Shown: positions 1-64,000 of the stretch, in pieces
How the letters are laid out: each line of letters opens with the position of its first letter
Position numbering within the stretch: the stretch's first letter is position 1
Assembly: GCA_963664435.2 (NCBI GenBank)
Contig: CAXXKM010000003.1
Location: 1,152,001 to 1,216,000, forward strand
From: Longimicrobiales bacterium
GTDB lineage: Bacteria > Gemmatimonadota > Gemmatimonadetes > Longimicrobiales > Gaopeijiaceae
Length of the DNA: 64,000 nucleotides
Direction of reading: 5' to 3'
Program-made: the position numbers and the translations under genes
Notes under the pieces: generated by a model
Databases searched by the model: none
Seen by the model: only the letters and a program-made list of their open reading frames with translations
Told to the model about the DNA's origin: nothing

Positions 1-218
1 AAGGACGCGCGGGGCTCGAGCCCAAGCGGGGCCGCGGCTGGCACTCGCTGAGGCGCAAGTTTGCTTCGGACCTCATGGACCTGCCTCTGAAGGTGCTCTG
101 CGACCTGGGCGGCTGGAAGACCGCCCAGACGGTCCTCCAGTGCTACCAGAAGCCCGATGAGGAACGCCTCAGGAGGGCTCTTGAGGAGTACCGGGAGGCC
201 GGTTTTGGGTCCAATTAG
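1..218 (+). CDS. Tyrosine integrase, C-terminal part (5' end outside window)
   Basis: Frame from nt 3 reads GLEPKRGRGWHSLRRKFASDLMDLPLKVLCDLGGWKTAQTVLQCYQKPD, stop TAG 216-218. HxLR/W/Y catalytic motifs; close paralogue of the 391-1557 integrase. Confidence 0.9.
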   Translation, partial: GRAGLEPKRGRGWHSLRRKFASDLMDLPLKVLCDLGGWKTAQTVLQCYQKPDEERLRRALEEYREAGFGSN

Positions 219-265
219 CGAACATAAATAGCGAACATCGGGACCCCCGAGTCGCGTAAGTTCAA

Positions 266-340
266 TGGGCGCTGCAGGATTCGAACCTGCGACCTCCTGC
301 TTGTAAGGCAGGCGCTCTGAACCAACTGAGCTAAGCGCCC
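266..340 (-). tRNA. trnV: tRNA-Val (anticodon TAC)
   Basis: Reverse complement GGGCGCTTAGCTCAGTTGGTTCAGAGCGCCTGCCTTACAAGCAGGAGGTCGCAGGTTCGAATCCTGCAGCGCCCA folds as a cloverleaf with T-loop TTCGAAT. Confidence 0.97.
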
Positions 341-343
341 CGC
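301..343 (+). repeat. att site, left copy (tRNA 5' half from the anticodon loop)
   Basis: TTGTAAGGCAGGCGCTCTGAACCAACTGAGCTAAGCGCCCCGC, identical to 50466-50508. Confidence 0.92.
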
Positions 344-390
344 AACGACTTACGGGATTCCAGGGGTGGGATTCCCGCTTTTTATTCCCG

Positions 391-1557
391 CTAAATGGAT
401 CCGGAAGTAGCCCGGCGACGCTCTTCAAGAGCCTCTCTGAGCCGATCCACGTCCGCGTGTTGGTAACACTGAAGGATCGTGTGGGGCGTCTTCCAGCCGC
501 CCAGTTCGCAGAGCACCTTCAGTGGCTGGTCCATGAGGTCAGACGCGAACTTGCGCCTCAGGGAGTGCCAGCCACGCCCGCGCTTCGGCGCCAGCCCTGC
601 AAGCGCCTCGGCTTTCCGCCACCAGACACGCACGCGGGACCGGTCCAAGCACCTCGACGGGTCCTTCGGCGCGGGCAGCACGGGAGCGTTCCCGGTGCTG
701 GGGTTCCGCATCCGCGCCTCCTCCAGGACGGTCAGCACCTCGACCGTTATCGGCGTCCGGTGTTCGTATCCGGTCTTCTCATTCTCGGCGCGCCACCGAA
801 TAGTCTTGTCCTCCACGTCGATGTCCGACCAGCGAAGCTGGCGGATCGCACCGATACGGTGTCCCGTTTCGTGGGCGATTACAAGCGCCACACGGAACCG
901 CCAATCAATCCGCGGCGACACCCTGAGCAGCGCCTCGTACTCCTCTGGCGTGAGGACCACGCGGGTCGGATTCTTCTCCTTCGGCGCCTTGAGGCCCCTC
1001 AGCGGGTTGAACTCGAGGAGGAGTCTTCCCTCCTCGTCTCTGGACTTCGCGGCCCAGTTGAGGATCGCGATCAGGAACTTCAGGTCGCGTTCGATGGTGC
1101 GGTCGGACACCGGCCTGCCACTATGCCCCACCCTGCCCGTGCGCCGTTCCCGGATGAACCGGTCCCAGTCGCGTTGGGAGAGCGTGGCGGGCTTCCGGTT
1201 CCTTCCGAACAACCGAAGGAACATCGCCATCGTCCGGCGGTCGTACTTCTGCGCCCGCCCACTCTTGGTGGGGGTTACTTCGTCTCGGTAGATGTCAAAA
1301 AGCCCTTCCAGCGTGAGCGGCTCGGGCTCCCGTTCATCCCGGGGCCTCGGGCGAGTGAAGCCCGCGGCAAGTTCGTCCGCTTGCTTCTTGGCTTGGGCCC
1401 AGTCGCGGTGCTTCAGCGACCGGCTCAGCCTTCGACGCTTCTCGCGCCACTCGATCTGGAACAAGCCGGTCTTGGGATCGGGGAAGACCCTCACCCGGTT
1501 CCGGCCCCATTCGCCGGCGCTGTACGCGCGCCGGTCACGTTTCGTGCGTGCCATCAT
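391..1557 (-). CDS. Tyrosine recombinase/integrase of the ICE
   Basis: TGHRIGAIRQLRW (R), WHSLRR (HxxR), GGW and terminal Y motifs; adjacent to the tRNA att site. Confidence 0.95.
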   Translation of the reverse strand: MMARTKRDRRAYSAGEWGRNRVRVFPDPKTGLFQIEWREKRRRLSRSLKHRDWAQAKKQADELAAGFTRPRPRDEREPEPLTLEGLFDIYRDEVTPTKSGRAQKYDRRTMAMFLRLFGRNRKPATLSQRDWDRFIRERRTGRVGHSGRPVSDRTIERDLKFLIAILNWAAKSRDEEGRLLLEFNPLRGLKAPKEKNPTRVVLTPEEYEALLRVSPRIDWRFRVALVIAHETGHRIGAIRQLRWSDIDVEDKTIRWRAENEKTGYEHRTPITVEVLTVLEEARMRNPSTGNAPVLPAPKDPSRCLDRSRVRVWWRKAEALAGLAPKRGRGWHSLRRKFASDLMDQPLKVLCELGGWKTPHTILQCYQHADVDRLREALEERRRATSGSI

Positions 1558-1952
1558 TCGATTCCTTTTTCGATGATGGACTGCACGATCTGCGCATTTG
1601 AAACCTCACCCGATCGGCGCTTCTCCGCCAGTCTCGGCTCGGCGGGCGCATGGGCCTTCCGGGGGAGGTCCTTGAGGGCGATCCTGGGCGCGCCGGGGCG
1701 TCCGGCGTTGGGGATCCTGCCGTCGCGGACGAGCCGTCCGAGGTGGTCGGCGGAGTATCCGCTCTCCCGCGAAGCCTCGACGAGCGAGAACGTGGTCTCG
1801 TCGCGCTCGACGAGGGTGGCTTCGAGGTCGTCGGCGCAGCGTTCGATCGCGGTGGCCGGGGTCGCTCCGCCGTAACGGCGGAGCGACTTGGCTTGTCTGC
1901 GCCAGTTGGCGGGCAGGCCCTCGACGGTCGGTCGATCCTTCATGCGCGTCAC
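1554..1952 (-). CDS. Small HTH protein, putative excisionase/recombination directionality factor
   Basis: FSLVEASRESGYSADHLGRLVRDGRIP is an Xis/MerR-like HTH; stop overlaps the integrase start. Confidence 0.65.
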   Translation of the reverse strand: MTRMKDRPTVEGLPANWRRQAKSLRRYGGATPATAIERCADDLEATLVERDETTFSLVEASRESGYSADHLGRLVRDGRIPNAGRPGAPRIALKDLPRKAHAPAEPRLAEKRRSGEVSNAQIVQSIIEKGIE

Positions 1953-2263
1953 TCCCAGTCTCCTTCGGCGTCCCTGCGGAGCGCATCGGCGAGGTCATGA
2001 TCCCCTTCACCGCGCCGGACGGACCGCTCGGCGAGATCGACGCGGCTGCCGAGATCGGCGAGCCCCGTGGCGCGGGCAACGCCGTAGATGGCGGCCGCGA
2101 CGGTGAAGACGGCGAACGCCGCGTGCAGGCCGACGCCGACGCCATGCCGGGCGAAGATGAGCGACCAGTGGGGCGCGAGGTATTCGAGGCGGGATCCGCC
2201 GAGGAGCAGGACGGATCCCACGAGCGCGGCGCTCAGTCCCGCGCTGATCTTCCAAGGCTGCAT
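1949..2263 (-). CDS. Small membrane protein
   Basis: Two hydrophobic segments; overlaps the next gene by 4 nt; GGAG RBS upstream. Confidence 0.6.
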   Translation of the reverse strand: MQPWKISAGLSAALVGSVLLLGGSRLEYLAPHWSLIFARHGVGVGLHAAFAVFTVAAAIYGVARATGLADLGSRVDLAERSVRRGEGDHDLADALRRDAEGDWE

Positions 2264-2285
2264 GGCGGGGTGTCCTCCCTGACGG

Positions 2286-3188
2286 TCAGAGTTCGACGGA
2301 GGCCGGATCGCGGTCGGCGCGTCCCCCGGTCCAAGAACCGTCGTCGCCGTGGCCCAGGCCGAGCTTTTGGAGCATGCCCGCGGCGGCCGGGCCGCTGGCG
2401 TGCATCGCGAACCCGGCGGCGGCCTTGGCGGTCAGCGCCGGTTCGCGGTAGTTGCCGGACGCGACCTCGACGTTGATGCGTCCGGTGCGTCCCTCGGCGT
2501 CCTCGTACTCAATCTGCGCGTCCGGGTAGAGCACCTGGCCGGCCTCGTCGAGAGGCAGCCCGAGCTCTTCGGCCGTGCGGTGCCGCTCGGCATCGGCGGC
2601 GCTCTTGCCGTTCCGCCGCCGCTCCGCCTCGCTCGCTCGCGCGACGGCGCTCTTGAGTTCCGCGTCGAGGCGGACGCGGCGCACCCGCGCGTCCCGCCTG
2701 CGGAGCCGCTCCCGTTCCCGGGCGCAGGCGCGGTAGACGGCGGTGTCGTGGCTGGCCTGGGCGTCCCGGATGCGGGGGATTTCGATCCGCTGCTGCCGGT
2801 CCATCCCCCGCGCGGCGGCGAGCTTCCGCGCGTCGGCGACGCCGGCCGGGGTGAGCGTGAGGACCTTGAACGGGTTGCCGTTCGGGCCGGTGACGGTGGT
2901 CTCGGTGACAAGCCCGTCCTCGATCCACATGTCAACGGCGCGGCGCGTGGTGTAGGGATGCCCGCCGAAGCGCGCCTCGGCGAGGTCGCGGAACGATACC
3001 GCGCCGTGGACGCCGATGTCGGCCAGCGCCCCGGCGCAACGTTCGGGGAAGGGGATGGACCCGCGCGCCCGGTCCGCAGCGTATTCTCGGCGGTGGCCGT
3101 CCCGCATCGGCAAGCGATTGCGGCTGGGTGGCGCGGTGGGGCGCGGGTCCGGTCCGACCTTGCGGTCGAACATTCCTCTCCCTCTCAT
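2286..3188 (-). CDS. Replication-relaxation (Replic_Relax/MOBC-like) relaxase candidate
   Basis: Winged-helix-like N-terminal part, then YPDAQIEY...INVEV PD-(D/E)xK-like motif; last gene of the conjugation operon. Start uncertain. Confidence 0.55.
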   Translation of the reverse strand: MRGRGMFDRKVGPDPRPTAPPSRNRLPMRDGHRREYAADRARGSIPFPERCAGALADIGVHGAVSFRDLAEARFGGHPYTTRRAVDMWIEDGLVTETTVTGPNGNPFKVLTLTPAGVADARKLAAARGMDRQQRIEIPRIRDAQASHDTAVYRACARERERLRRRDARVRRVRLDAELKSAVARASEAERRRNGKSAADAERHRTAEELGLPLDEAGQVLYPDAQIEYEDAEGRTGRINVEVASGNYREPALTAKAAAGFAMHASGPAAAGMLQKLGLGHGDDGSWTGGRADRDPASVEL

Positions 3189-3195
3189 CGGTCGT

Positions 3196-4233
3196 TCAGC
3201 GGCTCGGCCCGGCGCTCCGCGCGGGCGTTGGGAGCTGCGGCACGGGGACCTGGATCCGCTGGGGTCCCTGCGGTCCGGGCACGCGGGTCGCGGCCGCGGC
3301 CATGGGTTCCCGCGCGGTCTCGCGCTCGATGTGACGCACGAGCACGAAGTCGGAGATCCGCTGCGCGTCTGCGGCGGCGCGCCGGATCTCGCGCGGGTCC
3401 TCCTCGAGTGCCTGGATCCAGCCCTCGACGTAGGCGGCGCCCCGCGCCGGGTCGTGCCCGACCCCGACACGCTCGCCCGTCATCATCGCGCTGATCTCGG
3501 CCCTCAGCTCCTCCCTCGCGTAGGCGGGCGAGCCGAACCCGTTCTTGATCCCGTCGATGAGCGTCTCGCGCTTCATCCGCTCCTCGTGGCCGGTGCTGTG
3601 GCCCAGTTCGTGGAGCGCGGTCTGGTAGTAGTGGTTCGCCGAGGGGAACTGCCCGCGCTCGGGCAGCACGATCTCGTCGCGCTTCATGTGGTAGTAGGCG
3701 CGGTCGCCCTGGACGTGGCGGACCGGAACGCCCCCGTCCTCCATGACCTTTTCGGCCGCCTGGTGGACCTTCCAGAGCGGCTCGGGCGTCGGGTTCGCAC
3801 GCTCGGGCAGCCCGTCGGCCTGCTCGGCGTTGAACACGGTGTACTGGCGCACGAACGGTGCCTTGAGCTTCTCGTAGCGGTAGATGCGGTTGCCCTCGGC
3901 GTTCCGCTTCGGCTTCCCGCGCTCGTCGGTGACGGCGATCCGCTTCTTGTCCTGGAAGGAGAGGATGCGGGTGCCGCTCTCGCCCTTTCTGACCTGACCG
4001 CCCCGGGCCTGGATCTGGCGGTAGGTGCCCCAGCGCACGTCGCCGTAGCCGTGCTCCTGCTGGACGGCGGCGAGGTGCAGGCTGTTGCCGCCCCGGTAGG
4101 AGCGATCGGTGTCCACGTTCATGGGCATCACGCGCTCGCCCGGCGCCCACGGCTTCTGCCAGGGCGCGGTGCCCTGCCTGATCTGCTCGATGATCGCGTC
4201 GGCGAACTTGCGGTGGTATTCGTCGTGGTTCAT
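3196..4233 (-). CDS. ardC: ArdC-like ssDNA-binding antirestriction protein (DUF1738 + zincin domain)
   Basis: APWQKPW, YRGGN, WGTYRQ, VFNAEQ, HELGH, YAREELRAE motifs. Confidence 0.9.
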   Translation of the reverse strand: MNHDEYHRKFADAIIEQIRQGTAPWQKPWAPGERVMPMNVDTDRSYRGGNSLHLAAVQQEHGYGDVRWGTYRQIQARGGQVRKGESGTRILSFQDKKRIAVTDERGKPKRNAEGNRIYRYEKLKAPFVRQYTVFNAEQADGLPERANPTPEPLWKVHQAAEKVMEDGGVPVRHVQGDRAYYHMKRDEIVLPERGQFPSANHYYQTALHELGHSTGHEERMKRETLIDGIKNGFGSPAYAREELRAEISAMMTGERVGVGHDPARGAAYVEGWIQALEEDPREIRRAAADAQRISDFVLVRHIERETAREPMAAAATRVPGPQGPQRIQVPVPQLPTPARSAGPSR

Positions 4234-4427
4234 TCGTCCACCTCCTCGCCGTGCGGGTCGTTCCAGGCGGCCACGATCTCGTCCTCGGTCCCGACATCCT
4301 CGGGGAAGAGGCCGTACTCCTCGGCCAGGTAGGCCCGGACTTCGAGGGTCTCGCCGCCGTCGCGGGCGAGTTCGAGGTCGAAGTCCTCGAACGTCTCGAT
4401 GGGGATGGTTCCGCCGTTCCAGGTCAT
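4230..4427 (-). CDS. Small acidic hypothetical protein
   Basis: ATGA overlaps with both neighbours; GGAGG RBS. Confidence 0.55.
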   Translation of the reverse strand: MTWNGGTIPIETFEDFDLELARDGGETLEVRAYLAEEYGLFPEDVGTEDEIVAAWNDPHGEEVDE

Positions 4428-5437
4428 GGGTTCACCTCCTTCGGTGGGTGGGTGTGGGTTCTGCTTTCCCGTTGCGTCCCGGGCTGCGCTCCGGACGGCG
4501 CGGTGATCCAGTGGCCGGTGGGCGCGTCGTAGCCGCATACCTCGAGCGCGTCCTCGACGAACCGTCTGCCGCTGCGGCGGGCCACGTGCAGGACGAGCGC
4601 GATCCCGTCGACGACGCCCCGGCAGGTGACCTCCCAGGGCAGCGCGTCTCCGGCCTGCATGGCGCAGCTCGCGAGCCGCGAGAGCGCGGAGCGCGCGTTG
4701 TTGGCGTGGATGGTGGTCAGCGATCCGCCGTGGCCGGTGTTGAGCGCCTGCAGCAGGTCGGCGGCCTCGCCGCCCCGGACCTCGCCGACGACGATGTGGT
4801 CGGGCCGGTGGCGCAGCGCGTGGCGCACCAGGTCCCGGATCTCGACGGGCGTCTCGGAGAGCGTGGCCCCGGCCTCGAACCGGAGGCAGTTGGCGCGGTC
4901 GATCCTGAGTTCGAGCGTGTCCTCGATGGCGACGATCCGCTCGTCTTCCGGCAGCAGTTCGATCAGCGCGTTCAGGAGCGTGGTCTTGCCCGAGCCCGTG
5001 CCGCCGGAGACCAGGATGTTCTGGCGCGACGCAAGCGTGCTCCGAGCGGCTTCGAGGATGTCCTCAGGCAGCGAGCCCAGGCGCACCAGGTCCTCGGCCG
5101 AGAACGCACGGCCGCCGAACCGGCGGATGGTGATCGCGACCTCGGGACTCGCGGGCGGGGTGCAGATGGCGACCCGCGATCCGTCTTCGAGCCGAGCGTC
5201 CAGGATCGGCCGCGCGGCGGGATCGAGCCCGAGCGGGCGGGCGATGTGGATGGCGGCGCGGTGCAGCCAGGCTGACGTGAGTGCGGGAGCCTCGTGAGGC
5301 TCCAACTTCCCGGCCCGCTCGACCCAGACGTTGCCGGGCCCGTTGATCATGATCTCGGAGACCTGCGCGTCTTCGAGCAGCTCCTCCAGGCCCGGAAGGA
5401 ACGGAGTGAGGTGGCCGACGCCGCTCGCGCGCTTCAT
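4424..5437 (-). CDS. virB11: VirB11/CpaF-family secretion ATPase
   Basis: VSEIMING, Walker A GGTGSGKT, IEDTLEL, LRHRPDHIVVGEVRG, NTGH. Confidence 0.92.
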   Translation of the reverse strand: MKRASGVGHLTPFLPGLEELLEDAQVSEIMINGPGNVWVERAGKLEPHEAPALTSAWLHRAAIHIARPLGLDPAARPILDARLEDGSRVAICTPPASPEVAITIRRFGGRAFSAEDLVRLGSLPEDILEAARSTLASRQNILVSGGTGSGKTTLLNALIELLPEDERIVAIEDTLELRIDRANCLRFEAGATLSETPVEIRDLVRHALRHRPDHIVVGEVRGGEAADLLQALNTGHGGSLTTIHANNARSALSRLASCAMQAGDALPWEVTCRGVVDGIALVLHVARRSGRRFVEDALEVCGYDAPTGHWITAPSGAQPGTQRESRTHTHPPKEVNP

Positions 5438-7476
5438 ATCCGGCCCTCCTCGCGTTGCCGCCAGTAGCCCTGCTCCCTGGGCAGGTAGTGGGGCTTGAGG
5501 TAGACGCGGCGGGCCGGGAGCGACTTGACGCCGTCGTAGGGCAGACAGATCGCCTGGTAGTTGGCGAGCAGCCCGAACTGGCGCGGCGTGAACACGGGCT
5601 CCCTCTGCCGGCGGAACGACTTGCTCGCGCCGATGCTGCCGTCCCCTCCTCCGGCGCGGCCGGACAGGAGCGAGAACTCGGGTTTGTTCGTGGTCTCGGT
5701 GAACGTGTAGGAGGCCTGCGTCTTCATGACGGAGCCGCACATGTCGGACGCGATCTTGGCCGACGCGTCGTCGGACAGCGACAGGAAGATCCGGGTGCGG
5801 AGCGTCTGGACGAGCGTGCGCCAGGCCTCGCCCGAGGGGAGCACGGAGCGAAGCGAGGAGATCGACTGCGTGGCCACGATCGGGATGCACCGGCACTGGC
5901 GCGTGAGCGCGAACGCCTTCTCGTCGCCCGACGGATCGTCCTGCCCGACGGTGGCGAACGCCTGGTACTCGTCGCATATGAACACGGCGGGCCGCATGTA
6001 GCGCTCGGGACGGCGCGCGGCTTCGGCGGGCCGCCGGAGCAGCGCCTGCATCCACGCGTTCTTGAGGAACACGCCGATCGCGCGGGCAAGCGCCGGGTTC
6101 GCGCCGGCGGGCATGTTCAGCGCCAGCACCTTGCCGCCCTCGATCAGGTCGCTGAGCGGCGGCAGCCTCCGGCGGAGTCCCGGCATGGGCTGGACATCCG
6201 GTGCCTCGTCGCCGTCCCCGTCCTCGTCCTCGGTCCGCTTGGCCGGGGGATCGTCGGCCGGCGGCGGCGGACAGAACACGCCGGCCACCTCGGGCTGGTC
6301 GAACAGCGACAGGAAGACGCTGATCCCCTCGACGATCGAGGTGCGGAGCTTGGCGTCGAGCGCCATCCAGTCGTGCCGGTACCATCGTTCGATGGCCTCG
6401 ACCTGCTCGGCGTACTCGCGTCCCGCGCCCCCGCCTTCCGGCTCCGTCCGATATTCGACCTTCAGCTCCGCGAGCAGGGTCGCGCGTTCCGGATCGAGCC
6501 GGCACGCCACCGTGGCGCTGCCGGGCGCCATGTCCCAGTCCCAGTCCTCGAGAGCCTTCCGGTGTGCGTTGAGATCCTTGGCGGCGATGACGGCCCGCAT
6601 CGGACACAGCCGCAAAGCCTCCGCCTTCGCCTCCCCGATCTTGCTGGCGAACAACTCGGCGTCGACCGTGCAGCGGTAGATGTCGCGGAGCGTGACCCAG
6701 CTCCCCGGAAGGAGCCGGTGAAGCTCGACGATCCACCGGACGAGGTTCGTGTATGCCTGCTGCCAGAACGGTTCGCGCGACTTGCCGAAGAGCTGGTTGA
6801 TGAGCGACGCCACGCCGTAGGCCATCGAGTAGGAGTCGAGCAGCGGATCGTCGAGCGGGTTCCACTGCCACGACCCCCCGAGCCCGATTTCGAGGTAGTC
6901 GTCCTCCCGGTCGGCCTCGCACAGGATGCGGCGGACCTGGTGGCAGAAGTCGCCCTTGACTTCGAGCACGAGCGCGCCCGCGCGCCGCCGGGGATCGTCC
7001 GCCTGCCAAGTGAGCAGCTGCCGAGCGAACGGGTACATGCAGGCGGTCGTCTTGCCGGTGCCGACGGCCCCGACGACGAGGATGCCGGTGTAGAGTCCTT
7101 TCTCGGGGACGACGAGCCAGGAGGGCTGGTCGCTCTCGGCGGCCACGGTTGGGTGGTGCAGTTCGCCGACCACGAGCGACGGCGCGTCGTCCTTGGGCGA
7201 GACGGGCCAGGCCGGAAGCCTGCCGCGGTTCCGGCGGCGAGTGAGCGGCTGGATCCAGACCCTCGCGACCGAGACCATGATGCTGCCGGCCAGGAGCACC
7301 GCGACGCCCGGCGCGAGAAAGTACCAGAGGTGGATCGCGCGGTGCAGGCCCGGATCGTGATGGGCGATCAGGTCGAGGTACGGGTTGCCGCCCGGACCGG
7401 GGAACGGCGCGACGAACGTGCGCCAGGCGAGCGCCGTCAGGGCCAATCCGATGAGGACGAGCGTCCACGGCCTCAT
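5434..7476 (-). CDS. virD4: Type IV coupling protein (VirD4/TraD-like)
   Basis: Two N-terminal TM segments, GAVGTGKT, LEVKGDF, WNPL, ICDEYQ, ATQS. Confidence 0.85.
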   Translation of the reverse strand: MRPWTLVLIGLALTALAWRTFVAPFPGPGGNPYLDLIAHHDPGLHRAIHLWYFLAPGVAVLLAGSIMVSVARVWIQPLTRRRNRGRLPAWPVSPKDDAPSLVVGELHHPTVAAESDQPSWLVVPEKGLYTGILVVGAVGTGKTTACMYPFARQLLTWQADDPRRRAGALVLEVKGDFCHQVRRILCEADREDDYLEIGLGGSWQWNPLDDPLLDSYSMAYGVASLINQLFGKSREPFWQQAYTNLVRWIVELHRLLPGSWVTLRDIYRCTVDAELFASKIGEAKAEALRLCPMRAVIAAKDLNAHRKALEDWDWDMAPGSATVACRLDPERATLLAELKVEYRTEPEGGGAGREYAEQVEAIERWYRHDWMALDAKLRTSIVEGISVFLSLFDQPEVAGVFCPPPPADDPPAKRTEDEDGDGDEAPDVQPMPGLRRRLPPLSDLIEGGKVLALNMPAGANPALARAIGVFLKNAWMQALLRRPAEAARRPERYMRPAVFICDEYQAFATVGQDDPSGDEKAFALTRQCRCIPIVATQSISSLRSVLPSGEAWRTLVQTLRTRIFLSLSDDASAKIASDMCGSVMKTQASYTFTETTNKPEFSLLSGRAGGGDGSIGASKSFRRQREPVFTPRQFGLLANYQAICLPYDGVKSLPARRVYLKPHYLPREQGYWRQREEGRI

Positions 7477-7509
7477 GCGTGCAACACCCTTCCCGGAGGG
7501 ATCGATGCT

Positions 7510-7605
7510 GCGGGAGCGACCCCTGGAGGGCGTGGGGGCGAGTTGTGTGAAAACACACTCGCCGCTACGCCGCACCGAGCCTTCGGCGAGGGGGGTCGCT
7601 CCCGC
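7510..7605. other. Candidate oriT (nested inverted repeats)
   Basis: GCGGGAGCGACCCC (7510-7523) pairs with GGGGTCGCTCCCGC (7592-7605), enclosing the hairpin GGCGAGTTGTGT-GAAA-ACACACTCGCC, in the only large gap of the tra operon. Confidence 0.45.
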
Positions 7606-7774
7606 CACGGCCGATGCGGCCCGTCCGGCAACGGGCGGGCGGGCCGCGAGGCCGCAAGACGCCACCGCGCAAGCGGATGGACGGAAGGCCCGGCGTGAAT
7701 CGCCGGAGGGCCGAATCGTGAAACGACCCCTCGCGTCGTTTTCACGCCGCGGTGCGGCACAGCACGCTGGCCGC

Positions 7775-8707
7775 TCATCGGTAGCGGACCCTCGCGAGGC
7801 GCTCGGTCCGCCAGGCGACGCCGCGGTCGATCGATCCGCGCCCGCCCCGCCGGCGCGCTTGTCTTTCGAGCGCGACGCTGCGCTTCAGCGCGGCCTGGAG
7901 GCCGCCGAACTCCTCGAGGACGTGGACCGCGCCCTGAAGGATCGCCCGCTCGATGCGGGCAAGTTCCTCGGCCGTCCCGGGTTCGGTTCCGGCGCGTCCG
8001 GTGGACCCGGCCCATCCGCGCGTCACCCGCCGCGCACGCTGCAGTTCGCGCCCGGTGCGGGCGACAGCGACGACCTCGACCGACCGGCCAAGTCTCCGTA
8101 GCGCGCGCCAGAGTCCGCGGTGCGCCTTGCCCCACGAGCGGAGCGCCGTCGAGGTGTCGTGGCCGGGGTCGGCGTAGACGAACAGGGCGCGCGCCGAGTC
8201 GAGCGCGACGGGCAGCTTGACGGGGAAGTGGCGCCGGGTGTTCCCGGCGGCTCCCCGGTACACGCGCACGGGCAGCAGCGAGCGCTCGATGCCGAGCGCC
8301 TCGAACGCGGCGACCTTCTCGGTTTCGGTCGGCAGCCAAGGCAGGTCGGCATGCTCGATCACGTAGTCGAGCGAAAGCAGGCGCCGCAGGAGCACCTCGG
8401 TCGATGCGCCGCGGCGGTGGCGGATGTGCTCCGCGCCGAGCGCCCGGTAGACGGGCCGTGAGAAGATCCGGCAGACCCGGCCCATGCCGGCGATGCGGGG
8501 CTCGGTCTCCTCGCTCGCGACGCGCGCCGCGATCAGCGCGTGGACGCCGCGCCGGACCTGTTCCGGGTGCGCGTTCATGAACCGCGTCCACTGGGCGCGC
8601 GTGCACACGCCGCTGTGCAGGCACACCAGCGCGATCCACTCGGCCTCGCGTCCCTTCCAGCCGAACGGTTCAAGCGCCTGCTCGCGCCCTTTGAGGTGCG
8701 CGATCAT
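7775..8707 (-). CDS. Hypothetical ICE protein, possibly relaxosome component
   Basis: Coupled to virB8 by overlap; GREAEWIALVCLHSGVCTRAQW start looks winged-helix-like; directly upstream of the oriT candidate. Confidence 0.6.
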   Translation of the reverse strand: MIAHLKGREQALEPFGWKGREAEWIALVCLHSGVCTRAQWTRFMNAHPEQVRRGVHALIAARVASEETEPRIAGMGRVCRIFSRPVYRALGAEHIRHRRGASTEVLLRRLLSLDYVIEHADLPWLPTETEKVAAFEALGIERSLLPVRVYRGAAGNTRRHFPVKLPVALDSARALFVYADPGHDTSTALRSWGKAHRGLWRALRRLGRSVEVVAVARTGRELQRARRVTRGWAGSTGRAGTEPGTAEELARIERAILQGAVHVLEEFGGLQAALKRSVALERQARRRGGRGSIDRGVAWRTERLARVRYR

Positions 8708-9372
8708 CGCTCCTCCCCCGTCACCAGCGCCCGGTCGGCCTGGAGGTAGGTGATGAGGATGCCCATGGGGTTGTGGACGACCAGCTCGGGCGGGATCGAG
8801 TCGAGGAACTCGAACCGGAGCGCGACGGACCAGCGCTCGCGCAGGACCTCCTGTCCGGCCGCGAGATGCACGACCTCGAAGTCGGCCGTGGCGCCGTGCA
8901 GCGGCTCGGGCGAGGGATGGATGCGGAGCACGACCCGCTCGACCTGGCGTTCGGTCTCGGCCGTGCCGGCCGCCACGCTCGCGACCTCGTCACCGTCGCT
9001 GGCGAACGCGGCGTTCGCGAGTTCGGTCGACAGGAACCGGAGGCTCCGGGTCCAGTACTCCTGGACGGTCACGCGGCGGCGCGAGTGGAAGTCGTTGACG
9101 AACCGGTTCAGGAAGTACTTGGTCGTGGGATCGAGCGGATCGGCCTGGGCGGTGGCGGCCTCGTAGGCGAGCGCCTCGGCGCGCCCGACCTCGTCGACCC
9201 GCACCACGATGGGCTTGGGCGGCTCGGTGCCCGCGATGCGCAGCAGGACGAACACGCCGAGGACGCAGCTCGCGGAGAGGAAGATCAGGATCGTCCGCAG
9301 CTTCCGGTTCGCCTGCACCACCTCGCCCCATATCTCGGCGTACTCGCGGCCGGCGTTCCTGTCTCGTTTCAT
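8704..9372 (-). CDS. virB8: VirB8/TrbF-family protein
   Basis: N-terminal TM, PIVVRVDEVG, C-terminal NPMGILI motif. Confidence 0.85.
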   Translation of the reverse strand: MKRDRNAGREYAEIWGEVVQANRKLRTILIFLSASCVLGVFVLLRIAGTEPPKPIVVRVDEVGRAEALAYEAATAQADPLDPTTKYFLNRFVNDFHSRRRVTVQEYWTRSLRFLSTELANAAFASDGDEVASVAAGTAETERQVERVVLRIHPSPEPLHGATADFEVVHLAAGQEVLRERWSVALRFEFLDSIPPELVVHNPMGILITYLQADRALVTGEER

Positions 9373-9392
9373 TACCAGGATCTCCTCATGTC

Positions 9393-10370
9393 TTAGACGG
9401 GCTTCGCGGGGACGGCGGCCTTGCTGGCGCCCTGCATGACGAGCGCGACGAACCCGGACCCGGCGGAGCCGGAGCCGGAGACCAGCATCGAGGCGAGTTC
9501 GCCGACCTTGAGCCCGGCCCAGAGGCCCGAGACGACGAGCGGCATGAGGACGACGGCCCAGAGCCAGAGCTCGCCCGCGTCGGCGGTGCCGGTGCCCATG
9601 AGGGCGTCGGCGTAGGTCGTGATGTAGCCGAGCCCGACGCCCATGAAGACGCGGAGCACGGCGCCGGCCACGACGCCGTAGAGCGTGTAGACCATCAGCG
9701 TCCTGAACCATCCCCAGAACAGGAACGAGAGCGGCTCGAAGAGCAGGAACGCGATGAACACGGGGCCGAGCAGGATCGCGATGGCGATCGCGACCTGCGC
9801 CCAGATCACCTGCGCGTAGGTGATGCAGAACAGCGCGAGCAGGCAGACCACGAGCGACGCGCCCATGCAGAGCGAGACCAGCGAGGAGAAGATCACGGTC
9901 ACGCCCGCAGTGACGATCGAGAGCAGGTTCCCGCCCGACCAGGCGGCGCTCAGGTGCGCGGAGTACGCCTGCACGAGCGCCGCCATCTCCGTGTAGCCTG
10001 CCGACACCACGTCGGACAGGAACAGGTTCTGGAGCCAGGCGCCTCCAGCCGCGATGGTGGCCGGGAACGTGAGCCCGACGCCCGGGATCGGCACGATGTA
10101 GTAGTGGAGCAGCGTGCGGGGGATGGCGATCCCGATCACGAGCTTGACGATCTCCCAGGGCTGGAACGTGCCGCTGAAGGCGATCTTGAGGCCCGTCCAG
10201 GCGACCATGACGGCGGCGAGCCCGCCCCAGAGCTGGAGCCCGAGCGTGTGCACGTCGGGCGCCGCGCCGCCGACCACGGTGTCGAGCACCACGTCCAGGA
10301 AGCTCTTGAAGTCCTGGAGCTGATCGTCAGGGATCTGCGTGGGTACGTTCGGATCGATCGACTGCTGCAT
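9393..10370 (-). CDS. virB6: VirB6/TrbL-family polytopic membrane protein
   Basis: Many TM helices, LLGPVFIAFLLFEPLSFLFWGW motif, T4SS context. Confidence 0.8.
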   Translation of the reverse strand: MQQSIDPNVPTQIPDDQLQDFKSFLDVVLDTVVGGAAPDVHTLGLQLWGGLAAVMVAWTGLKIAFSGTFQPWEIVKLVIGIAIPRTLLHYYIVPIPGVGLTFPATIAAGGAWLQNLFLSDVVSAGYTEMAALVQAYSAHLSAAWSGGNLLSIVTAGVTVIFSSLVSLCMGASLVVCLLALFCITYAQVIWAQVAIAIAILLGPVFIAFLLFEPLSFLFWGWFRTLMVYTLYGVVAGAVLRVFMGVGLGYITTYADALMGTGTADAGELWLWAVVLMPLVVSGLWAGLKVGELASMLVSGSGSAGSGFVALVMQGASKAAVPAKPV

Positions 10371-10382
10371 CGCGAACGCCCC

Positions 10383-11291
10383 CTAGTTGCCGCCCGTGTA
10401 GAACGACGGGACACGCAAGAGCAGCCCGTCGCGGAGCGCGCCCCGGTTCCGGGAAGCCGCGTCGCGAAGCGTGCCCGCCATCGCGTTGGCGCGCGCCCGG
10501 CTCTCGCTCCACGCGGCGAGTTGTTCGAGCCGCGCGAGTTCGGCCAACTGCGCGCGGCTCGCCTCCCGGGCGGCCTGCTGGGCGAGCACCTGGGCCACGC
10601 CCGCGTTGATCCGGCCCTGGCTCAGCGCGGCCGCGACGCCGGCCTGCTGCAGAGCGGTGTTGGACAGATTGCCGTTCGCGGTCAGTCCGGCGAACGAGCC
10701 CTGCGCGCTCTCGATGGTCTCGGCGAGCGCGGACGCCGCGTCGAGCGTCGCGTAGTCGAGCACCCGCTGCCGGTCGGCGGCTTCGCGGGCACGGCGGTAG
10801 TCTTCGGCCGCGCGCGCCGCCGCCGCGGGCGGCTGGTCGCGGAACAGCGCGAGGATGTCGGCCTCGCTCACCCGGTCGGCCGCGCCCCGGGCGCTCCGCC
10901 ACAGTCCGGTGAACGAGCGGCCGCCTCGTCCGAAACCCCGGACCGCAGCGACCGTCTCGCGGGCCGTGCCCCGGAAGTCCGAGCCCCAGGAGAGCCCGTC
11001 GCGCACCAGTCCCACGGGCTCGGCGGCGAGCCGGGAGAACGGCGCGAGGAGCGCGTCGATCTCGCCGCGCGCGGCGCGCTCCATGTGGTCGAGCTGGTCC
11101 TCGAGCTCGGTGAGCTGGCGGGCCATCGACCGGATCTGGCTGACCTGGTTCGTGATCTGCCTGATCTGATTCGCGATGATCGTGGCCCGCTGGACCCAAC
11201 TGCCGAAGTCGAACTGGGCAGTCGCGGGCGCGGGGCTCGCAATGGTGAGAAACGGGACGAGCAGGGCGGGTGTGAGGATGCGGTATCGCAT
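10383..11291 (-). CDS. VirB5/TrbJ-like secreted helical protein
   Basis: Signal peptide followed by a Q-rich coiled coil (NQIRQITNQVSQI); immediately upstream of virB6. Confidence 0.6.
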   Translation of the reverse strand: MRYRILTPALLVPFLTIASPAPATAQFDFGSWVQRATIIANQIRQITNQVSQIRSMARQLTELEDQLDHMERAARGEIDALLAPFSRLAAEPVGLVRDGLSWGSDFRGTARETVAAVRGFGRGGRSFTGLWRSARGAADRVSEADILALFRDQPPAAAARAAEDYRRAREAADRQRVLDYATLDAASALAETIESAQGSFAGLTANGNLSNTALQQAGVAAALSQGRINAGVAQVLAQQAAREASRAQLAELARLEQLAAWSESRARANAMAGTLRDAASRNRGALRDGLLLRVPSFYTGGN

Positions 11292-11308
11292 GGGTGTGTC
11301 CTTTCGTG

Positions 11309-12568
11309 TCATCGGTGTGCGGTGGGGGTGGGAATGAGGACATCCGCAGTGAACCAGATGCGGAGCCGGTGGCCCGCGCGGATCGTGATCTCGGGCATCC
11401 GGTTCAGGAACCGGTCGAGTACGGAGGTGGCGCTGCCTCCGAGCCCCTGGCCGATGGCGGCCCGGAGGCCGTAGGGCGAGGCTCCGGCCAGCGTGAGTCC
11501 GCTCAGCGCGCCCACGGCGCCCGCGGCCGCGAACGTCGAGAAGTAGTGGCGGCTCACCTGGTCCTTGAGCGCGCCCTCGCCCGCCTGGTTCAGCCCGGCG
11601 AACTCAAGGTCGATCCAGCTTCCGTCGGGCATCAGCAGCCGGTGGAACGCGACCGCGAGTCGGCTCTGGTCGCGGTTCTGCGCGGCCCGGGCGGTGCCGG
11701 CGACGCGCGCGCCGCGCGGAACTAGGACCCGTTGCCGGTCCGCCGAGTACAGCGGCACCGACACCATGGCGAGCACGGGTCCGGGGAACTCGCCCGAGAG
11801 TTGGGTGAGCAGCACGGCTTCGAGGAACGAGCCCTCCCGGATCCGTTCCCAGCCGGGCGCGTCGGCGGGGACCACGTGCCGGCCGGGCTCCGCCGTGCCG
11901 GGTGCGCGAGTGCTCTGCGACAAAGCTCCTGCAGAGCCCGGCAGGAGCCCTTCGCCTGCCAGGACCGTCGGCATCTCCGCTTCGAGGGCGGCGACCGACT
12001 GCCCAAAGGACGCGAGCATTCGGTCGAGCTCGGCCTCGGGCGGCTCGGGCTCGACCGCCGGCAGGCGGGCGGCGTTCCGCGCCTCGTTCGGGTCCCTATA
12101 GGTCTGCGCGACTGGGATCGAGCGGAGCGAGCGCGCCTGCCGCTCGATCTCTTCGAGCCGGAGCGCCTCGCGAAGCTCGTACTCGGCCTGGACCATGCCG
12201 GCCACGCCATCCCATCCGCTTCCGGCTCCGCTTTCGCCTCCCGCTCCACTCCCGCCACCGGCCCCAGCCGTCTCGGCCTCGGCCTGACGGCGCTCCCTGT
12301 CGGCGCGGGCGTCGTCTGCCGCCGCCTGTAGGGCATGGCGTTCCGCCTCGGCGCGCAGCCGTCCCTCGAACGAGCGGCCCGCCCGGTCGTCCACGGCCTG
12401 CGCCTCGAAAGGGGCGGGGGCCATCGGGTCCTCTTCGGGACCCGTGAGCGACGACGAGAACAGCATGCCGGCGATGAGCACGCCGATAAGCGCGATCCCC
12501 GCCTTGGTGATGATGCCGCCCGGCAGCGCGCCCTTCGGCTCCTTGATCCACTGCTTCCAGCGGCTCAT
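11309..12568 (-). CDS. virB10: VirB10/TrbI-family protein
   Basis: TM anchor, GSFLEAVLLTQL, VLVPRGARVAG, GEGALKDQVSRHY, PEITIRAG. Confidence 0.9.
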   Translation of the reverse strand: MSRWKQWIKEPKGALPGGIITKAGIALIGVLIAGMLFSSSLTGPEEDPMAPAPFEAQAVDDRAGRSFEGRLRAEAERHALQAAADDARADRERRQAEAETAGAGGGSGAGGESGAGSGWDGVAGMVQAEYELREALRLEEIERQARSLRSIPVAQTYRDPNEARNAARLPAVEPEPPEAELDRMLASFGQSVAALEAEMPTVLAGEGLLPGSAGALSQSTRAPGTAEPGRHVVPADAPGWERIREGSFLEAVLLTQLSGEFPGPVLAMVSVPLYSADRQRVLVPRGARVAGTARAAQNRDQSRLAVAFHRLLMPDGSWIDLEFAGLNQAGEGALKDQVSRHYFSTFAAAGAVGALSGLTLAGASPYGLRAAIGQGLGGSATSVLDRFLNRMPEITIRAGHRLRIWFTADVLIPTPTAHR

Positions 12569-13401
12569 CGCGCGTCTCTGGGCTCGAACCGCCAACCCGT
12601 CCGCTCGTCGCCGATCTGGAGCCATCCGTCGCCCAGCACGTGGCGGGCGACGTAGAGGCCGTCCTCCGTCAGATCGAACGCGACCAGGCTCGGCTCGCCG
12701 TCCCGCAGCTCGTAGAGCGCGGGCGCTTCCTGCGCGCGCGAGCGCAGATACGTGAACCGGCCGTCGTGCCACATCGCCTCGACGAGGAACGGCCGCCTTG
12801 ACGCATCCCGGTCCAACCGGTACTCGAACCGGAGACTTTCGGGATAGGAGGCGCGGAACGCCTCGATCTCCGCTTCCGCCGCAGCCTGGGTTCTGCGCGC
12901 CGCCTCGGCCGCCTCCGCGGCCATCTCCCGGTAGGCCGCGACCTCGCTCCGCGCGACGAACGCGGGCGCGCCCGCGCCGGACGTGCCCGCGGCCTCCGCG
13001 CCCTCCTCGACTCGGACGACCAGATGCGGGGGTTCGTCGCCGTGCTCCGCGACCAGAAACGAGTAGATGCGACCCGATTCGCAGACGAGCGCGATGTTGG
13101 TCGCCGCGTCCTCGGCTAGGGGCTTGAGGTACGCGACGTTCGCCGCGCCGGTCAGGTGCCAGTACTCCGAGTCGCCGGCCACGAAATCGAGGATGCGCTC
13201 GGATGCAGGGAGCACGATTACCGTAGTATGGCGTACGCGCGCGCGTACGCCATGGATCCGGTCCTGGCCGTCCTCGGCGGCCGGCACCCGGAGGAACGTC
13301 GCCTCCTCCTCGGGCTGCCTGGCGACTTTGTGTTCCTGGGCGGCCACTGGCAAGGCCCCCAACAGAAGCGTCAATGCGATAGGTATCGTTGCGGGTCTCA
13401 T
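12565..13401 (-). CDS. virB9: VirB9/TrbG-family protein
   Basis: Signal peptide, AGDSEYW, YLKP, TN, WHDGRFTY, PALY motifs. Confidence 0.88.
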   Translation of the reverse strand: MRPATIPIALTLLLGALPVAAQEHKVARQPEEEATFLRVPAAEDGQDRIHGVRARVRHTTVIVLPASERILDFVAGDSEYWHLTGAANVAYLKPLAEDAATNIALVCESGRIYSFLVAEHGDEPPHLVVRVEEGAEAAGTSGAGAPAFVARSEVAAYREMAAEAAEAARRTQAAAEAEIEAFRASYPESLRFEYRLDRDASRRPFLVEAMWHDGRFTYLRSRAQEAPALYELRDGEPSLVAFDLTEDGLYVARHVLGDGWLQIGDERTGWRFEPRDAR

Positions 13402-15854
13402 CGTGTTGTGTCCTCCTTGGGTCTAGGGGGTTGGGCGAGAGGGTTCGCCAGGACTTCGAGGGCCTTGGCGAGTCCGTGTCTCTTGACGGCCTCGGCCCGC
13501 CGCTCGGCGTCCAGAGGCGAGGACGTGTAGAGCCAGTAGCTCTCCGGATCGACTTCGAGGCGGAGCACGGCCGCCTCGTCCGGGCGCCGGAGATACAGTC
13601 CGCGCTTCGGCATCAGCTCCCGGATCCGCCCCACCTCCGACTCGTTCAGCCGGAACAGGTCGCCGACCTCGTCCGGCAACTCGGGGTTCGCCAGGAACAA
13701 CTTCGTCGGGATCGACTCCAGCAGCGCCGAGGCGCCGGGTGTTCCGGTCATGTCCACGGCCGACTGGGTCGCGAGCACGAGCGCGGCGTTCTTCTTCCGC
13801 CACGTCTTGGCCGCCTCGGCCAGGTAGGCGAGCACCGCCGGGTCGGCCAGGTAGCGCCACGCTTCGTCCACGACCATCAGCTTGAGCCGCGCGGCTTCCC
13901 GGGGGTCCTCGATCTCGAGGCGCATGCGTTCGAGCAGATAGGCCAGCGCCGCCTCGCACAGATCCGCGTGCTCGGCCGCGCCCGCCAGATCGATCACCTG
14001 CCAGTCCCGGAACTCGAGGTCGGCCCCGCCCACCGGAGCGTTGTCGAAGAACCGGCCCCAGACGCCGTCGCCGGTCCAGCGGCTGAGCGCCGGCCACATG
14101 GCGGCCGGGAGGGAGCCGGTCAGCACGCTCAGCGTGCGGCGCTCGGCTCCGAGCGCGTACAGGTCCTCGATCCGAGAGCGGATCTCGCTCGTGTCCGCGC
14201 CTGTCGGCTCGTATCCGCCGAGCCTCAGCAGGCGGAGCACCCAGCCGGTCAGGAACTGGAACGTGCGCGTGCCCGCGGGAAGCGCGAACGGCTGAAGGCT
14301 CAGCCCGGACTCGGCGTCGCCGCCGGGCGTGAGCTCGAGGTAGGAGCCCCCGAGGAACCGAGTCAGCCAGCGGTACGAGCCGCCCAGGTCCAGGATGAGC
14401 ACGCGCGGGCCGTACTTGAGCGCCTCGACCAGGAGGAAGTTGAGCGCAAAGCTCTTGCCCGAGCCCGTCGCGCCCAGGATCAGCGTGTGGCCCACGTCGC
14501 CGCGGAACAGGTCGTAGTGGTAGGTGGTGCGCCACGGCGTCTCGAACACCGCGAGCGACTCGCGGTCCAGGTGCCTGCACCGGGCCAAGCCCCGGGGTGG
14601 CCCGAACACGGGCGCGAGGCAAGCCGCGAGCCCGGCCGAAACGAACACCGTCCTCACCTGCCGCTTGCGGGGCTGGGCGGGCAGACGCGAGAACCAGACG
14701 GGCAGCTGGCCGTAGCCCTCGCGGACGGCCTTCGCGTCATGCGCGGCGAACAGGCGGCGCACGTCGCCGTCCAGCCGCTCGATCTCGTCAAGTTCGCCGT
14801 GGAGCGCAACGGTGAGCGACGCGTCGCCGTAGGCCACGCCGTCGGCTTCGAGTTCGACCAGCGCGGCGCCCAGCCGGTCCGACTCGACCGCGGCGGCCGA
14901 ATCGACCATCGCCGACGCCGTGCCCTCGGTCTCCTGCACATGCGCCATCATCGAGTAGCGGCGCGAGAAGTAGTGACGCTGCGCGCCCCGGATCCGGCGC
15001 CTGGCCGCTTCCACGGTCCACGGTCGCCATTCGAGCGAGACGGTCAGCGTCGCGTCCAGGCAGTAGAGATCCCTGAGCAGGTTCGCGTGGGCTTGGCCCG
15101 GCGGCGACAGAAGCGAATACAGGATCACCGGCTCACCGTCGAGCCTCAGGTGACTGCGCTCGGCCTCCAGCTCCGACAGTGCGAGCCGCCAGTTCATGCC
15201 GCTGCCGGTCGCGCCGTCCCACGCCATGCCCGGGCGGTTGATCAGTTCCGACAGCAGCCGGGACGCTTCCACGGCCCCCAGCATCTCGACCGGCGTGTGC
15301 TCGGCCACGAGCGACCGGCCCGCATCGACCATCGCGCGGAACCGGTCCGCCGCCGCCTCGACCTCGGACGCCAGATACGTCGGCGCTCCCTTCCTCCGTC
15401 GCTTGCGCAGCCGGGCGAGCCGGGCCAGCGGTCCGGACCGCGTGCGCTTGGCCACCGGACGGAGAGCGGACCCGAGCGACCAGACGACGTAGGCGTCGAG
15501 GCGCTGCACGCGGCGGTCGAGGAACGCGGTGCGCTTCCGCTTCGAGACGGCCGCGATGTCCGAGCCATACTCTTCGCTCCCCCGCGCGATGGCCGCCGGG
15601 CGCCGGAGCAGATAGAAGTAGAGGCGCGCGCTCGGGTCGAGTCCCGACAGCAGGCGCTGCCAGAGACCCAGCACCCGGTCGACCTGCTCCGGCGTGCGCC
15701 CGTCCACGGCGGCGGGCAACAGCCGGCCCGCAGCGATCAACTCGCCCGAGCGCGCCAGGCAGGTGCGGCCATCGTCGAGCCAGCCCCAGTAGGGCAGCTC
15801 CTCGGCCAGCGAGCCCGCCGCCTCATGCGCCCGAAGTTCCTCGGCGACTCTCAC
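13398..15854 (-). CDS. virB4: VirB4/TrbE ATPase
   Basis: GHTLILGATGSGKS, LDLGGSY, VVDEAW, RKKNAALVLATQS; GTG start overlaps the virB3 stop. Confidence 0.92.
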   Translation of the reverse strand: MRVAEELRAHEAAGSLAEELPYWGWLDDGRTCLARSGELIAAGRLLPAAVDGRTPEQVDRVLGLWQRLLSGLDPSARLYFYLLRRPAAIARGSEEYGSDIAAVSKRKRTAFLDRRVQRLDAYVVWSLGSALRPVAKRTRSGPLARLARLRKRRRKGAPTYLASEVEAAADRFRAMVDAGRSLVAEHTPVEMLGAVEASRLLSELINRPGMAWDGATGSGMNWRLALSELEAERSHLRLDGEPVILYSLLSPPGQAHANLLRDLYCLDATLTVSLEWRPWTVEAARRRIRGAQRHYFSRRYSMMAHVQETEGTASAMVDSAAAVESDRLGAALVELEADGVAYGDASLTVALHGELDEIERLDGDVRRLFAAHDAKAVREGYGQLPVWFSRLPAQPRKRQVRTVFVSAGLAACLAPVFGPPRGLARCRHLDRESLAVFETPWRTTYHYDLFRGDVGHTLILGATGSGKSFALNFLLVEALKYGPRVLILDLGGSYRWLTRFLGGSYLELTPGGDAESGLSLQPFALPAGTRTFQFLTGWVLRLLRLGGYEPTGADTSEIRSRIEDLYALGAERRTLSVLTGSLPAAMWPALSRWTGDGVWGRFFDNAPVGGADLEFRDWQVIDLAGAAEHADLCEAALAYLLERMRLEIEDPREAARLKLMVVDEAWRYLADPAVLAYLAEAAKTWRKKNAALVLATQSAVDMTGTPGASALLESIPTKLFLANPELPDEVGDLFRLNESEVGRIRELMPKRGLYLRRPDEAAVLRLEVDPESYWLYTSSPLDAERRAEAVKRHGLAKALEVLANPLAQPPRPKEDTTR

Positions 15855-16156
15855 TCGCTGCCTGCCCGGATCTTCAGGTGCCACGGCTCGTCCGTCCACT
15901 TGCCCGGATCGAACCGCGCCGGGTGGCGCGACGCCGCGCGGAGCACCGCGAGCATGGCCGGGTCCTTCCGGCCCGCGAGCCAGCCCGCGCCGTAGCAGCC
16001 GGCGAAGATCACGCCGCCCGCCACCAGCGAGGCCGTCGCGTTCCAAACCGAGAGCGCGAGCGTGGCGCCCAGCAGGAACAGCCGCCGCTCGACACCCAGT
16101 ACGGTCAGCGGACGGTTGAGCGCGGCGTAACCCGGCCAGCGCCTCAAGCCCCGCAT
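15851..16156 (-). CDS. virB3: VirB3-family protein
   Basis: ALNRPLTVLGVER, two TM segments, KDP motif. Confidence 0.85.
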   Translation of the reverse strand: MRGLRRWPGYAALNRPLTVLGVERRLFLLGATLALSVWNATASLVAGGVIFAGCYGAGWLAGRKDPAMLAVLRAASRHPARFDPGKWTDEPWHLKIRAGSE

Positions 16157-16443
16157 CAGAACAGCCAGGCCAGGAAGTTCACGGCGCCGACGGCCATCCC
16201 GATCCCGAAGATGATCCCGGCCAGCGTGCGCTTGCTGCCGCCCTCGCCGAACGCGAACATCAGCCCGCCGACCACGATCGCGATCAGCGACAGCCCGCGC
16301 GCGATCGGACCCGTGAACTGCGTCTGTAGCTCGTCCACCGCCTCGACCCACGGGCTCGTCCCCTGCGCCAGCAGCACACCCGGCGTCAGCGCCAGCAGCG
16401 CGGCCCAGGCGGCCGCCTTCAGCGTTCTCGACAACGTTCTCAT
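16156..16443 (-). CDS. virB2: VirB2/TrbC pilin
   Basis: Signal peptide, SPW...FTGPIARGLSLIAIVVGGLMFAFGE. Confidence 0.88.
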   Translation of the reverse strand: MRTLSRTLKAAAWAALLALTPGVLLAQGTSPWVEAVDELQTQFTGPIARGLSLIAIVVGGLMFAFGEGGSKRTLAGIIFGIGMAVGAVNFLAWLF

Positions 16444-16991
16444 TCGCTCTCCTCCTCGGGAGTCAGTTGTGGTGTTGGCGCCGGGGCGTCGTCCCCGACC
16501 CGGTCGTGCTCGATCCGCTCGTCCATCCATTCCAGGACCTCCGACTCGATCCAGCGCACCGCGCGCCCGCTCAGCCGGACCGCCCGCGGAAAGCGCCCGT
16601 CCGCCGACCAGTCGTAGATCGTCGTCCGCGACAGGCCGGTCAGCGCCTCGACTTCCGAGATCCGCAGGAAACGGATCGTCGGCCTCGTTCTCGCAGTCCT
16701 CCGGTCTCTACTCATCGCTCCACTCCGGTTCGTCTTCCTCCACCGTCTCGCCGGCCTCGGCGCGACAGGCCGGGCGTACCGAGCCATCGCAGCGGCCGGA
16801 TCCGCCTCGTAGGCGGCCAGGAAGGCCAGAATCCGGTCCGCCGTCCTGAGCGACGGCGAGCGCCCCCGCTCGATCTGGCGCAGCAGGTTCGGGTCGCCCA
16901 CCGCCAGCATGCCGAGCGTCGTCGGACTCATGCCCGTGCTGCCCAGAAACGCGTTCAGCCGTGCGTTGAATTGCTCCTCCAGGGTCTGCAT
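16440..16991 (-). CDS. Transcriptional regulator: Cro-like HTH fused to AlpA domain
   Basis: N-terminal GMSPTTLGMLAVGDPNLLRQIERGRSPSLRT; C-terminal FLRISEVEALTGLSRTTIY...FPRAVRL...WIESEV. Confidence 0.8.
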   Translation of the reverse strand: MQTLEEQFNARLNAFLGSTGMSPTTLGMLAVGDPNLLRQIERGRSPSLRTADRILAFLAAYEADPAAAMARYARPVAPRPARRWRKTNRSGAMSRDRRTARTRPTIRFLRISEVEALTGLSRTTIYDWSADGRFPRAVRLSGRAVRWIESEVLEWMDERIEHDRVGDDAPAPTPQLTPEEESE

Positions 16992-17054
16992 GAGAGCCGA
17001 TCCAGCCGTGTCAAGGCCCGTAACGTTGAAAGGACCTTTTCCAGGAAGTCAACT

Positions 17055-17072
17055 CTTAGGAGATCTCCTAAG
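17055..17072. promoter_or_regulatory. 18-bp perfect palindrome, candidate operator for the tra operon
   Basis: CTTAGGAGATCTCCTAAG, next to a minus-strand TTGACT hexamer (17047-17052). Confidence 0.45.
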
Positions 17073-17657
17073 TGTCCGTGGTGTAAGTAGTTATCCGACG
17101 TTGTCCGCGACGTCCGGGAGCCCGCCGCCAGTGCGGCGGCGCACACCTCCGGAAGGCGGGACGGGATGGGAGAGCGGGGGTGGCGTGCGAGGCTCGGCCG
17201 ACGGAGCCCGGCCTGGGCGCGACCGGTTCGGGACACGCGCCGGGCGGCACGACGGAAGTCGAGCGTTCGCGGGAAGGGGATGCCGTTCGCGAGGCCGGGC
17301 GGTGGCTGGGAAGAGGACGACGCTAGTGGAGCTGGTCGATTCCCGGCCCGGCGAGGGATGGCGTTCGCGGACCGGCTGCGCGCTTCATGGCATGCGCGGC
17401 CGGCGGACGGCCCTACGGCGCCAGCGGACCGACGTGCGCTGGTGCGGGGATGGCGGGACTGGAAGTCGGGGTTGGCTGTGACGCGGGCTCTACTGGACCC
17501 GGCGTCATCCGGCCCCTCAAGAAGGCGCTGCTTGGTGCAACCCTTAAGCGGCCGGGACGCGCGACACCTGCGCGCGCCCCGGCCGCTGCGGGCGTGGCCC
17601 CCCCGACGCACTCGGACCTCGTCGGGCGCGTCGGGGGACCCATCTTGCTCGGGGGCT

Positions 17658-20237
17658 TCAGTTCGTGACGACCACGGCCCGGTACTCCGTTGGGTCCCGA
17701 AGGCCGTAGCCCTCACCCGTGACCTGTAGAACGCGGACCCGGTACAGAGCGAACTGGTTGCGGTCCGGCACGTGGAACTGCATGAGGGAACCCGGCCGGA
17801 GAACGCCCGCCACGACGATCTGATGGCGCTCCCCTGTTCCGGATTCGTACAGCTCAAGACCGGGAGCCCGCACGGCGTCGATTGTGGGACCCTCCAACTG
17901 CAGCAGGACGCCGATATCGGCTCTCGCTGCCGGCCCACTCCACTCGACCGTCAGGAAACCCGGATCCGGTACGGTGGCGGCCGGGGCGGTTGGCGCTATC
18001 GCATCACCGGTGCATGACCAGGTCATTGCGGCTGCGAGCAGCACGGTGAGCGCCCATCCGGCCTTGCCCGCCCGGCGACCCGTGCCGCGGACTCGCGAGC
18101 GTCCGCGGCGCCTGGAGTTCCCCCGCCGTCCGGCTGCCGCAGCCCCGAGGAGGGCGGCGCCCGAGGTGGGACTGGAATCGGTAGGTGTTCCTCCGCACCG
18201 GGCTTCACCTCTTCGGCAGCGCTCGATCCAGGAGAGCAGGTCCCCGAGATCGTAGCCGCCGTTCCGGTTGCCCAGAAGGTCGAGCGCGGCCTGCCGGGCC
18301 TCGCTGAGCGTCCCCTCACCGAACAGCGCCGCGGCGGCCTCGTCCGGGCTCAACCCGTCCGCTACGGCCAGCGCCTCGTCCGCGACAGCCAACGGGTCTT
18401 CCACCACATCGCCGCTGGCCACGTCACCCGAGCTCGCCGACTGCCGCCAGTCCACCTTATGGCTCGGGTCGTGGCCCAGCCCCGCGTGCGTCAGGTCTGC
18501 GTCCGCACCTGTAGCCTTGGACCTGATCGTGCCACCGTTGAGCCGAAGCGTGTTCGCGACCACCGCGATCCCTTGGGTTGAAAGATTAGGCTCCACCACC
18601 ACGTGGGCGAACGTCATGTCGTCCCCTCCGCCGCTCTCGTAGCTGGCCCACTTCTCGCCCCAGTGCGCCGGGTCCATGTCGATCTTCAGCTGCGGCGTGC
18701 CCGTCACCTCCACCGGCTGGCTGAAAGTCAGCGTCACGCGGATCGTATCGCCCAAGACATAGGTGCTGTCCGCGCCGGCGTCCGATGACACGTTCACGCC
18801 GGTCGCCTCCGGCGCCGACGGCCCCTGGATCGTCGCCGAGGGGGAGTTCGACAGCGGTCGACCGTCCGGCGTGCAGATCGCGGCTGCCGCCGAGCAATCG
18901 GTCGTCGCCGCCAGCGTCACGGTCACGTCCTCGGAAGAGAGCGGCCGCACCGTGATGATCCAGCGCTGGTTCTGGTTCTGCGCCGCCCGGCGCGCGCGCG
19001 TCACTTTGCCGTTCGTCGCACTAAGCGCCTCGTCCCTGAGCTTCTTGTAGGGCAGCTTCCCGGGGAAGTTCTCGCTGAAACGAAGCTCGAAGCTAAAGTC
19101 GGCGCGCCTGCCGCCGTGCGAGGCCGGCACGTCGTGGAACGCCGCCGTCAGCGGTGCACTGTCGTCCGAGGCGGTCACAGACACGGGTTTCGAGGGCGCG
19201 AAACTACCCCCCGCCTCGAGCGAAACACGGAAGCTGTAGACCGTCCCGGCGCTCAGTCCGGTCACTGTGTGCGCCACCGCGTCGGCGGCAAGCTTCGCCA
19301 CCCTGCTCCAGGTCCCATCCGCCTGCTGCTGTTGCACTTCGCTCCAGACCTCACCCACCGACGCCGCCTGCGCTACCCACACGGCTTGATCCGGTAGCGT
19401 CCATGCTAGGTCGACCGTAGTCTGTGTCGCGTTCGACGCCGTCAAGCCGGTGGGCGGTTTCAGATGCTCCTGCGTACTCGTCCACGTCGCGACTTCGGAA
19501 TTCGCCTGATAGTTGTCGGTGAAGTGACTGACGCGGAAGTAATCAGTGTGACCCCATCCGTGTGATATCCTCATTGTTCGCGAGGTTGAGTCCGCATGGA
19601 TTGGCGCCAGTCCATAAAAGTGGAAATCCGGGTATGCCGACACGTGAACTTCCACCTTGGTCACGACCACGCCCTCGGGGTGGACGGGCGGCGTCCAGGA
19701 CAGATCGACCGTCTTCCCGAACTCGTTCGAAAACGTGAGGTCCGTCGCGGGCTTCGGAGCCAGGATGGTCACCGGCGCGTCGGAGAACTTCGGCACCAAG
19801 GTGCCGTCGGTGTAGAGCAGGGCCGCGGGTATCCCATTCGGGTACCCCGGAGAGGGGGGCGAGTTGGGGACCTCGTCCGGATCGTAGCTCACCGTGACTG
19901 TCTGCCCCGGTTCCGCACGCGTGTCGAATTCGAGTGTGGCCGTCCAGGCGTTCCACTTCATCTCAGTCGGATGCACGCTGGCGCTGTCCGAGATCCCGGC
20001 GACCGTGAACCCGTGCACGACCTGTTTGGGCATCCCTAACCCCACCGCCTTATCGAATCGGAGTGTCAGCGTCGTCCCGTCGATCCTCGCGTACTCCAGC
20101 CCCGGGGGCATGGTGTCCTGTGCCGCAGCAGTCCCGGCACCCGCCAGCAGGGCGAGGGCCAGGGCGAGTGCCGCCTGCCACGGACGCGCGAGGCACGCCA
20201 ATCCGTCCGGCTTAGTCCTTTGACCAATCATGTTCAT
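17658..20237 (-). CDS. Large secreted/surface protein (SwmB-like, fibronectin type III and Ig-like domains)
   Basis: Signal peptide ...AGTAAA-QD; GTTLTLRFD...VTVSY; PPTGLTASNATQTTVDLAW...GLSAGTVYSFRV (Fn3); late hydrophobic segment. Confidence 0.8.
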   Translation of the reverse strand: MNMIGQRTKPDGLACLARPWQAALALALALLAGAGTAAAQDTMPPGLEYARIDGTTLTLRFDKAVGLGMPKQVVHGFTVAGISDSASVHPTEMKWNAWTATLEFDTRAEPGQTVTVSYDPDEVPNSPPSPGYPNGIPAALLYTDGTLVPKFSDAPVTILAPKPATDLTFSNEFGKTVDLSWTPPVHPEGVVVTKVEVHVSAYPDFHFYGLAPIHADSTSRTMRISHGWGHTDYFRVSHFTDNYQANSEVATWTSTQEHLKPPTGLTASNATQTTVDLAWTLPDQAVWVAQAASVGEVWSEVQQQQADGTWSRVAKLAADAVAHTVTGLSAGTVYSFRVSLEAGGSFAPSKPVSVTASDDSAPLTAAFHDVPASHGGRRADFSFELRFSENFPGKLPYKKLRDEALSATNGKVTRARRAAQNQNQRWIITVRPLSSEDVTVTLAATTDCSAAAAICTPDGRPLSNSPSATIQGPSAPEATGVNVSSDAGADSTYVLGDTIRVTLTFSQPVEVTGTPQLKIDMDPAHWGEKWASYESGGGDDMTFAHVVVEPNLSTQGIAVVANTLRLNGGTIRSKATGADADLTHAGLGHDPSHKVDWRQSASSGDVASGDVVEDPLAVADEALAVADGLSPDEAAAALFGEGTLSEARQAALDLLGNRNGGYDLGDLLSWIERCRRGEARCGGTPTDSSPTSGAALLGAAAAGRRGNSRRRGRSRVRGTGRRAGKAGWALTVLLAAAMTWSCTGDAIAPTAPAATVPDPGFLTVEWSGPAARADIGVLLQLEGPTIDAVRAPGLELYESGTGERHQIVVAGVLRPGSLMQFHVPDRNQFALYRVRVLQVTGEGYGLRDPTEYRAVVVTN

Positions 20238-20266
20238 CCTCGAGTTCGCCTCCTGTTTCGCAGGGA

Positions 20267-20304
20267 GTTTTGCGCGCGATAACGGGATTTATCGCGCGCA
20301 AAAC
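20267..20304. repeat. lox/dif-like recombination site 1
   Basis: GTTTTGCGCGCGATAA-CGGGAT-TTATCGCGCGCAAAAC: 16-bp perfect arms around an asymmetric 6-bp core. Confidence 0.8.
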
Positions 20305-20338
20305 GCGCGGTCCTTGCGACCGAACCGGAGGCCACTCG

Positions 20339-21322
20339 ATGCCAGATGCAGACACAAAACCACACATAGATGCCTTGACCGGTGCAGAATCAGACGCGGA
20401 GGTGGCGGAGCAGTTAGCTCGCTTCTTCGAGACGGTTAGCAGCGCCTTCAGCCGCAACACGGAACGGGCGCTGAGGGCCGACCTGCGGGTATTCCTCGCC
20501 TGGTGCCAGCAGGACGGCATGTTGGCCGTGCCCGCGGGCCCCAACACCTTGATCGCCTTCATCGACGACGTGGGCAGCAGCAGGGCTCCGGCCACCGTGC
20601 GCCGCTACGTATCCAGCATCGCTACGCTCCACAAGACGCTACGCCTGCCGAACCCGGCGGACAGCACGGCCGTGAAGCTGGCCCTCCAGCGGATGTACCG
20701 GAACCGGGGACGCAGACAAACGCAGGTGACGGGGCTGACCTGGCCGCTCCGGAACCGACTGATCAAGGCGGCGGGAAAGCGGCTGATCGACGCGCGGAAT
20801 CGCGCGCTGCTAGCCGTGGCCTACGACACGCTGTTGCGCCGATCCGAACTGGTGTCGCTGGACGTGTCCGACCTGGTGGAGGAAGCCGATGGTTCCGCAA
20901 CGCTGCTCGTGCGAACGAGCAAGACGGATCCCGAGGGGGCAGGCGCCATGCTCTTTCTCGCGCGCGACACGGTGAGGATCGTCAAGATATGGCTCGGCCG
21001 CAGCGGGACGGCCGGGGGGCGGCTGTTCCGTTCGGTCCGTAAGGACGGCTCGGTGGGGGAGCAACTCCCTCCGAGTCAGGTGCCCCGCATCTACAAGTCG
21101 ATGGCCCTGCGTGCCGGGCTTCCCGCCGACACCGTGGACGCCTTGGCGGGGCACAGCACGCGCGTGGGGCCGGTTCAAGACATGATTGCCTGCGGAATCG
21201 AGTTACCGGCGATCCTGCAGGCCGGGCGCTGGAAGAGTGCGCGGATGGTGCAACGCTACGGCGAGCGACTGCTGGCGCGACGTAGCGGCGCGGCGCAATT
21301 GGCCGCCAGGCAGCAGCGCTGA
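20339..21322 (+). CDS. Cre-like tyrosine recombinase
   Basis: SAM-like N-terminal domain (SRNTERALRADL, APATVRRYVSSI), LLRRSEL, SKTD, GHSTRVG, AGRWKS, RY; GGAGG RBS. Confidence 0.92.
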   Translation: MPDADTKPHIDALTGAESDAEVAEQLARFFETVSSAFSRNTERALRADLRVFLAWCQQDGMLAVPAGPNTLIAFIDDVGSSRAPATVRRYVSSIATLHKTLRLPNPADSTAVKLALQRMYRNRGRRQTQVTGLTWPLRNRLIKAAGKRLIDARNRALLAVAYDTLLRRSELVSLDVSDLVEEADGSATLLVRTSKTDPEGAGAMLFLARDTVRIVKIWLGRSGTAGGRLFRSVRKDGSVGEQLPPSQVPRIYKSMALRAGLPADTVDALAGHSTRVGPVQDMIACGIELPAILQAGRWKSARMVQRYGERLLARRSGAAQLAARQQR

Positions 21323-21467
21323 AGATTGCCTCTTCGTAGAGGTCTTAAGGACTTGCGGCCGACGGTCGGCATGACCGCTGCTCCCGGTCCTCTTCCTCCG
21401 ACTGGCGCCCGAGACTGCGGTCACATATCTTTTGACGGCGTCACAGAGATGCGATCAACTAGCTGTA

Positions 21468-21497
21468 GCGCGCGATAAATCCCGTTATCGCGCGCAA
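21468..21497. repeat. lox/dif-like recombination site 2 (inverted relative to site 1)
   Basis: GCGCGCGATAA-ATCCCG-TTATCGCGCGCAA, the exact reverse complement of 20270-20299. Confidence 0.8.
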
Positions 21498-21703
21498 CGC
21501 GGACCGAAGATGTTCTGAGGACATCACCCATTCGGGCCCTCCTGTTCCATCAATTGGCGTCTTCCGGGCGAATATCGAATCACTGTGCCCGTCAAGTCGC
21601 TCTCTTTATTCACACCCGGCAGGGCTCGCCGCGTTCCTTAGGGAACCCGCGGCCGGCCGACGGACTGAATCGCCGTTCGGCCTGCCGGACTGGCTGAGAC
21701 CTC

Positions 21704-22170
21704 TTGCAAGGAGCATGCCCGTCGCATTGGGCAGCGCTCGCATCGTGGCGGGGCGGGAGGCAGGGGTGTGCCGAGGGCCTGTTACCTTCGTTGCTCCGTC
21801 ATGGCCAAGCAGCCATCCGCTACCATCACCGCGAAGCGGGACACGCGAACCCGGCCGACAACAAAGGGGTGTGCCGCGTCCTGGGCATCACCGGCCCGGC
21901 TGCGAAAGACCGCACCACGAAACAGGCTGCCGCGCTGACGGCCCGGGCGGTGGAGGCGATCCGTACTACCGCCCATGTGACGTGCACCGGACCCTGGGCG
22001 GTCGGACCGAGGACGCGCACGGCCCGCCACCGCAGACGCGTGGGCATGGCGCTCATTCAGTGATGCGGGACGCCATGCTTCGCCGCTCCGAGAATGTCGC
22101 GGTCATCTGAGCCGACGTGGGATTCGAGAACGACGGGTCGGCAGGGGTCTTTCATGCGCCGCTCAAAGAG
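21704..22170 (+). pseudogene. Degenerate Cre-like recombinase fragment
   Basis: AAIRYHHREAGHANPADNKGV, KQAAALTARAVEAIR and VMRDAMLRRSE occur in different frames. Confidence 0.6.
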
Positions 22171-22368
22171 CGACTAGGAGGCCAACTGGGCCACGGCCAA
22201 ACTTAGGTGGGACCGTTGCGACCGAACTACGGGCGACCCACGGCCCGCACACACCTCTCCCACGCGCCTGTCTTCAGCGTGCGTTGGTGGTGCCGCCTCG
22301 AAGCATTTGCACCGGATCGGTATGGCGGGGACCTCGTGGACCACGCCCCGCCTCGTTAACGTACTGGC

Positions 22369-22944
22369 ATGGGCAAGCAACCGGGCAGGGTCGAGGAAAG
22401 CAGCGCGCTCAACCGCGCGAAGCGTATGGGGGCGTTCATCAAGGGTGCTGGCGCGGCGTGGCGGGGGATTACGGCCGTCGGGATCCCGCCGGTAGCCCTG
22501 CGTGTGTACACGCAAGTAACCGACACCATGGGCAGTTGGGTGTGGATCGCGTCGGCCTCATGGGTCGCCGTCGGCATCGTCCTGTTCTTGCTGGTGCGGT
22601 GGCAACGAAAGAGGGTCACGGTCGCCGAAAAACGGGACCTGATGCTCGATCTGCTGAGTAACCTGCACTGGTTGACGCCAAGGTATCAGCACGACCGATA
22701 CAGTCCGATACCGGGACTCTTGAACCGAGCTAGGTGTGTCTTCGTCGAGGACTCAAGGGTCATGAAGTGGCTGAATCAGATGCTGGACAAGCCCGGTCAT
22801 CTTACCGTCCATTTCCCCGAGTTGATGGAGGCCATGTCCGAAGTCACCGGCACACCGGTTCCCGATAATCTGGAAACATGCTTCGTTGCCGGAGAGCGCG
22901 TCGAGCCGCATGACGCTGAAGAACACGCACACGCCAGCGGCTGA
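22369..22944 (+). CDS. Hypothetical membrane-anchored protein
   Basis: Open ORF with TM segment and helical C-terminal domain; start uncertain. Confidence 0.5.
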   Translation: MGKQPGRVEESSALNRAKRMGAFIKGAGAAWRGITAVGIPPVALRVYTQVTDTMGSWVWIASASWVAVGIVLFLLVRWQRKRVTVAEKRDLMLDLLSNLHWLTPRYQHDRYSPIPGLLNRARCVFVEDSRVMKWLNQMLDKPGHLTVHFPELMEAMSEVTGTPVPDNLETCFVAGERVEPHDAEEHAHASG

Positions 22945-23049
22945 GGCCGTCTACGGTCTGGAGGCCGAAGGGGAACATCCCCAAAGAGGATCCATAACCG
23001 GCCACCAACGCCTGTGCAGCGTGAGGTTGGAGTCCCCCGGTTGGTGGAC

Positions 23050-23400
23050 ACTCTCAAGCGTTGGATTTCAAGGCGCGGATAGTGGAATTGGTGTGGGGCG
23101 GGGCGAAGCCCGGACCATCTGGCGAAGGGAATCTGAGCCGTTTGGCGACAGCGATTCGGCGCTGGGTAAAGCAGGCGGACCTGGAACGAAGGGCTTCGCA
23201 AGGATGGGATGACGACGGTCGAGCGCAGAGAGGTTCGCGAGCTGAGGCGTGAGCTTCGCCGGGTGAGGCTTGAGCGGGACATCTTGGCAAGAGCCACGGC
23301 CTAGTTCGCGAGGGAGAGCGGCAAGATCCCCGGATACCCTGTCACGGCTCGGCACGGATGGGTCGTAGTGATCGGAAGACTTCCCGCGATCCAAGGGAGA
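23050..23400 (+). pseudogene. IS3-family transposase remnant
   Basis: FKARIVELV...AIRRWVKQAD..., ELRRVRLERDILAKAT with frameshifts and stops. Confidence 0.6.
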
Positions 23401-23919
23401 ACGCGCCCCGAGGCGCTAGGAATTCACGGACTCGCCGACGCCCATCCCGACCTGCCGGCTGGGGGAGCGCCACGACGGACGGCTCCACGCGTCACGCCTC
23501 CCGCCGTCGTAAGCCTGGCGGTGGTCCCCAGTTGGAGTTGCGGACGGCGACCTCGCACACGACCGCGTTGGTTGACATCGACCGTGATCGGGCCGTGCTC
23601 CGCCAGGCCACGGAGACGGCGCCAGTCCTCGCCCAACAGCGGCGGTCTTCCAGCGTCTTAGTCGGGATACGCTCCCCCGGACGTTGAATGCTAAGAAGAA
23701 CAGTAGGTCGGGCGTCGCCGCCTTTGAAGGGCTTCGCCGTGCTCTGACTGCCGCCGCTGCTGTTCCCTCTCCGATTGCGTCCTACGTTGGCAGGACAAAT
23801 GCCGTTGTCGTATCTTCCCGTCGACGCTCCAGCTCCCGAGATTCCCCTGCGACGAAGAATAAGGATTGCGACAGCAATGGTAGGCACGGCATCCGACCGC
23901 GGCACCACGATCGGCTCCG

Positions 23920-24170
23920 AGGTCGCGTTGTGGGTAATGGCCAACATGCTCGGCTTGATGGATGCCGGCGAGTACAGGCATGTGGTGCTCGGGCTCCTCT
24001 TCGTAAAGGGCATCTCGGACGCCTTCGAGGACCGCCGCGCTACCGTGCTGGCCGAGTGGGGGGAAGAGGCGCCGGAAGACCGCGATGAGTACGTCGCGGA
24101 CATCTTTCTGCGTCCCGCTGAAAGCCCGCTGGGAGCACCCGAAGGCTGGGGGCTCGCCGTCGGCCTTGAC
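23920..24170 (+). pseudogene. Type I R-M HsdM N-terminal fragment
   Basis: ALW..AN.L..MDAGEYRHVVLGLLFVKGISDAFE...EDRDEY; truncated. Confidence 0.7.
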
Positions 24171-24288
24171 CACGATTGGATGCCAGAGCAATCACGACAG
24201 ACAGTGCACTCTATCCCCTCGACGCAGTCGACCTTCCTCACCGTTTCCGTGCTCACACACGGAATCCTATCCCGGGAGTACCTAACAC

Positions 24289-25368
24289 TTGACACAGCTA
24301 ACGTCGGAAATTGACGCTGCACGCCGTCGCGTCGTGTCGGATGGTTATGACATGTCGCTAGGTGAGCTGATCAGTCTCTACAGAGAAGAGGAACTGTTTA
24401 TCAACCCGGTCTATCAACGCTATTTTCGTTGGAACCACTCCCAGAAGACGCGCTTCATCGAGTCGCTATTGCTGGGAATACCGACTCCCCCGATTTTCGT
24501 ATTCCAGCGGCCCGAGGGAACCTGGGAGCTCATCGATGGCCTGCAGCGGCTCTCCACTGTGTTCGAGTTCGTCGGCGTACTAAAGGACAATGGTGAACCG
24601 CGTGAGGCTTCCAGTCTTTCGGGCACGAACCTCGTTCCAAGCCTCGCTGGCGTCAAGTGGACCTCGCTGCCTCGCGTAAATCGCCTTGATCTCAGGCGCT
24701 CGCGCATACGCGTCGAGATTCTCAAGAAGGAGAGTGATGAGGAAGCGAAATTCGAACTCTTCCAGAGGCTCAATACAGGGGGATCTCATCTCTCAGCACA
24801 GGAAGTTCGGAATTGTGTGCTGGTGATGGTGAAACAGGCCTTTCATGATTGGCTAAAAGCTCTGACCGAATATCCGTCATTTAGGACGACTGTGGTTCTT
24901 AGCGAGGCTGCGCGCCAGGAACAGCGAGATATGGAAATCGTCCTTCGATACATTGCATATCGACGTTCACCATATTCGCCGGGTCGCGACGTTAATGAAT
25001 ACTTGGATCACGCCGCCCTGCGGCTTGCACGAGACATGACTTCCGAGTCGCGCCAACAAGAGGAAGAAGGCTTTCACAGAAGCTTCGATTTGCTGGAATC
25101 AGCCTTGGCTGGTGACGCGTTCAAGAAATGGAATGGGCATGAGCATGGTGGCGGTTTTCTGATTTCGGGATTCGACGCCATCGCTCACGGCTTGGCCTGC
25201 AATCAAGAGGAGATTTGCAATCAAGCGGACCCGCCTTCCTGGGTAAGGGACCGGGTTCGCTCGGTCTGGCAAGAAGAAGAGTTTCAGAAGTACTCTGGGC
25301 AAGGGGTACGTGGAACAACGAGACTGAGATATCTATTGCCATTCGGCGAAACTTACTTTGCACCATGA
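24289..25368 (+). CDS. DUF262 (ParB/Srx-fold, GmrS-like) protein
   Basis: INPVYQRYFRW, FIESLLLGIPTPPIF, IDGLQRLST, FQRLNTGG. Confidence 0.88.
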   Translation: MTQLTSEIDAARRRVVSDGYDMSLGELISLYREEELFINPVYQRYFRWNHSQKTRFIESLLLGIPTPPIFVFQRPEGTWELIDGLQRLSTVFEFVGVLKDNGEPREASSLSGTNLVPSLAGVKWTSLPRVNRLDLRRSRIRVEILKKESDEEAKFELFQRLNTGGSHLSAQEVRNCVLVMVKQAFHDWLKALTEYPSFRTTVVLSEAARQEQRDMEIVLRYIAYRRSPYSPGRDVNEYLDHAALRLARDMTSESRQQEEEGFHRSFDLLESALAGDAFKKWNGHEHGGGFLISGFDAIAHGLACNQEEICNQADPPSWVRDRVRSVWQEEEFQKYSGQGVRGTTRLRYLLPFGETYFAP

Positions 25369-26018
25369 TGAAAATCCGAACCGCTGAACAGCTTCAAGAG
25401 GTCCTAGATGCCGATTTTAGTTGGCGCCTGAAGGAGATTGCTGATATTCGGTCAGCGGCTGAGTCAGCGAGATTGGGATCGCAGAAAACGCTAATTCGGG
25501 CTGGCGTGGCGCTATTATATGCGCATTGGGAAGGGTTTGTCAAGCAGAGCACCACAACCTATATACGCTATGTGTCATGCCAACGTCTGCGACACTCGGA
25601 GCTGCGATCGTGCTTTGTGGCGCTTAGCTTAAAGGCAAGGCTTCATCAAATTGGTGAGTCCAATAAGGCCAACGTCAATGTCCAGGCGTTGGAGGCCATC
25701 CTGGACGGACAGCGCCAACGTGCAAGTTTCGCGTGGCGGGATCCGATTACGAAGACCGCCAACATGAAATCGACGGTGTTTGTTGAGATCGCGTGCTGGG
25801 TCGGTCTCAATGTGACACGGTACGAACCAAAGTGGCGTTTTATTGATGATCGGCTTGTGAAACGTCGGAACGCCATCGCCCACGGTGGCGGAGGCGATCT
25901 CGAGCTAGATGAGACGGGATTCAAGGAGCTAGCGGGGGGTGTGATTGAACTGTTGCGGTGGTTCAAGACGGATATCGAGAATGCAGTGTCCAACAGAGCT
26001 TTCCTAAGAGCGGGATGA
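25365..26018 (+). CDS. MAE_28990/MAE_18760-like HEPN nuclease
   Basis: LLYAHWEGFVK and RRNAIAHG (Rx4H); ATGA coupling to the DUF262 gene. Confidence 0.82.
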   Translation: MMKIRTAEQLQEVLDADFSWRLKEIADIRSAAESARLGSQKTLIRAGVALLYAHWEGFVKQSTTTYIRYVSCQRLRHSELRSCFVALSLKARLHQIGESNKANVNVQALEAILDGQRQRASFAWRDPITKTANMKSTVFVEIACWVGLNVTRYEPKWRFIDDRLVKRRNAIAHGGGGDLELDETGFKELAGGVIELLRWFKTDIENAVSNRAFLRAG

Positions 26019-26092
26019 AGAGACAGACCAGTATGGACCGGAGCGAGCGGACCAAACACGTCGCTTTAGCATCCCTGGAAGGGGATGCTGCC

Positions 26093-28120
26093 TCAAACAA
26101 GCGCTCGATTCACTCGATTGACCAGTTCGCCCCACGCGATACGTTCGTCGTCGGTGAGGTCTCCGGCACCGTGCTCGCGCGTCCACCGCAGGTAGGCCTT
26201 CGCAAGTCGGTACTTGGAGAAGTCGGCGACCTCGGCCGCGAGTATGTCAACGATCGGTCGTCGGGGCTGTTTTTCCGCGACTTTCGTGGCATCCCAGCCA
26301 AGCTGGGTTCGGGCTACGTCGAGGAGGGTGTGCCGAAGCAGATCTTCTATCTCGGGTCTGTTGATCTTGCCGGGGCAAACATCGCCGGTTCGGAGGATTT
26401 TCCTGTTCCCGAGAGTGTGGATCAGTGTCTCCTGCTTGGCGGCTTGATCCCCGGCGTTGTCGGAGTCCAGCAGGGCAGCGACCTTGAGATTGTTCGCATG
26501 AAGGATGGTGGCGAAGTAGACAACCTTGCCCGCACTGTTCGCAGGGAGCAGAGCAATCCTTGGATTGAGGTCGGCCAAGCCGGCATCCCGCAGCAGGTGA
26601 GCAGTGGCATCGAAGTACCAGAAGTCGGTGAGGCCTTCCAGAACTAGGTTTCGTTGCTGAACAAACAGACTCTGAGCGAGGTCGTACCCCAGGGCTTCCT
26701 GTAGTGGCAGAAGCGCGGCAGGGTCACTCGCCGTGACGCTCGTATGCACCTTAGTACCCTCGTCCCGGTCGTTCATCTCGACCACGACGACCAGATCCAG
26801 TTCCTCGGGCCCGACCAGAAACGGCGAGTGCGTCGTATAGATAGTCTGGTTGCCTTCGGCCAGCCGCGAGAGGGTCTGGCGGAAGTCACGCTGCTTGAGG
26901 CCATGGAGGCTCAGCCCCGGCTCGTCCAGCAGAAGGATGGCGTTGGAGTGAGCGTCATCGGCCTCGGCGAAGAAGACAACAAAGAACGACACAAGCCACT
27001 GGAATCCTGCGGAGCGCTGATCGATCTCGATCTCGACACCAAGTTCATCCTCGACCACCGCCTTGAGGTACTGACCGTCCGCTCGTATCCGCACGGTGTC
27101 CGCTTCAGGGCGAGTCCGATCAGGCTTCCAGATCGAGCGGATCTCGTCGGTGAGACGGACGCTGGCAGCGTTGAGCGTGAAACCGCGCTCGTCGAGCTGG
27201 CTACGGTAACGGTCGAACGCGTCTTGGTCGTCCCCCGGATCAGGAGCGTCGCCTAGGTTCGCAAGTACGCGGGGATTGAAGCCGAGGAGCTTAAGGAGGC
27301 AGAGGTTCCCGTAGTCATAGCGGTCATCGTCAAGGACGCCGTGTTCGACACGGTCGGCGAAACGGCGCAGGTGGAGATTGGGGCGTACTCGGAAATAGTT
27401 GTCGAAGTAGACAATCCGTGGCAGCCGACTGCGGAGCTTCGCCAGGGCCAAGTCACGCTGCTCGGGTATGCGCGTGTACTCGAGGAGCCGAGTGTGGCGT
27501 TGATCCTGAGTAACATCGTTCTCGTCGAGGAACTCGAGTGCCGAGTCGAGCCAGCGCTGCAGCTCATGCGCGCGGTCATCGTCGATCTTGGTCGCCCCGA
27601 CCTGCCATCCGGCAGTGATATCGTCGAGACGCGCGCGGAGCCCCTGCTCGGGATTTGCTTCGGGTGCGCCGCCCCGCTTGTCGGCATGCGTAGCGAAACG
27701 TATCAGGTCCTTGCGCACCTCTTCGGTGAACACTGCGAACTCCAGAGTGCCTTTGAGCCACTGCGTCAGCCCGTTGTCGAGGTGTCGGGTGCAGCCGTAC
27801 TCCGCAGTAGCAGGAAACCCTTCGGGCAGTTCAGTGAGATCGTCCGGCTCCAACGCGAACCGAGCGGACGCGACGGGAATCTCACTGGGATTGCGCTTCT
27901 GCGACTGGATGTCGGCGTTGTAGAGTTTGCGGGGGTAGTCGCGCAGAGCATCGAACCCCTTTACGCCGTCAGGAGGATTGATCTGTCGAAGTGCTTCAAG
28001 GACCGCAGTCTTGCCGGCCTCGTTGGGTCCTATGAGAATCGTCTTGGCACATTCGACTCCGAACCACCCGGTGTCACGGACACAGCGATAGTTCCGCACG
28101 CGAACGTGAGTCAATCTCAT
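26093..28120 (-). CDS. OLD-family ATP-dependent nuclease (ABC/AAA ATPase + TOPRIM)
   Basis: GPNEAGKT, RSAGFQW, LLLDEPGLSLH, TTHSPF, VLEGLTD, LLDSD. Confidence 0.85.
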   Translation of the reverse strand: MRLTHVRVRNYRCVRDTGWFGVECAKTILIGPNEAGKTAVLEALRQINPPDGVKGFDALRDYPRKLYNADIQSQKRNPSEIPVASARFALEPDDLTELPEGFPATAEYGCTRHLDNGLTQWLKGTLEFAVFTEEVRKDLIRFATHADKRGGAPEANPEQGLRARLDDITAGWQVGATKIDDDRAHELQRWLDSALEFLDENDVTQDQRHTRLLEYTRIPEQRDLALAKLRSRLPRIVYFDNYFRVRPNLHLRRFADRVEHGVLDDDRYDYGNLCLLKLLGFNPRVLANLGDAPDPGDDQDAFDRYRSQLDERGFTLNAASVRLTDEIRSIWKPDRTRPEADTVRIRADGQYLKAVVEDELGVEIEIDQRSAGFQWLVSFFVVFFAEADDAHSNAILLLDEPGLSLHGLKQRDFRQTLSRLAEGNQTIYTTHSPFLVGPEELDLVVVVEMNDRDEGTKVHTSVTASDPAALLPLQEALGYDLAQSLFVQQRNLVLEGLTDFWYFDATAHLLRDAGLADLNPRIALLPANSAGKVVYFATILHANNLKVAALLDSDNAGDQAAKQETLIHTLGNRKILRTGDVCPGKINRPEIEDLLRHTLLDVARTQLGWDATKVAEKQPRRPIVDILAAEVADFSKYRLAKAYLRWTREHGAGDLTDDERIAWGELVNRVNRALV

Positions 28121-28437
28121 CGTCGTGGCTCCAAGGGTTGTAGCTCGCCTGCCCGGCACCATGTTGGAGGGCGGCGGCTTGGTGGGCAAGTGTCAGCGGT
28201 GTCCCGCTCGGCCTTCATCTTCGACAGTGATCCGGTCCGTGCATCCAAACTAGCCCCAGCCGCGCTTGAGCGCGCCTCGTCGGAGCCCACTCAAGCCTGC
28301 GAGCGAAGCGTGACGTTACGCCCGTCGCCCGGCGACCGAGGTGCCGCACCGACATCGTCGGGTCCCCAAGTGGCCGTGCTCCGTCAATCGGGGAAGACCA
28401 AGCCGTGTAACTCGTTTGAGTGTTTTCCGCAGCGCGG

Positions 28438-28860
28438 TCATGACTCGCCCTCTAAGGCTCGCTCGGCCACCTGACGACTCGCCGCCAAGAAGCGCTCATG
28501 AGACCACCGCCGCCAGTCGCGCAGCGACGCGAGTGTCACACCGGTGCGGGTTTTTCCGTGCCAGAAGACGGTGAGCTTGACGAGATCACCACGGTACGCC
28601 GCCTGTCGCACGGCCTCGATAGTGCTACCCGCCAGTATAGCCGCTAGCCCGTAGGGCACGACCTCTTCAGCGTTGCGAATCCCGCCGAAGATGACGTAGT
28701 GCCGGTAGGCGTGACGGATCACCGCCTCCGAGGGCGTAGCTTCCGGGAGGGGACGCCTCAGGCTTTCGATCAACTCCTCCCGCGTGACACTCTCATTCGG
28801 TCGCAGAGAGGCGATCGCTTGAGCTGCGTTCCAGAGCGCGCGCTTGGTTTGTTTGTCCAC
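28438..28860 (-). CDS. Hypothetical protein, possible C-terminal HTH
   Basis: GTG start with GGAGG RBS; YGLAAILAGSTIEAVRQAAYRGDL. Confidence 0.5.
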   Translation of the reverse strand: MDKQTKRALWNAAQAIASLRPNESVTREELIESLRRPLPEATPSEAVIRHAYRHYVIFGGIRNAEEVVPYGLAAILAGSTIEAVRQAAYRGDLVKLTVFWHGKTRTGVTLASLRDWRRWSHERFLAASRQVAERALEGES

Positions 28861-28920
28861 CGTGCCTCCGTTGTGGTAACATAACATAACTTGACCGCAA
28901 CATAACACGCCGATGTGACG

Positions 28921-29650
28921 CTAGCAACTGATCGGCATTGGCCAAGGTAGGCCTGCCCCCAACTCCTCCATGGCCTCGCGCCGCTGTTCTAGATCCGTCC
29001 GCGCATAGGCCGCCACCGCCTGATTGAGTTCGACGTGCCCCAAGGCTCGCTCGGCCACCTCACGCGAATAGCCGTGCTCCGCCAGATAGGTTTGGAGCGA
29101 TGTGCGGAAGCCGTGCGGGACGGCGTCCACGCCCGCGTTTCTCATCGCCGAAGAAAGAGTCCTTTCCCGCACCGACCGCTCCGGGACGGTTCCCGGAAAG
29201 ATCAGCCCCCTACCGTTCGAGAGGACCGCGAGCTTCCTCCAAGACCGCCAACGCGGCGCTCGAAAGCGGGACACCGTGCTCCCGGCGGTTCTTTGTCCTC
29301 GCCTCACTGAGCGTCCATACGTCGCCCGTGATTTCGCTCCATCGCGCTTCCCGCGCCTTGCGGGATCGCGTGCCCGTGAGCACTTGCTCCAACGGATTGC
29401 GCGCTGATGCTTGGACGCGTTGCCCGTTGGCCGGGAGCGCGGCGCGGATCGCTCCACCGGAGTGTCGCTCCGGTGTCCCTCCGCCGTCGCGCGCTTGAAC
29501 ACCAACGAGAGCCATTGGAGCAGCCGCCGCGCTGAGGCAGGCCGCCGGTTCCAGAGATCGTCCGACGTGAGTAACCCGAGCACATCCGAACTGGTGACTT
29601 CCGAGACAAGGCTTGCGGCCGATCCGCGGAAGCACGTGGGCCTGGAAGGC
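28921..29650 (-). pseudogene. P4-like integrase remnant
   Basis: VPHGFRTSLQTY...EVAERALGH...AAYARTD; upstream motifs frameshifted. Confidence 0.75.
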
Positions 29651-29679
29651 GAGCAGCGGGTTCCTGCTCAGCCATCGCG

Positions 29680-30238
29680 CGCTGGAAACCCTTCCGGAGG
29701 CGAGGGCGGTGGGTCGAGGCAGAGGTTCCCACGTGTTCCCGGTGCGCGGAAACCTGCTCTCTGTTACCGGCCATCCATTGACACTCCAATACTGCAATGT
29801 CCCGACTGCTCAAGAGCCTCGGGATCGGGGCCGCGCTGTACGGGTTCCGATCTTCGTTCCGGAACTGTGCGGAGGAGGAGCCTGACCACCCCCGCGAGAT
29901 GGCGGCGCCGGCACACTTGGTTCGCAACACCAAGTCGAGGCCGCCTGCCGGCGCGCGGACCGGTCGAGCGTCGGCGTCGGCTGGATGGACGGTTGGGCCA
30001 AGTGCATCGTCGGCGACGGAGGTCCGGGCGCTGGTGCGGTTCACCATCTGGGGTTGCCAGAAGGTGCTGGCCGCACGGGCCTGTTGCGGAGCACGATCTG
30101 TGTGCCGCTCGACCAGGACGCTTCCCCGGCCGGTCTCCCGAGGGCGGGCGCGCAGTCGGCTGGATCGAGTCGGAAGTGGACGAGTGGATCCGGGAGCGGA
30201 TCGACGAGAGCTGCGTCAGAGACCAGCGGCCAAGTTGA
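29680..30238 (+). pseudogene. Second P4-like integrase C-terminal remnant plus AlpA remnant
   Basis: LYGFRSSFRNCAEE..HPREMA; then GRFP...GGRAVGWIESEVDEWIRERI. Confidence 0.6.
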
Positions 30239-30313
30239 TCGTCGGCGCACCGCATCCTATCCTCTCCGTTCTCGAATCCTCTAGGCCGTTACCAACCCTA
30301 ATGGAGTCTACTA

Positions 30314-32047
30314 TTGGCCCGATTCAAGGACGCGGAAGTCATCCTGAGGGTCGCCGAACACTGGAAGATGCGATGCCTCTTGGACGGGGAATCGCTCTTC
30401 ACTCGGCGATCCCTCTGGACGCGCGAGAACTTCGAGGAACTCCGCCGATCGTATTTGGACCGTCCGGCCGTCGGTCCAGAGTCGTTGCCATGGAAGCTGG
30501 AGCAACCGTTAGGCCCAGGCTCAAAGGGGATCGCGTACCTTTGGGCGGAGATAGACTGGCTGTACAGGCTCATCGTGAGCCCGACCGCAGTAGGCCCCGA
30601 GAAAAAGCGCGAGAGCATTCGCCGCATCTGGCAGTGGTCGGGGGAGAATCTTCCAGAACGACACGACCTACTCAGCGATCGAGTGCTGGGGGGCGGAGTG
30701 CTACGGCCGGGCATGCCATTCCACAGTCTCGTCTGGATGGAGTATCGTTTCTTTGGGCTCGCCATGCATGATTGGTTCTTGCAGAATCTTGGCCGGAGTG
30801 GATTGGCGAACGAGCCTTGGAGGTTCGCGTCGTGGCTGGATGCGACAGAAGCGGCCGGCAACCGCGTATTCCGGCACGCGCTGCTCTTCTTGCTTTTCCC
30901 CAACGAGTTTGAACCGATCGTCTCAAGCAGCGCCAAGAGAAAGATCGTAACGAGACTCCCCCTCGGAGAACCCTTCGAGACTCGGACTTTGGCGGCCGTG
31001 GATCGAGCCCTGCTTCAGATCCGGCGACGCCTCGAAACCAAGTACCACGATGCTGTGTTCCCGAAGGAGGAGATCCACTTCTACAGGTCTCCAGTGATGG
31101 AGCTCTGGCAGGCCGCTCCAGAACCGCCGCCGCCTCCTGAGGAAAACGGGGATGACCCGAACGGGACATACGAAATCGCGGACGCGCACCAAGACCTCTT
31201 CATCCCCCTCGACCGCCTGAAGCGCCTCCTTGCTTCAATCAAGTTCCGCCAGAACCTCATCCTCCAAGGTCCCCCCGGAACTGGAAAGACCTTCATCGCC
31301 GACCGGATCGCGTGGTGCCTCGTCGGCCGTAAGGACGATGGTCCCATCGAGATGATCCAGTTCCACCAGTCCTACGCGTACGAGGATTTCGTTGAAGGCT
31401 TCAGGCCCAACAAAGAGGGGAGCTTCGATCTGAAGCCGGGCGTCTTCCAGCGGTTCTGCGAACGCGCGGGAGCCAACCAGGAAACCCCTCATGTCTTCAT
31501 CATCGACGAGATCAACCGCGGCAACCTATCCCGGATCTTCGGCGAACTGCTCATGCTGATCGAGCGCGACAAGCGGAGCGAGAAGTACGCCGTCGCCCTG
31601 ACCTATTCGGAGAAGCGGTTCTATGTGCCCCCAAACGTGTTCATCCTTGGGATGATGAACACCGCCGACCGGTCCCTGGCTCTGGTCGACTACGCGCTTC
31701 GCAGACGATTCGCGTTTGAGACGCTGGAACCGGCTTACCGGACCGACTACGGCAGGACGGCGTTCAAGAAGTATCTCGTCGAAGAACACGGCGCGGATCC
31801 CGAGCTAGTCGACCGCATCTCTGAGCAGATGGCCGAGCTTAACGAAACAATTCGTGACGACAACGAACTTGGCCCCAGCTTCGAGATCGGCCATAGCTAC
31901 TTCGTTCCGGACGAGGGTGCCGAGCCGTCGGAGGAATGGTACACGCACGTTGTTGAGTCCCAGATCGTTCCGCTTCTCCGCGAGTACTGGTTCGACGTGC
32001 CGGAGCGTGTCGAGAAGGCTGTGGCCAGTCTTACCGGCAACGCCTGA
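30314..32047 (+). CDS. mcrB: McrB-family AAA+ GTPase
   Basis: LQGPPGTGKT, QFHQSYAYEDFVEG, IIDEINRGN, MNTADRS, DYALRRRF. Confidence 0.93.
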   Translation: MARFKDAEVILRVAEHWKMRCLLDGESLFTRRSLWTRENFEELRRSYLDRPAVGPESLPWKLEQPLGPGSKGIAYLWAEIDWLYRLIVSPTAVGPEKKRESIRRIWQWSGENLPERHDLLSDRVLGGGVLRPGMPFHSLVWMEYRFFGLAMHDWFLQNLGRSGLANEPWRFASWLDATEAAGNRVFRHALLFLLFPNEFEPIVSSSAKRKIVTRLPLGEPFETRTLAAVDRALLQIRRRLETKYHDAVFPKEEIHFYRSPVMELWQAAPEPPPPPEENGDDPNGTYEIADAHQDLFIPLDRLKRLLASIKFRQNLILQGPPGTGKTFIADRIAWCLVGRKDDGPIEMIQFHQSYAYEDFVEGFRPNKEGSFDLKPGVFQRFCERAGANQETPHVFIIDEINRGNLSRIFGELLMLIERDKRSEKYAVALTYSEKRFYVPPNVFILGMMNTADRSLALVDYALRRRFAFETLEPAYRTDYGRTAFKKYLVEEHGADPELVDRISEQMAELNETIRDDNELGPSFEIGHSYFVPDEGAEPSEEWYTHVVESQIVPLLREYWFDVPERVEKAVASLTGNA

Positions 32048-32050
32048 CCG

Positions 32051-33130
32051 TTGAAGAACATCCCGATTCTCAACGTCTACTACCTCCTCTGCTATGCTTG
32101 GGGGCGCGTTCAGGAGCGGGACACCACACGCCTAGCCTCTCTGGGAGACCTTTCGACCGTCCAAGACCTCCTGGGCAAGGTGCTCGCGCACGGCGTCAAT
32201 CACCTCTTCCGACGCGGCATCGACCGGGGGTACGTGGAACGGCGCGAGGATCTCACTGGCATCCGCGGCAAGCTCGCGGTCAGCGAGACGGCGAAGCGTG
32301 CACTGCGGTTGCACGGCCGGGCCGCCTGCGACTTCGAGGAGCTATCGGTGAACATCCTGCCGAACCAGATCCTGCGCACGTCGTTACATGGGCTGCGCGA
32401 CCGGAGCCTCAGGCTCGACCGCTCCGTGCACGGCGAAGTCACCTTGGCGTACCGAAGGCTCGATGGCGTGTCACGGATCCACCTGAAGAAAAACACCTTC
32501 GGCCAAGTCCAGTTCGGCGGAAGCCGCCGTCTATACCAATTCCTCCTCTCCGTGTGCAGGCTGCTCTACGAGAGTTCGCTTGTGGGCGAATCCACCGGTC
32601 GCACCGTGTTCCGTGACTTCCGGCGGGACGACGCCACGATGTGGGCGCTCTTCGAGGAATTCGTCGCGGGATTCTATCAGCGCGAGCAACGTGTGTACCG
32701 GGTGAATCCAAGGGGTCGGCGCCAAATCAAGTGGGCGGACGCCTACACGGACGACGACGTTAACCGGGGACGAATCCCCGCCATGATTGCCGACGTGGTC
32801 CTGGAATCGCCCCACCGCCGGATCATCCTAGATACCAAGTACTACACGGACTCACTGTCATCCGGACGCGGCTCAGGGACTGGTAAACTGAAGTCCAGAA
32901 ACCTGTACCAGCTACTCGCGTATCTGCGGAACCGACAAGCCACGCGGCCGCGGGGAGCCAAGCACGATGGCATCCTCCTATACCCCCAAGTGGGCAACGA
33001 ACCGCTACGGGCCAAGATTCGCCTCGAGGGCTTCTGGATTCGGGCCCGGACCGTCAACCTCAACCAAGACTGGCGCCGGATTCACGACGAGATGCTGGCC
33101 ACCATCGGGCTATCAGGTGCCGACTCTTAG
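32051..33130 (+). CDS. mcrB partner mcrC: McrC modification-dependent endonuclease subunit
   Basis: IPILNVYYLLCYAW, LFEEFV, ADVVL...IILDTKYY, LYQLLAYL, GILLYP. Confidence 0.92.
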   Translation: MKNIPILNVYYLLCYAWGRVQERDTTRLASLGDLSTVQDLLGKVLAHGVNHLFRRGIDRGYVERREDLTGIRGKLAVSETAKRALRLHGRAACDFEELSVNILPNQILRTSLHGLRDRSLRLDRSVHGEVTLAYRRLDGVSRIHLKKNTFGQVQFGGSRRLYQFLLSVCRLLYESSLVGESTGRTVFRDFRRDDATMWALFEEFVAGFYQREQRVYRVNPRGRRQIKWADAYTDDDVNRGRIPAMIADVVLESPHRRIILDTKYYTDSLSSGRGSGTGKLKSRNLYQLLAYLRNRQATRPRGAKHDGILLYPQVGNEPLRAKIRLEGFWIRARTVNLNQDWRRIHDEMLATIGLSGADS

Positions 33131-33232
33131 CACGCGTTGCGCCGAGCACGGACCGGACGGCCTCGCCGGTGGAAGGGGCGGGCTCCATATTGGATTCGAA
33201 CCGGAACCACGCGAGTCGAAGCGTCAATAGTG

Positions 33233-33381
33233 CCGCTGAACTCCCACTATTCGACCCGATTCTCCCGCTGTTCGACCATGACAGACCCCGATCACGACTC
33301 TACGACAAAAACCGCAGATCGTGCAGTCGTGGTTAGACTTAGGCGGTTTCTTGCCACGGTACGCCCCCTTGGGAGGGGATT
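33233..33381 (+). repeat. Dispersed att-arm-like repeat, copy 1
   Basis: Aligns end to end with 50319-50467 (core GCAGATCGTGCAGTCGTGGTTAGACTTAGGCGGTTTCTTGCC), including the terminal GGGGATT. Confidence 0.85.
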
Positions 33382-33691
33382 ACCGTACTTGTACACGCCA
33401 AGAGATCCGCGTTGCCTCGATCAAATCCAGCATTCGCGCTTCTCTCAGCTCGGTCATCCCAAGCGCTGTCACGTGGACATCGAGGCCATAAAGCCTTGCC
33501 CCTAGCGCCTTCACAATCCGCGCTTTCCCTCGCCCGATTTTCTCCCACTCGATATCGTCGTGGTGGACCAACAGTAGATCGATGTCGTCGGGCAAATCGC
33601 ACTCAACCGCCGACCCAAACATGTAGACTGCGACGAATCCCCTCCAAAGGGACGTGTCCGCGCTTTTCACTGCCTCAAGTACCCAAGTCAT
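33380..33691 (-). CDS. Minimal nucleotidyltransferase (Pol-beta-like)
   Basis: YMFGSA...DDIDLLLV; ATGA-coupled to the upstream HNH gene. Confidence 0.75.
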   Translation of the reverse strand: MTWVLEAVKSADTSLWRGFVAVYMFGSAVECDLPDDIDLLLVHHDDIEWEKIGRGKARIVKALGARLYGLDVHVTALGMTELREARMLDLIEATRISWRVQVR

Positions 33692-34848
33692 CCGAACTCT
33701 CGTCGAACCCACGAAAAAAAGGACTGTTGGTTATGTAACACCACGTTACACGACTGAGCAAGCTTCCCTGCCGCCCTACTCACAGGTCCTCCATTCCAAT
33801 TGTGGAGATTTACAACTATGTCCGGATCAGAAACTAACAGCTCGTTCATGGTCGCCTCCGACAGGCAGTACTCATAGCATAAGGCCACGTCGTAACGGTT
33901 TCCCAAGTTAAGTTCCCATAGTCGGCGGGGATCCGGGGTCGTGTACTCCACCCCGCGACGGTACAACCAGCGCAGGACATATACCAATCCATCTAGTCTG
34001 AGTGATGTAGTTTTTGGACGGTAGAGTCTTTGATTGAAATACAACTGGTGAATTCGTGGTCGGTTCGCCAAGTTCAAGTCCTTGATCTCTTCACCATTTC
34101 TATAAGCAAGGGTTTGATCATGAACAAGCTCCAGATGTATGAATCTGCCCTGGCGGATAAGCCTTGCGATGAGATTCTGAAGGGCGGCGACAGACGGCGG
34201 TAGCGAACCGTCTGCGGTTGCGAGACCGAAAATGGAATTCAGCTCCGAAGGAAACAACGACAAGCGTATTGGAGATTCAGCGGAGCGTGTCGTAGCAAAC
34301 TCCTCAACATGAAGACGAAAAAACTCAACAATCTCTTGATTCTCGATGTGGAGTAGTGCTTTGTTCCGCGATAGCATCACAACAAGTCGTTCGTTGTTTG
34401 AAACCAACTCGTTTTCGAAGAGTTCCCATAACTCATGGCGATCGCTGGCCTGTGCGTGATCAGCGTTTGGACCATAGCTGGCGATAATCTGACCGTTTCG
34501 TCGGAGAAGAGGAGTAACGGCTTGTGCGAGATTAGAAAAGGAGGCGTATCTCACGGAGAATCGTGCCCGGATTTCCCGATTCCGATCGATTTTCCACTGC
34601 CGAAGGCGAGTTTGGATTTCGTCGGCCGGTTGCTGGTCAACAAAGGTGTGGCAGTTTGGACAGAGAATAATGAGGTTTTCGAGCGAATTATCGTTGCCGA
34701 TGCGATAGGGCTCGATATGGGCCTTGTGAGCGACCGTGCTATCAGACGGGAAGAGATCTTCGTGACAGGAGGGATTCATGCAATGACCCATGCATTCGCA
34801 CCACAAGCGGCGCCGAACGGAAGCTGGAACGGCTTTTCGGTTAGGCAT
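33688..34848 (-). CDS. HNH endonuclease with unrecognised C-terminal region
   Basis: CMNPSC...AHI...NLIILCPNCH. Confidence 0.82.
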   Translation of the reverse strand: MPNRKAVPASVRRRLWCECMGHCMNPSCHEDLFPSDSTVAHKAHIEPYRIGNDNSLENLIILCPNCHTFVDQQPADEIQTRLRQWKIDRNREIRARFSVRYASFSNLAQAVTPLLRRNGQIIASYGPNADHAQASDRHELWELFENELVSNNERLVVMLSRNKALLHIENQEIVEFFRLHVEEFATTRSAESPIRLSLFPSELNSIFGLATADGSLPPSVAALQNLIARLIRQGRFIHLELVHDQTLAYRNGEEIKDLNLANRPRIHQLYFNQRLYRPKTTSLRLDGLVYVLRWLYRRGVEYTTPDPRRLWELNLGNRYDVALCYEYCLSEATMNELLVSDPDIVVNLHNWNGGPVSRAAGKLAQSCNVVLHNQQSFFSWVRREFG

Positions 34849-35503
34849 GCGTTAAATCTCGACGACGCTAGGAGCGATGGCAAGATGCCTGGCACGAGGC
34901 ATTCCACGCCGACACACACCGAAAACAGGGGCTGGCGTGGAGGTGCTCAGGTCGCCGGATCGGTCACAACGGCCGCCGATCTCGGTGTCCGTCAGTGCCG
35001 GTGCGCTAACTGCTGCCCAGGCTGGGCCGAGTAGCTCAAAGGCGCCCGCACCCGTAGCCGAATACCCACGCCGCCTCCGCGACCTCCCGCCGGAATACCC
35101 GTCTGGAAGGCTCAGTCGCGGAACGAGGACCTCATGCCCGTGGGGAAGCCGCGGGATGCCAAAGCTGCCCAGTCAAAAGGGGACATCGTCGATTCCAGAA
35201 GCGGTCGCAGCGGCGACGGAGGAGGCCACGGCGTCCCCCCCTGAAGAGCTCTCGGGGACAACGAGACGCGGTGCTCCCGCCACGACGTGGCACGTCCTTC
35301 GGGCATCGTCCAAACCCGCCGATTCCAGGTCGATCTCCGCCCCCGCCACACGCACCTACCGGCTTCGACACGCCGCAGCACCACCATTCCAGCGTGAGTT
35401 TCGTGCTGAGGAGCGCGTCGGACGCGCTCAGCCGCACCAGGGCCACCGCAACCTCGCCGGGCGGCAAACTGATGCTGGACGCGAACGCCCCTGTTCGCGG
35501 GTG

Positions 35504-36385
35504 CTATTCTTTCAGACGCCACATTCCTTGAAGCCTCGACGCGTTTGACAATTGTCCATTGTCCAAACAGTGGACGAAGGTTCTTCGAGCAATCTCAAAA
35601 CTCTCGAAGAGCTGCTGTGCTGCCGGCGAACGGGATGCATGAGCAGAGCTACTGCGGGCTTCGTATAGCGATCTGATCCGCTGAAACAACCGCTCTCTTT
35701 CAGCACCCGCGGGTTCTAACAATGCGGCCAGCGAAGACGATAACTTCTTAGTGGTATCAGGTCGTCCCGGCTTAATAAGAGTCTCCACCGCTGCCCAAAT
35801 CACTATGATGGCGCTACCAGCCGAATGGGCCCATATGGCGCCGTCAAACGTCTGAAATGAGCGTCCGAACGCTTCATCATTCATGAGTTTGGAACCGGAG
35901 GCAAAAGCCTGCCGTACCCACAATAAGTGTCTCTTGTCGATTATCTTCGGCGGATCAGGTATGGTTAGTAACTGTCGAGGTAGTGTCTCTATCGGCCATA
36001 TGATGGGATCGACCCGAGCATCCTTAATGCCAGAAAGAGACGTGTCGGACACAACTGGCATCCTCAAGTTCGCACCAGTCGCTAGCCGTAGTAGCGCGAG
36101 TACCCACCATAGGGTATTGAGTCGGTCGAATCCCGTGGGGCGCACGCCCTCCCGCAATGCCACTTCGATCTCAAGGTCCAACCACTGTCCGCCTCGCGCC
36201 GATTTCCATGGACCTGGATGATGCTTGCTCGGATCTTCTGGTCGGGCGAAAGCTAGTATGTACGGCGACATGAGGTGAGCGTATGTCTGCCGAAGGACCA
36301 ACCCTTCACAGATCTCGAACACGTCCGTCCCGAGCTGAGCACCCGCCAGTCCGCCAAATAGTGGTGTCTCGGGGTTCTTGTCCAT
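35504..36385 (-). CDS. ApeA-like HEPN domain protein
   Basis: WAAVETL...RSLYEARSSSAH (Rx4H). Confidence 0.72.
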   Translation of the reverse strand: MDKNPETPLFGGLAGAQLGTDVFEICEGLVLRQTYAHLMSPYILAFARPEDPSKHHPGPWKSARGGQWLDLEIEVALREGVRPTGFDRLNTLWWVLALLRLATGANLRMPVVSDTSLSGIKDARVDPIIWPIETLPRQLLTIPDPPKIIDKRHLLWVRQAFASGSKLMNDEAFGRSFQTFDGAIWAHSAGSAIIVIWAAVETLIKPGRPDTTKKLSSSLAALLEPAGAERERLFQRIRSLYEARSSSAHASRSPAAQQLFESFEIARRTFVHCLDNGQLSNASRLQGMWRLKE

Positions 36386-36732
36386 TGGGTGCCAATCTCG
36401 CGACCGTAACCACCCCGATCTCACTCGAAGTGTCCGGTTATTCTCACTGGAAGTAGACACTTGATTCTCAGCAAAAGTGGCCACCGGAGCGGAGCGGCGT
36501 TTGGAGTGGTTGGCGGGCCTCCTTGAGGGTGGGTGACAGTGATGGCGTGGTGCGGGCACGGTCGCAAGTCGTGATTGCGGGCATGCCGTTGCTGGCGGAG
36601 CGGAGGTGTGCTTTCCCCATATTCTGTTCCCTGGAGGTGTGCGAACCTCGACGGTCGCAGCCCCTCGACGTGTCAAACTCGTCAAGGAGGCGCGCCAAAC
36701 CGTCTTCCATTAACATCGCGTCGCACCTCCGC

Positions 36733-37554
36733 TCATTCATCCAAGTTGCTCTCGGAGAATTCTAGCTGCTCCTCCTGGGGAATCCAGGAACCGACGTGTC
36801 CGGGTAGTCGCCGTGTCGAGCAGGGTGGGCAGTCGCAGTACCTGCCGCGAGTTGAACCAACGTGGACCAAGCCATGAATGACTCCGTCGTGTACGTCGAA
36901 ATGCTCGATAAGCTGTCGTACCAACCCGTGGTCGCGTCGCTCATACAACAGCCAAGTTGCGTGGGCAATGAAGTCGGCGGCCTGGAGCAATCGTGATTCC
37001 TTCATCGGGGCGAAATATGGAATGTCGGCAAGGTTATTGATCGAACCCCACTGGGTTCCACGGCGCCGAAACTCCCTCACCCAGAGCTTGGCGCGGGCGT
37101 CGAACCGGCCTTCAGAGAAGATCAGCAGCCCGCGTTGCGGATCACCGTGCTCCTGGTAGCGCCTCGTCAGGAAGGTGTCGAAGCGCTTGCAGACCTGTTC
37201 AGTAGCAACCTCGACGGCGCGGTCCGCGTAGAGCTCCGAGTCCTTCTCGATTGCCGCAGCGTAGAGCCTCAACCCGCCGTGGTCGTCGGTCGCGGTGACT
37301 GCGGCAATCACGTCGTCCAGGATTTCCTGTCGCTTTTCCTCGCTGACGCGACGCCAGAATCCTCGACCCGCTCGGATCGCCGATGCGTGAAACGGGATTG
37401 GTGGCCGGTTGGGGAAGTGCTCCTCCTGCACGCGCTCGAGCCGTTCATTCAGGTGGTGGATCTGACGCTCGAAGAGTGCCAAGCCGGCCAGCACGAAATA
37501 GCGATTACTTGGATCGTTCTCGTTCCCCGACTCGTCGAGATAGAGCAGGTACAT
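36733..37554 (-). CDS. DUF3800 family protein
   Basis: MYLLYLDESG N-terminus and LLQAADF C-terminal motif. Confidence 0.85.
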   Translation of the reverse strand: MYLLYLDESGNENDPSNRYFVLAGLALFERQIHHLNERLERVQEEHFPNRPPIPFHASAIRAGRGFWRRVSEEKRQEILDDVIAAVTATDDHGGLRLYAAAIEKDSELYADRAVEVATEQVCKRFDTFLTRRYQEHGDPQRGLLIFSEGRFDARAKLWVREFRRRGTQWGSINNLADIPYFAPMKESRLLQAADFIAHATWLLYERRDHGLVRQLIEHFDVHDGVIHGLVHVGSTRGRYCDCPPCSTRRLPGHVGSWIPQEEQLEFSESNLDE

Positions 37555-38195
37555 GCCCGAACTCCGGTTGACGGGTTGCGGCACCCGGCGGTAAGTTTGC
37601 GGTCATGCGACCGGCGCGGTTGCCTTAGCGACCCGACTGAACGGTTGCCTTGGGGCGGCGGTTCTCTCATGCGGTGAGAGGCCGCCGCCCCTCTTCTTCT
37701 CCAACATGGTGAATCCGTGCCGGGTGGTGAAGCCCGGATCGGATCCCAGCCACCCCGTTCCCCTTCTGGTCCCTGACCTCCGCCGAGAACTGCAAGGTGG
37801 CGGACGGGACGGTTAGCTGGGTCGTGGCTGAGTGGGGATCACAGCTGTCGCCGATGGGTGAAGTTCTTGGCCCAAGGACCTGCCAGGCAGTCCTCGCGCG
37901 CATAGACTTCTGCGGTCGGTTGACCTGCGCGATGCCAGATCGGTTCTGCCGAGGCGGCGGAGCGGTCTGGGAGATGCGCGGATTTCGTAAACAACGAAGT
38001 TCGCAGGTCAGGGGAAGTCGGGAACCGCGTGGTCATCATGGCGTTGACCGAGGGGCTGCCGACCTTTGGGGCGGCTTCGAAGAACCACGGCAGCCTTGCC
38101 GAAGACCGTCTCGTACCGGCCAGCCTCTCGCCGGTGGAGGGCACGGCTCCTTGATTCCGTCGCACCGGTACTCTGTGAGGGGCAGTGTAAACGGT

Positions 38196-38330
38196 CCGCC
38201 AAATGCCCGCCATTTGAACCGATTTTCCCGCCATTTGAGCACGACAGGCCCGGTCACGGCCTCCCGGCAAGAACGGCAGATCGTGCAGTCCTGATTGACT
38301 TTAGACGATTTCTTGCCGAGATTCACGCGA
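38196..38330 (+). repeat. Dispersed att-arm-like repeat, copy 2
   Basis: CCCGCCATTTG twice, then GAGCACGACAGGCCCG...GGCAAGAACGGCAGATCGTGCAGTCCTG...TTAGACGATTTCTTGCCG. Confidence 0.85.
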
Positions 38331-38620
38331 TCTTCGGGACACCTGTGCAGCGTGCGGTCAGTCGGGTGGGGCTGGAGGACATGGGCGTGTCCATGGGATG
38401 CCCCGCGGCGAATGGCACCCCTAGTTGAGGGAAGTCTGACCGGTCGTATGTGCCAGCGGACGGGCATTACCTTTCATCGGATCCTCGGCATCCGCAGCAA
38501 GTGGGCGACCGTTAGGGGAAGGAATCGAATGATGGCGCGAACGAAACGGGTCCGGCACCGTACAAGCACCCCGCCGAGGATGTCCGCGTCCCCGGGCGGC
38601 TGTGAAGCAGGGAATCTCGG

Positions 38621-39403
38621 ATGCGACTCATCAGGGGGTGGGAACGCCGGTACCTCCCGGATGAGATTGGCGGGGTGCGGCTTAGCAAGGCACGGCGGTA
38701 CAGAGAAATTGGCGAAGAGGACGGGATAGGAGACAGCAGGGAAGGCGAGATTCGGGTGAGAGTGCCTGTCAACGTATCGGTGGGCGAAGCCGTCTCTGAA
38801 CCGAGGCCGGAGGACGCGACTGACGGCGACGGGACCGAGCACGGCGAACAGCATCTGGAACCGTCGGACACGGACGACGATTTGCTCGTCGAGCTGAGAT
38901 CGCAAGACGGCGGAGAGTGGGAGGGAGTTCAGCACCTCAGGGTTGACGACGGCAATCTCGATAGCCCGTTTCTCTTCTGTCTGTCGCGCGAGCCGACTAC
39001 GCGGGCCGACTGGATGAGAATGCGAGAGGCGCTACCGGAGCGGTACGACGTCTGGACCGTAACGGACGACGTTCACCGGCTGAAGTTTGAAATCGAGTGT
39101 GGGCTGAAACGATGGATGGGGATGAACGAGATCACGGAGCACGAAATACGAACGCGCAGGGGGTTCGTGTCCTACCCATACGACTCAGTGCCCCTGAGCC
39201 GTGAGCTTCGCGAAGTGGCTGAGGAAGAAGTGCATCGAATGACTAGGTGGTTCAGGAAGAGAAGGAAGTACAGGGATCAGGAGGAGTACCGGCTCGCGTG
39301 GCTTCTGAGAAGCCCGCAATGGGGCAGAATGCCCGATTGTATCGACATCGAGTTGACTAGAACGGGAATCGGCTTGTTCCAACCGTGGACGCCGCCCAAG
39401 TAG
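38621..39403 (+). CDS. Hypothetical protein
   Basis: 260-aa ORF with FLFCLS and FRKRRKYRDQEEYRL motifs, loosely DUF2971-like. Confidence 0.6.
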   Translation: MRLIRGWERRYLPDEIGGVRLSKARRYREIGEEDGIGDSREGEIRVRVPVNVSVGEAVSEPRPEDATDGDGTEHGEQHLEPSDTDDDLLVELRSQDGGEWEGVQHLRVDDGNLDSPFLFCLSREPTTRADWMRMREALPERYDVWTVTDDVHRLKFEIECGLKRWMGMNEITEHEIRTRRGFVSYPYDSVPLSRELREVAEEEVHRMTRWFRKRRKYRDQEEYRLAWLLRSPQWGRMPDCIDIELTRTGIGLFQPWTPPK

Positions 39404-39750
39404 CGACACCGACTCCTCAGCAGCGAAGGACCAGGGGGTGCTCACCGGGCGATCTGCCTAGAAGCCGTCTCCACACGACATCCGGTCTTGCCACCACATC
39501 CGCAGTGCCGTCGAGGTCGAAGTCCGCGAAACCGTCATCCAGGGGCCGAGCAGGCTGTCCCTCCAGCGTTCTTCAGTACCCATTCGCTCCGGAACGCGGG
39601 CGGATGCGCAACGAATCGAGCAAAGGGGTTATCTTGCGGCCACCCGGTCATCCTTGGCGGGGGGCGGGCCAAGGGAAGGACACCCAACCGGATGGAAAGG
39701 GACCGAGCCGGAGCGTGAGCATGGAACCGAAAGGGGCGGAGGACTACCGC

Positions 39751-40890
39751 ATGGTGGCCTTCAAGAAGCGCCTCCAATTGCCGGATCGCGGTCCGGACGA
39801 CGCGCAGGTCGGACCGGCTCGGATGGTCGATATTGAAGGACGCTGTGCAGACTGCTGGGGTCCAATCGTCGGAGCAATCGACGCGAACGGGAGTTGGATC
39901 GGCATAGCGTGTCGGATGTGTGGACGGAGCGTTGACGCGGACGAAGCCGAGCAGGAAGAGAATAGGATGTTGCGCGAGGCGGAGCGCAACATGCCGAGGG
40001 TGCGCGTCGGTAGGGGAGCCGAGTACGACGAGAAGGCGAGATTCGTGCTGAAGATCCTGCCGGACATGGACAGGGAAAGGGCCGAGTTCGGCGACCGTGT
40101 TGAGAACGCCAAGCGGAAAGCTCACCAGAAGTCACGAGGGGGACCGTTGACTCGGCGGGACTTTCCCGAGGGCACACCTGGCCATCTGTACTTGCAGGCT
40201 TGCGCGCTGGTGTCCGCGCTTGGTGTCCTTCCCCGCGACATGTCGGCAATCTCACTCTCGGACTTCGACTTCGAGAATCCGGCCAGCGATGCTAGTGAGC
40301 CGAGGGTGGATGCGGGTGGTCGCGTGCAGAGGTCGGTCCAGATCCCCAGAAAACAGTCTAGCATCGGACAGCTGGTGCAACGGATGGGCACGGCCCTCGT
40401 CGCCGGATTCGCGGCGGCGTTCGCGTGTGAGGTCGGCATGAAGGCACTTCTCCTGACGCGCCTTGACGAGGCGGCGAGGACGCACGATCTGCTAAGGCTC
40501 TACGAATCGCTTCCAGCGGACTGCCGGGAGAGGCTCCAAGCAGACTTCGGCGAAATCGTCGACGTCATGGCCGAATACCGGCACGCCTTCGGGAAGTGGC
40601 GGTACTTTGATTCGACCGCTGGCCAGAAGGCGATTTCGGCGCTTGTGGACGTGGACCGGACATGGGGACTCGGAAGAGCGGCACGGGTGATCGTTGACGA
40701 GGGAGTGATCGCCGGTTTGCAGTACGACATCGAATTGAAATACGAGCTTGATGTCCAAGCCAATCCTCATGTGGATGAGGACGGCAATGTCACGATTCGC
40801 CGAGACGACGTGACCGCTGCGACGAGGGTCGCGCTGGGAATAGGTGGGCACGAAGCTGCGATCCCTTGGGACGCGATCTTGTCGATCTGA
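39751..40890 (+). CDS. Zn-ribbon plus HEPN-like domain protein
   Basis: CADC...CRMC; AFACEVGMKALL...THDLLRLYESL...WRY; GGAGGA RBS. Confidence 0.6.
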   Translation: MVAFKKRLQLPDRGPDDAQVGPARMVDIEGRCADCWGPIVGAIDANGSWIGIACRMCGRSVDADEAEQEENRMLREAERNMPRVRVGRGAEYDEKARFVLKILPDMDRERAEFGDRVENAKRKAHQKSRGGPLTRRDFPEGTPGHLYLQACALVSALGVLPRDMSAISLSDFDFENPASDASEPRVDAGGRVQRSVQIPRKQSSIGQLVQRMGTALVAGFAAAFACEVGMKALLLTRLDEAARTHDLLRLYESLPADCRERLQADFGEIVDVMAEYRHAFGKWRYFDSTAGQKAISALVDVDRTWGLGRAARVIVDEGVIAGLQYDIELKYELDVQANPHVDEDGNVTIRRDDVTAATRVALGIGGHEAAIPWDAILSI

Positions 40891-41134
40891 TCGAGACCAG
40901 TGCGAAGGCGACCGCGGCTTCGGAAGCCGTCCACCGGATCGGCACCGAGTTTCCGAAGACTGGAGGTGGACTGCTCGTCAGGAGGTCCGGTCACTGCTCG
41001 TATCCCGTGGAACAGGGCCAAATGCTTCGAAGGCACCGAACGGCCCTTGGCGACGGTGGTTTGTGGGTCACGTCCGGCAGGCCGATTGAACCGGGCTCAG
41101 GACCACGGTCCACCATGGCGGTGGATTCGATGCG

Positions 41135-41215
41135 AGCCGGCGTCATGGACCGACGGCAAGAAGGCAGATCGTTCAGCCCCAGTTGCACTTAGACGATTTG
41201 CTACCCCGAATCGCG
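41135..41215 (+). repeat. Dispersed att-arm-like repeat, copy 3 (degenerate, partial)
   Basis: ACGGCAAGAAGGCAGATCGTTCAGCCCCAGTTGCACTTAGACGATTT. Confidence 0.7.
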
Positions 41216-41373
41216 TCACCGGGGCGGTCGCCGCAGGACATCGTCGGACCAAGCAGCGGCGGAGGGAACTTGGGTCGACACCTGTTGCCTGGCGCCAGCC
41301 TATCGTTTCCATTGGTTGCGGCAGTAATCCCAGTCGAACCGACCCTCCCGGAGAGGTGTTGCCTCAATCACGT

Positions 41374-43548
41374 ATGTCTAGTTCGCCCGATCCGTCCAAG
41401 TCCGCCGATGGCCAACACGTAACGGAGCGTACCGAGGGAGAGCTCACGTTCACCGTCGACTCACGGCTGCTCGAGGAGCTTGGAGAGCGACTCGTGGGCA
41501 AGCCCTCGATGGCGTTGGCTGAACTCGTGAAGAACTCCTACGACGCCGATGCCGAGACGGTGCGGATAGCACTGGACCCATACGAACCCGGCCGCATCCT
41601 GATCGAGGACGACGGACACGGGATGACGACGGAGGAATTCGAAAGGTACTGGATGAGGGTCGGGTCTCAGCATAAGCGAGATCAGAAACGGTCCAGGAAG
41701 TTCCGCCGGCCCTTCACCGGCTCAAAGGGCATTGGGCGCATCGCCACCCAGATGCTCTCGAAGAGTCTGCGGCTCATATCGGTCAACGAAGCTACTCCGA
41801 CACGGCGCATCCTGGCCCACCTGGAGTGGGCCACGGCCATCGCGACCGGGGAACTGGTCAACGTTGTCGTGGGAATCACGCACGAACGGCTCAGCCATCC
41901 TCAGGATCACGGTACTACGATCATCCTCGAAGGTCTCCATCACGAATGGTCGGAGGCCACCCTTCGTGATTTGGCTGCAGAGATCTGGCAGCTCCAGTCA
42001 CCGTTCGGACGGCTCGTAGACGACGCCGAGGAAGCAGGCGGTGACTTCGATGTTCGATTGTCTGGCGTGGAAGAGTCACATGAAACTGCGTTCCGAGAAC
42101 AAATGTCGGCAATCCTTGGTCTTTGGACGGCGAGAGCCGTGGGGGAGGTACGCGACGGAGAATTCGCGATGTCCCTCCAATTCAGGGGTGAAGAACCGAT
42201 CACTTTCCCGCCAGCAAGAAAGGTCTCTGTGAACCAAGCGCACTTCGAGCTGCGCTTCTACGAGTTGGCGGGACGGCAACCGTTGGGGATACGCGTGCAG
42301 GATGCTCGCGATTATCTCAGGGAATACGGCGGCGTACACATATATGACACCGGCTTCCGCCTGCCATTCTATGGCGAAAAGGACAACGATTGGCTCCTAA
42401 TCAGCTACGACATGTCTCGCCGAGTAACCCTGTCTGAGCTTCTCCCGTCGGAAATAAAGCAGATCAAACGCGGTATGCTCTCATTGCCCCAGTGGAACCA
42501 GGTGCTCGGTGCTGTAGAGATCAACACCGCTGTCGAACCCCAGTTGGAAGTCACCATTACACGAGACCGGCTAGTTGCGACGGGCGCGTTCCGGGAGCTC
42601 AGAGATTCGGTCCGCCAAGCCATTCATTGGTACGCAAATGAAAAGGCGCGGCGTCGGCTGGCGGACGAGCTTGCCGCGGGCCCGCTACCTGTGGCGATCC
42701 CTTCCGGCGATTTCCACGAGGCCCTAGACAAAGCTCGTCCACACTTGTCGGTGGATATCGCTGCAGACCTCGAGGATGCATACACGGAGAGCATTGAAGC
42801 TGGTAGGCGCGTAACCGAGGAGGCGGAGAGACGGGCGTCAGCGTTAGGTGCGTTCGCAACCGCTGGCATTGCCGCCATTGGCTACCAGCATGAACTCGGC
42901 AGGCAGCTTCTTCTGATCGAACACCTTGCAGAGGTTCTGCCCCAAGCCGGTGGTGATGACGCGGACGTAATGAGCGAACTCGTCGGATTTCAGCGCAAGT
43001 TGCGCCAGATCGTGAAGAGGACTCGCGAGATCGGTATGCTCTTTTCGCATCTTGTCGACCATGAGAACGTCGAGGAGGTGAGGACTTTTTCGGCCAATAG
43101 GACAGTGGAGGGTATCGTACAGCAAGTCGCCTCCATTCAGCCGGAAGTAGTGTTCGATCTCTCGGGGATCGACCCCAACCTTCGTCTCCCTCCAGCGGCG
43201 TATGCTGAGTGGGTGTCGATCTTCCAGAATGCTCTTTTCAACTCGCTCAATGCGCTAGTCGACTCTGAGGAACGAGCAATCGTGGTTAGGAGCGAAGTCG
43301 CAGGCAATCTCCGACGGATCGTGATTGAGGACACAGGCAGCGGAATCGACCTTGAAGAGAGTGAGATGCTGTTCGAGCCATTCAAGCGCGGGATCACGAT
43401 CAGCAGCGAACGACGAGAGTTAGGTTTCGGTGGGTCGGGCCTGGGGTTGACGATCATGCGAATCTTGGCCGGACGTCGGGGTGTACGGGTTGGCTTCGAG
43501 TCTCCATCTTTCGGGTTTGCGACAGCACTCGTGCTGGAATGGTCGTAG
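41374..43548 (+). CDS. GHKL (MORC/HATPase_c_3-like) ATPase fused to a histidine-kinase module
   Basis: ELVKNSYDADA, DDGHGM, GSKGIGR; C-terminal QHEL, NSLNAL, DTGSGI, FEPF, GSGLGL. Confidence 0.85.
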   Translation: MSSSPDPSKSADGQHVTERTEGELTFTVDSRLLEELGERLVGKPSMALAELVKNSYDADAETVRIALDPYEPGRILIEDDGHGMTTEEFERYWMRVGSQHKRDQKRSRKFRRPFTGSKGIGRIATQMLSKSLRLISVNEATPTRRILAHLEWATAIATGELVNVVVGITHERLSHPQDHGTTIILEGLHHEWSEATLRDLAAEIWQLQSPFGRLVDDAEEAGGDFDVRLSGVEESHETAFREQMSAILGLWTARAVGEVRDGEFAMSLQFRGEEPITFPPARKVSVNQAHFELRFYELAGRQPLGIRVQDARDYLREYGGVHIYDTGFRLPFYGEKDNDWLLISYDMSRRVTLSELLPSEIKQIKRGMLSLPQWNQVLGAVEINTAVEPQLEVTITRDRLVATGAFRELRDSVRQAIHWYANEKARRRLADELAAGPLPVAIPSGDFHEALDKARPHLSVDIAADLEDAYTESIEAGRRVTEEAERRASALGAFATAGIAAIGYQHELGRQLLLIEHLAEVLPQAGGDDADVMSELVGFQRKLRQIVKRTREIGMLFSHLVDHENVEEVRTFSANRTVEGIVQQVASIQPEVVFDLSGIDPNLRLPPAAYAEWVSIFQNALFNSLNALVDSEERAIVVRSEVAGNLRRIVIEDTGSGIDLEESEMLFEPFKRGITISSERRELGFGGSGLGLTIMRILAGRRGVRVGFESPSFGFATALVLEWS

Positions 43549-43559
43549 GAGGCAGAAGG

Positions 43560-44729
43560 ATGCTACACATCTTGGTCGTTGACGATAATGCCGACTTGGT
43601 TGACGCGATGCGGACGAAGGTTGAGAGCGCTGTTAGAAGTCGGGCCAACGTCACCACCCTCACTGGAGCTGTCCTCAAAAAGGCGATTCGTCAACTCCGG
43701 CGGAGGGAAAGCAATTGGGACGCCAAGGATCGCTGGAGGCCACGGAAATACAACGCCCACTTCGATTCAGCAGACATCCTGGTCCTTGACTACCGGCTTG
43801 CGGATCTCTATGGGCCGGATGGATACATGACCGGAGAGGACCTGGCTGCACTGGCTCGGCGCTATTCGACGGCGGGGCCAATTGTGTCGGTGAATCGGTT
43901 TGGCGAGCAGAGCTTCGACTTGCGGCTCCGTCCCGAAACGCAGACATGGGCGGAGGTAAGCGTTGCGCACGAAGACCTTCGGAACCCACGTCTTTGGTCA
44001 GCTGGCGCGGACGGGCCGTACCGTCCTTGGGGATGGTCTTCGCTTGATCATCTTCCCGAATTGTTCGACCGACGCATGAAGCATGCTCTGAGGCATTTCG
44101 ACAGTTCGGTTGCCAAGTCGCTCGGTATCTCACAGACGCAGTTGGATCTCATGCCGCGGAAGATCAGCGAGTCCCTAGGAGATGATCCGTTCCGCATCAC
44201 ATTCAGGGAAGTCGCGCTGCAGCGGGCGTTTCCGTCCGATAATGTGCCGAAGCCCTCGCGACCACAAATGGCGAGGGTGGCTGCAGCGGAAGTAGGGAAG
44301 TGGTTATCCCATAGCGTGTTGCCCGGGCAGGAAATCCTAATCGACGCGCCGCATCTTGCGACGCAGTACCCGAGCTTGGTGAAGGGTCGACGGACGCAGG
44401 CGCGGCTCAACCAACTAGCCCGGATGACTCCGAGCGCTGATCTCCCCCTGGACACGACGCGTATCAAGGGCGCCCGACTTCGACCTGGCTTCTGGCTTGA
44501 CCGGCCAGCTTGGTGGACGGAGGCCGTACTCGAGAATCGAGAGCTTCCTGAGAACCGAAGGCCGTGGGAAAGAACACCGCTGGCCTACCGATTTGCAGAA
44601 GATACTTCGCAGTTCCATACACCAGCCGAATGTCGGACTTTCCAAGCCGTTGGGATGTTTGGCAAGCGCTACGTATGCGTACCAAATGACACTATCACAT
44701 ATAAGCCCGCCAATCGACTGCTCGGTTAA
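43560..44729 (+). CDS. Receiver-domain protein with unrecognised C-terminal domain
   Basis: HILVVDD...DILVLDYRL...TG receiver pattern; follows the kinase gene. Confidence 0.72.
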   Translation: MLHILVVDDNADLVDAMRTKVESAVRSRANVTTLTGAVLKKAIRQLRRRESNWDAKDRWRPRKYNAHFDSADILVLDYRLADLYGPDGYMTGEDLAALARRYSTAGPIVSVNRFGEQSFDLRLRPETQTWAEVSVAHEDLRNPRLWSAGADGPYRPWGWSSLDHLPELFDRRMKHALRHFDSSVAKSLGISQTQLDLMPRKISESLGDDPFRITFREVALQRAFPSDNVPKPSRPQMARVAAAEVGKWLSHSVLPGQEILIDAPHLATQYPSLVKGRRTQARLNQLARMTPSADLPLDTTRIKGARLRPGFWLDRPAWWTEAVLENRELPENRRPWERTPLAYRFAEDTSQFHTPAECRTFQAVGMFGKRYVCVPNDTITYKPANRLLG

Positions 44730-44731
44730 GA

Positions 44732-45412
44732 GTGCAAACTGTGAATAGCGACTATATGAGACTCCGCGCGGCGCTGTTGGTAATTGCCGCTGTCTCGGAC
44801 CGAGAATGGCGAAGTAAGGAGCAATATCCACTCCGTGGTCCTTTCACGCATTTAGATCGCGAGTTGCTGGAAAAGCAGTTGCCGGAGACCGACCATACGA
44901 TAAAAATTCCGCTTCCGACGATAACTAATCGCTTGTTCCTTCTCCCACCAACTGGCGACTCAGTGTGTGCTCTTCTCGCTGTCAACTGGGAGTTTGCTTC
45001 GGACGACGAGGGATCCGACCGGCTCAAGGAACAGCGGAATCCAGATGACACAAGATATATCAGTCGTGCCTTTAGGGTATTCCTAATGCCGACCGATTCG
45101 GCCACAGACGTAGCACCCACGGTCTTCCGTTTTGATGAGAAAGAGGACGACGACTGGTGCTTCGCCCACGCGCAACTCTGCGACAGAGTGACACCGTATG
45201 GTGGTTATTTTGACGATACGGCTTCAACGGACTGGCTTTCAGCGAGGCTGCCGCGCATTCCATTGGCAGCTACTCAGAGACCGGCGCCAATCTTTGTATG
45301 TTTGCTTGCCAGTCTCTATGGGATCGATAACCGACTCTTGCGCAGGGTCCTACAAGCGCTGGCCGACAGAGAATCGCACGGTGTCGCGCAGAAACTCAGT
45401 TGTGGGAAATGA
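44732..45412 (+). CDS. Hypothetical protein, third gene of the kinase operon
   Basis: FRFD...HAQL...PRIPL pattern, loosely DUF2290-like. Confidence 0.55.
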   Translation: MQTVNSDYMRLRAALLVIAAVSDREWRSKEQYPLRGPFTHLDRELLEKQLPETDHTIKIPLPTITNRLFLLPPTGDSVCALLAVNWEFASDDEGSDRLKEQRNPDDTRYISRAFRVFLMPTDSATDVAPTVFRFDEKEDDDWCFAHAQLCDRVTPYGGYFDDTASTDWLSARLPRIPLAATQRPAPIFVCLLASLYGIDNRLLRRVLQALADRESHGVAQKLSCGK

Positions 45413-45660
45413 CGGCGGCGTCAGCGAACGGAATCTACGCAGCTATCGTACTGCTTCCACAAAGTCGATTCCGTCCGAGGGAAGGACGGCCGTCAACGGG
45501 AACGGCGGGCGGTGCCGGTCGCTGTTGTCCGCGCGGCGACAACGAGAACGCGACAGTGCGCCTCGGATAGACAGGCCAGACAGCCGAAACGAAGAGATGG
45601 ATCTCTCCTGGTGTTTTCCGGCGGGAAAGGGGAACTGTAAGCCTAACGATGGCCGTTATC

Positions 45661-47307
45661 TCACCGGGACGGTCGACGCCACTCAATGAGCTTGGAGCGG
45701 GCGCGTTGGAGCATGTCAATCTCTTGCTTCCCAAGGCCAAGTCCGGCCCGTAGAACCCGTTCGTCTGCAAGTCGCCTGGCTTCCTCTTCCTCACCTCTCC
45801 GAAGCAAGACATCTAGGTCGTGGAACCTATCTTCCGAACCTGCTACTATCGGTACGGGGGTCCGCTTCAGAGTGCCCGGCTCGATCTTCAATACTCCCCC
45901 GCCGTAGCGCCGCCCCGCGAGCTCCGCCCACGCCGCGACCGCGCTCGTGAGAAAGCCGACCGCCACGGCTTCCGGTGTAACTTTCACGTCGTTTCGCCAG
46001 GTGAGGCTGTGGACGGCATTGGTGTTCAGGCATTCTCCCCGGTTGAGGACCAGTAGCGGTGAACCGGCTCGTGCACAGGTGGCGAACGCGTTGGGCGGTG
46101 ACGGGATATCAACACGAAACCACTCCTTTCGGATGGTGCATTTGTGGCGTTCTTCGATACCCATGTCACGGCCTTCCTGAATCCACGGTTCGACGCGGCG
46201 ATCCTCGCTGGCACCTTCTGGGCGCACAAGTAACGCGGCGAATCCGGCATCCAAGAACGTGTCGTGGTCTTCTTCTGTGTACTCCAGGCCCTTCAGCCAT
46301 CTTGTTCGAGGCACGATGCGATGGCGAACACCTTGCGGCAATCCTAAGGCATCCAAGTCGGTGGCGGAGCGGATGAAATGGCGGTTGGCCCCGGTGACTA
46401 CACCGATTCTTATGTCCGCGACGTCACTCAGGCGTCTCACCGCACAACTTTCGTCGAGTCGGCCGAGGACCGAGACGACGGCCGCACCGATCTTGCCAAA
46501 CGCAGTTGGAAAGCGATAGGAGAGTTGGCTTTCGTCGGAATCGGGATGCTCCAGGACCGACTGGAGTTCCTCAACAGAGTCCACCGTCGACGTTAGGACA
46601 TCTCCGCTTTCGCCAAACCCGGAGCACGCCACTGCAACCACTGCCTCGTCCGTCCCCGCAAACATGCGGTCTCGGACGTACACCAGGAGAGTCCTCCTGA
46701 ATCTACTCGCTAGTGCTTGTCTCAGCGGTGCGCCGTAGTTCGTTTGGAGGATGGCTTCCGGGACCAACATGGCAAGCCGACCTCCGAGGGAAAGGAATCT
46801 GAGAGCGTGAAGGAGGAAATACGCCCATAGGCTGGCGGTTGCAGGGAGCGGAATCGTCGAGTCGGCCGCTGCAGCGCGGGCGGACTCCAATTGGTCGCCC
46901 TTGATCCAGTGGTGCCGGACGTACGGTGGGTTACCGACAATGGCCGCGTACGGGGCGCCAGGAAGATCGGTTGGCGACGCCTTCAAGAAGTCGCCTTGGT
47001 AGCAGTTGGCCTCGACCAACCGCTCGCTGCGCCGAACGGTGTCGACGCAATGCGGATCGATCTCGACGCCGTATACTCGCTGCCCTGCCTTCGAAGCATC
47101 CAGCTCCGAGAGGATCCGCACAGCTGCCTCTAGGAAGGCGCAACCCCCATAGCTTGGGTCAAGTACCGGCCCGCGCCCGTCGGCCAAGGCCCATCTCACC
47201 ATCACGGACGCCAAGTCATCGGGAGTGTAGTAGACGCCGAAGAGGCGTCGGGGACTGATGTCGTCCCCGTCCCGGGATTCGCGAGATGAGAGGGGGGCCG
47301 TGCCCAT
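45661..47307 (-). CDS. N6-adenine DNA methyltransferase (gamma class)
   Basis: GVYYTP, VLDPSYGGCAFL, GVEID, IVGNPPY, GRRYGGGVLKIEP. Confidence 0.9.
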   Translation of the reverse strand: MGTAPLSSRESRDGDDISPRRLFGVYYTPDDLASVMVRWALADGRGPVLDPSYGGCAFLEAAVRILSELDASKAGQRVYGVEIDPHCVDTVRRSERLVEANCYQGDFLKASPTDLPGAPYAAIVGNPPYVRHHWIKGDQLESARAAAADSTIPLPATASLWAYFLLHALRFLSLGGRLAMLVPEAILQTNYGAPLRQALASRFRRTLLVYVRDRMFAGTDEAVVAVACSGFGESGDVLTSTVDSVEELQSVLEHPDSDESQLSYRFPTAFGKIGAAVVSVLGRLDESCAVRRLSDVADIRIGVVTGANRHFIRSATDLDALGLPQGVRHRIVPRTRWLKGLEYTEEDHDTFLDAGFAALLVRPEGASEDRRVEPWIQEGRDMGIEERHKCTIRKEWFRVDIPSPPNAFATCARAGSPLLVLNRGECLNTNAVHSLTWRNDVKVTPEAVAVGFLTSAVAAWAELAGRRYGGGVLKIEPGTLKRTPVPIVAGSEDRFHDLDVLLRRGEEEEARRLADERVLRAGLGLGKQEIDMLQRARSKLIEWRRPSR

Positions 47308-47799
47308 GATCCTCCTTCAGGTTGCTGATCCTCTTCGAGCAGAGAAATGTCCTACCCCTGAATCTACACCCCGTTGCAACATGAGGCCTTCGGCTGAGCC
47401 GTCACAGCACCACTGGCAGGCACGGGACGGGCAACCAGATCGTGACCGGCGGGGCGGGACAAGGGCCGATGCAGTCAGTTCTCGGTTACGTCATACCGGA
47501 TGAGCGCCCCGCCGGTGAAGGATACGGCTCCTCCATGCCGTCGCACCGGTACCCCTGTGAAGGGCAGCGTCAACGGTCGCCCATTGCCCTCCGCTGATCC
47601 AGCGGAGTCGGCGGACACTACGATGTGCCTTGGTGTGTCGCATAAGGGCTGTATCGCTGCGTAGTGGGCTCCTCGCCGCCACTTGGGCGGCGTAGGAAAC
47701 CGGGCGGTGCTGCGCGCCAGCGCAGTCCGCGGCTTGTCGGGAGTGACCAGGTGCGGGTCGTGCGAAGAACTCTACTTGGGTATTGAGTCCGAGTGCGCG

Positions 47800-47917
47800 G
47801 GTTCCCGCCATTTGATGGCGATTCTCCCGCAATTCGCGCACGGTAGAAGCCGCTACGGCCCAACGGCAAGAAACGCAGATCGTGCAGTCCTCGTTGAACT
47901 TAAGAGGTCTCATGCCG
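47800..47917 (+). repeat. Dispersed att-arm-like repeat, copy 4
   Basis: TTCCCGCCATTTG...CTCCCGCAATTCG...ACGGCAAGAAACGCAGATCGTGCAGTCCTCGTTGAACTTAAG. Confidence 0.8.
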
Positions 47918-48099
47918 TCATTTGGCGGCTCGGGTCCTCCGCACGGTATTCACCCGACACCCGACACCCGACCTCACCGAGGTCAGGCCTACGCTGCTTT
48001 CTTCACCTCCTTGCTGCCTGAGGACTAGCGTGTGCGCTTCCGGGCAATCCCAGCCTTGAAGACCACGTAGGGCGTCCTCCCCCTTCATGCCGCGGCCCT

Positions 48100-48595
48100 G
48101 TGCCGACGCCGTCGGTTGTAGGTCTCAAGATAGGCATCCAGGTCCTTCTGCATCTCCTCGACGGTCTTGTACCAGGTCGTGCGCTCCTTATAGTCCTCCC
48201 GATCTCTCTGGACAGTAGCTTGGCAACCCTTCCGGGGTCCAGGGGAAAGGGGCACGGGATGTCTCGGAGTACGGAAGAACAGGATTCGGCGAAATACCGC
48301 GGTCGGGTTGGAAGGTCTGCCGAAGCGGTGGAGCGCCCAGCGGAAGGCCGAGGTGGGTAATTGCGACTGCTGCGCGGGGAGGACTATCGGCGAGGGGAGC
48401 CGGGAGATTCGGGTTGGTCCGCCGGAGTTGGAGCGGCGGCGGCGGGAATTCCTGGAAAGCGGTCAGCCGGGTCTCAAGAAGAAGAACCGGCCGGGAGGCG
48501 AGCTGATGCGGACCCGGGCGAAGCTGGGAGAGATGACGATGCGGGTCGAGTTGCAGGTGGAGCTTCTCTCCCGTGATTCGCGCCTCAGGTGGCCC
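48100..48595 (+). pseudogene. IS transposase OrfA remnant (IS3-like)
   Basis: PKRWSAQRKAEV...REFLESG...RAKLGEMTMRVEL, frameshifted and truncated. Confidence 0.6.
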
Positions 48596-48597
48596 AC

Positions 48598-49992
48598 CTA
48601 GTCGCTGGGTGCATCTAGAATGAGACCGTCCCAATCTTCGACTTGGCCCTCGTGGATTACACGCAGGATTGCCCTCCGGCAGAGCTGCTGGGCGTCCGCG
48701 AGCAGAGAGCGGTCGTTGTGTTTCGACTTTCCTCCGTGGACAAGGCGGGAGGCGGCAGCGTATGCGCCGCGCAGGATCCTCCAAGCCTCGCGCCGGTCAG
48801 CAGCGTTCTCGCCGAGAAGCCAAGCCCCCCGAGCTGCAAGGGTGTAGCTCAACTGCTGATTCGTCCCTTCGGACAACAGCAGCGCTTCGAGTGCGATGCG
48901 GAGGTCAATCAACTGATCGGTGATTTCGGCGTAGGGGGTCAGCGATTTCTTCCAACGCGCCGCAGCAAGTCGCGTTCGGGCATCTGTATGGTCTAGCGCC
49001 GCGAGAAGCCTGCCAATCCTCGTTTTCGAGGGAGCGGGCGCCGCGCCATCGACAGGTTGGAGTGTTTTCACACCCGTCTCAAGGCTGAGGCTCCATCCGG
49101 AAGCTGGATCGATCGAGCGACTAGGTGTCCCCCAGGTCGTCCCGTTGTCCGCTATTGCCGACACGCCTCCGTAATCGTTCCACCCAAAACTCAGAGGGAT
49201 GTCGGCGTTGCACTCTAACGCCAGGGCCAAGCCGATGGTGTCGAAGCCGCCACATCGCGGAGCCAGCGCAGCGGTGACAACGCCGTTGAGGTCGTCGACA
49301 TTCGGGCGGAACAGGGCAGGCTCCGCCGTGGTCGCGACCTGAACGACAGACCGTCCCAAGTAGGTTTCAGCCTGGATGCCGCCCGAGGGAAGCCGCTTGG
49401 AAAGCGAGTCCGAAGACAGCGGCAGCGGGACGATGTCGATCCCGTCAATCGGAGTCATGGCTTGAGCGAGCCTGAGCGCCGCGACCCGGCAGGTGCGATA
49501 CTTCATGGGATCGCCACGGATCCAACCCGCGATGAGGTCGGTAACTCGGTCGACGCCAAGAATCGCCGCATCCTTGATCAAGGCTTCACCGAATTGCTCG
49601 ATCGACGAAACTGAAGCTTGGACGTGGAGACCGTTCGGTAACAACACGGACGCGCTTCTGCCATTTCCAGCTATCGGAAGAGCGTGTCCGACGCAGTCCG
49701 AAGCCGGATCGACGTAGCCTGACAGTGCCTCGCGCACACTACCCATCAGGTTGGTTCGGAGCGTCTCTGGCATGGAGACGCGGGCGTTTCTGATCATGGT
49801 CAGTGCTTGGCCGTGCCACGTTGCTCGTTCGTAGGCTCCACGCAGATTCTCGGCATCAATGCTCTCATCGGGACCGTGGCCGTAGCTCGTGCTGTGGAGC
49901 CCGTGGTGCTTGATCATGCGGCCCATGTCAAACGACGTCGCCGCCAACGCCCGACGCAAAGAAGTCCTGAGGTCTTGGACTGCGTTGGTCAT
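48598..49992 (-). CDS. HEPN domain protein (ApeA-like C-terminus)
   Basis: DLRIALEALL...YTLAARGAWLLG...AYAAASRLVHGG. Confidence 0.72.
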   Translation of the reverse strand: MTNAVQDLRTSLRRALAATSFDMGRMIKHHGLHSTSYGHGPDESIDAENLRGAYERATWHGQALTMIRNARVSMPETLRTNLMGSVREALSGYVDPASDCVGHALPIAGNGRSASVLLPNGLHVQASVSSIEQFGEALIKDAAILGVDRVTDLIAGWIRGDPMKYRTCRVAALRLAQAMTPIDGIDIVPLPLSSDSLSKRLPSGGIQAETYLGRSVVQVATTAEPALFRPNVDDLNGVVTAALAPRCGGFDTIGLALALECNADIPLSFGWNDYGGVSAIADNGTTWGTPSRSIDPASGWSLSLETGVKTLQPVDGAAPAPSKTRIGRLLAALDHTDARTRLAAARWKKSLTPYAEITDQLIDLRIALEALLLSEGTNQQLSYTLAARGAWLLGENAADRREAWRILRGAYAAASRLVHGGKSKHNDRSLLADAQQLCRRAILRVIHEGQVEDWDGLILDAPSD

Positions 49993-50318
49993 ATGGGTCG
50001 TGGGCTAGGAGTCGGCGCTTGGAAAGCCGCGATCATCTTGCGAGGCCCCCCAGGAGGCCATGAAGGGGCCGGCCGTAGGCTGCACTCGCCCTTCGTGAGC
50101 CCTTGGTCACACATCGAAACAGGAATCGTGCTCCACGAGCCTTTGACGCCTTTCGTACCCCTCGGCTGGCGTAACGTCTTACGAAACTCCGCCGGACGAC
50201 GCACTCCAACTCTGCATGAATTGGGTGATGTCTCATGAAGATCGTGAACCTCTCCGCCGCGTTCTCGCCGTCCTTGTAAGCCTTACCGTCCGATCCAGCA
50301 GTCCGTCCCCCTCCGGTC

Positions 50319-50465
50319 CCGCTAAACTCCCGCTATTCGACCCGGTTTTCACGCTTTTCGAGCACGACAGGCCCGATCACAGTCTCACGGCAAGAACGGC
50401 AGATCGCGCAGTCCTGGTTAGACTTAGACGATTTCTTGCCGGGATTCGCATCCCCTCTCAGGGGA
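50319..50465 (+). repeat. Terminal arm of the ICE (repeat copy 5), abutting the right att site
   Basis: Same repeat family, directly followed by the 43-bp att core. Confidence 0.85.
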
Positions 50466-50508
50466 TTGTAAGGCAGGCGCTCTGAACCAACTGAGCTAAG
50501 CGCCCCGC
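50466..50508 (+). repeat. att site, right copy (displaced 5' half of tRNA-Val)
   Basis: Identical to 301-343. Confidence 0.92.
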
Positions 50509-50514
50509 TTGAAC

Positions 50515-51363
50515 TTAACGGAACCCTGCCCTAACCCCCCCGGACTCCCTCCACGCATCATACCGCATGCGCAGGGTTCGGACCGGGTTGGCATCCTCGT
50601 GAGGCAGGGTGTTCGTCGGGATGGCGGAGATGTAGAGGTGGTATTCCCCGTCGTTGTAGGGCGCGCGCAGATCCTCGGGATGGTTGTCGGCGAATTCGCC
50701 CAGGGTGTTCTCCGGGTCCGCGGCAAGGATGTAGGCGACGTGCGAGGTCTTGCCGTCGCAGTCGGCGTACGCCTCCGGCAGAGGCTCGGTCTCGCAGGTG
50801 CAGCGGCTGTCCCCGCCCAGTTCGTCGGCCCTCTCCATGGCGCGCATGACGCGGTCGATGACGTCGTCGCTGCCTTCCTGCATGATGCGCGCGGACTCGG
50901 TGAGCGCCTCGGTGGTCGCGATGATGTTGCCCTGCACCGAGTACAGGATGTCGTCCGGGCTGCGCCCCTGAATATCCAGCGACACGGGGCGGTTGCCCTC
51001 GCCGGAGCGTCCGGCGGTGCGGCCCTGCATGTCGATGATGCCGAACTGCCGGCGCTCGATGTCGGGATCCTCCTCCAGCATGCGGATGATATCGACGGGA
51101 TCGGTGCCGTTCTGCAATTCGGCGAAGATGAGCTTCTGGTTCTCGTGGGTGCGGTCCACGCCCGCCTGGGCGGCCGCCACGCCCACGCCGGGCACGACCA
51201 CCGCCTGCAGCAGCTTGAGCTGGTCGGGGCCGGTCGCGGCGCAGGTGGCTGAGGCGATCACGACGCGCCCGGTGGCGAGGTCGATGGCAATGATCGACCA
51301 GGTGGCCAGTGCGGTGGAGGGAACCAGAAGGATGAATGCGAGAGCAACGAGCAGGCGTCTCAT
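50515..51363 (-). CDS. DUF1028 family (Ntn-hydrolase-like) secreted protein
   Basis: Signal peptide then TWSIIAID...GVAAAQA...RQFGIID...SVQGNI...GGDSRC. Confidence 0.85.
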   Translation of the reverse strand: MRRLLVALAFILLVPSTALATWSIIAIDLATGRVVIASATCAATGPDQLKLLQAVVVPGVGVAAAQAGVDRTHENQKLIFAELQNGTDPVDIIRMLEEDPDIERRQFGIIDMQGRTAGRSGEGNRPVSLDIQGRSPDDILYSVQGNIIATTEALTESARIMQEGSDDVIDRVMRAMERADELGGDSRCTCETEPLPEAYADCDGKTSHVAYILAADPENTLGEFADNHPEDLRAPYNDGEYHLYISAIPTNTLPHEDANPVRTLRMRYDAWRESGGVRAGFR

Positions 51364-51481
51364 GGGACCCTCCGCGGAGCATTCTGTGTGAAGATGCCGC
51401 TCGCGTCCCGCGACGGGATGCAGGCGAGCAGGTGCGGCCGGAGCTCGAGCCTCCGGCCCCGTGCGTGCATGAGGCCGAAGG

Positions 51482-52105
51482 TTACGAACCGCTGCGCGCG
51501 GGCCGCATGCTTCGAACCGAGATCGTCGTCTCGTGCAGACACGGCGAACTCTCGGTCAGGGTGCCCTGGACGACCACCTCGGTCCCCATCTCCCAGTCGC
51601 CCTCCTCGCCTTCCAGCGCGTACACGTCCCCGAACTCGCCGAACAGCACCGAGCAGGGCTCGCCCACGTGAATGAGCTGCCCCCGGCGGGTCAGGATGCC
51701 GTTTTCGTCGGTGGCGTGGAAGTAGTTGGAGAGGGCGAGCGGCCGGAAGTAGAAGTCGAAGACGATGAACACCGTGGGACGGTCGAGGTGCGCCCACTCG
51801 GGAACCATGACGCTCATGTCGATCCGGCCCCGCTCGGTGGTCAGCTCCTGGCCGATCTCCTCGAACCCGAACTGGGCGGCTCCGAGCCCGATGCGGGTCG
51901 GGGTGATGGCGGGCAGCCCCCCGGTGTTGATGCTGACGCGGGTCCCCGCGGGCCCCGTGCGCGGACGGATCGACTCGATGCGGCGCGAGGGCGCATGGCC
52001 TTCGACCACTTCAGCCTGCGCCGCGGCCTGGCGCGCATCGGCGAGCCCCAGGACGAGCAACGGGATCGACAACGCCACGCGTGCCGTCAGGCGGACGCGG
52101 GCCAT
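51482..52105 (-). CDS. Hypothetical secreted protein
   Basis: Signal-peptide-like start; SIRPRTGPAGTRVSI is IPT/TIG-like. Start uncertain (up to 52165). Confidence 0.6.
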   Translation of the reverse strand: MARVRLTARVALSIPLLVLGLADARQAAAQAEVVEGHAPSRRIESIRPRTGPAGTRVSINTGGLPAITPTRIGLGAAQFGFEEIGQELTTERGRIDMSVMVPEWAHLDRPTVFIVFDFYFRPLALSNYFHATDENGILTRRGQLIHVGEPCSVLFGEFGDVYALEGEEGDWEMGTEVVVQGTLTESSPCLHETTISVRSMRPARSGS

Positions 52106-52363
52106 GGGGGACGGATTCGGAATCTGGTACATGATCATCCTCCTCGCCGAAGGCTTCGGCGGCACGAGGTCAACTTGCTACATCGTACGCCGGAGGAGGG
52201 GGTTGGTCCAGTGGAGGCGGGGGGCGAGCCCGCCCGGGATGGCGGTTGAGTCGATTGAGTGGGAGAAACAGCCAGACGAAGTTTGCGCTGGCGGTTACCC
52301 GCAGGCCCCGTCGCCATCGTATCTTGTGTTGCCGGATCGGCTCGCGATCCTGTGCCGTTGGTC

Positions 52364-52474
52364 GTTGCCGGGGTCCAAGGACCTCGGCCTTTGTTGAGCG
52401 AGTTTCGGGCCTCTTGGGGCATCCACAGGTTGGGTCTGGTCGCCGGGGCTTTGGCCCCGGCCTTCGTTTGAACG
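52364..52474 (+). CRISPR. Mini-array: two degenerate repeats and one spacer (candidate Cas-regulating RNA)
   Basis: Repeat 1 GTTGCCGGGGTCCAAGGACCTCGGCCTTTGTTGAGCG (52364-52400); spacer ~52401-52436; repeat 2 GTCGCCGGGGCTTTGGCCCCGGCCTTCGTTTGAACG (52439-52474). Confidence 0.82.
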
Positions 52475-52611
52475 CGTGAGCAGCCCGCAGCTCTCATTCC
52501 GCGTTGTGCCAACTTGCTCCTGACGGCCTCCACGATACGTCAAACCTGGTGAGATCGGCCTCTTCCCGTTGATCTCCGGAGGTGTTATCGTTGAGGTGTA
52601 GATAAGAAGTA

Positions 52612-52640
52612 TTGCGCCAAGTGGCGCTAAACTGTATGCT
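52612..52640 (+). promoter_or_regulatory. Predicted sigma70 promoter of the cas operon
   Basis: TTGCGC (52612-52617), 17-bp spacer, TATGCT (52635-52640), about 45 bp upstream of csb1. Confidence 0.65.
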
Positions 52641-52683
52641 AATCAGTGTGAAAAGAAACCACCCCCAACCAAGGAGGGAGGCC

Positions 52684-53880
52684 GTGGCCCGCACGATCAG
52701 CCTTGACACACTGCTCGCCGGATGCGCGGACGAGTCGCTCGATGACGGGATTCGCATCGACACGGAGTTGGAACCCCTCTCCGGTCCAGGTGGGCGCGTG
52801 AAACCCGCCGTGTACGAGGGCGGACGATACCAAGAGGACAACCGGTGGGCCTTGCCGTCCGACGACGAACCAACGCCAGTGATCGTCATCGACAACGTCC
52901 CCTCGCAGGCAAACCGCCTCGAGGAGGCACTCCGCCGAAGCCGCTCCTCCGTACCTGTCCCGGAGCTGATCCTCGACCTCACTGACATCGAGAGCCTGCC
53001 CGCGCACCTGCCCCGGCGAATCTCGAGCTTGCACTTCCCGCACCGGAACGCGGACGCCTACCTCCGGGATGCCCGGTTGAACGACGAGAACTTCGCGACG
53101 TCCAAGCTCGGAAAGGCCATTCTGGGAGCCACACCCGCGAAGTGCGGCGCGTTGATGTCCTGGTTTCCGCAATCCCTGCTCTACGGTTTCTGGCAGTCGC
53201 ACCTGGGGAAGAAGCGACACGGTACCAAGCACGCCCGCGCCTGGGTCTCGGAGATCGTCGGTTGGCAGCCGGCGGCCAACGAGACGAAGACTCTTGGGCT
53301 GAAAGGGGATCCCTTGAACCTCAACACGGACGAATCGCTGACATCCAATCCGAACGATCTCCTGCACTGGGGAATCGGCATTGCGGAGGTGGAGGGAGGA
53401 AAGAAGGACAAGCTCTCCGAGATCGGACACGGTCAAGTTCCCTTCATGGGGGAGGAAGCCGCAGCCGCAGCCGTTTCGTTCGCCCGTGTCACCCAACGGG
53501 CGACCGTCTCCTTCGCCCAACTCAGGCGCGTCGGCTTGGGCGACAGCCACGCCCCCGACGCCGATGCGGCCGCGCGTGCCGTGCTGGTCGCTCTCGGCCT
53601 GCACGCGCATGTGCTCGCCTTTGGACGCGGCTTCGCGCTCAGATCGGGTGCCGAACTGCGGCCAGCCCAGACCGTGACGACATGGCTGGGAGGCGATGAG
53701 GACGTAGCCTGTGATCTCGGCGGTGCCAAACACACCCAGCAGCTTCTGGAGGAGGCGATCAAGCGGGCAGAAGCCCTCGGCGTTCCTCTTGACGGTTGGG
53801 GCAAGGAGCCCCTCCGGCTCACTCCGAAGAACAACCTTCGGCAGGCGATTCTCGCCACTTGGCCGGAGGTGGCGGACTGA
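52684..53880 (+). CDS. csb1: Type I-G Cas7 (Csb1)
   Basis: VKPAVY, IDNVPSQANRLEEAL, FPHRNADA, LLYGFWQS, SEIGHGQVP, LRSGAEL; AGGAGG RBS, GTG start. Confidence 0.92.
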   Translation: MARTISLDTLLAGCADESLDDGIRIDTELEPLSGPGGRVKPAVYEGGRYQEDNRWALPSDDEPTPVIVIDNVPSQANRLEEALRRSRSSVPVPELILDLTDIESLPAHLPRRISSLHFPHRNADAYLRDARLNDENFATSKLGKAILGATPAKCGALMSWFPQSLLYGFWQSHLGKKRHGTKHARAWVSEIVGWQPAANETKTLGLKGDPLNLNTDESLTSNPNDLLHWGIGIAEVEGGKKDKLSEIGHGQVPFMGEEAAAAAVSFARVTQRATVSFAQLRRVGLGDSHAPDADAAARAVLVALGLHAHVLAFGRGFALRSGAELRPAQTVTTWLGGDEDVACDLGGAKHTQQLLEEAIKRAEALGVPLDGWGKEPLRLTPKNNLRQAILATWPEVAD

Positions 53881-55334
53881 TGCTCGCGATCTCAGTCGAG
53901 TTCCTGCATGGGACGTTTCGCGGCGACCCGCGAGGCACCGCCGGTACGGGAGGTCTCCTCCGAGGCGAATGGCCTCCCGCTCCGGCGAGACTGTTTGCCG
54001 CCATGGTGGCCTCGGACGGGACGCGAGATCGCTGTCGCGTGACGAACGGTACGGAACTGGGGTGGCTTGAGCAGCTTCCGGCACCGGTGATCCGCGCCCA
54101 TGGTTCTGCCTGGCACCAGCCGCTCCGGCCGCGTTACGTCGTCCGGGCCGAGAGGGGATACGCGCGCCGTAAGAGGCGAGGCGAGAAACAGAAGACCAGT
54201 GCCCACTTGGAATACATTGGGCGTGCGGGCGCTGAGGTTCGACCGGGCGTCCGGGTCACGCCCCGCGACCCCCGCGTCGTCTATCTTTGGGATGCCGTTC
54301 CCGCGCCAGAGATCGTGAGCGCGCTGCGGCGGCGCGCGGCCCGCATCGGGTATCTCGGCACAGCCGACTCGCCGGTGCGTATCCGCGTGCAAACGACAAT
54401 ACCGGAGTCGGCGATGCCTGCAGATGTCTTCGTGCCCGACCCACAGGGCGACGTAGAGATCTGCGTGCCCCAGAAAGGCGATGTTGGTCGATGGGACCGG
54501 ATGTACGACGACTGGATGGAACGAGGCCCCAGCGTGAGCCGAGCCCAGTTTCCGGCTCTTCGGCACGAGGCTCGATACCGATCACCCAACGCCGGCACGG
54601 CACATGTCGACAGAGGCGGGGTCGTCGCGTGGCTACGTCTCGAAACCGCAGTGTCCGGGCGCCGCGTCTCCACGGTGACCGCCCTCTTCAAGAAGGCCGT
54701 GCTCAAGGCGCACCAGGAACTGTACGGCGAACCCCCCCCGATCCTTCACGGCCACGGGTTTGAAGGTCGGGGTTACGAGCTCGCCCGCTTCCTCGCCCTT
54801 CCAGACGTCGGACGCCGCTGGTCGCGGGGGCGCATCCACGGCTTGGCCCTCTGGGTTCCGCCCGGATGTGATCGGGCGACCAGGTCACGCGTGCGGGACG
54901 CCGCGAACTCGCTACGGCGACTCTGGGGAGGCGGCGTGAACGTCAATGTTCAACCGCACGTCGGCGAAAAGCGACCGGTCGCCGTAGCGCCGGGACGCTG
55001 GACGGGTCGCGAGGGTCGACACTGGGTAACTGCCTTCCCGGCCGTGCACGAACGGAGGGTGCCGCTAGACCTCGATGAGGTGTCCAGATGGTGTATCCAC
55101 GCCGGGCTCCCTCGACCGGTGGCGTTTCGCTCGTCGCGATCCCCTCTGGTCTCCGGCGGCGTCGATCTCGCTCCGGTGGAGGTAAACCGGCGCGGCAGAC
55201 CGGGGCGTCCGTATTCACATCTCGAATTATGGCTGGCCGAGCCAGTGAGAGGTCCGGTGGTGATCGGGGCGGCCCGCCAGCGCGGGCTAGGGCTTTGTAC
55301 GGACGTTCCCCACGGAGAGGTGTCCCATGGCTGA
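53880..55334 (+). CDS. csb2: Type I-G Cas5/Cas6 fusion (Csb2)
   Basis: EWPPAPARLFAAMVA, YLGTADS, GPVVIGAARQRGLGLC. Confidence 0.92.
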   Translation: MLAISVEFLHGTFRGDPRGTAGTGGLLRGEWPPAPARLFAAMVASDGTRDRCRVTNGTELGWLEQLPAPVIRAHGSAWHQPLRPRYVVRAERGYARRKRRGEKQKTSAHLEYIGRAGAEVRPGVRVTPRDPRVVYLWDAVPAPEIVSALRRRAARIGYLGTADSPVRIRVQTTIPESAMPADVFVPDPQGDVEICVPQKGDVGRWDRMYDDWMERGPSVSRAQFPALRHEARYRSPNAGTAHVDRGGVVAWLRLETAVSGRRVSTVTALFKKAVLKAHQELYGEPPPILHGHGFEGRGYELARFLALPDVGRRWSRGRIHGLALWVPPGCDRATRSRVRDAANSLRRLWGGGVNVNVQPHVGEKRPVAVAPGRWTGREGRHWVTAFPAVHERRVPLDLDEVSRWCIHAGLPRPVAFRSSRSPLVSGGVDLAPVEVNRRGRPGRPYSHLELWLAEPVRGPVVIGAARQRGLGLCTDVPHGEVSHG

Positions 55335-58176
55335 TGCGGTTCGACCGCCGCGGGTCCCGACCTTTCAGAAGTTTTACCAAGCGCTCCATGGACGCCTGCC
55401 CTTTCCTTGGCAAGCGCGGCTCGCGAAACATGTGGGGGAGCAGGAATCGTGGCCGAGGGAAGTGGGCGTGCCCACCGGACTGGGCAAGACGTCTTGCCTC
55501 GATATCGCGATCTGGTGGTTGGCGTCGCAAGCTGACCGTTGTCCCCACCGGCGTACGGCACCCACGCGGATCTGGTGGCTCGTCAACCGGCGGATTCTCG
55601 TGGACTCGACCTACGATCATGCCGTGAAGATCAGGGATGCGCTCCAAGATCCGGCGGGGCTTGGAGTCGAGGGTGCCGCAGCCAAGGTGTTGGGCGCGGT
55701 GGCCGACAGACTTCGTTCGCTGTCATCCGATCACCGAGCTGACCCGCTCGAAGTCATCCGACTCAGGGGAGGGGTGACATCGGAGCGTCCAACCGATCCG
55801 TCAAGCCCTGCGGTTGTGCTCTCCACGATCCCCATGTACGGATCTCGCCTGCTCTTCAGGGGCTACGGCTCGGGACGGTTGATGCGCCCGGTGGACGCGG
55901 CTCTGGCCGGCACGGACAGCCTCCTCCTCATTGACGAGGCGCACTTGGCGCGGCATCTGAGGAGCCTGCTTCCCAGCCTCGCCGACTCTGCTTCGTGTAC
56001 CAGTTCGATCCTCAACACCGCCCGTTCACAACCACAGGTAGTGGCGCTGACCGCCACGGGAGACGCAGTCGGCGAAGAACGCTTCGACCTGGACGAGGAG
56101 GACGAGCGGCATCCGATCGTGCGCAAGCGACTCGACGCCCGCAAGCCACTGGAGATCCGAGAAGAATCCGGTGGTGCTGGACTGCGCTTGGCGGAGGCCG
56201 CCACTCGGCTCCTGCGCACGGAACCCCATGCGACGGCGTCATGCCTCGTATTCGCGAACACGCCGGACACCGCGAGAGCTGTGTTCGATCGCCTCCGGAC
56301 TACTTTCTCCAACGCGAAAGCGGACATCGTCCTACTGACCGGCCGCATGCGTGAGCGAGAGGCGCGGGACATTCGAGAGCGGATCCTGGACTCCTCGAAT
56401 GGGATGGCTGCGACCCGCGAACGCACGGTCGCACGCGCGAAGCACTTCATCGTTGTCGCTACCCAGACGCTCGAGGTCGGTGCCGACATCGACGGGGAAT
56501 ACATGGTTACGGAGGCCTGCGGGGTTCGGGCCCTGACCCAGCGGCTGGGCCGACTGAACCGGCTCGGTTGCTTCTCCAACGCCCGCGGGATCTACGTCCA
56601 TCTTCCTGCCCCGCGCCGCAAGGGTCGGAGGGCCAAGGATGGCCCACGGTGGCCAGTGTACGGCCGGGAGCCCGAGACGGTGCTCGAACGACTCAAGAAC
56701 GCCGCCGACGGTCAAGGCGTTTCTGTCGGGCCGCGAGACGTGGCGCGAGTGCTCGGAGATCCGGGTGACGACCCGGGCCGCGCTCCTGAGATTGTGCCTG
56801 GTTTGTTGTGGGAATGGGTCAAGACGACGACCCCTCCGAAGGACGAGGCACCGGTTGAGCCGTACTTCTCCGGCATCTCCGGGCCGGACTATCGGGTATC
56901 GCTCATCTGGCGAGCGCATCTGCCCGAGGAGGAAGAGCGGCTGTGGCCTCGAGCAAGTGACCGCGAAGCGGTCGAGATCCCGCTTTCCGAGGTGCGCGAG
57001 GTGCTTGGTCGTGGTGGCAAGGAGACCCAAGTCAAGCGGCTGGCCTTCGACGGACTCACGATCGAGGACATCGACTTGGCACAGGTCCGTCCAGGGGACA
57101 CCCTCGTGTTTCCGTCTGACCAAGGCCAGTACGATGAGTTCGGGTGGAACCCGCGCTCCACCTCCGCCGTCGTCGACATGTCCCTGATCAGTCACGGCCT
57201 GCCGCTGGACGCCCAAGCGATTGGACGGTTGCTGGCTCCCCGCGCTCAACGGGCGCTGCCAAGGGAGTTTCGCGAACTGATCAAGATGGCTCTCGGCGAG
57301 GTCGAGGATCACGACGAGATCGATAAGGGGGAACAGCGAGAGGCCGTAACGCGGCTTCGCGACGTGCTCTTGGAGCAGGATGCCCCGGAGGGATGGACCA
57401 GCTCGGAGTGGGATGAGGCCATTCGAGACTTGGAACTCGAAGTCGTCCAGACACCGAAGGAGGTGCCTCGTCTTCCGAAGGCCCAAACCACCTCGGCCCA
57501 GGCACGGAGCGACGAACTGGACGAACGATCTCTCGGCCCGTCCGCCACGGAGTTGGACCCGCATGGCCGAGCCGTCGCGGCGCGAGCGGAGTCCATTGGT
57601 ACCCGCCTCGGAGTCGAGCCTGAACTGAACGATGTCGTCAGCCGGGCGGGCCGCTGGCACGATATCGGGAAGGCGGACCCGCGGTTCCAGCGGTGGCTAA
57701 AGGCCGATCCGGGCTTTCGGCCGAGCGCCGACGGAGACCGGCTCTTGGCGAAGTCGGGCACACCCCCGCACCTCTGGGAAGCTATGCGGAGATCATCGGG
57801 CTGGCCGGCGAAGGGTCGCCACGAGAACTTGTCGGCACGGCTCGCGAGGCGTTGGATCGCGTCCCGGAACGAATTGGAGCCCTCGCTGGCGGACCTTCTT
57901 CTCCACCTGATCATTTCCCACCACGGTCACGGGCGGCCACTCGTGCGACCCGCAGTGGACGGGACGGAGGAAACCTTGCGGGGGATAATCGCTGGCACGC
58001 AGTTCGAGGTTTCGGCCAATCTGGCGGTGATCGATTGGGACCAGCCGGCTCGTTTTCGGCGGCTCAACAACAGCTTCGGCCCTTGGGGTCTGGCCTTACT
58101 TGAAACCATTCTGCGGCAAGCCGACCACTCGGTGTCGGCTGGTGCCCGAGTAGCTGAACTCGAGGTCTCATCGTGA
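55327..58176 (+). CDS. cas3: Type I-G Cas3 (helicase with C-terminal HD nuclease)
   Basis: PFPWQ, PTGLGKT, IDEAH, TQTLEVGADID, QRLGRLNR; C-terminal HDIGK, RHE, HHGHGRP. Confidence 0.95.
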   Translation: MADAVRPPRVPTFQKFYQALHGRLPFPWQARLAKHVGEQESWPREVGVPTGLGKTSCLDIAIWWLASQADRCPHRRTAPTRIWWLVNRRILVDSTYDHAVKIRDALQDPAGLGVEGAAAKVLGAVADRLRSLSSDHRADPLEVIRLRGGVTSERPTDPSSPAVVLSTIPMYGSRLLFRGYGSGRLMRPVDAALAGTDSLLLIDEAHLARHLRSLLPSLADSASCTSSILNTARSQPQVVALTATGDAVGEERFDLDEEDERHPIVRKRLDARKPLEIREESGGAGLRLAEAATRLLRTEPHATASCLVFANTPDTARAVFDRLRTTFSNAKADIVLLTGRMREREARDIRERILDSSNGMAATRERTVARAKHFIVVATQTLEVGADIDGEYMVTEACGVRALTQRLGRLNRLGCFSNARGIYVHLPAPRRKGRRAKDGPRWPVYGREPETVLERLKNAADGQGVSVGPRDVARVLGDPGDDPGRAPEIVPGLLWEWVKTTTPPKDEAPVEPYFSGISGPDYRVSLIWRAHLPEEEERLWPRASDREAVEIPLSEVREVLGRGGKETQVKRLAFDGLTIEDIDLAQVRPGDTLVFPSDQGQYDEFGWNPRSTSAVVDMSLISHGLPLDAQAIGRLLAPRAQRALPREFRELIKMALGEVEDHDEIDKGEQREAVTRLRDVLLEQDAPEGWTSSEWDEAIRDLELEVVQTPKEVPRLPKAQTTSAQARSDELDERSLGPSATELDPHGRAVAARAESIGTRLGVEPELNDVVSRAGRWHDIGKADPRFQRWLKADPGFRPSADGDRLLAKSGTPPHLWEAMRRSSGWPAKGRHENLSARLARRWIASRNELEPSLADLLLHLIISHHGHGRPLVRPAVDGTEETLRGIIAGTQFEVSANLAVIDWDQPARFRRLNNSFGPWGLALLETILRQADHSVSAGARVAELEVSS

Positions 58177-59060
58177 GCTCTAAGGTCTGTCCGGGGCTGC
58201 CTGCATCCTGGATCAACGCCTGGCTGGCGGCCGTGGGAGCAACGGTTCTCAATTCGCGTCTCCGGCTGAATTGGACTGAGGACGGTACGCCGCAGGCAGT
58301 CCTTTCGGCCACGGAGGAGGATCCGTTGGACCTCTTGGCTGAGTCCTGGCCCCGTCGTGACGCCGTTGAACTCATGCCGATCGCCAGAAAGTGGCCAAAC
58401 ACGGAGAATATGGGCAGGAAAGTTGGCGTTTCCGCATTCGCCTCCCGAGTGGCCGCCACTCGTCGTGACCCACACGCCTGGACCCTTTCGTCGACCATGA
58501 CCGACCTTGACGTGGACAGGCATGGCCAGGTCGCCCACGCACCATTCGATCCTCCTGTGCCTCAAGGCCGGGTTCTCCACGAACGCCTGCTCGGGATCTT
58601 TCTCAGACCATCTGCCGAGCTTCTCGCGCGAACGTTCGATGGGATGGGCGAGAGAATTGGCAATAACGGACTGGGGTTCGACTTGTCCCGGATCGGCTCG
58701 CAATCGGACAGCGGCGAGAAATGGATCGACCCTGTCGTGGAGACATTGGCCTTCTTCGGGCTCGCCCTTTTCCCATTCCGAGGCCGAGGCACCGACGCCT
58801 CTGAAGGCGGGCAGACACGCTCGTCCGCAGTTCAAAGAGGCTGGAGGCGGTCGCAGACGGAGCAAGGACTTCGCTTCGAGTGGCCCGCTTGGAACACCCC
58901 TCTGGACTGCGCAGGAATCGACGCTCTTCTCGACCTGTGGCAACCCCACAAGAAGAAGACGTGGCAACAGTTGGGAGTTCATGATGCGTGGCGGACCGTG
59001 AGGTACGCGGCCAAGGGAACAGCCGACCCCACACGCGGCTTCGGAGCGATACGGCTGTGA
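58173..59060 (+). CDS. csb3: Type I-G Cas8-type subunit (Csb3-like)
   Basis: NAWLAAVG, PVVETLAFFGLALFP, FEWPAW..PL; located after cas3. Confidence 0.7.
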   Translation: MSSKVCPGLPASWINAWLAAVGATVLNSRLRLNWTEDGTPQAVLSATEEDPLDLLAESWPRRDAVELMPIARKWPNTENMGRKVGVSAFASRVAATRRDPHAWTLSSTMTDLDVDRHGQVAHAPFDPPVPQGRVLHERLLGIFLRPSAELLARTFDGMGERIGNNGLGFDLSRIGSQSDSGEKWIDPVVETLAFFGLALFPFRGRGTDASEGGQTRSSAVQRGWRRSQTEQGLRFEWPAWNTPLDCAGIDALLDLWQPHKKKTWQQLGVHDAWRTVRYAAKGTADPTRGFGAIRL

Positions 59061-59674
59061 AGCACGAATTCGTGGTCAGGATTTCGGCGATCGAGCACTT
59101 CGCCTACTGTCCGCGTCAGTGCGCCCTGATCCACTGTGACGGAGTGTGGACCGACAACGTGCATACCGTGCGAGGGTCGCGCGCGCACCGGCGGGTGGAC
59201 GCAGGACAATCCCGTTCCGAACGGGGCAAGCTCGTACTCAGGGCAATTCCCCTCTGGTCCGAGGCGCTGGGGCTGTCCGGCAGGGCCGACGTGATCGAGA
59301 TCGATGGCGAGGTTGTCCGACCCATCGAGTACAAGTCTGGCACGCGGCACGGATCAGCGGCGAATCTACAACTCTGTGCCCAAGCAATGTGCCTGGAGGA
59401 AATGCTCGGCGTCGATGTGCCGGAGGGATATGTCTGGTACGGCGGACCCAGACGGCGAGTTCGGGTCCCCTTGACCAAAGAACTACGGCGAGAAGTCCGA
59501 GAAGTGATTCGGCGAATTCGGCAACAACTGTCCACGGGTGACCTGCCTCCTGCGCCGAACGACGCCCGTTGTACGGAGTGCCAGCTCAGATCCCACTGCC
59601 TCCCCGAGTTGACGAGCGCGCCACTCAGAGTAGACCGCTACATGACCGGTAGAGTGTTCGAGTGCGCTACCTGA
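59057..59674 (+). CDS. cas4: Cas4
   Basis: ISAIEHFAYCPRQ, GRADVIE, PIEYK, QLCAQAMCLEE, C-terminal CxxCxxxxxC. Confidence 0.93.
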   Translation: MKHEFVVRISAIEHFAYCPRQCALIHCDGVWTDNVHTVRGSRAHRRVDAGQSRSERGKLVLRAIPLWSEALGLSGRADVIEIDGEVVRPIEYKSGTRHGSAANLQLCAQAMCLEEMLGVDVPEGYVWYGGPRRRVRVPLTKELRREVREVIRRIRQQLSTGDLPPAPNDARCTECQLRSHCLPELTSAPLRVDRYMTGRVFECAT

Positions 59675-60678
59675 ATACCCTCTACGTCCGGAATCATCGC
59701 GCTCGCGTAAAACACCGGCGCGGCTCGCTGCTCGTCGCGACTCCAGGCGATGTCCAGCGTGTTCCGCTTGAGGCGATCGATGCCCTGGTGATGCTCGGCA
59801 ACGGACAGATCACGTCGCAAGCTCTCGATGCTTGCGTAAAGCACGGCGTGCGCGTTGCGGCCTTGCGCAAGGGAGGTTCGGTGCGGTTCGTGGTTGGCCC
59901 CCAGACAGGCGGCAACGTGCACCTACGTATGGCGTTGTATCGTGCTGTAGCGGACCCGAGTCATTCCCTCGCGCTCTCCAAAGCGGTCGTCGCGGCGAAG
60001 CTGCAGAACAGTAGGAAAGTGATGGGTCGTTGGTCCCGTGATGCAGCGGACCCCCAAGTTGCCGATAATCTCGCCTCCCGCGCAGCACAGATTCGGGCGC
60101 GTGTGCCCCGTCTCGGCGAAGCTGATTCGCCAGACCGGGTTCGCGGGATCGAGGGGGATGGCGCAAGAATCTACTTTCGGGGATTACGCGAGGCGGTGTC
60201 GCGCACCGAGCTCAGATTCTCGTCGCGTTCGAAGCGGCCGCCGCGGGATCCTGTGAATGCGGCGCTCAGCTTCTGCTACGGTCTTCTCGTCACTGAGTAC
60301 ATCGGGGCCACCGAGAGCGTTGGACTGGACTACCAGATGGGGTTCTTCCACCGTCCTCGTTCGGGTCGACCATCGCTGGCGCTCGACCTTTCCGAGGAGC
60401 TTCGGCCCCTCGCGGATCGATTTGTCGTGTCGCTCATTCGCCGACGGCAACTCCAAACGACCGACTTCGCCGAGACGCCGGGAGGCGCCGTCTACTTCAG
60501 CGAGAACGGCCGGGTACGCCTCCTGGAGGCTTGGGAACAGCACAAGGGAAGGGAAATCCGCCATCGCATCCTGCGCCGCCGCGTCGGACGATGGGCGCTT
60601 CCTTCCTTGCAGGCGACCCTCCTTGCACGGCACTTGCGCGGTGACCTGCCAGCGTATCCTCCCTTCGTCATCCCCTGA
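59662..60678 (+). CDS. cas1: Cas1
   Basis: LNTLYV, RGIEG, RPPRDPVNAALSFCY, GFFH, SLALDLSEELR. Confidence 0.95.
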   Translation: MRYLNTLYVRNHRARVKHRRGSLLVATPGDVQRVPLEAIDALVMLGNGQITSQALDACVKHGVRVAALRKGGSVRFVVGPQTGGNVHLRMALYRAVADPSHSLALSKAVVAAKLQNSRKVMGRWSRDAADPQVADNLASRAAQIRARVPRLGEADSPDRVRGIEGDGARIYFRGLREAVSRTELRFSSRSKRPPRDPVNAALSFCYGLLVTEYIGATESVGLDYQMGFFHRPRSGRPSLALDLSEELRPLADRFVVSLIRRRQLQTTDFAETPGGAVYFSENGRVRLLEAWEQHKGREIRHRILRRRVGRWALPSLQATLLARHLRGDLPAYPPFVIP

Positions 60679-60681
60679 CTC

Positions 60682-60972
60682 GTGGACATCCTCGTTACCT
60701 ACGACATTGCGGACACTCGCGGTGAGGGGGGGCGGCGACTGAAACGCATCGCCCAAGTTTGCGAGAAGTATGGCGAGCGGGTCCAACTCTCGGTCTTCGA
60801 ATGCCGGTTGTCACCTTCGCGGTTAGCTCGAATGATCGGAGAGATTGAGGACATCATGGACCGCCACCTCGATTCGCTCATCGTCTATCGATTCCCGGGC
60901 CGACTGGATGAGTCCCGGCTTCGCTTCGGGCGGTCCCAGCCTCACGAACTAGGGCAACCTTGGGTGATCTGA
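60682..60972 (+). CDS. cas2: Cas2
   Basis: LVTYDI, CEKYGERVQLSVFEC, DSLIVY. Confidence 0.95.
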   Translation: MDILVTYDIADTRGEGGRRLKRIAQVCEKYGERVQLSVFECRLSPSRLARMIGEIEDIMDRHLDSLIVYRFPGRLDESRLRFGRSQPHELGQPWVI

Positions 60973-61178
60973 GCCCGGTTGCGAACCTCCAGTGATTCAG
61001 TCAGGATCGGCGACGGATACCAGAATAGAGCCCAATAGCTGCGAGATGCAGGACCTATCCCGCCGTCGATGGCTTCGTCCCTCCGCAGCTCACGCCGATT
61101 TCTTCGGTGTCTCTTTGCGTCCCAGGGTCTTGATCACGCACTCTCTTCCGTTCAGGACTATTCCGCACAAGGTTAGGG
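60973..61178 (+). promoter_or_regulatory. CRISPR leader
   Basis: Non-coding stretch between cas2 and the first repeat; the degenerate repeat lies at the opposite end. Confidence 0.7.
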
Positions 61179-63613
61179 GTGTTGCCGGGGCTTCGGCTCC
61201 GGCCTTCGTTGAGCGATCACGGTAGTACGGCACGGAGAGAGGGCTCGCGCGTGTTGCCGGGGCTTCGGCTCCGGCCTTCGTTGAGCGGTGGCGTTGGGGA
61301 ACGCCGGGACCTCCGACAGACCCGTGTTGCCGGGGCTTCGGCTCCGGCCTTCGTTGAGCGTGCTCGTACAGCTTGACCATGGAGGCCGCCGTCTCGTGTT
61401 GCCGGGGCTTCGGCTCCGGCCTTCGTTGAGCGGTTTGCGGACGTGACGGTCCACCCGGAATACGGCGGTGTTGCCGGGGCTTCGGCTCCGGCCTTCGTTG
61501 AGCGTTCTTGTCGGGCTTCGGGCCGAACGGCGGGTCGAAAGTGTTGCCGGGGCTTCGGCTCCGGCCTTCGTTGAGCGTCGGCGTTCAGATACGGACGTGT
61601 CCCGAGGATGTCCGTGTTGCCGGGGCTTCGGCTCCGGCCTTCGTTGAGCGGAGGGCGCCGCGAACCTCCTGACGGGCTTCCGGACGTGTTGCCGGGGCTT
61701 CGGCTCCGGCCTTCGTTGAGCGCACCTGGACGCCATCGCCGAGGAATCGTGGGCGGCGTGTTGCCGGGGCTTCGGCTCCGGCCTTCGTTGAGCGGAATCG
61801 GCGCGGTCTACTACCCGGTGATCCACGAGGTGTTGCCGGGGCTTCGGCTCCGGCCTTCGTTGAGCGGCGAAGGGCCAGACGGCATGGATCGGCGCCCACC
61901 GGTGTTGCCGGGGCTTCGGCTCCGGCCTTCGTTGAGCGACATCCTCTCGCTGCCGGGCCCGCCGAGGTAGAAGGGGTGTTGCCGGGGCTTCGGCTCCGGC
62001 CTTCGTTGAGCGTTGTCGAACTTCCCGGCGATGGGGGCGCGGACCGCGCGTGTTGCCGGGGCTTCGGCTCCGGCCTTCGTTGAGCGCTTTCAATCCATGT
62101 TTCCACAACTGGATCTGATCGTGTGTTGCCGGGGCTTCGGCTCCGGCCTTCGTTGAGCGACCCGGGTGGGCCCCGCGACGGAGCCGCCATCCGGTGTTGC
62201 CGGGGCTTCGGCTCCGGCCTTCGTTGAGCGGACCTCTACGTCGCTGCCTGGGGCAAGGAACGCGTGTGTTGCCGGGGCTTCGGCTCCGGCCTTCGTTGAG
62301 CGGAAGCCGCCGTAGGTCTCGCCTCGGCGTGTGAGCAGTGTTGCCGGGGCTTCGGCTCCGGCCTTCGTTGAGCGCGTGTGCTGACCTGTGCGCCGACGCG
62401 CACCAGCTGTGTTGCCGGGGCTTCGGCTCCGGCCTTCGTTGAGCGGCCAAGGCCGAACGGTATGCCGCCATCGTCAGGGACGTGTTGCCGGGGCTTCGGC
62501 TCCGGCCTTCGTTGAGCGACGGCACGCCATGCAGCCTGCCTGTCTCGTCGCGTGTGTTGCCGGGGCTTCGGCTCCGGCCTTCGTTGAGCGCCCTGTAGAC
62601 GCGCGTTCCAGAACGCGGCGATGCTCGTGTTGCCGGGGCTTCGGCTCCGGCCTTCGTTGAGCGTTGGAGACCCTTGCCCGGGCCAGACAGGAACAGCGGG
62701 TGTTGCCGGGGCTTCGGCTCCGGCCTTCGTTGAGCGGACCAGGAGGTGAATATCTCGGACGGCGAGAAGGCGTGTTGCCGGGGCTTCGGCTCCGGCCTTC
62801 GTTGAGCGCGTTCGTCGATCCGCTCCACCTCCTCCCTCGTGTAGTGTTGCCGGGGCTTCGGCTCCGGCCTTCGTTGAGCGCTGGAATATTCCGGCATCTC
62901 TGATGTCAGCTTTGGGGTGTTGCCGGGGCTTCGGCTCCGGCCTTCGTTGAGCGGGGACAGACAGAATCTTCGTGCGGATGCCGCTTGCCGTGTTGCCGGG
63001 GCTTCGGCTCCGGCCTTCGTTGAGCGCGGGCATTCCGGGAGTTCGTCGCCGACGCCGAAACGTGTTGCCGGGGCTTCGGCTCCGGCCTTCGTTGAGCGCA
63101 GCCTGGTCTTTACTTCGCGACTTCAGTGCAGGAGTGTTGCCGGGGCTTCGGCTCCGGCCTTCGTTGAGCGATCCTGTACCGCCAGAGGCCTTTCTTGGAT
63201 AGCAGGTGTGTTGCCGGGGCTTCGGCTCCGGCCTTCGTTGAGCGCGCTGAAACTGAACCAGTGGGAAAGGGGGGAGCAGCGTGTTGCCGGGGCTTCGGCT
63301 CCGGCCTTCGTTGAGCGATGGTGCGCACCGTGGACACCGCCACGGACTACGCGGTGTTGCCGGGGCTTCGGCTCCGGCCTTCGTTGAGCGGTGCGGGAGT
63401 TCCAGGTCAGGGTCTACGAGGGGGGTGTGTTGCCGGGGCTTCGGCTCCGGCCTTCGTTGAGCGGTGACGCGCGGCCCGCGCAAGGGCCTGCTCTACGCGA
63501 AGTGTTGCCGGGGCTTCGGCTCCGGCCTTCGTTGAGCGCGGACAGCGGACGTGGTAGCTCCCCCGCTCGTACACAAATGTCGCCGGGATTACGGTCCCGA
63601 CCTTCGTTGAGCG
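61179..63613 (+). CRISPR. CRISPR array: 34 repeats (33 consensus + 1 divergent terminal), 33 spacers of ~34-38 nt
   Basis: 37-bp repeat GTGTTGCCGGGGCTTCGGCTCCGGCCTTCGTTGAGCG; counted by eye. Confidence 0.97.
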
Positions 63614-63660
63614 GGTCTCCCGCTTCGCCATGCTGCCTCCGCGTAGCCCCGGAGACGGAG

Positions 63661-64000
63661 ATGACCCGAGACCGACGAGATCCCGGGCAGGTGGAGCACC
63701 TCGAAGGGATCGTCACGGTGCGGGGCGGCGGCAGGACCGTGCGTGGAAACGGGATCGCGTACAAGACGGGCATGTGGGCCGAGGAACATAGGGTCCAGTG
63801 CGCTCTCGATGAACGTGGCGATGATCCCGCCCGGCGGTGTGGCGCGAGCCCACATCCATGTGGACTTCGAGGTGATGCTCTAAATCCTTCAGGGCAAGGT
63901 GCGCCACGAGTTTGGACCGCGGCTTGAGAAGACGTTCGATAACGAAGCGGGGGACTGCATCTTCATCGAGCCCGTGCCGCACGAAGTGTTCAACCTCAGC
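63661..64000 (+). pseudogene. Cupin-domain pseudogene (runs off the window)
   Basis: LSMNVAMIPPGGVARAHIHVDFEVML*ILQGKVRH...AGDCIFIEPVPHEVFNLS with frameshift and an in-frame TAA. Confidence 0.7.

Follow-up and report, generated by a model that had tools for sequence, protein, structure and literature searches.

The window, the whole stretch of 64,000 nucleotides that was analysed, comes from a Longimicrobiales genome and carries a recombinase gene between two inverted lox-like sites, one of which adjoins the start of a divergent surface-protein gene. The features discussed below are as follows (window coordinates):

266..343, minus strand: listed feature of the tRNA-Val gene (tRNA-Val itself 266–340)
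391..16991, minus strand: core of the carrier element, with genes for an integrase (391–1557), ArdC, a VirB11-like ATPase, a coupling protein, VirB8, TrbL/VirB6, TrbI/VirB10, CagX/VirB9, a VirB4-like protein, VirB3, TrbC pilin and AlpA/HTH
17658..20237, minus strand: surface or secreted protein of 859 aa, with a signal-peptide-like N-terminus, an SWM repeat (residues 40–119) and an FN3 domain (residues 261–354)
20269..20302: site 1, 34-bp lox-like, arms ending in GATAA and starting with TTATC, core CGGGAT
20339..21322, plus strand: Cre-type tyrosine recombinase of 327 aa, start codon 36 nt inside site 1
21403..21431, plus strand: candidate outward promoter A by motif only, TGGCGC-17-TATCTT, with the −10 box 33 nt before site 2
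21420..21445, plus strand: pair of GTCACA boxes, spaced 20 bp apart, that overlaps the promoter region, possible regulator boxes
21432..21460, plus strand: candidate outward promoter B by motif only, TTGACG-17-TCAACT, with a degenerate −10
21465..21498: site 2, 34-bp lox-like, core ATCCCG at 21479–21484, inverted relative to site 1
21713..22204, plus strand: decayed second recombinase gene beyond site 2, 44% identical over 169 aa to a divergent paralog in locus L059

Residues 17–313 of the recombinase match Cre (E 2.9e-29, phmmer against the PDB), a full-length homology that covers both domains, and all 17 PDB matches are Cre or Tre. R167, K195, H272, R275, W298, and Y307 align with the catalytic R-K-H-R-W-Y set of Cre and are intact. 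The Pfam family is Phage_integrase, which together with the Cre homology rules out membership of the Hin-type invertases; the likeness to Hin is one of working only. A start at TTG 20270, given in the sequence-only reading, was not borne out, and the gene starts at ATG 20339. A single-sequence structure model (mean pLDDT 40.9) was too poor to use. No relative was found in the viral contigs with the query used. The best matches in the plasmid collection were below 60% identity; of two plasmid relatives inspected, one, the 48%-identical Methylorubrum relative L147, has a single upstream site, and the other has no site by the pattern used. The intact relative of the decayed second recombinase (L059 18619–19641) has a lox-like site with related arms downstream.

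The earlier description of a recombinase gene between palindromic sites with reverse-complement cores and of a 30-bp inverted repeat was confirmed by coordinates: arms 20270–20299 and 21468–21497 form a perfect 30-nt inverted repeat, and the core at 20283–20288 (CGGGAT) is the reverse complement of that at 21479–21484 (ATCCCG). The 6-bp core of that description stands, and the site anatomy is best read as Cre-type 13-8-13, in which the central 6 bp are the exchange overlap. Each site, like Cre-type sites, is 34 bp long with 13-bp arms and an 8-bp spacer and lies near the gene, and the segment is bounded by inverted repeats, as invertons are. The perfect palindrome of site 1 spans 20267–20304 (16-6-16). 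A chance inverted repeat is ruled out: among the inverted pairs 200–2500 bp apart in the 4.5-Mb genome, only this one is perfect over 30 nt, and in five genomes scanned with the site pattern, matches occurred only as pairs at recombinase genes (backward-pattern control, 0). Palindromes of the form arm-N6-arm with at most 1 mismatch occur at 6 places genome-wide, all paired around 3 recombinase copies. Excision or mobilisation via the sites is ruled out by the inverted cores of 74/74 cassettes. A third half-site, which co-varies with arm type, is found 173–209 nt inside site 2 in 33/54 cassettes (L004–L033 and others), except that in one of them, which bears an insertion, the distance is 1645 nt; the window is without one.

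The ATG of the surface gene at 20237 lies 29 nt from site 1; a ribosome-binding site is present and there is no room for a promoter before site 1, which agrees with the earlier remark that little promoter room is left between the site and this divergent gene. The gene is the putative target of the switch, and we infer from its domains that the 859-aa protein may be an adhesin. Among 23 site-1-side open reading frames scanned across the family, 16 carry adhesin-type domains (FN3, cadherin-like, Calx-beta, SWM, CARDB, or TbpB); the remaining 7 comprise Sel1, a transposase, a LuxR regulator, and four without a domain match. An atlas search with the surface protein gave only leads under 0.9. In the second genome copy (G000:C3:549185-552894), the surface gene is frameshifted near codon 277–280 and has a 10-bp duplication at its start.

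The cassette is carried by a tRNA-integrated conjugative element. Positions 301–343, the end of the tRNA-Val gene that holds its 5′ part, recur exactly at 50466–50508 as a 43-bp direct repeat, and the second copy is likely the other end of a roughly 50-kb island. About 22 kb, from integrase to cassette, is present in three genome copies at 89%–96% identity, and a fourth related element in the genome has no cassette. Defence-like cargo lies at 23775–34848 (an HsdM fragment, GmrSD-N and HEPN, an AAA/AbiEii-type ATPase, a McrBC pair, and an HNH gene). Named relatives are MAGs of Gemmatimonadota, Acidobacteriota, and Gammaproteobacteria, and one run matching the window region is labelled sponge metagenome. 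The distribution is patchy: the cassette occurs in 8/61 relatives, in 13/151 genomes of the family, and in 7/301, 2/11, 3/201, 2/35, and 8/351 genomes of samples centred on other carriers.

For comparison across the family, we assembled 74 non-identical cassettes with both sites. Left out were (i) duplicates (L035, L036, L038, L045, L068, L114, L116, L118, and re-fetches); (ii) fragments and one-site loci (L019, L039, L047, L052, L128, L132, and L138); (iii) L046, whose site 2 is displaced by an insertion and whose cores match; and (iv) L018, a divergent paralog without sites, and also L100–L102. Sites were chosen on arm motif and palindromy, not on the core, and site 2 of L028 and L031 was placed by hand. 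The cores of the two sites match in 71 of the 74 cassettes, which represent 16 core types. Differences within pairs fall at 3/444 core positions versus 225/2072 arm positions; these counts are descriptive, kin cassettes not being independent. In the first 54 cassettes, the two most variable core positions match in 54/54 and equally variable arm positions in 70%–89%, the whole 34-mers are identical between both sites in only 7/54, and the outer two spacer positions differ within pairs in 6/54 and 3/54, so that it is the central 6 bp that must match. The core types are scattered across the recombinase tree, the co-variation is core-specific across recombinases 55%–100% identical, and the recombinase genes are intact in 67/74 cassettes. 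The same holds within the genome: the window cores CGGGAT/ATCCCG are CTGGAT/ATCCAG in two paralogs 95%–97% identical, a one-base change mirrored at both sites. Cre exchanges strands across a 6-bp overlap inside the 8-bp spacer, and homogenisation confined to the core is therefore the mark expected from strand exchange. Judged from this pattern, we take the lox-like sites to be working recombination sites. The cores of L013, L134, and L137 differ by one base between the two sites; these may be locked copies or intermediates of a core change.

Both orientations of the cassette were found in relatives. Locus L139 (genome G955) and L141 (G1026) have flanks 98.6% and 92%–98.7% identical, between which the cassette is reversed at 96.6%–98.9% identity, and all four junctions fall at the sites. 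L140, from the same genome as L139, has a flipped junction in which the outer arm comes from one site and the inner arm from the other; this locus lies at a contig start, and the contig end does not continue it. L139, L140, and L141 have a common frameshift near codon 6 of the recombinase, from which it follows that the flip needed intact paralogs in trans (L143 and L144 in those genomes). L140 and L141 are up to 99.8% identical across two genera, which could reflect very recent transfer or shared binning, and a binning artefact could also account for the G955 and G1026 copies. In a second pair, L103 and L104, one common flank (97.8%) is joined to a reversed cassette (93.9%), and the inner arms move with the cassette while the outer arm stays; an exchange between copies would account for this pair no less well than a simple flip. 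In L125, the whole cassette is flipped, the cores match, and the 328-aa recombinase is intact; in L025 and L081, giant surface genes lie on the far side of site 2, and L057 and L058 are truncated copies bearing an ON-type junction. Mis-assembly is an unlikely source of the flipped copies, because any read spans the 34-bp repeat and the arm variants recombine at the core.

The sequence-only reading had named homologous loci that lack paired sites and show only one orientation as what would speak against a switch. The opposite was found on both counts, with paired inverted sites in 74 cassettes and both orientations between identical flanks in relatives. Within the window's own subclade (3 genome copies, L001, and 5 full-length metagenome loci), no flipped copy was found and all are OFF. 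The assembled contigs of 4 of the 23 runs (X1, X2, X5, and X6) had no strand-change joint over 19000–23000, in assemblies that drop rare variants.

The assignment of the OFF state follows from the promoter signals. The TTGACG hexamer reported earlier as lying inside the segment, aimed at site 2 and followed by a weak −10, was located at 21432–21437, and its −10, TCAACT, is degenerate. At the homologous position, L002 has TTGACG-17-TACAAT and L003 has TTGACG-17-TAGGAT; at the position of candidate promoter A, the two paralogous copies have TTGCGC-17-TAAGCT. Among the near-consensus signals that read outward inside site 2 are those of L002 and of L006 (TTGCGG-17-TAGAAT). A standard consensus promoter and terminator scan of 20000–22000 found nothing. 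We scored 54 cassettes, in which kin are not independent, with a weight matrix custom-built in this analysis. The 75 nt inside site 2 read outward had a mean score of 8.4, compared with 5.0–5.5 for the five control windows and 6.1 for shuffled sequence (n = 54), and a score of at least 8 was reached in 33/54 cassettes inside site 2 outward versus 2/54 inside site 1 toward the surface gene. An outward promoter-like signal at site 2 thus appears to be conserved across the cassette family, and the degenerate boxes of the window may, by their motifs, have promoter activity. The 2/54 figure rules out the window as an ON state via a promoter inside site 1. Since the signal inside the segment aims at site 2 and none aims at the surface gene, the window is read as the OFF state. 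Boxes similar to GTCACA are also present within site 2 and, in a sister subclade, in the flank that holds the sensor gene. The idea of a general recombinase promoter that depends on orientation was rejected, as scores on simulated flipped junctions showed no difference (23 versus 18 of 54); in some cassettes, a −10-like box overlaps site 1 and would act in either orientation.

When the 74 cassettes were classed by their flanking open reading frames, 64 were OFF, 2 probable OFF, 4 ON, 2 had a double site-2 flank, and 2 were unresolved. A symmetric Cre reaction is expected to give about 50:50, so something drives the OFF state. The recombinase is intact from its canonical internal start in 62/64 OFF copies versus 1/4 ON copies; two of the other ON recombinases start outside site 1 and read through, and one is broken. 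In the ON-type loci L093 (10808–11869) and L094 (10252–11313), the reading frame of the recombinase begins outside site 1 and runs through it, inversion would cut off the head of the gene, and a second recombinase paralog lies beyond a LuxR/STAND gene.

The recombinase gene starts only 36 nt inside site 1, so the flank can influence how it is transcribed. A subclade of 24 cassettes has an inward TANNNT box 4–7 nt outside the non-surface site (22/24 versus 0/24 on the surface side; background about 1%), with tandem TCAC repeats ahead of it and a GAF-PAS kinase–response-regulator gene behind. Two subclade members are without the box, among them L125, the sole ON copy whose gene is intact. These sequences suggest that the flank −10 box would drive the recombinase only in the ON orientation, making an OFF-biased switch with a reset promoter. 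An inward −10 box at that spacing is absent in 50/50 cassettes outside the subclade, window included; for the OFF bias of the window copy, selection against ON cells is as plausible as a reset. A precedent for OFF bias is FimE, which is more abundant in ON cells (PMC9881135). Five homologs of the GAF-PAS kinase–regulator (60%–69%) are encoded elsewhere in the window's genome (G000 C1:888437, 916358, 1078361, and 1511078; C3:1248787).

We propose that the recombinase would bind both arms of each site and exchange strands across the 6-bp cores. Because the cores are inverted, the 1.23-kb segment, with the recombinase gene and the outward promoter, would flip. In the OFF state, as assembled, the promoter would aim away from the promoterless surface gene; in the flipped ON state, it would lie about 60–100 bp upstream of that gene. 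The OFF bias would most likely arise from a recombinase expressed more in the ON state, which resets the switch, and/or from a cost paid by ON cells. That the cassette family inverts is highly probable, and it is likely that the cassette is a self-contained invertible-promoter switch for the surface gene, built from Cre/lox-type parts and carried on an integrative conjugative element. The earlier proposal of a phase-variable switch is thus supported by the paired sites and by both orientations in relatives, whereas we infer the flip of the window copy, the activity of its promoter, the control and adhesin role of the surface gene, and the cause of the bias.

A wider scenario is offered tentatively. 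Conjugative elements could spread a portable, signal-gated Cre/lox switch among symbionts of three phyla, which would dock before diverse giant surface-protein genes. The ON state would be a short pulse, the recombinase being under a flank promoter controlled by the sensor-regulator; genome copies could act in trans and trade flanks via shared cores, and core changes mirrored at both sites could give lox variants that are orthogonal and insulated from one another (natural matched cores number at least 15).

Other functions were weighed for the same structure. The cassette might invert mainly as a two-way or regulatory device, in which the promoter alternates between the surface gene and a gene beyond site 2 or the flip serves element transfer and not cell adhesion. 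This is improbable. In L029, L005, and the short subclade, sensor-regulator genes do point away from site 2; the gene beyond site 2 is a GAF-PAS kinase/response regulator in one subclade, and in L023, lipoprotein genes (TbpB-like; subtilase) read outward on both sides (3275–4855 and 7017–9743), a possible two-way switch. The cassette also adjoins the conjugation operon in the window and several relatives, which would fit a transfer role, and the site-2 side of the window is a decayed recombinase; the switch there may be near-silent. Across the family, the site-2 flanks vary (inward-pointing LuxR genes, restriction genes, and pseudogenes), whereas in most loci a surface gene that starts near the site occupies the site-1 side.

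It is more doubtful still that the sites are hand-over points, at which the main work of the recombinase would be to trade flanks among copies of the element, and so to shuffle surface genes or resolve multimers, with inversion as a by-product. Genomes have 1–5 cassettes, which usually share one core; related flanks adjoin different surface genes, and chimeras exist: L010 and L004 have site-2-type flanks at both ends, having arisen either by recombination between copies or by a flip and a later exchange. L055 (10141–16139) likewise has a cassette, without a surface gene, between inverted copies of the site-2 flank; the inverted flanks of L010 and L055 are 95%–99% identical. Exchange or resolution would need no more than one site per copy, which is what the plasmid relative L147 has, yet even genomes that have a single pair (G062 and G932) retain two inverted sites whose cores mirror each other, a full two-flank inversion is seen, and the outward promoter signal is conserved. 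A relic, in which an ordinary Cre-like resolvase has a duplicated site of no current function, would suit the single orientation of the window's subclade and its degenerate promoter boxes and is very improbable in view of the core-specific co-variation across such divergent recombinases, the predominantly intact genes, and the natural flipped copies.

The preferred reading, a self-contained invertible-promoter switch, joins features of several known systems. The natural role of Cre is that of a dimer resolvase. With Cre/loxP of phage P1, Dre/rox, Vika/vox, Nigri/nox, Panto/pox, and the YR series, the cassette has in common Cre homology, a 34-bp palindromic site, and the requirement for matched spacers. 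GATA next to the spacer is the motif of active sites (PMC10250229), and the window sites have GATA there too. Mining papers give one site per recombinase (PMC4957104), and the accessible parts of both sources treat Cre-type enzymes as one-site tools; two predicted sites with the same arms and a 7-nt gap are reported (PMC10250229). By contrast, two inverted sites here enclose the gene together with a promoter-like signal, and natural inversion is seen in relatives. The closest tested relatives, YR14 and YR16 (Methylobacterium/Methylorubrum), are not among the 8 active of 17 enzymes in PMC10250229, which makes the recombinase and its sites a weaker candidate for genome engineering than had been stated.

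The E. coli fimS element with FimB/FimE, and invertons generally, resemble the proposed switch in a tyrosine recombinase, an invertible promoter, and an adhesin-type target. The Fim recombinases are encoded outside their element, which is short and has short repeats, whereas here the recombinase gene itself flips and the sites are full lox-type palindromes; searches restricted to short intergenic invertons would miss such cassettes. The R64 shufflon (Rci/sfx) also combines inversion by a tyrosine recombinase with a conjugative element and a surface protein, and it swaps coding ends at asymmetric sites. Membership of this class is ruled out, because both sites here are intergenic and the target starts 29 nt outside site 1. 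In the open literature (subscription papers and preprint supplements lay outside the scope), we found no description of a natural self-inverting Cre/lox promoter switch.

The hin gene lies inside its invertible segment. The proposed switch further resembles the Salmonella Hin/hix system in an invertible segment of about 1 kb from which a promoter turns a surface-structure gene on or off (PMC3798978). The Hin enzyme is a serine invertase and needs Fis and an enhancer, whereas the present enzyme is a Cre-clade tyrosine recombinase that has 34-bp sites and is encoded on a mobile element, in several copies. The cassette would offer uncultured Gemmatimonadota, Acidobacteriota, and Gammaproteobacteria, of which at least some are sponge-associated, a mechanism for bet-hedging with very large surface proteins, and the family shows, like a table drawn up by nature, which spacers are compatible and which arms co-vary. 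Known Cre-type enzymes serve as tools and as single-site resolvases; here one would work as a self-flipping promoter switch, a design that synthetic biologists build by hand. By analogy, the cassette would work like Salmonella Hin while being built from Cre/lox parts, a variant of invertible-promoter phase variation.

Follow-up and report, generated by a model that had tools for sequence, protein, structure and literature searches.

Inner att arms of several target types between predicted defence blocks of a Longimicrobiales ICE: probable fossil junctions of accreted sibling elements

Background

Integrons, with their integrase IntI, the attI site and the attC repeats, are the familiar case in which defence cargo downstream of an integrase is divided by repeats. 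Among ICEs, elements related to ICESt1 and ICESt3 are reported to undergo tandem accretion and deletion (Pavlovic 2004; Bellanger 2011). The principle of accretion is already known, and the ICESt1/CIME account presents an accretion-deletion mechanism with features that recur in the element family analysed here: integration of a newcomer next to or within a decayed resident, chimeric attI sites, integrase-less remnants and gene capture (PMC5704250). Similarly, the ssrA islands of Dehalococcoides are tandem elements with end repeats and their own cargo, many of them lacking an integration module (PMC3146451). The modular ICE PAISt of Streptomyces turgidiscabies possesses an internal recombination site (PMC4057263), and for the integrase of phage mv4 the identity of a 7-bp overlap sets specificity while the core sites are tolerant (10.1101/2023.11.06.565760). 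The locus described below, an ICE tail laden with predicted defence genes and divided by repeated att arms, shares features with all of these systems.

Results

The window, i.e. the entire analysed stretch of 64,000 nucleotides from a Longimicrobiales bacterium, contains an ICE inserted in a tRNA-Val(TAC) gene (266..340, minus strand; ARAGORN), whose 5' half is supplied by the element. The left core (301..343, plus strand) comprises the 7-bp overlap TTGTAAG in the anticodon loop and the tRNA 5' half, and is followed by the left arm (344..390, plus strand) with a TTCCCGCT pair, predicted to form arm-type sites. The original prediction had likened the motif pairs of the repeat to an integrase-side pair at 372-392; that pair is present, but its members lie at 372 and 385, 13 bp apart. 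Direct-repeat CCCGC pairs are seen on both left- and right-arm alignments. The adjacent tyrosine integrase (391..1557, minus strand, 388 aa; Pfam PF00589) retains R234, K261, H331, R334, W355 and Y365, invariant in 9/9 aligned sequences, and recovers weak matches to lambda Int (E 0.004). The 16-mer GCAGATCGTGCAGTCC preceding its start (1578..1593, minus strand) is a predicted regulator or Xis site, the motif of which also occurs in the right arm; its 78 matches are distributed over right arms (45), regions upstream of integrases (26) and other places (7). The backbone (1554..17000, minus strand) encodes an xis-like ORF, ArdC, T4CP, VirB11/8/6/10/9/4/3/2 and AlpA, and the right core (50466..50508, plus strand) consists of TTGTAAG and the original tRNA-Val 5' half. 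The assignment as an ICE is based on the PF00589 integrase, the flanking 43-bp att direct repeat in tRNA-Val, and the VirB2/3/4/6/8/9/10/11-like and TrwB/TraG matches to a T4SS and coupling protein, while a relaxase candidate (2286-3470) had no Pfam or NCBIfam match. The backbone is 89-100% identical to two co-resident ICEs, versus 73-78% over the integrase, which may reflect gene conversion rather than nesting.

Profile searches located all five of the predicted same-orientation copies of the arm repeat in the window. The first (33233-33379, plus strand) is of the tRNA-Val type with the tip GGGGA, its nearest relatives being Val-type terminal arms (0.77-0.80), and is followed by the overlap TTACCGT and the outer tip of an IS481-family inverted repeat in reverse orientation (33380..33395, plus strand), identical to the tip on an intact IS end in the relative G154. 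As had been noticed earlier, the match of this copy to the fifth extends through GGGGATT, and ORF 33380-33712(-) has its stop codon at 33380-33382. The second copy (38196-38342, plus strand) is of the tRNA-Ile type with the tip GGGACAC and a nearest-arm identity of 0.85-0.86; it is succeeded by the overlap CTGTGCA at 38343 and a GCGTGCG half-site that is also seen 3' of Ile-type terminal arms. The third (41141-41230, plus strand) is decayed, having lost its 5' half and arm-site pair; it matches model positions 51-124 (E 2e-12) and has the overlap CCGCAGG and no recognisable target. The fourth (47800-47942, plus strand) shares 92% identity with the terminal arm of another ICE in this genome, one targeting IS481 ends, and is continued by the overlap ACGGTAT, an inner IS481 end and a 3' remnant of the transposase (47943..48229, plus strand). 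The fifth, the terminal right arm (50319-50465, plus strand), is of the tRNA-Val type (0.92 to the terminal arm of G001) and, as predicted, adjoins the right att core, the exact 43-bp repeat of 301-343 at 50466-50508. Copies 1 and 4 may between them carry a single split and inverted IS end, as the IS481 tip of the former and the inner end of the latter.

Copies 1, 2, 4 and 5 bear CCCGC motif pairs spaced by 21-22 bp, in agreement with the predicted spacing of about 21 bp in four copies. Arms 1, 2 and 4 are of full length with their motifs kept, and each ends at the crossover register on a recognisable target half-site. The overlaps of all four inner copies differ from the left overlap of the ICE. 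The copies in the window are only 55-77% alike and resemble arms of tRNA-Val, tRNA-Ile and IS481-end elements; therefore, they are not serial duplicates, and the proposal that they are relicts of the ICE's own arm gives way to one of siblings of at least three target types. Nearest-arm identities of copies 1-4 (0.80, 0.86, 0.72, 0.92) form no simple decay gradient, so that growth did not advance in strict order from a single end.

Genome-wide, the profile search recovered 48 arm copies on three contigs, 43 of them outside this ICE, and 0 in the reversed genome. Exact 7-bp repeats at a fixed register pair 26 of 30 left arms with a right arm, where pairing was scored on profile coordinates and is defined by 7-mer identity, such that mismatched pairs count as unpaired; shifted-window controls gave matches in 0-1 of 26. 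The paired arms display 20 different 7-mers. Judged from these sequence relationships, about 30 tyrosine-integrase elements form a family in which the repeat serves as the integrase-distal att arm, as the suggested link between arm and integrase had it. The common core-site motif at the crossover register is kept in 9 of 19 unpaired arms against a background of 30/598 (5%); a gapped identity profile across arm tips, with a background near 0.55, was uninformative. Identity among integrases follows the target, whereas that among VirB4 proteins does not. Across eight genomes arm count tracks integrase count (Spearman 0.93), and adjacent arm pairs with no integrase between them are in the same orientation in 36 cases versus opposite in 12. 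Family targets include tRNA anticodon loops in both orientations as well as IS481 ends. Sigma-70-like promoters were also considered and rejected (0 found versus 4.2 expected).

Among 40 relatives, arm and integrase co-occur in 18, neither is present in 21, and one has a distant integrase only. At least three same-orientation arms with different cargo are found in 6 of 7 tRNA-Val islands examined, and single intervals are filled by Qat genes (G005, G001) or DISARM (G152). Several relatives preserve what appear to be intermediates. In G154 an internal right arm is followed by an overlap, a tRNA 5' half, a left arm and a 34-codon integrase stub, with the terminal arm lying beyond 14 kb of cargo; in G152 an internal arm is followed by a tRNA-Ile half and a left arm with no integrase; and G009 has a similar junction. 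Chimeric attI sites, composed of right arm, overlap and left arm, are present in these three genomes and at C3:719-954, while within the window neither an inner left arm nor a chimeric attI was found. G005 has an ICE inserted within a resident integrase and oriented like it, G010 displays hybrid ends, G153 and G011 have a single arm only, and several inner arms of relatives are shortened.

Gene content, read from plain ORF lists, shows that the intervals hold 1-4 genes along with IS remnants, on both strands; most of the genes are predicted to function in anti-phage defence. Interval 1 (33380..37584, minus strand) encodes an NTase-like ORF, an HNH protein (Pfam 1.8e-6), an Apea-like HEPN protein and a DUF3800 protein. 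The DUF3800 block recurs at C1:441.7-442.9 kb with 87% identity, ending 6 bp into another arm. Interval 2 (38621..40890, plus strand) is preceded by an integrase-start remnant in the opposite orientation (38517..38558, plus strand; RBS and about 8 codons, E 1.5e-7). It contains a 260-aa gene of unknown function and a HEPN protein (39715-40890) that passes the Pfam cut-off, so that only one of the "two unknown genes" reported there is left. Interval 3 (41374..47307, both strands) combines a HATPase/His-kinase fusion, a receiver-like protein and an unknown gene on the plus strand with a type II N6 methyltransferase on the minus strand. Interval 4 (48186..50152) has an IS3-like remnant and an Apea-like HEPN gene (48598-49926, minus strand), and is 94% shared with the tRNA-Val ICE of G155. 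Both Apea-like HEPN calls derive from ESM Atlas feature matches (0.97 and 0.96), with no Pfam match. Of the cargo originally named, HNH, DUF3800, HATPase/kinase and type II methyltransferase hold, while the NTase is weak (Polbeta E 0.023). The coincidence of cassette boundaries with arms is likewise mixed: the DUF3800 homology stops at an arm start, but that of the last cassette with G155 breaks at an IS3 end lying some 250 bp beyond arm 4.

In contigs of four read sets, a weak test, neither arm-to-arm deletions nor circle (attP) junctions were seen; in these contigs positions 351-480, at the left arm, are without cover, and runs with a share of 0.06 were left out as habitat evidence. The joints 37747-50352 and 38298-50434 (X1) were rejected as deletions, being explained by paralogous arms, and the inserted letters of the former match the C1:441.7 kb copy. 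A further contig (X2) shares only 38518-40348 and ends off the arms.

Discussion

These observations favour, with a probability of roughly three in four, the interpretation that the inner copies are fossil attR junctions of sibling elements that were accreted and then deleted. This agrees with the part of the original prediction that saw them as relict att sites: they look like relict attR, and tails with several arms and other defence cargo are also seen in relatives. Sibling elements would enter the ICE by tandem insertion at the tRNA, by nesting at a target of their own within the cargo, or through homologous recombination; deletion would then remove the redundant left arm, the integrase and the backbone, with the right arm and distal cargo staying behind. 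The family-wide 7-bp pairing, the differing arm types of the window and the intermediates in relatives form the foundation of this interpretation; the order in which events took place, a part of the integrase in making the inner junctions, and the origin of the intervals as distal cargo of former elements are inferred. A shared arm orientation is predicted by such deletion, because deletion occurs between direct repeats, whereas inverted repeats undergo inversion or remain intact. Because none of them has the overlap TTGTAAG, the inner arms probably do not support excision. If overlap identity is required, a rare mismatched event, or a donor not seen here, would have to explain the junctions at copies 1 and 2.

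Their full length and kept motifs nevertheless lend arms 1, 2 and 4 to an unlikely alternative, namely that inner arms are live attR sites for a mismatch-tolerant integrase, by which the ICE would be excised in modules with 0-4 cassettes and would swap cassettes with siblings, functioning as an integron-like system. The junctions of copies 1 and 2 match the target of their type in only the first 2-3 overlap bases, IntDOT recombines despite heterology, and PAISt excises modularly through an internal site (PMC4057263). Against this, copy 3 and several inner arms of relatives are decayed or shortened, and in each of the 26 paired elements the 7-mers at the two ends are identical, which, though pairing was so defined, fits the strict overlap identity established for mv4 Int. 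It is similarly doubtful, if marginally less so, that usable inner arms and a tolerant integrase shared in trans among the roughly 30 siblings permit excision at any of the five right arms. If true, distal defence blocks could be grafted between elements with different targets, which would amount to an integron-like trade in cassettes across the genome, with att arms in the place of attC sites.

A role for RecA-type exchange among co-resident elements, with arms and integrase starts as homology patches, the inner arms as by-products and the integrase uninvolved at inner junctions, is suggested by the mosaic backbone with a break near the integrase start, the hybrid ends of G010 and the DUF3800 homology that stops 6 bp into an arm; SXT/R391 hybrids arise in this manner. 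As the sole process this is quite improbable, given that it would not join arms 1, 2 and 4 to half-sites at the 7-bp register, to which the 9 of 19 unpaired arms at that register add a partial test. Homologous exchange likely contributes to the deletion step and in this respect overlaps with the fossil-attR interpretation. The remaining candidate, a dispersed MITE/REP-like repeat or structured ncRNA gathering in islands, draws on the 48 copies on three contigs and a local hairpin in copies 2 and 5, and is very improbable. The repeat is indeed spread across the genome, which was one half of the condition once proposed to refute its att nature, but it lies at att sites, and, as opposed to MITE/REP repeats, it has a fixed partner end; this pairing with integrase ends largely refutes the candidate. 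It was not found in G008, a genome without the integrase. Folding z-scores (+0.4 to -1.5) are not significant, the consensus energy is -2.4 kcal/mol, Rfam gave 0 matches, and the suggested covariation check yielded almost nothing (1 of 6 pairs compensatory).

Gene clustering is usually the sole basis on which the assembly of defence islands is inferred. In the present case, the layers bear typed end marks of 145 bp and have intermediates in relatives, which renders the assembly readable and testable junction by junction.

Comparison with known systems

The locus resembles integrons in that repeats separate defence cargo downstream of an integrase, but it is not an integron, and the proposed integron-like growth is overstated. 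The integrase scores 17.8 bits against the TIGR02249 cut-off of 265; there is no conserved attC hairpin and no common crossover sequence, as the overlaps differ; and multi-gene blocks in both orientations replace the mostly single-gene cassettes in one orientation. Neither arm-to-arm deletions (four read sets) nor shuffling junctions were seen. The Dehalococcoides ssrA islands have a serine recombinase, a single target and 20-bp repeats (PMC3146451), whereas the present family uses a tyrosine integrase, has many targets and carries arms of 145 bp. The internal 8-bp site of PAISt is identical to its ends and active (PMC4057263), whereas the inner overlaps of this ICE all differ. The closest system, ICESt1 and its CIMEs, has one shared att site, while the present locus involves several target types up to five deep. 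Its intervals keep right arms only, left arms being mostly lost, and so are distinct from CIMEs, in which attL and attR flank cargo without an integrase; in addition, about 30 members with 20 overlaps reside in one genome. Finally, the mv4 results pertain to one phage and one tRNA target, whereas the 20 different 7-bp overlaps of this single genome form a natural radiation, which bears on how these enzymes change targets and on retargetable integration tools.

The integrated element and its arms

The ICE extends from a core at 301-343 to its exact 43-bp repeat at 50466-50508, within tRNA-Val(TAC). Its genes include those for a tyrosine integrase, a coupling protein and a T4SS of the VirB type; no relaxase was identified among them. 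Judged by record title, most relatives of the integrase belong to Longimicrobiales/Gemmatimonadota MAGs, and a sponge metagenome is among the sequencing runs containing this stretch. The original prediction of five same-orientation copies of a non-coding repeat was borne out: ~145-bp right (integrase-distal) att arms lie at 33233-33379, 38196-38342, 41141-41230 (copy 3, with its 5' half gone), 47800-47942 and 50319-50465, all on the + strand and close to where they had been placed.

Several further features lie in or near the ICE. An unrelated second tyrosine recombinase (20270-21497), also found in sibling ICEs, is bracketed by a perfect 30-bp inverted repeat, and further defence cargo, comprising GmrSD-N plus HEPN, an OLD/Gabija-like ATPase and McrBC, lies inward of arm 1 (24289-33130). 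Just beyond the ICE is a CRISPR-Cas locus (53796-63600; GSU0054, Cas3, Cas4, Cas1, Cas2 and at least 33 repeats), which we take to be type I-G/I-U. At window 1-600 and C3:1131978-1152265 of the same genome (contigs C1-C3) one tRNA-Val anticodon loop is occupied by two family members placed head to head in opposite orientations, the 5' half being restored by the window ICE and the 3' half by its neighbor; two relatives, G005 and G155, have the central tRNA inverted relative to this arrangement. Islander records a 5' fragment in 159 of 3919 listed islands.

A genome-wide family of paired arms

An iterated profile recovered 48 right arms, distributed over three contigs, and gave no match in the reversed genome, so the repeat is not confined to one ICE, though it is tied to att sites. 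The integrase has 33 tblastn matches in the genome, most near full length and ~70% identical, and a second profile recovered 30 left arms, almost all behind integrase stop codons. From 49 geometrically possible left-right combinations, 26 of the 30 left arms pair with a right arm via an exact 7-bp direct repeat (the overlap) in a fixed register, four of these pairs presupposing contig-end joins. The paired elements display 20 different overlaps; with the windows shifted as a control, 0-1 of 26 match. Among 46 scorable right arms 20 are unpaired, four of them within the window ICE. Dispersal unrelated to att sites had been named as contrary to the original prediction; the dispersal is present and the pairing ties it to att sites. 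The MITE reading of the repeat fails, as does the ncRNA alternative.

The right arm contains a CCCGC pair, also found after integrase stops, and a short motif ahead of the overlap; by analogy with lambda-type att sites, these are predicted to be arm-type and core-type sites, respectively. It also contains a 16-mer, a predicted regulator or Xis site, which recurs ahead of integrase starts (45 arm, 26 integrase and 7 other matches). Among 40 relatives, arm and integrase are both present in 18 and both absent in 21, one having a distant integrase only; their counts over 8 genomes, which as kin are not independent, correlate with a Spearman coefficient of 0.93. The arm at C3:1132119 recurs almost unchanged at the contig end (C3:1792052), possibly as an assembly duplicate.

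Provenance of the inner arms

The window arms are 55-77% alike, and sequence comparison indicates that the inner copies stem from different sibling elements. Nearest-arm identities point to tRNA-Val terminal arms for copy 1 (0.80), to tRNA-Ile-type arms for copy 2 (0.85-0.86) and, for copy 4, to a co-resident ICE's terminal arm (0.92). Copy 4 is followed by the overlap ACGGTAT and then by an IS481-family element's inner end, which two other ICEs of the genome use as their target; copy 1 ends on the reverse of this overlap, followed by the IS tip. Copy 2 stops at the crossover register, next to a 7-bp half-site also found after Ile-type terminal arms, and copy 3 adjoins no recognizable target. 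No left arm was found inside the window ICE, which retains one integrase-start remnant (38517-38558).

The two ICEs at C1:704740-736240 and C3:540430-583620 are inserted within the terminal inverted repeat of an IS481-family element, with overlap ACGGTAA; one narrow literature search found no paper on ICE integration into this repeat. A dispersed palindrome, with CGTTACG or CGTAACG as the overlap, is the target of several elements (C1:1349-1471 kb, C2:286-316 kb, C2:831-843 kb, C3:403-410 kb); the palindrome TCTGCC-ATTTT-GGCAGA is used by others.

Integrase identity tracks the target (Val 82%, Ile 85-91%, IS481 98%), whereas that of VirB4 does not. The backbone of the window ICE is 89-100% identical to those of two ICEs whose integrases are only 73-78% identical to its own, which argues that end modules have been swapped between ICEs.

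Islands in related genomes

Seven tRNA-Val islands, a non-random sample picked by best arm or integrase similarity, were compared, and six possess at least three same-orientation arms: five in the window, four in G005 and in G155 (two partial), and three in G001, G152 and G154 (distal), with one in G153. The tRNA-Ile ICE of G011 has one arm. The G005 cargo includes short pAgo with ubiquitin-like genes, TIR plus a membrane protein, and QatA/C/D; that of G001 type I RM and QatABCD; and the last interval of G152 is filled exactly by DISARM. Defence cargo is common but not universal, since 12 of 32 interval proteins scanned had a PADLOC match at 1e-25 and further intervals carry IS, LRR or unknown genes. 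Across seven genomes, adjacent arm pairs under 15 kb apart with no integrase between them number 36 in the same versus 12 in opposite orientation (from 210 of 227 arm matches, the weakest left out, some pairs being ends of nested whole elements), and the window's five form the longest same-orientation run.

Elsewhere in the window's genome, three same-orientation arms without integrase surround helicase and DUF6361 genes (C3:622877-632645), and two outward-facing right arms without integrase (C3:705225-713701) bound a metallophosphoesterase plus AAA ATPase pair and a carboxypeptidase-regulatory repeat protein. In a terminal region of G155 the last arm joins an inverted partial arm rather than the tRNA half, which lies ~47 kb further out.

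Probable accretion and decay

We consider it about 75% probable that the inner arms arose by entry of siblings followed by deletion of redundant parts. Entry of siblings would have been in tandem at the tRNA, by nesting in their own target or through homologous recombination; once the left arm, integrase and backbone had been lost as redundant, a right arm and cargo block would remain. We infer this order of events for the window ICE. Such intermediates persist in relatives. An internal junction of G154 runs from a right arm through the overlap, a tRNA 5' half and a left arm to an integrase stub, with 14 kb of cargo and then the terminal arm beyond it; in G152 and G009, internal junctions of an arm with a tRNA-Ile half and a left arm lack an integrase; and in G005 a resident integrase gene contains a second ICE, nested in the same orientation. 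An attP-like internal junction (right arm to left arm plus integrase) also occurs inside a composite element at C3:719-954.

Cassette boundaries, predicted to coincide with arms, do so in part: a DUF3800 block that the window has in common with C1:441.7 kb terminates 6 bp inside an arm, in favor of arm-bounded modules. Against the accretion reading, a cassette common to G155 (48186-50152, 94%) begins at an IS3 end rather than an arm, arm decay is without gradient, and a contig of read set X2 matches only window 38518-40348. Also against it, the deletion or circle junctions proposed as a check were not caught in contigs of the read sets, which drop rare forms. The inner arms are probably inert, because the end 7-mers of intact elements are identical and mv4 Int, in the part of the source consulted, requires overlap identity (10.1101/2023.11.06.565760).

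Relation to known systems

The proposed entry and decay steps match, in the available portions of these papers, the accretion schemes for ICE/IME/CIME tandems (PMC5704250) and SXT hybrids (PMC5812530). Similarly, the architecture works like ICESt1/CIME accretion and, from excerpts of its description, the Dehalococcoides tandem ssrA islands (PMC3146451), but differs from a strict CIME array in that left arms are lost. The predicted integron-like growth was not upheld, as the architecture fails all three integron tests. Partial texts already describe active internal recombination sites in PAISt (PMC4057263), defence accretion on ICEs (PMC10201445) and phage-ICE tandems (PMC13651849); nothing relevant on the arm family or stacked relict arms was found in a literature coverage that excluded supplements and most subscription papers. 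The stacked-arm architecture is real and recurring, and is a variant of a known accretion process.

Follow-up and report, generated by a model that had tools for sequence, protein, structure and literature searches.

The type I-G CRISPR-cas operon found in the window, by which we mean the whole 64,000-nt stretch of Longimicrobiales DNA under analysis, is preceded by a cryptic mini-array of two degenerate repeats (psi-repeats) enclosing a single psi-spacer, and this psi-spacer partly matches a site located between the mini-array and csb1, the first gene of the operon. The element is probably a CreR-type autorepressor, that is, a source of a crRNA-like guide that would turn the I-G effector against its own cas operon. 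Such Cascade autoregulation had already been put forward in the initial annotation, made from the letters alone, and comparative evidence supports a reading in which a guide RNA would lead the I-G effector to the promoter of its own operon, since TAC-flanked partial matches recur in two other lineages, none of 602 control spacers behaves alike, and TAC is a working PAM of the type I-G system of Bifidobacterium.

The operon contains the signature set of type I-G, with TIGR02570, TIGR02165 and TIGR02621 each scoring above its own cut-off. The start codon of csb1 is GTG, directly preceded by AAGGAGGGAGG, and the positions given for csb2 in the feature table are those of the listed ORF, whose real start codon may be further downstream. 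No ORF of the operon matched the family of the large subunit Cas8g/Csx17, which makes the operon a variant in gene content. The sole unassigned gene is the 295-aa ORF that follows cas3, which stays just under the cut-off of the Cas3-extension family and found no match in a Pfam search. With regard to the main array, whose spacers measure 34-38 nt, the degenerate last repeat and the leader on the cas2 side agree and fit transcription on the plus strand, so that the 8-nt 5' handle of its crRNAs would be the 3' end of the repeat (GTTGAGCG). An 8-nt 5' handle derived from the 3' end of the repeat has been measured for the type I-G system of Thioalkalivibrio (10.1101/2022.08.08.503147).

Features of the type I-G locus and its upstream mini-array (positions within the window)
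Feature	Positions	Strand	Basis or remarks
psi-repeat 1	52362-52400	+	R1 32.4 bits, E 1e-7
psi-spacer, 36 nt	52401-52436	+	bases 1-21, guide part; bases 22-36, unrelated to target
psi-repeat 2	52437-52474	+	R1 33.1 bits, E 6e-8
predicted csb1 promoter (TTGCGC, 17 nt, TATGCT)	52612-52640	+	putative; read from the sequence
target (protospacer-like)	52613-52633	-	psi-spacer bases 1-21 match 17/21
candidate PAM, reads TAC, 5' of protospacer	52634-52636	-	alignment
csb1 (cas7g), first gene of the operon	52684-53880	+	PF09617 E 3.7e-34; TIGR02570
csb2 (Cas5-Cas6 fusion, repeat-cutting nuclease)	53796-55334	+	TIGR02165 E 1.6e-54; PF09609
cas3g helicase-nuclease	55327-58176	+	TIGR02621 E 5.6e-187
295-aa gene, weak likeness to I-G 'Cas3-extension family'	58173-59060	+	NF049934 57.7 bits, cut-off 65
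cas4	58988-59674	+	adaptation gene
cas1	59662-60678	+	adaptation gene
cas2	60682-60972	+	adaptation gene
leader of main array, 206 nt	60973-61178	+	between cas2 and array
main CRISPR array	61179-63613	+	33 identical 37-nt repeats plus degenerate terminal repeat (63577-63613); 33 spacers

Two degenerate repeats upstream of csb1 had been described in the initial annotation, and both were recovered, at the E-values listed in the feature table, by a covariance model (R1) built from the alignment of 25 distinct array repeats of this I-G repeat family, which were drawn from the arrays of 4 genomic and 69 metagenomic loci with Csb1 relatives. The alignment displays a stem of 8 bp with covarying pairs, as well as a tail, CCTTCGTTGAGCG, that is conserved. 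When R1 was run unfiltered over both strands of window positions 1-61150, the third-best full-length match reached only 12.5 bits (E 0.17), and the sole further significant row (19 bits) corresponds to the hairpin of psi-repeat 2 itself, seen on the reverse strand. The two psi-repeats have decayed in complementary ways, again as first described and now borne out by alignment and folding. The last 8 nt of psi-repeat 1 (GTTGAGCG) are identical to those of the array repeat (8/8 in the alignment), and its stem is maintained by changed pairs, with the closing C-G replaced by U-A and the G-U wobble shifted, the hairpin being present in the minimum-energy fold. Psi-repeat 2 keeps a perfect 8-bp stem, but its tail (TTTGAACG) has decayed and contains one extra T, so that anything lying 3' of the mini-array lacks a proper 5' handle. 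As judged from these features, the tail of psi-repeat 1 would supply the 5' handle of a guide RNA, and the stem-loop of psi-repeat 2 its 3' handle together with a Csb2 site.

The mini-array is 8.7 kb away from the main array, and its flanks, on both sides, bear no resemblance to the main-array leader, either in the window or in the related locus L049. No family was matched in an Rfam gathering search of positions 44000-64000. The DNA of the mini-array region is real: positions 52100-52900 show zero differences across four publicly deposited DNA runs, which come from three studies, and for the same reason no covariation within the species can be read there. A contig that co-occurs with this genome in runs X1, X4 and X5 holds a 21-nt stretch one base off the end of psi-repeat 1 (52379-52399), followed by a different spacer-like sequence, where the contig ends. 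A csb1 relative in divergent orientation is about 440 nt away. The stretch is absent from genome G000 and from the collected loci; it would belong either to a related mini-array or, as the opening repeat, to an array located upstream in the co-occurring organism.

Regarding the rest of the genome, a second csb1 is found on another contig (G000 C2:510917-512065, 33% identical; locus L012), with no R1 match nearby, and further arrays at C2:476892-477429 and C2:498675-500569 carry repeats that differ from those of the window; from these sequences, cross-talk with the other CRISPR loci of the genome appears unlikely. Within the window, a tRNA-Val gene (266-340, minus strand) and a second, partial copy of its end (50466-50522, 57 nt, 89% identical) are 50 kb apart, a pair that suggests an integrated element ending about 2 kb before the mini-array. 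The putative island holds an Eco57I-like DNA methylase (45661-47307, minus strand) and a scattered family of direct repeats (D4-D7; 60-130 nt, 65-83% identical) at 33230-33370, 38193-38332, 41163-41220, 47795-47925 and 50316-50455.

With its 36 nt, the psi-spacer falls inside the length range of the array spacers. Its first 21 bases align to the minus strand of a site that precedes the start of csb1 by 50 nt, with mismatches at positions 6, 8, 12 and 18, and the similarity ends there, positions 22-36 giving 2/15 matches, which is the level of chance. The alignment thus confirmed what had been claimed for the spacer, including the 17/21 score, the four mismatched positions, the end of pairing after base 21 and the TAC on the 5' flank. 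Guide position 8, mismatched here, is within the seed of type I-E systems and counts against the autoregulatory reading. The other three mismatches occupy positions 6, 12 and 18, whose bases are flipped out by Cas7 subunits in the I-G structure (PMC9638904), and the probability of three out of four mismatches falling on these positions is 0.003. When every-sixth bases were left out of the scoring and 18 positions were counted, the target reached 17/18 and the next best site of the window 13/18; throughout the 4.5-Mb genome, on both strands, the runner-up sites (13 of them) stayed at 14/18, making the match to the target unique. The sixth-base mismatches, the unrelated distal 15 nt and the complementary decay of the two repeats all speak against chance and against a decaying self-spacer.

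The target overlaps the predicted csb1 promoter. It sits in the lowest-GC part of the intergenic region (45-47%, versus about 65-70% around it), and the predicted promoter boxes agree with the Escherichia coli consensus at 7/12 positions. A sigma-70 scan of positions 52100-52800 returned no promoter-like site at the scan threshold. The -35 and -10 boxes of the earlier proposal, which the scan did not call, are thus taken as predicted only, with a target that does lie in the GC trough and close to csb1.

Similar elements were found in other members of the clade. A search with R1 of 83 csb1 loci, eight of which are cut or have less than 300 nt upstream and one of which is a duplicate (L115, of L004), gave nine in which two repeats form a mini-array no more than 1.3 kb upstream of csb1: the window, L047, L049, L050, L051, L039, L040, L025 and L062. 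Since L049/L050 and L039/L040 are near-identical pairs, the nine loci stand for five lineages. The psi-spacers of different lineages are unrelated in sequence, and three of the five lineages (the window, L049/L050/L051 and L062) have a psi-spacer match flanked by TAC that reaches 13-14 of 15 paired positions. For the comparison across loci, the first 18 nt of each psi-spacer were scored at their 15 paired positions against the best match near csb1, and the TAC-flanked best matches amounted to 13/15 for L049/L050, 14/15 for L051 and 14/15 for L062. Among 602 ordinary array spacers, each compared with the kilobase upstream of its own csb1, the maximum with TAC was 11/15 (3/602) and none scored 12/15 or higher. 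Pooling these matches with that of the window, 8 of 13 mismatches are at sixth positions (permutation P 1.5e-5), and 8 of 11 when L049 is left out (P 5e-6). Moreover, the asymmetry of the psi-repeats is repeated, with tails preserved at 8/8 positions in psi-repeat 1 and 6/8 in psi-repeat 2 of L049/L051, and the same asymmetry in L062.

Spacer/promoter covariation, proposed at the outset as a check, could be followed in part. Guide position 10 is G in L049 and A in L051, and the targets of the two loci show the corresponding difference; for the window, no orthologous case exists. Its same-genus and same-family loci (L112-L119, Csb1 66-73% identical) have no mini-array within 1.5 kb on either side, a ninth locus of that set (L006) being uninformative because its contig ends just upstream of csb1. 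The metagenomic loci L013-L028 and L079 (64-74% identity) have none either, except for the mini-array of L025 and a reversed array in L020, and the upstream regions of 25 relatives could not be aligned with that of the window. With mini-arrays missing from the nearest relatives and upstream regions that do not align, the element is lineage-specific, and hence the window itself offers no orthologous covariation. Four loci without a mini-array (L013, L019, L117 and L002) carry GC-rich palindromes within 120 nt upstream of csb1, which, from their sequence, may be operator sites for a protein.

The remaining lineages show other states of the element. All that is left of the target in L047 is a short seed, and no target above background was found for the mini-arrays of L039/L040 and L025 or for the single psi-repeat of L003, a repeat-like element placed 111 nt before csb1. 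The mini-array of L025 is on the reverse strand, about 1.1 kb upstream; reverse-oriented arrays are also present upstream of csb1 in L020 (three repeats) and at the contig end of L003. The geometry varies as well: besides the arrangement in the window, the target of L049/L051 is about 280 nt upstream of the mini-array, and the mini-array of L062 is divergent, with a target that precedes a 74-codon ORF equipped with a ribosome-binding site. This ORF has no NCBIfam match, and its sequence is unconvincing. A block of about 230 nt (L049 715-945, present in L051 and L047 too) separates target and mini-array, and it is better conserved than the target region and has no evident conserved start codon. 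In a census of 235 I-G loci, 46% had a repeat-like sequence and 4% a mini-array (PMC10120712, Table 1). The 9/83 counted here, in a clade sample that is not representative, is above that 4%; the lineage-specific occurrence of the element agrees with the low census figure.

The PAM can be approached from these targets. The TAC flank is common to those of the window, L049/L050, L051 and L062, and it offers an initial estimate of the PAM in this uncultured I-G clade. In plasmid interference by the I-G system of Bifidobacterium, TAC and TAT flanks gave a drop in transformation of more than 2 log (PMC9335239). The suggestion of deriving the PAM from protospacers of the main array, on the other hand, bore no fruit. 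Searched against 401 genomes of the order, the main array returned only other arrays, short GC-rich chance matches and one self match; against phage and plasmid collections it had no match, and no informative protospacer emerged when 618 spacers from all arrays were compared with all the loci and with the genome. The self match links the main-array spacer at 62160-62193 with its own chromosome at 34/34 positions (G000 C2:517105-517138), inside a long minus-strand ORF, and the matched site is conserved at 86-94% identity in further genomes of the genus and family. The site has CCG at the PAM position and TAC two bases further out, and the two bases in between (CG) are those with which the repeat ends, suggestive of an acquisition slip of 2 nt. 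As the site reads, its flank would not be a PAM, which would explain why the self match is tolerated.

Under the autoregulation model, the mini-array would be transcribed on the plus strand and cleaved by Csb2 at the base of both psi-repeat hairpins, yielding an RNA in which the normal 8-nt 5' handle (GUUGAGCG) is followed by the 36-nt guide and then by the psi-repeat 2 hairpin; this RNA would be loaded into the I-G effector as an ordinary crRNA. The effector would then read TAC, and guide bases 1-21 would pair with the plus strand of the target, bases 6, 12 and 18 being flipped out by Cas7 so that pairing would be dispensable there. The bound complex would impede RNA polymerase and lower the expression of csb1-csb2-cas3, and because pairing ends at base 21 of 36, the R-loop would remain partial and the chromosome would be spared by Cas3. 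A fall in free effector, due to competing crRNAs or to a block by anti-CRISPRs, would in turn raise the output of the operon.

A particular feature of type I-G bears on this model. In Thioalkalivibrio, Cas3 is a stable subunit of the effector and is required for a stable R-loop (10.1101/2022.08.08.503147), and the Cascade of the Bifidobacterium system without Cas3 gave no repression of GFP in a cell-free test (PMC9335239). With Cas3 built into the effector, binding without cutting needs an explanation of its own. The pairing extends over about 18-21 nt in each of the three lineages whose target is recognisable. More tentatively, these guides might reveal a general rule, whereby a nuclease-carrying I-G complex could sit on the chromosome without cutting it as long as pairing does not exceed about 18-21 nt, the sixth-base mismatches being left to drift. 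The loop would then sense effector availability, in response to anti-CRISPRs or crRNA load, and would have arisen repeatedly in the clade with different wiring; with the target placed before the mini-array, as in L049/L051, the guide may also repress its own synthesis. We consider this wider proposal possible, albeit doubtful.

A different origin for the element would be a vestigial array remnant, in which a spacer once acquired from the promoter region of its own operon is decaying and has no regulatory role. Several observations fit such a history, including the reverse-oriented arrays upstream of csb1 in relatives (L020 and the contig end of L003), the missing mini-array in the nearest relatives, the self-derived spacer that the main array does hold (62160-62193, 34/34), and the co-occurring contig with a terminal repeat that is one base off psi-repeat 1 over its last 21 nt. 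Neutral decay, however, predicts evenly spread mismatches, whereas bases 1-21 are near-intact, three of the four mismatches are at sixth positions and bases 22-36 match at chance level. Moreover, the asymmetry of a kept handle and a kept hairpin recurs in other lineages, and so does the TAC-flanked partial match, seen in none of the 602 control spacers. For these reasons, a mere remnant looks improbable to us. 

A safeguard of the CreTA kind is a still less probable interpretation. It holds that a CreA-type guide mainly represses a small toxin gene by the target, so that loss of Cascade kills the cell, and that regulation of cas is secondary. Its appeal comes from Haloarcula, where the CreA target is between the divergent promoters of toxin and cas8 (10.1101/2023.03.10.532045), from the L062 target, directly before the 74-codon ORF with its ribosome-binding site, and from the conserved block of about 230 nt between target and mini-array of L049/L051. 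In the window, the target lies only about 50 nt before csb1, so that no gene fits downstream; the search for a conserved small ORF or a known family was negative, with no NCBIfam match for the L062 ORF, and the Rfam search of 44000-64000 was empty, although a minus-strand toxin RNA may still lie in 52475-52612. As for control by a protein, the target includes the palindrome GCGCCA-AG-TGGCGC, a 6+6 inverted repeat that could be the operator of a transcription factor controlling cas, with the similarity to the spacer being secondary or irrelevant, and other GC-rich palindromes precede csb1 in L013, L019, L117 and L002. This proposal leaves unexplained a unique 17/18 match to the sequence placed exactly between two CRISPR-like repeats, as well as the TAC flank and the sixth-base pattern of mismatches, and no regulator gene was identified adjoining the operon. 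We regard it as very improbable as a full account, even though a protein operator and control by a guide RNA could coexist.

The CreR-type autorepressor, our preferred reading, belongs to a family of regulators with precedents. CreR has been demonstrated in types I-B, I-E and V-A (10.1101/2023.03.10.532045) and a mini-array guide in type I-F1 (PMC10120712). The novelty initially attributed to the element, as being known mainly from other subtypes, was overrated: CreR-type or creA-like elements have been reported in I-U (now I-G) loci by manual search (10.1101/2023.03.10.532045, Figure S7), and the census mentioned above includes mini-arrays in 4% of 235 I-G loci (PMC10120712). Our literature search found no experiment on such regulators in type I-G. 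RNA-guided self-repression of cas is demonstrated for I-B, I-E, I-F1, II-A and V-A, and for I-G there are predictions and the census only. In this context, the window and the two other lineages provide a clean and testable I-G case, with a defined guide, a defined target and a TAC flank. Added interest comes from the built-in Cas3 of the I-G effector and from the recurrence of that flank. With Cas3 in the resting complex, a working example would reveal how much pairing is tolerated before cutting, a tolerance that bears on the use of I-G systems for gene silencing versus deletion.

As in the CreR systems described so far (10.1101/2023.03.10.532045), the window has a degenerate two-repeat mini-CRISPR inside the cas locus, a psi-spacer whose PAM-proximal part is partly complementary to a site next to a PAM, at the promoter of an effector gene (with a candidate PAM and promoter in the present case), and no toxin gene alongside. 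The asymmetry reported there for CreA and CreR, with the 5'-handle bases kept in psi-repeat 1 and part of the 3' handle in psi-repeat 2, is also the one observed here. The sequence features of CreR, namely two psi-repeats, the handle/hairpin asymmetry and a PAM-proximal partial match, are therefore present, whereas no toxin of the kind that defines CreTA was recognised, there being no room before csb1 and no small ORF with a family match. Differences exist in the pairing, since the Salmonella example of CreR uses 15 consecutive nt and the present guide 21 nt broken at 6, 8, 12 and 18 (10.1101/2023.03.10.532045), and in the subtype, which in this case is I-G, with Cas3 as a stable subunit of the effector (10.1101/2022.08.08.503147). 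The mini-arrays of Shmakov et al. likewise contain a spacer partly complementary to the cas promoter region, with sixth bases discounted, but their experiment was done in type I-F1, and the text as available to us describes no single I-G case (PMC10120712). CreTA shares the use of a crRNA-like RNA whose short seed match brings Cascade, for repression, to a promoter inside a CRISPR-cas locus (10.1101/2023.03.10.532045; PMC10120712), and it differs from the window in that no recognisable toxin gene is found at the target, csb1 being the gene that would be repressed. A more distant parallel is tracr-L of Streptococcus pyogenes Cas9, where the effector likewise serves to repress the operon that encodes it, by means of an 11 bp match that avoids cleavage, in that case by a single protein of class 2 and with a derivative of the tracrRNA as guide instead of a mini-array (PMC10120712).
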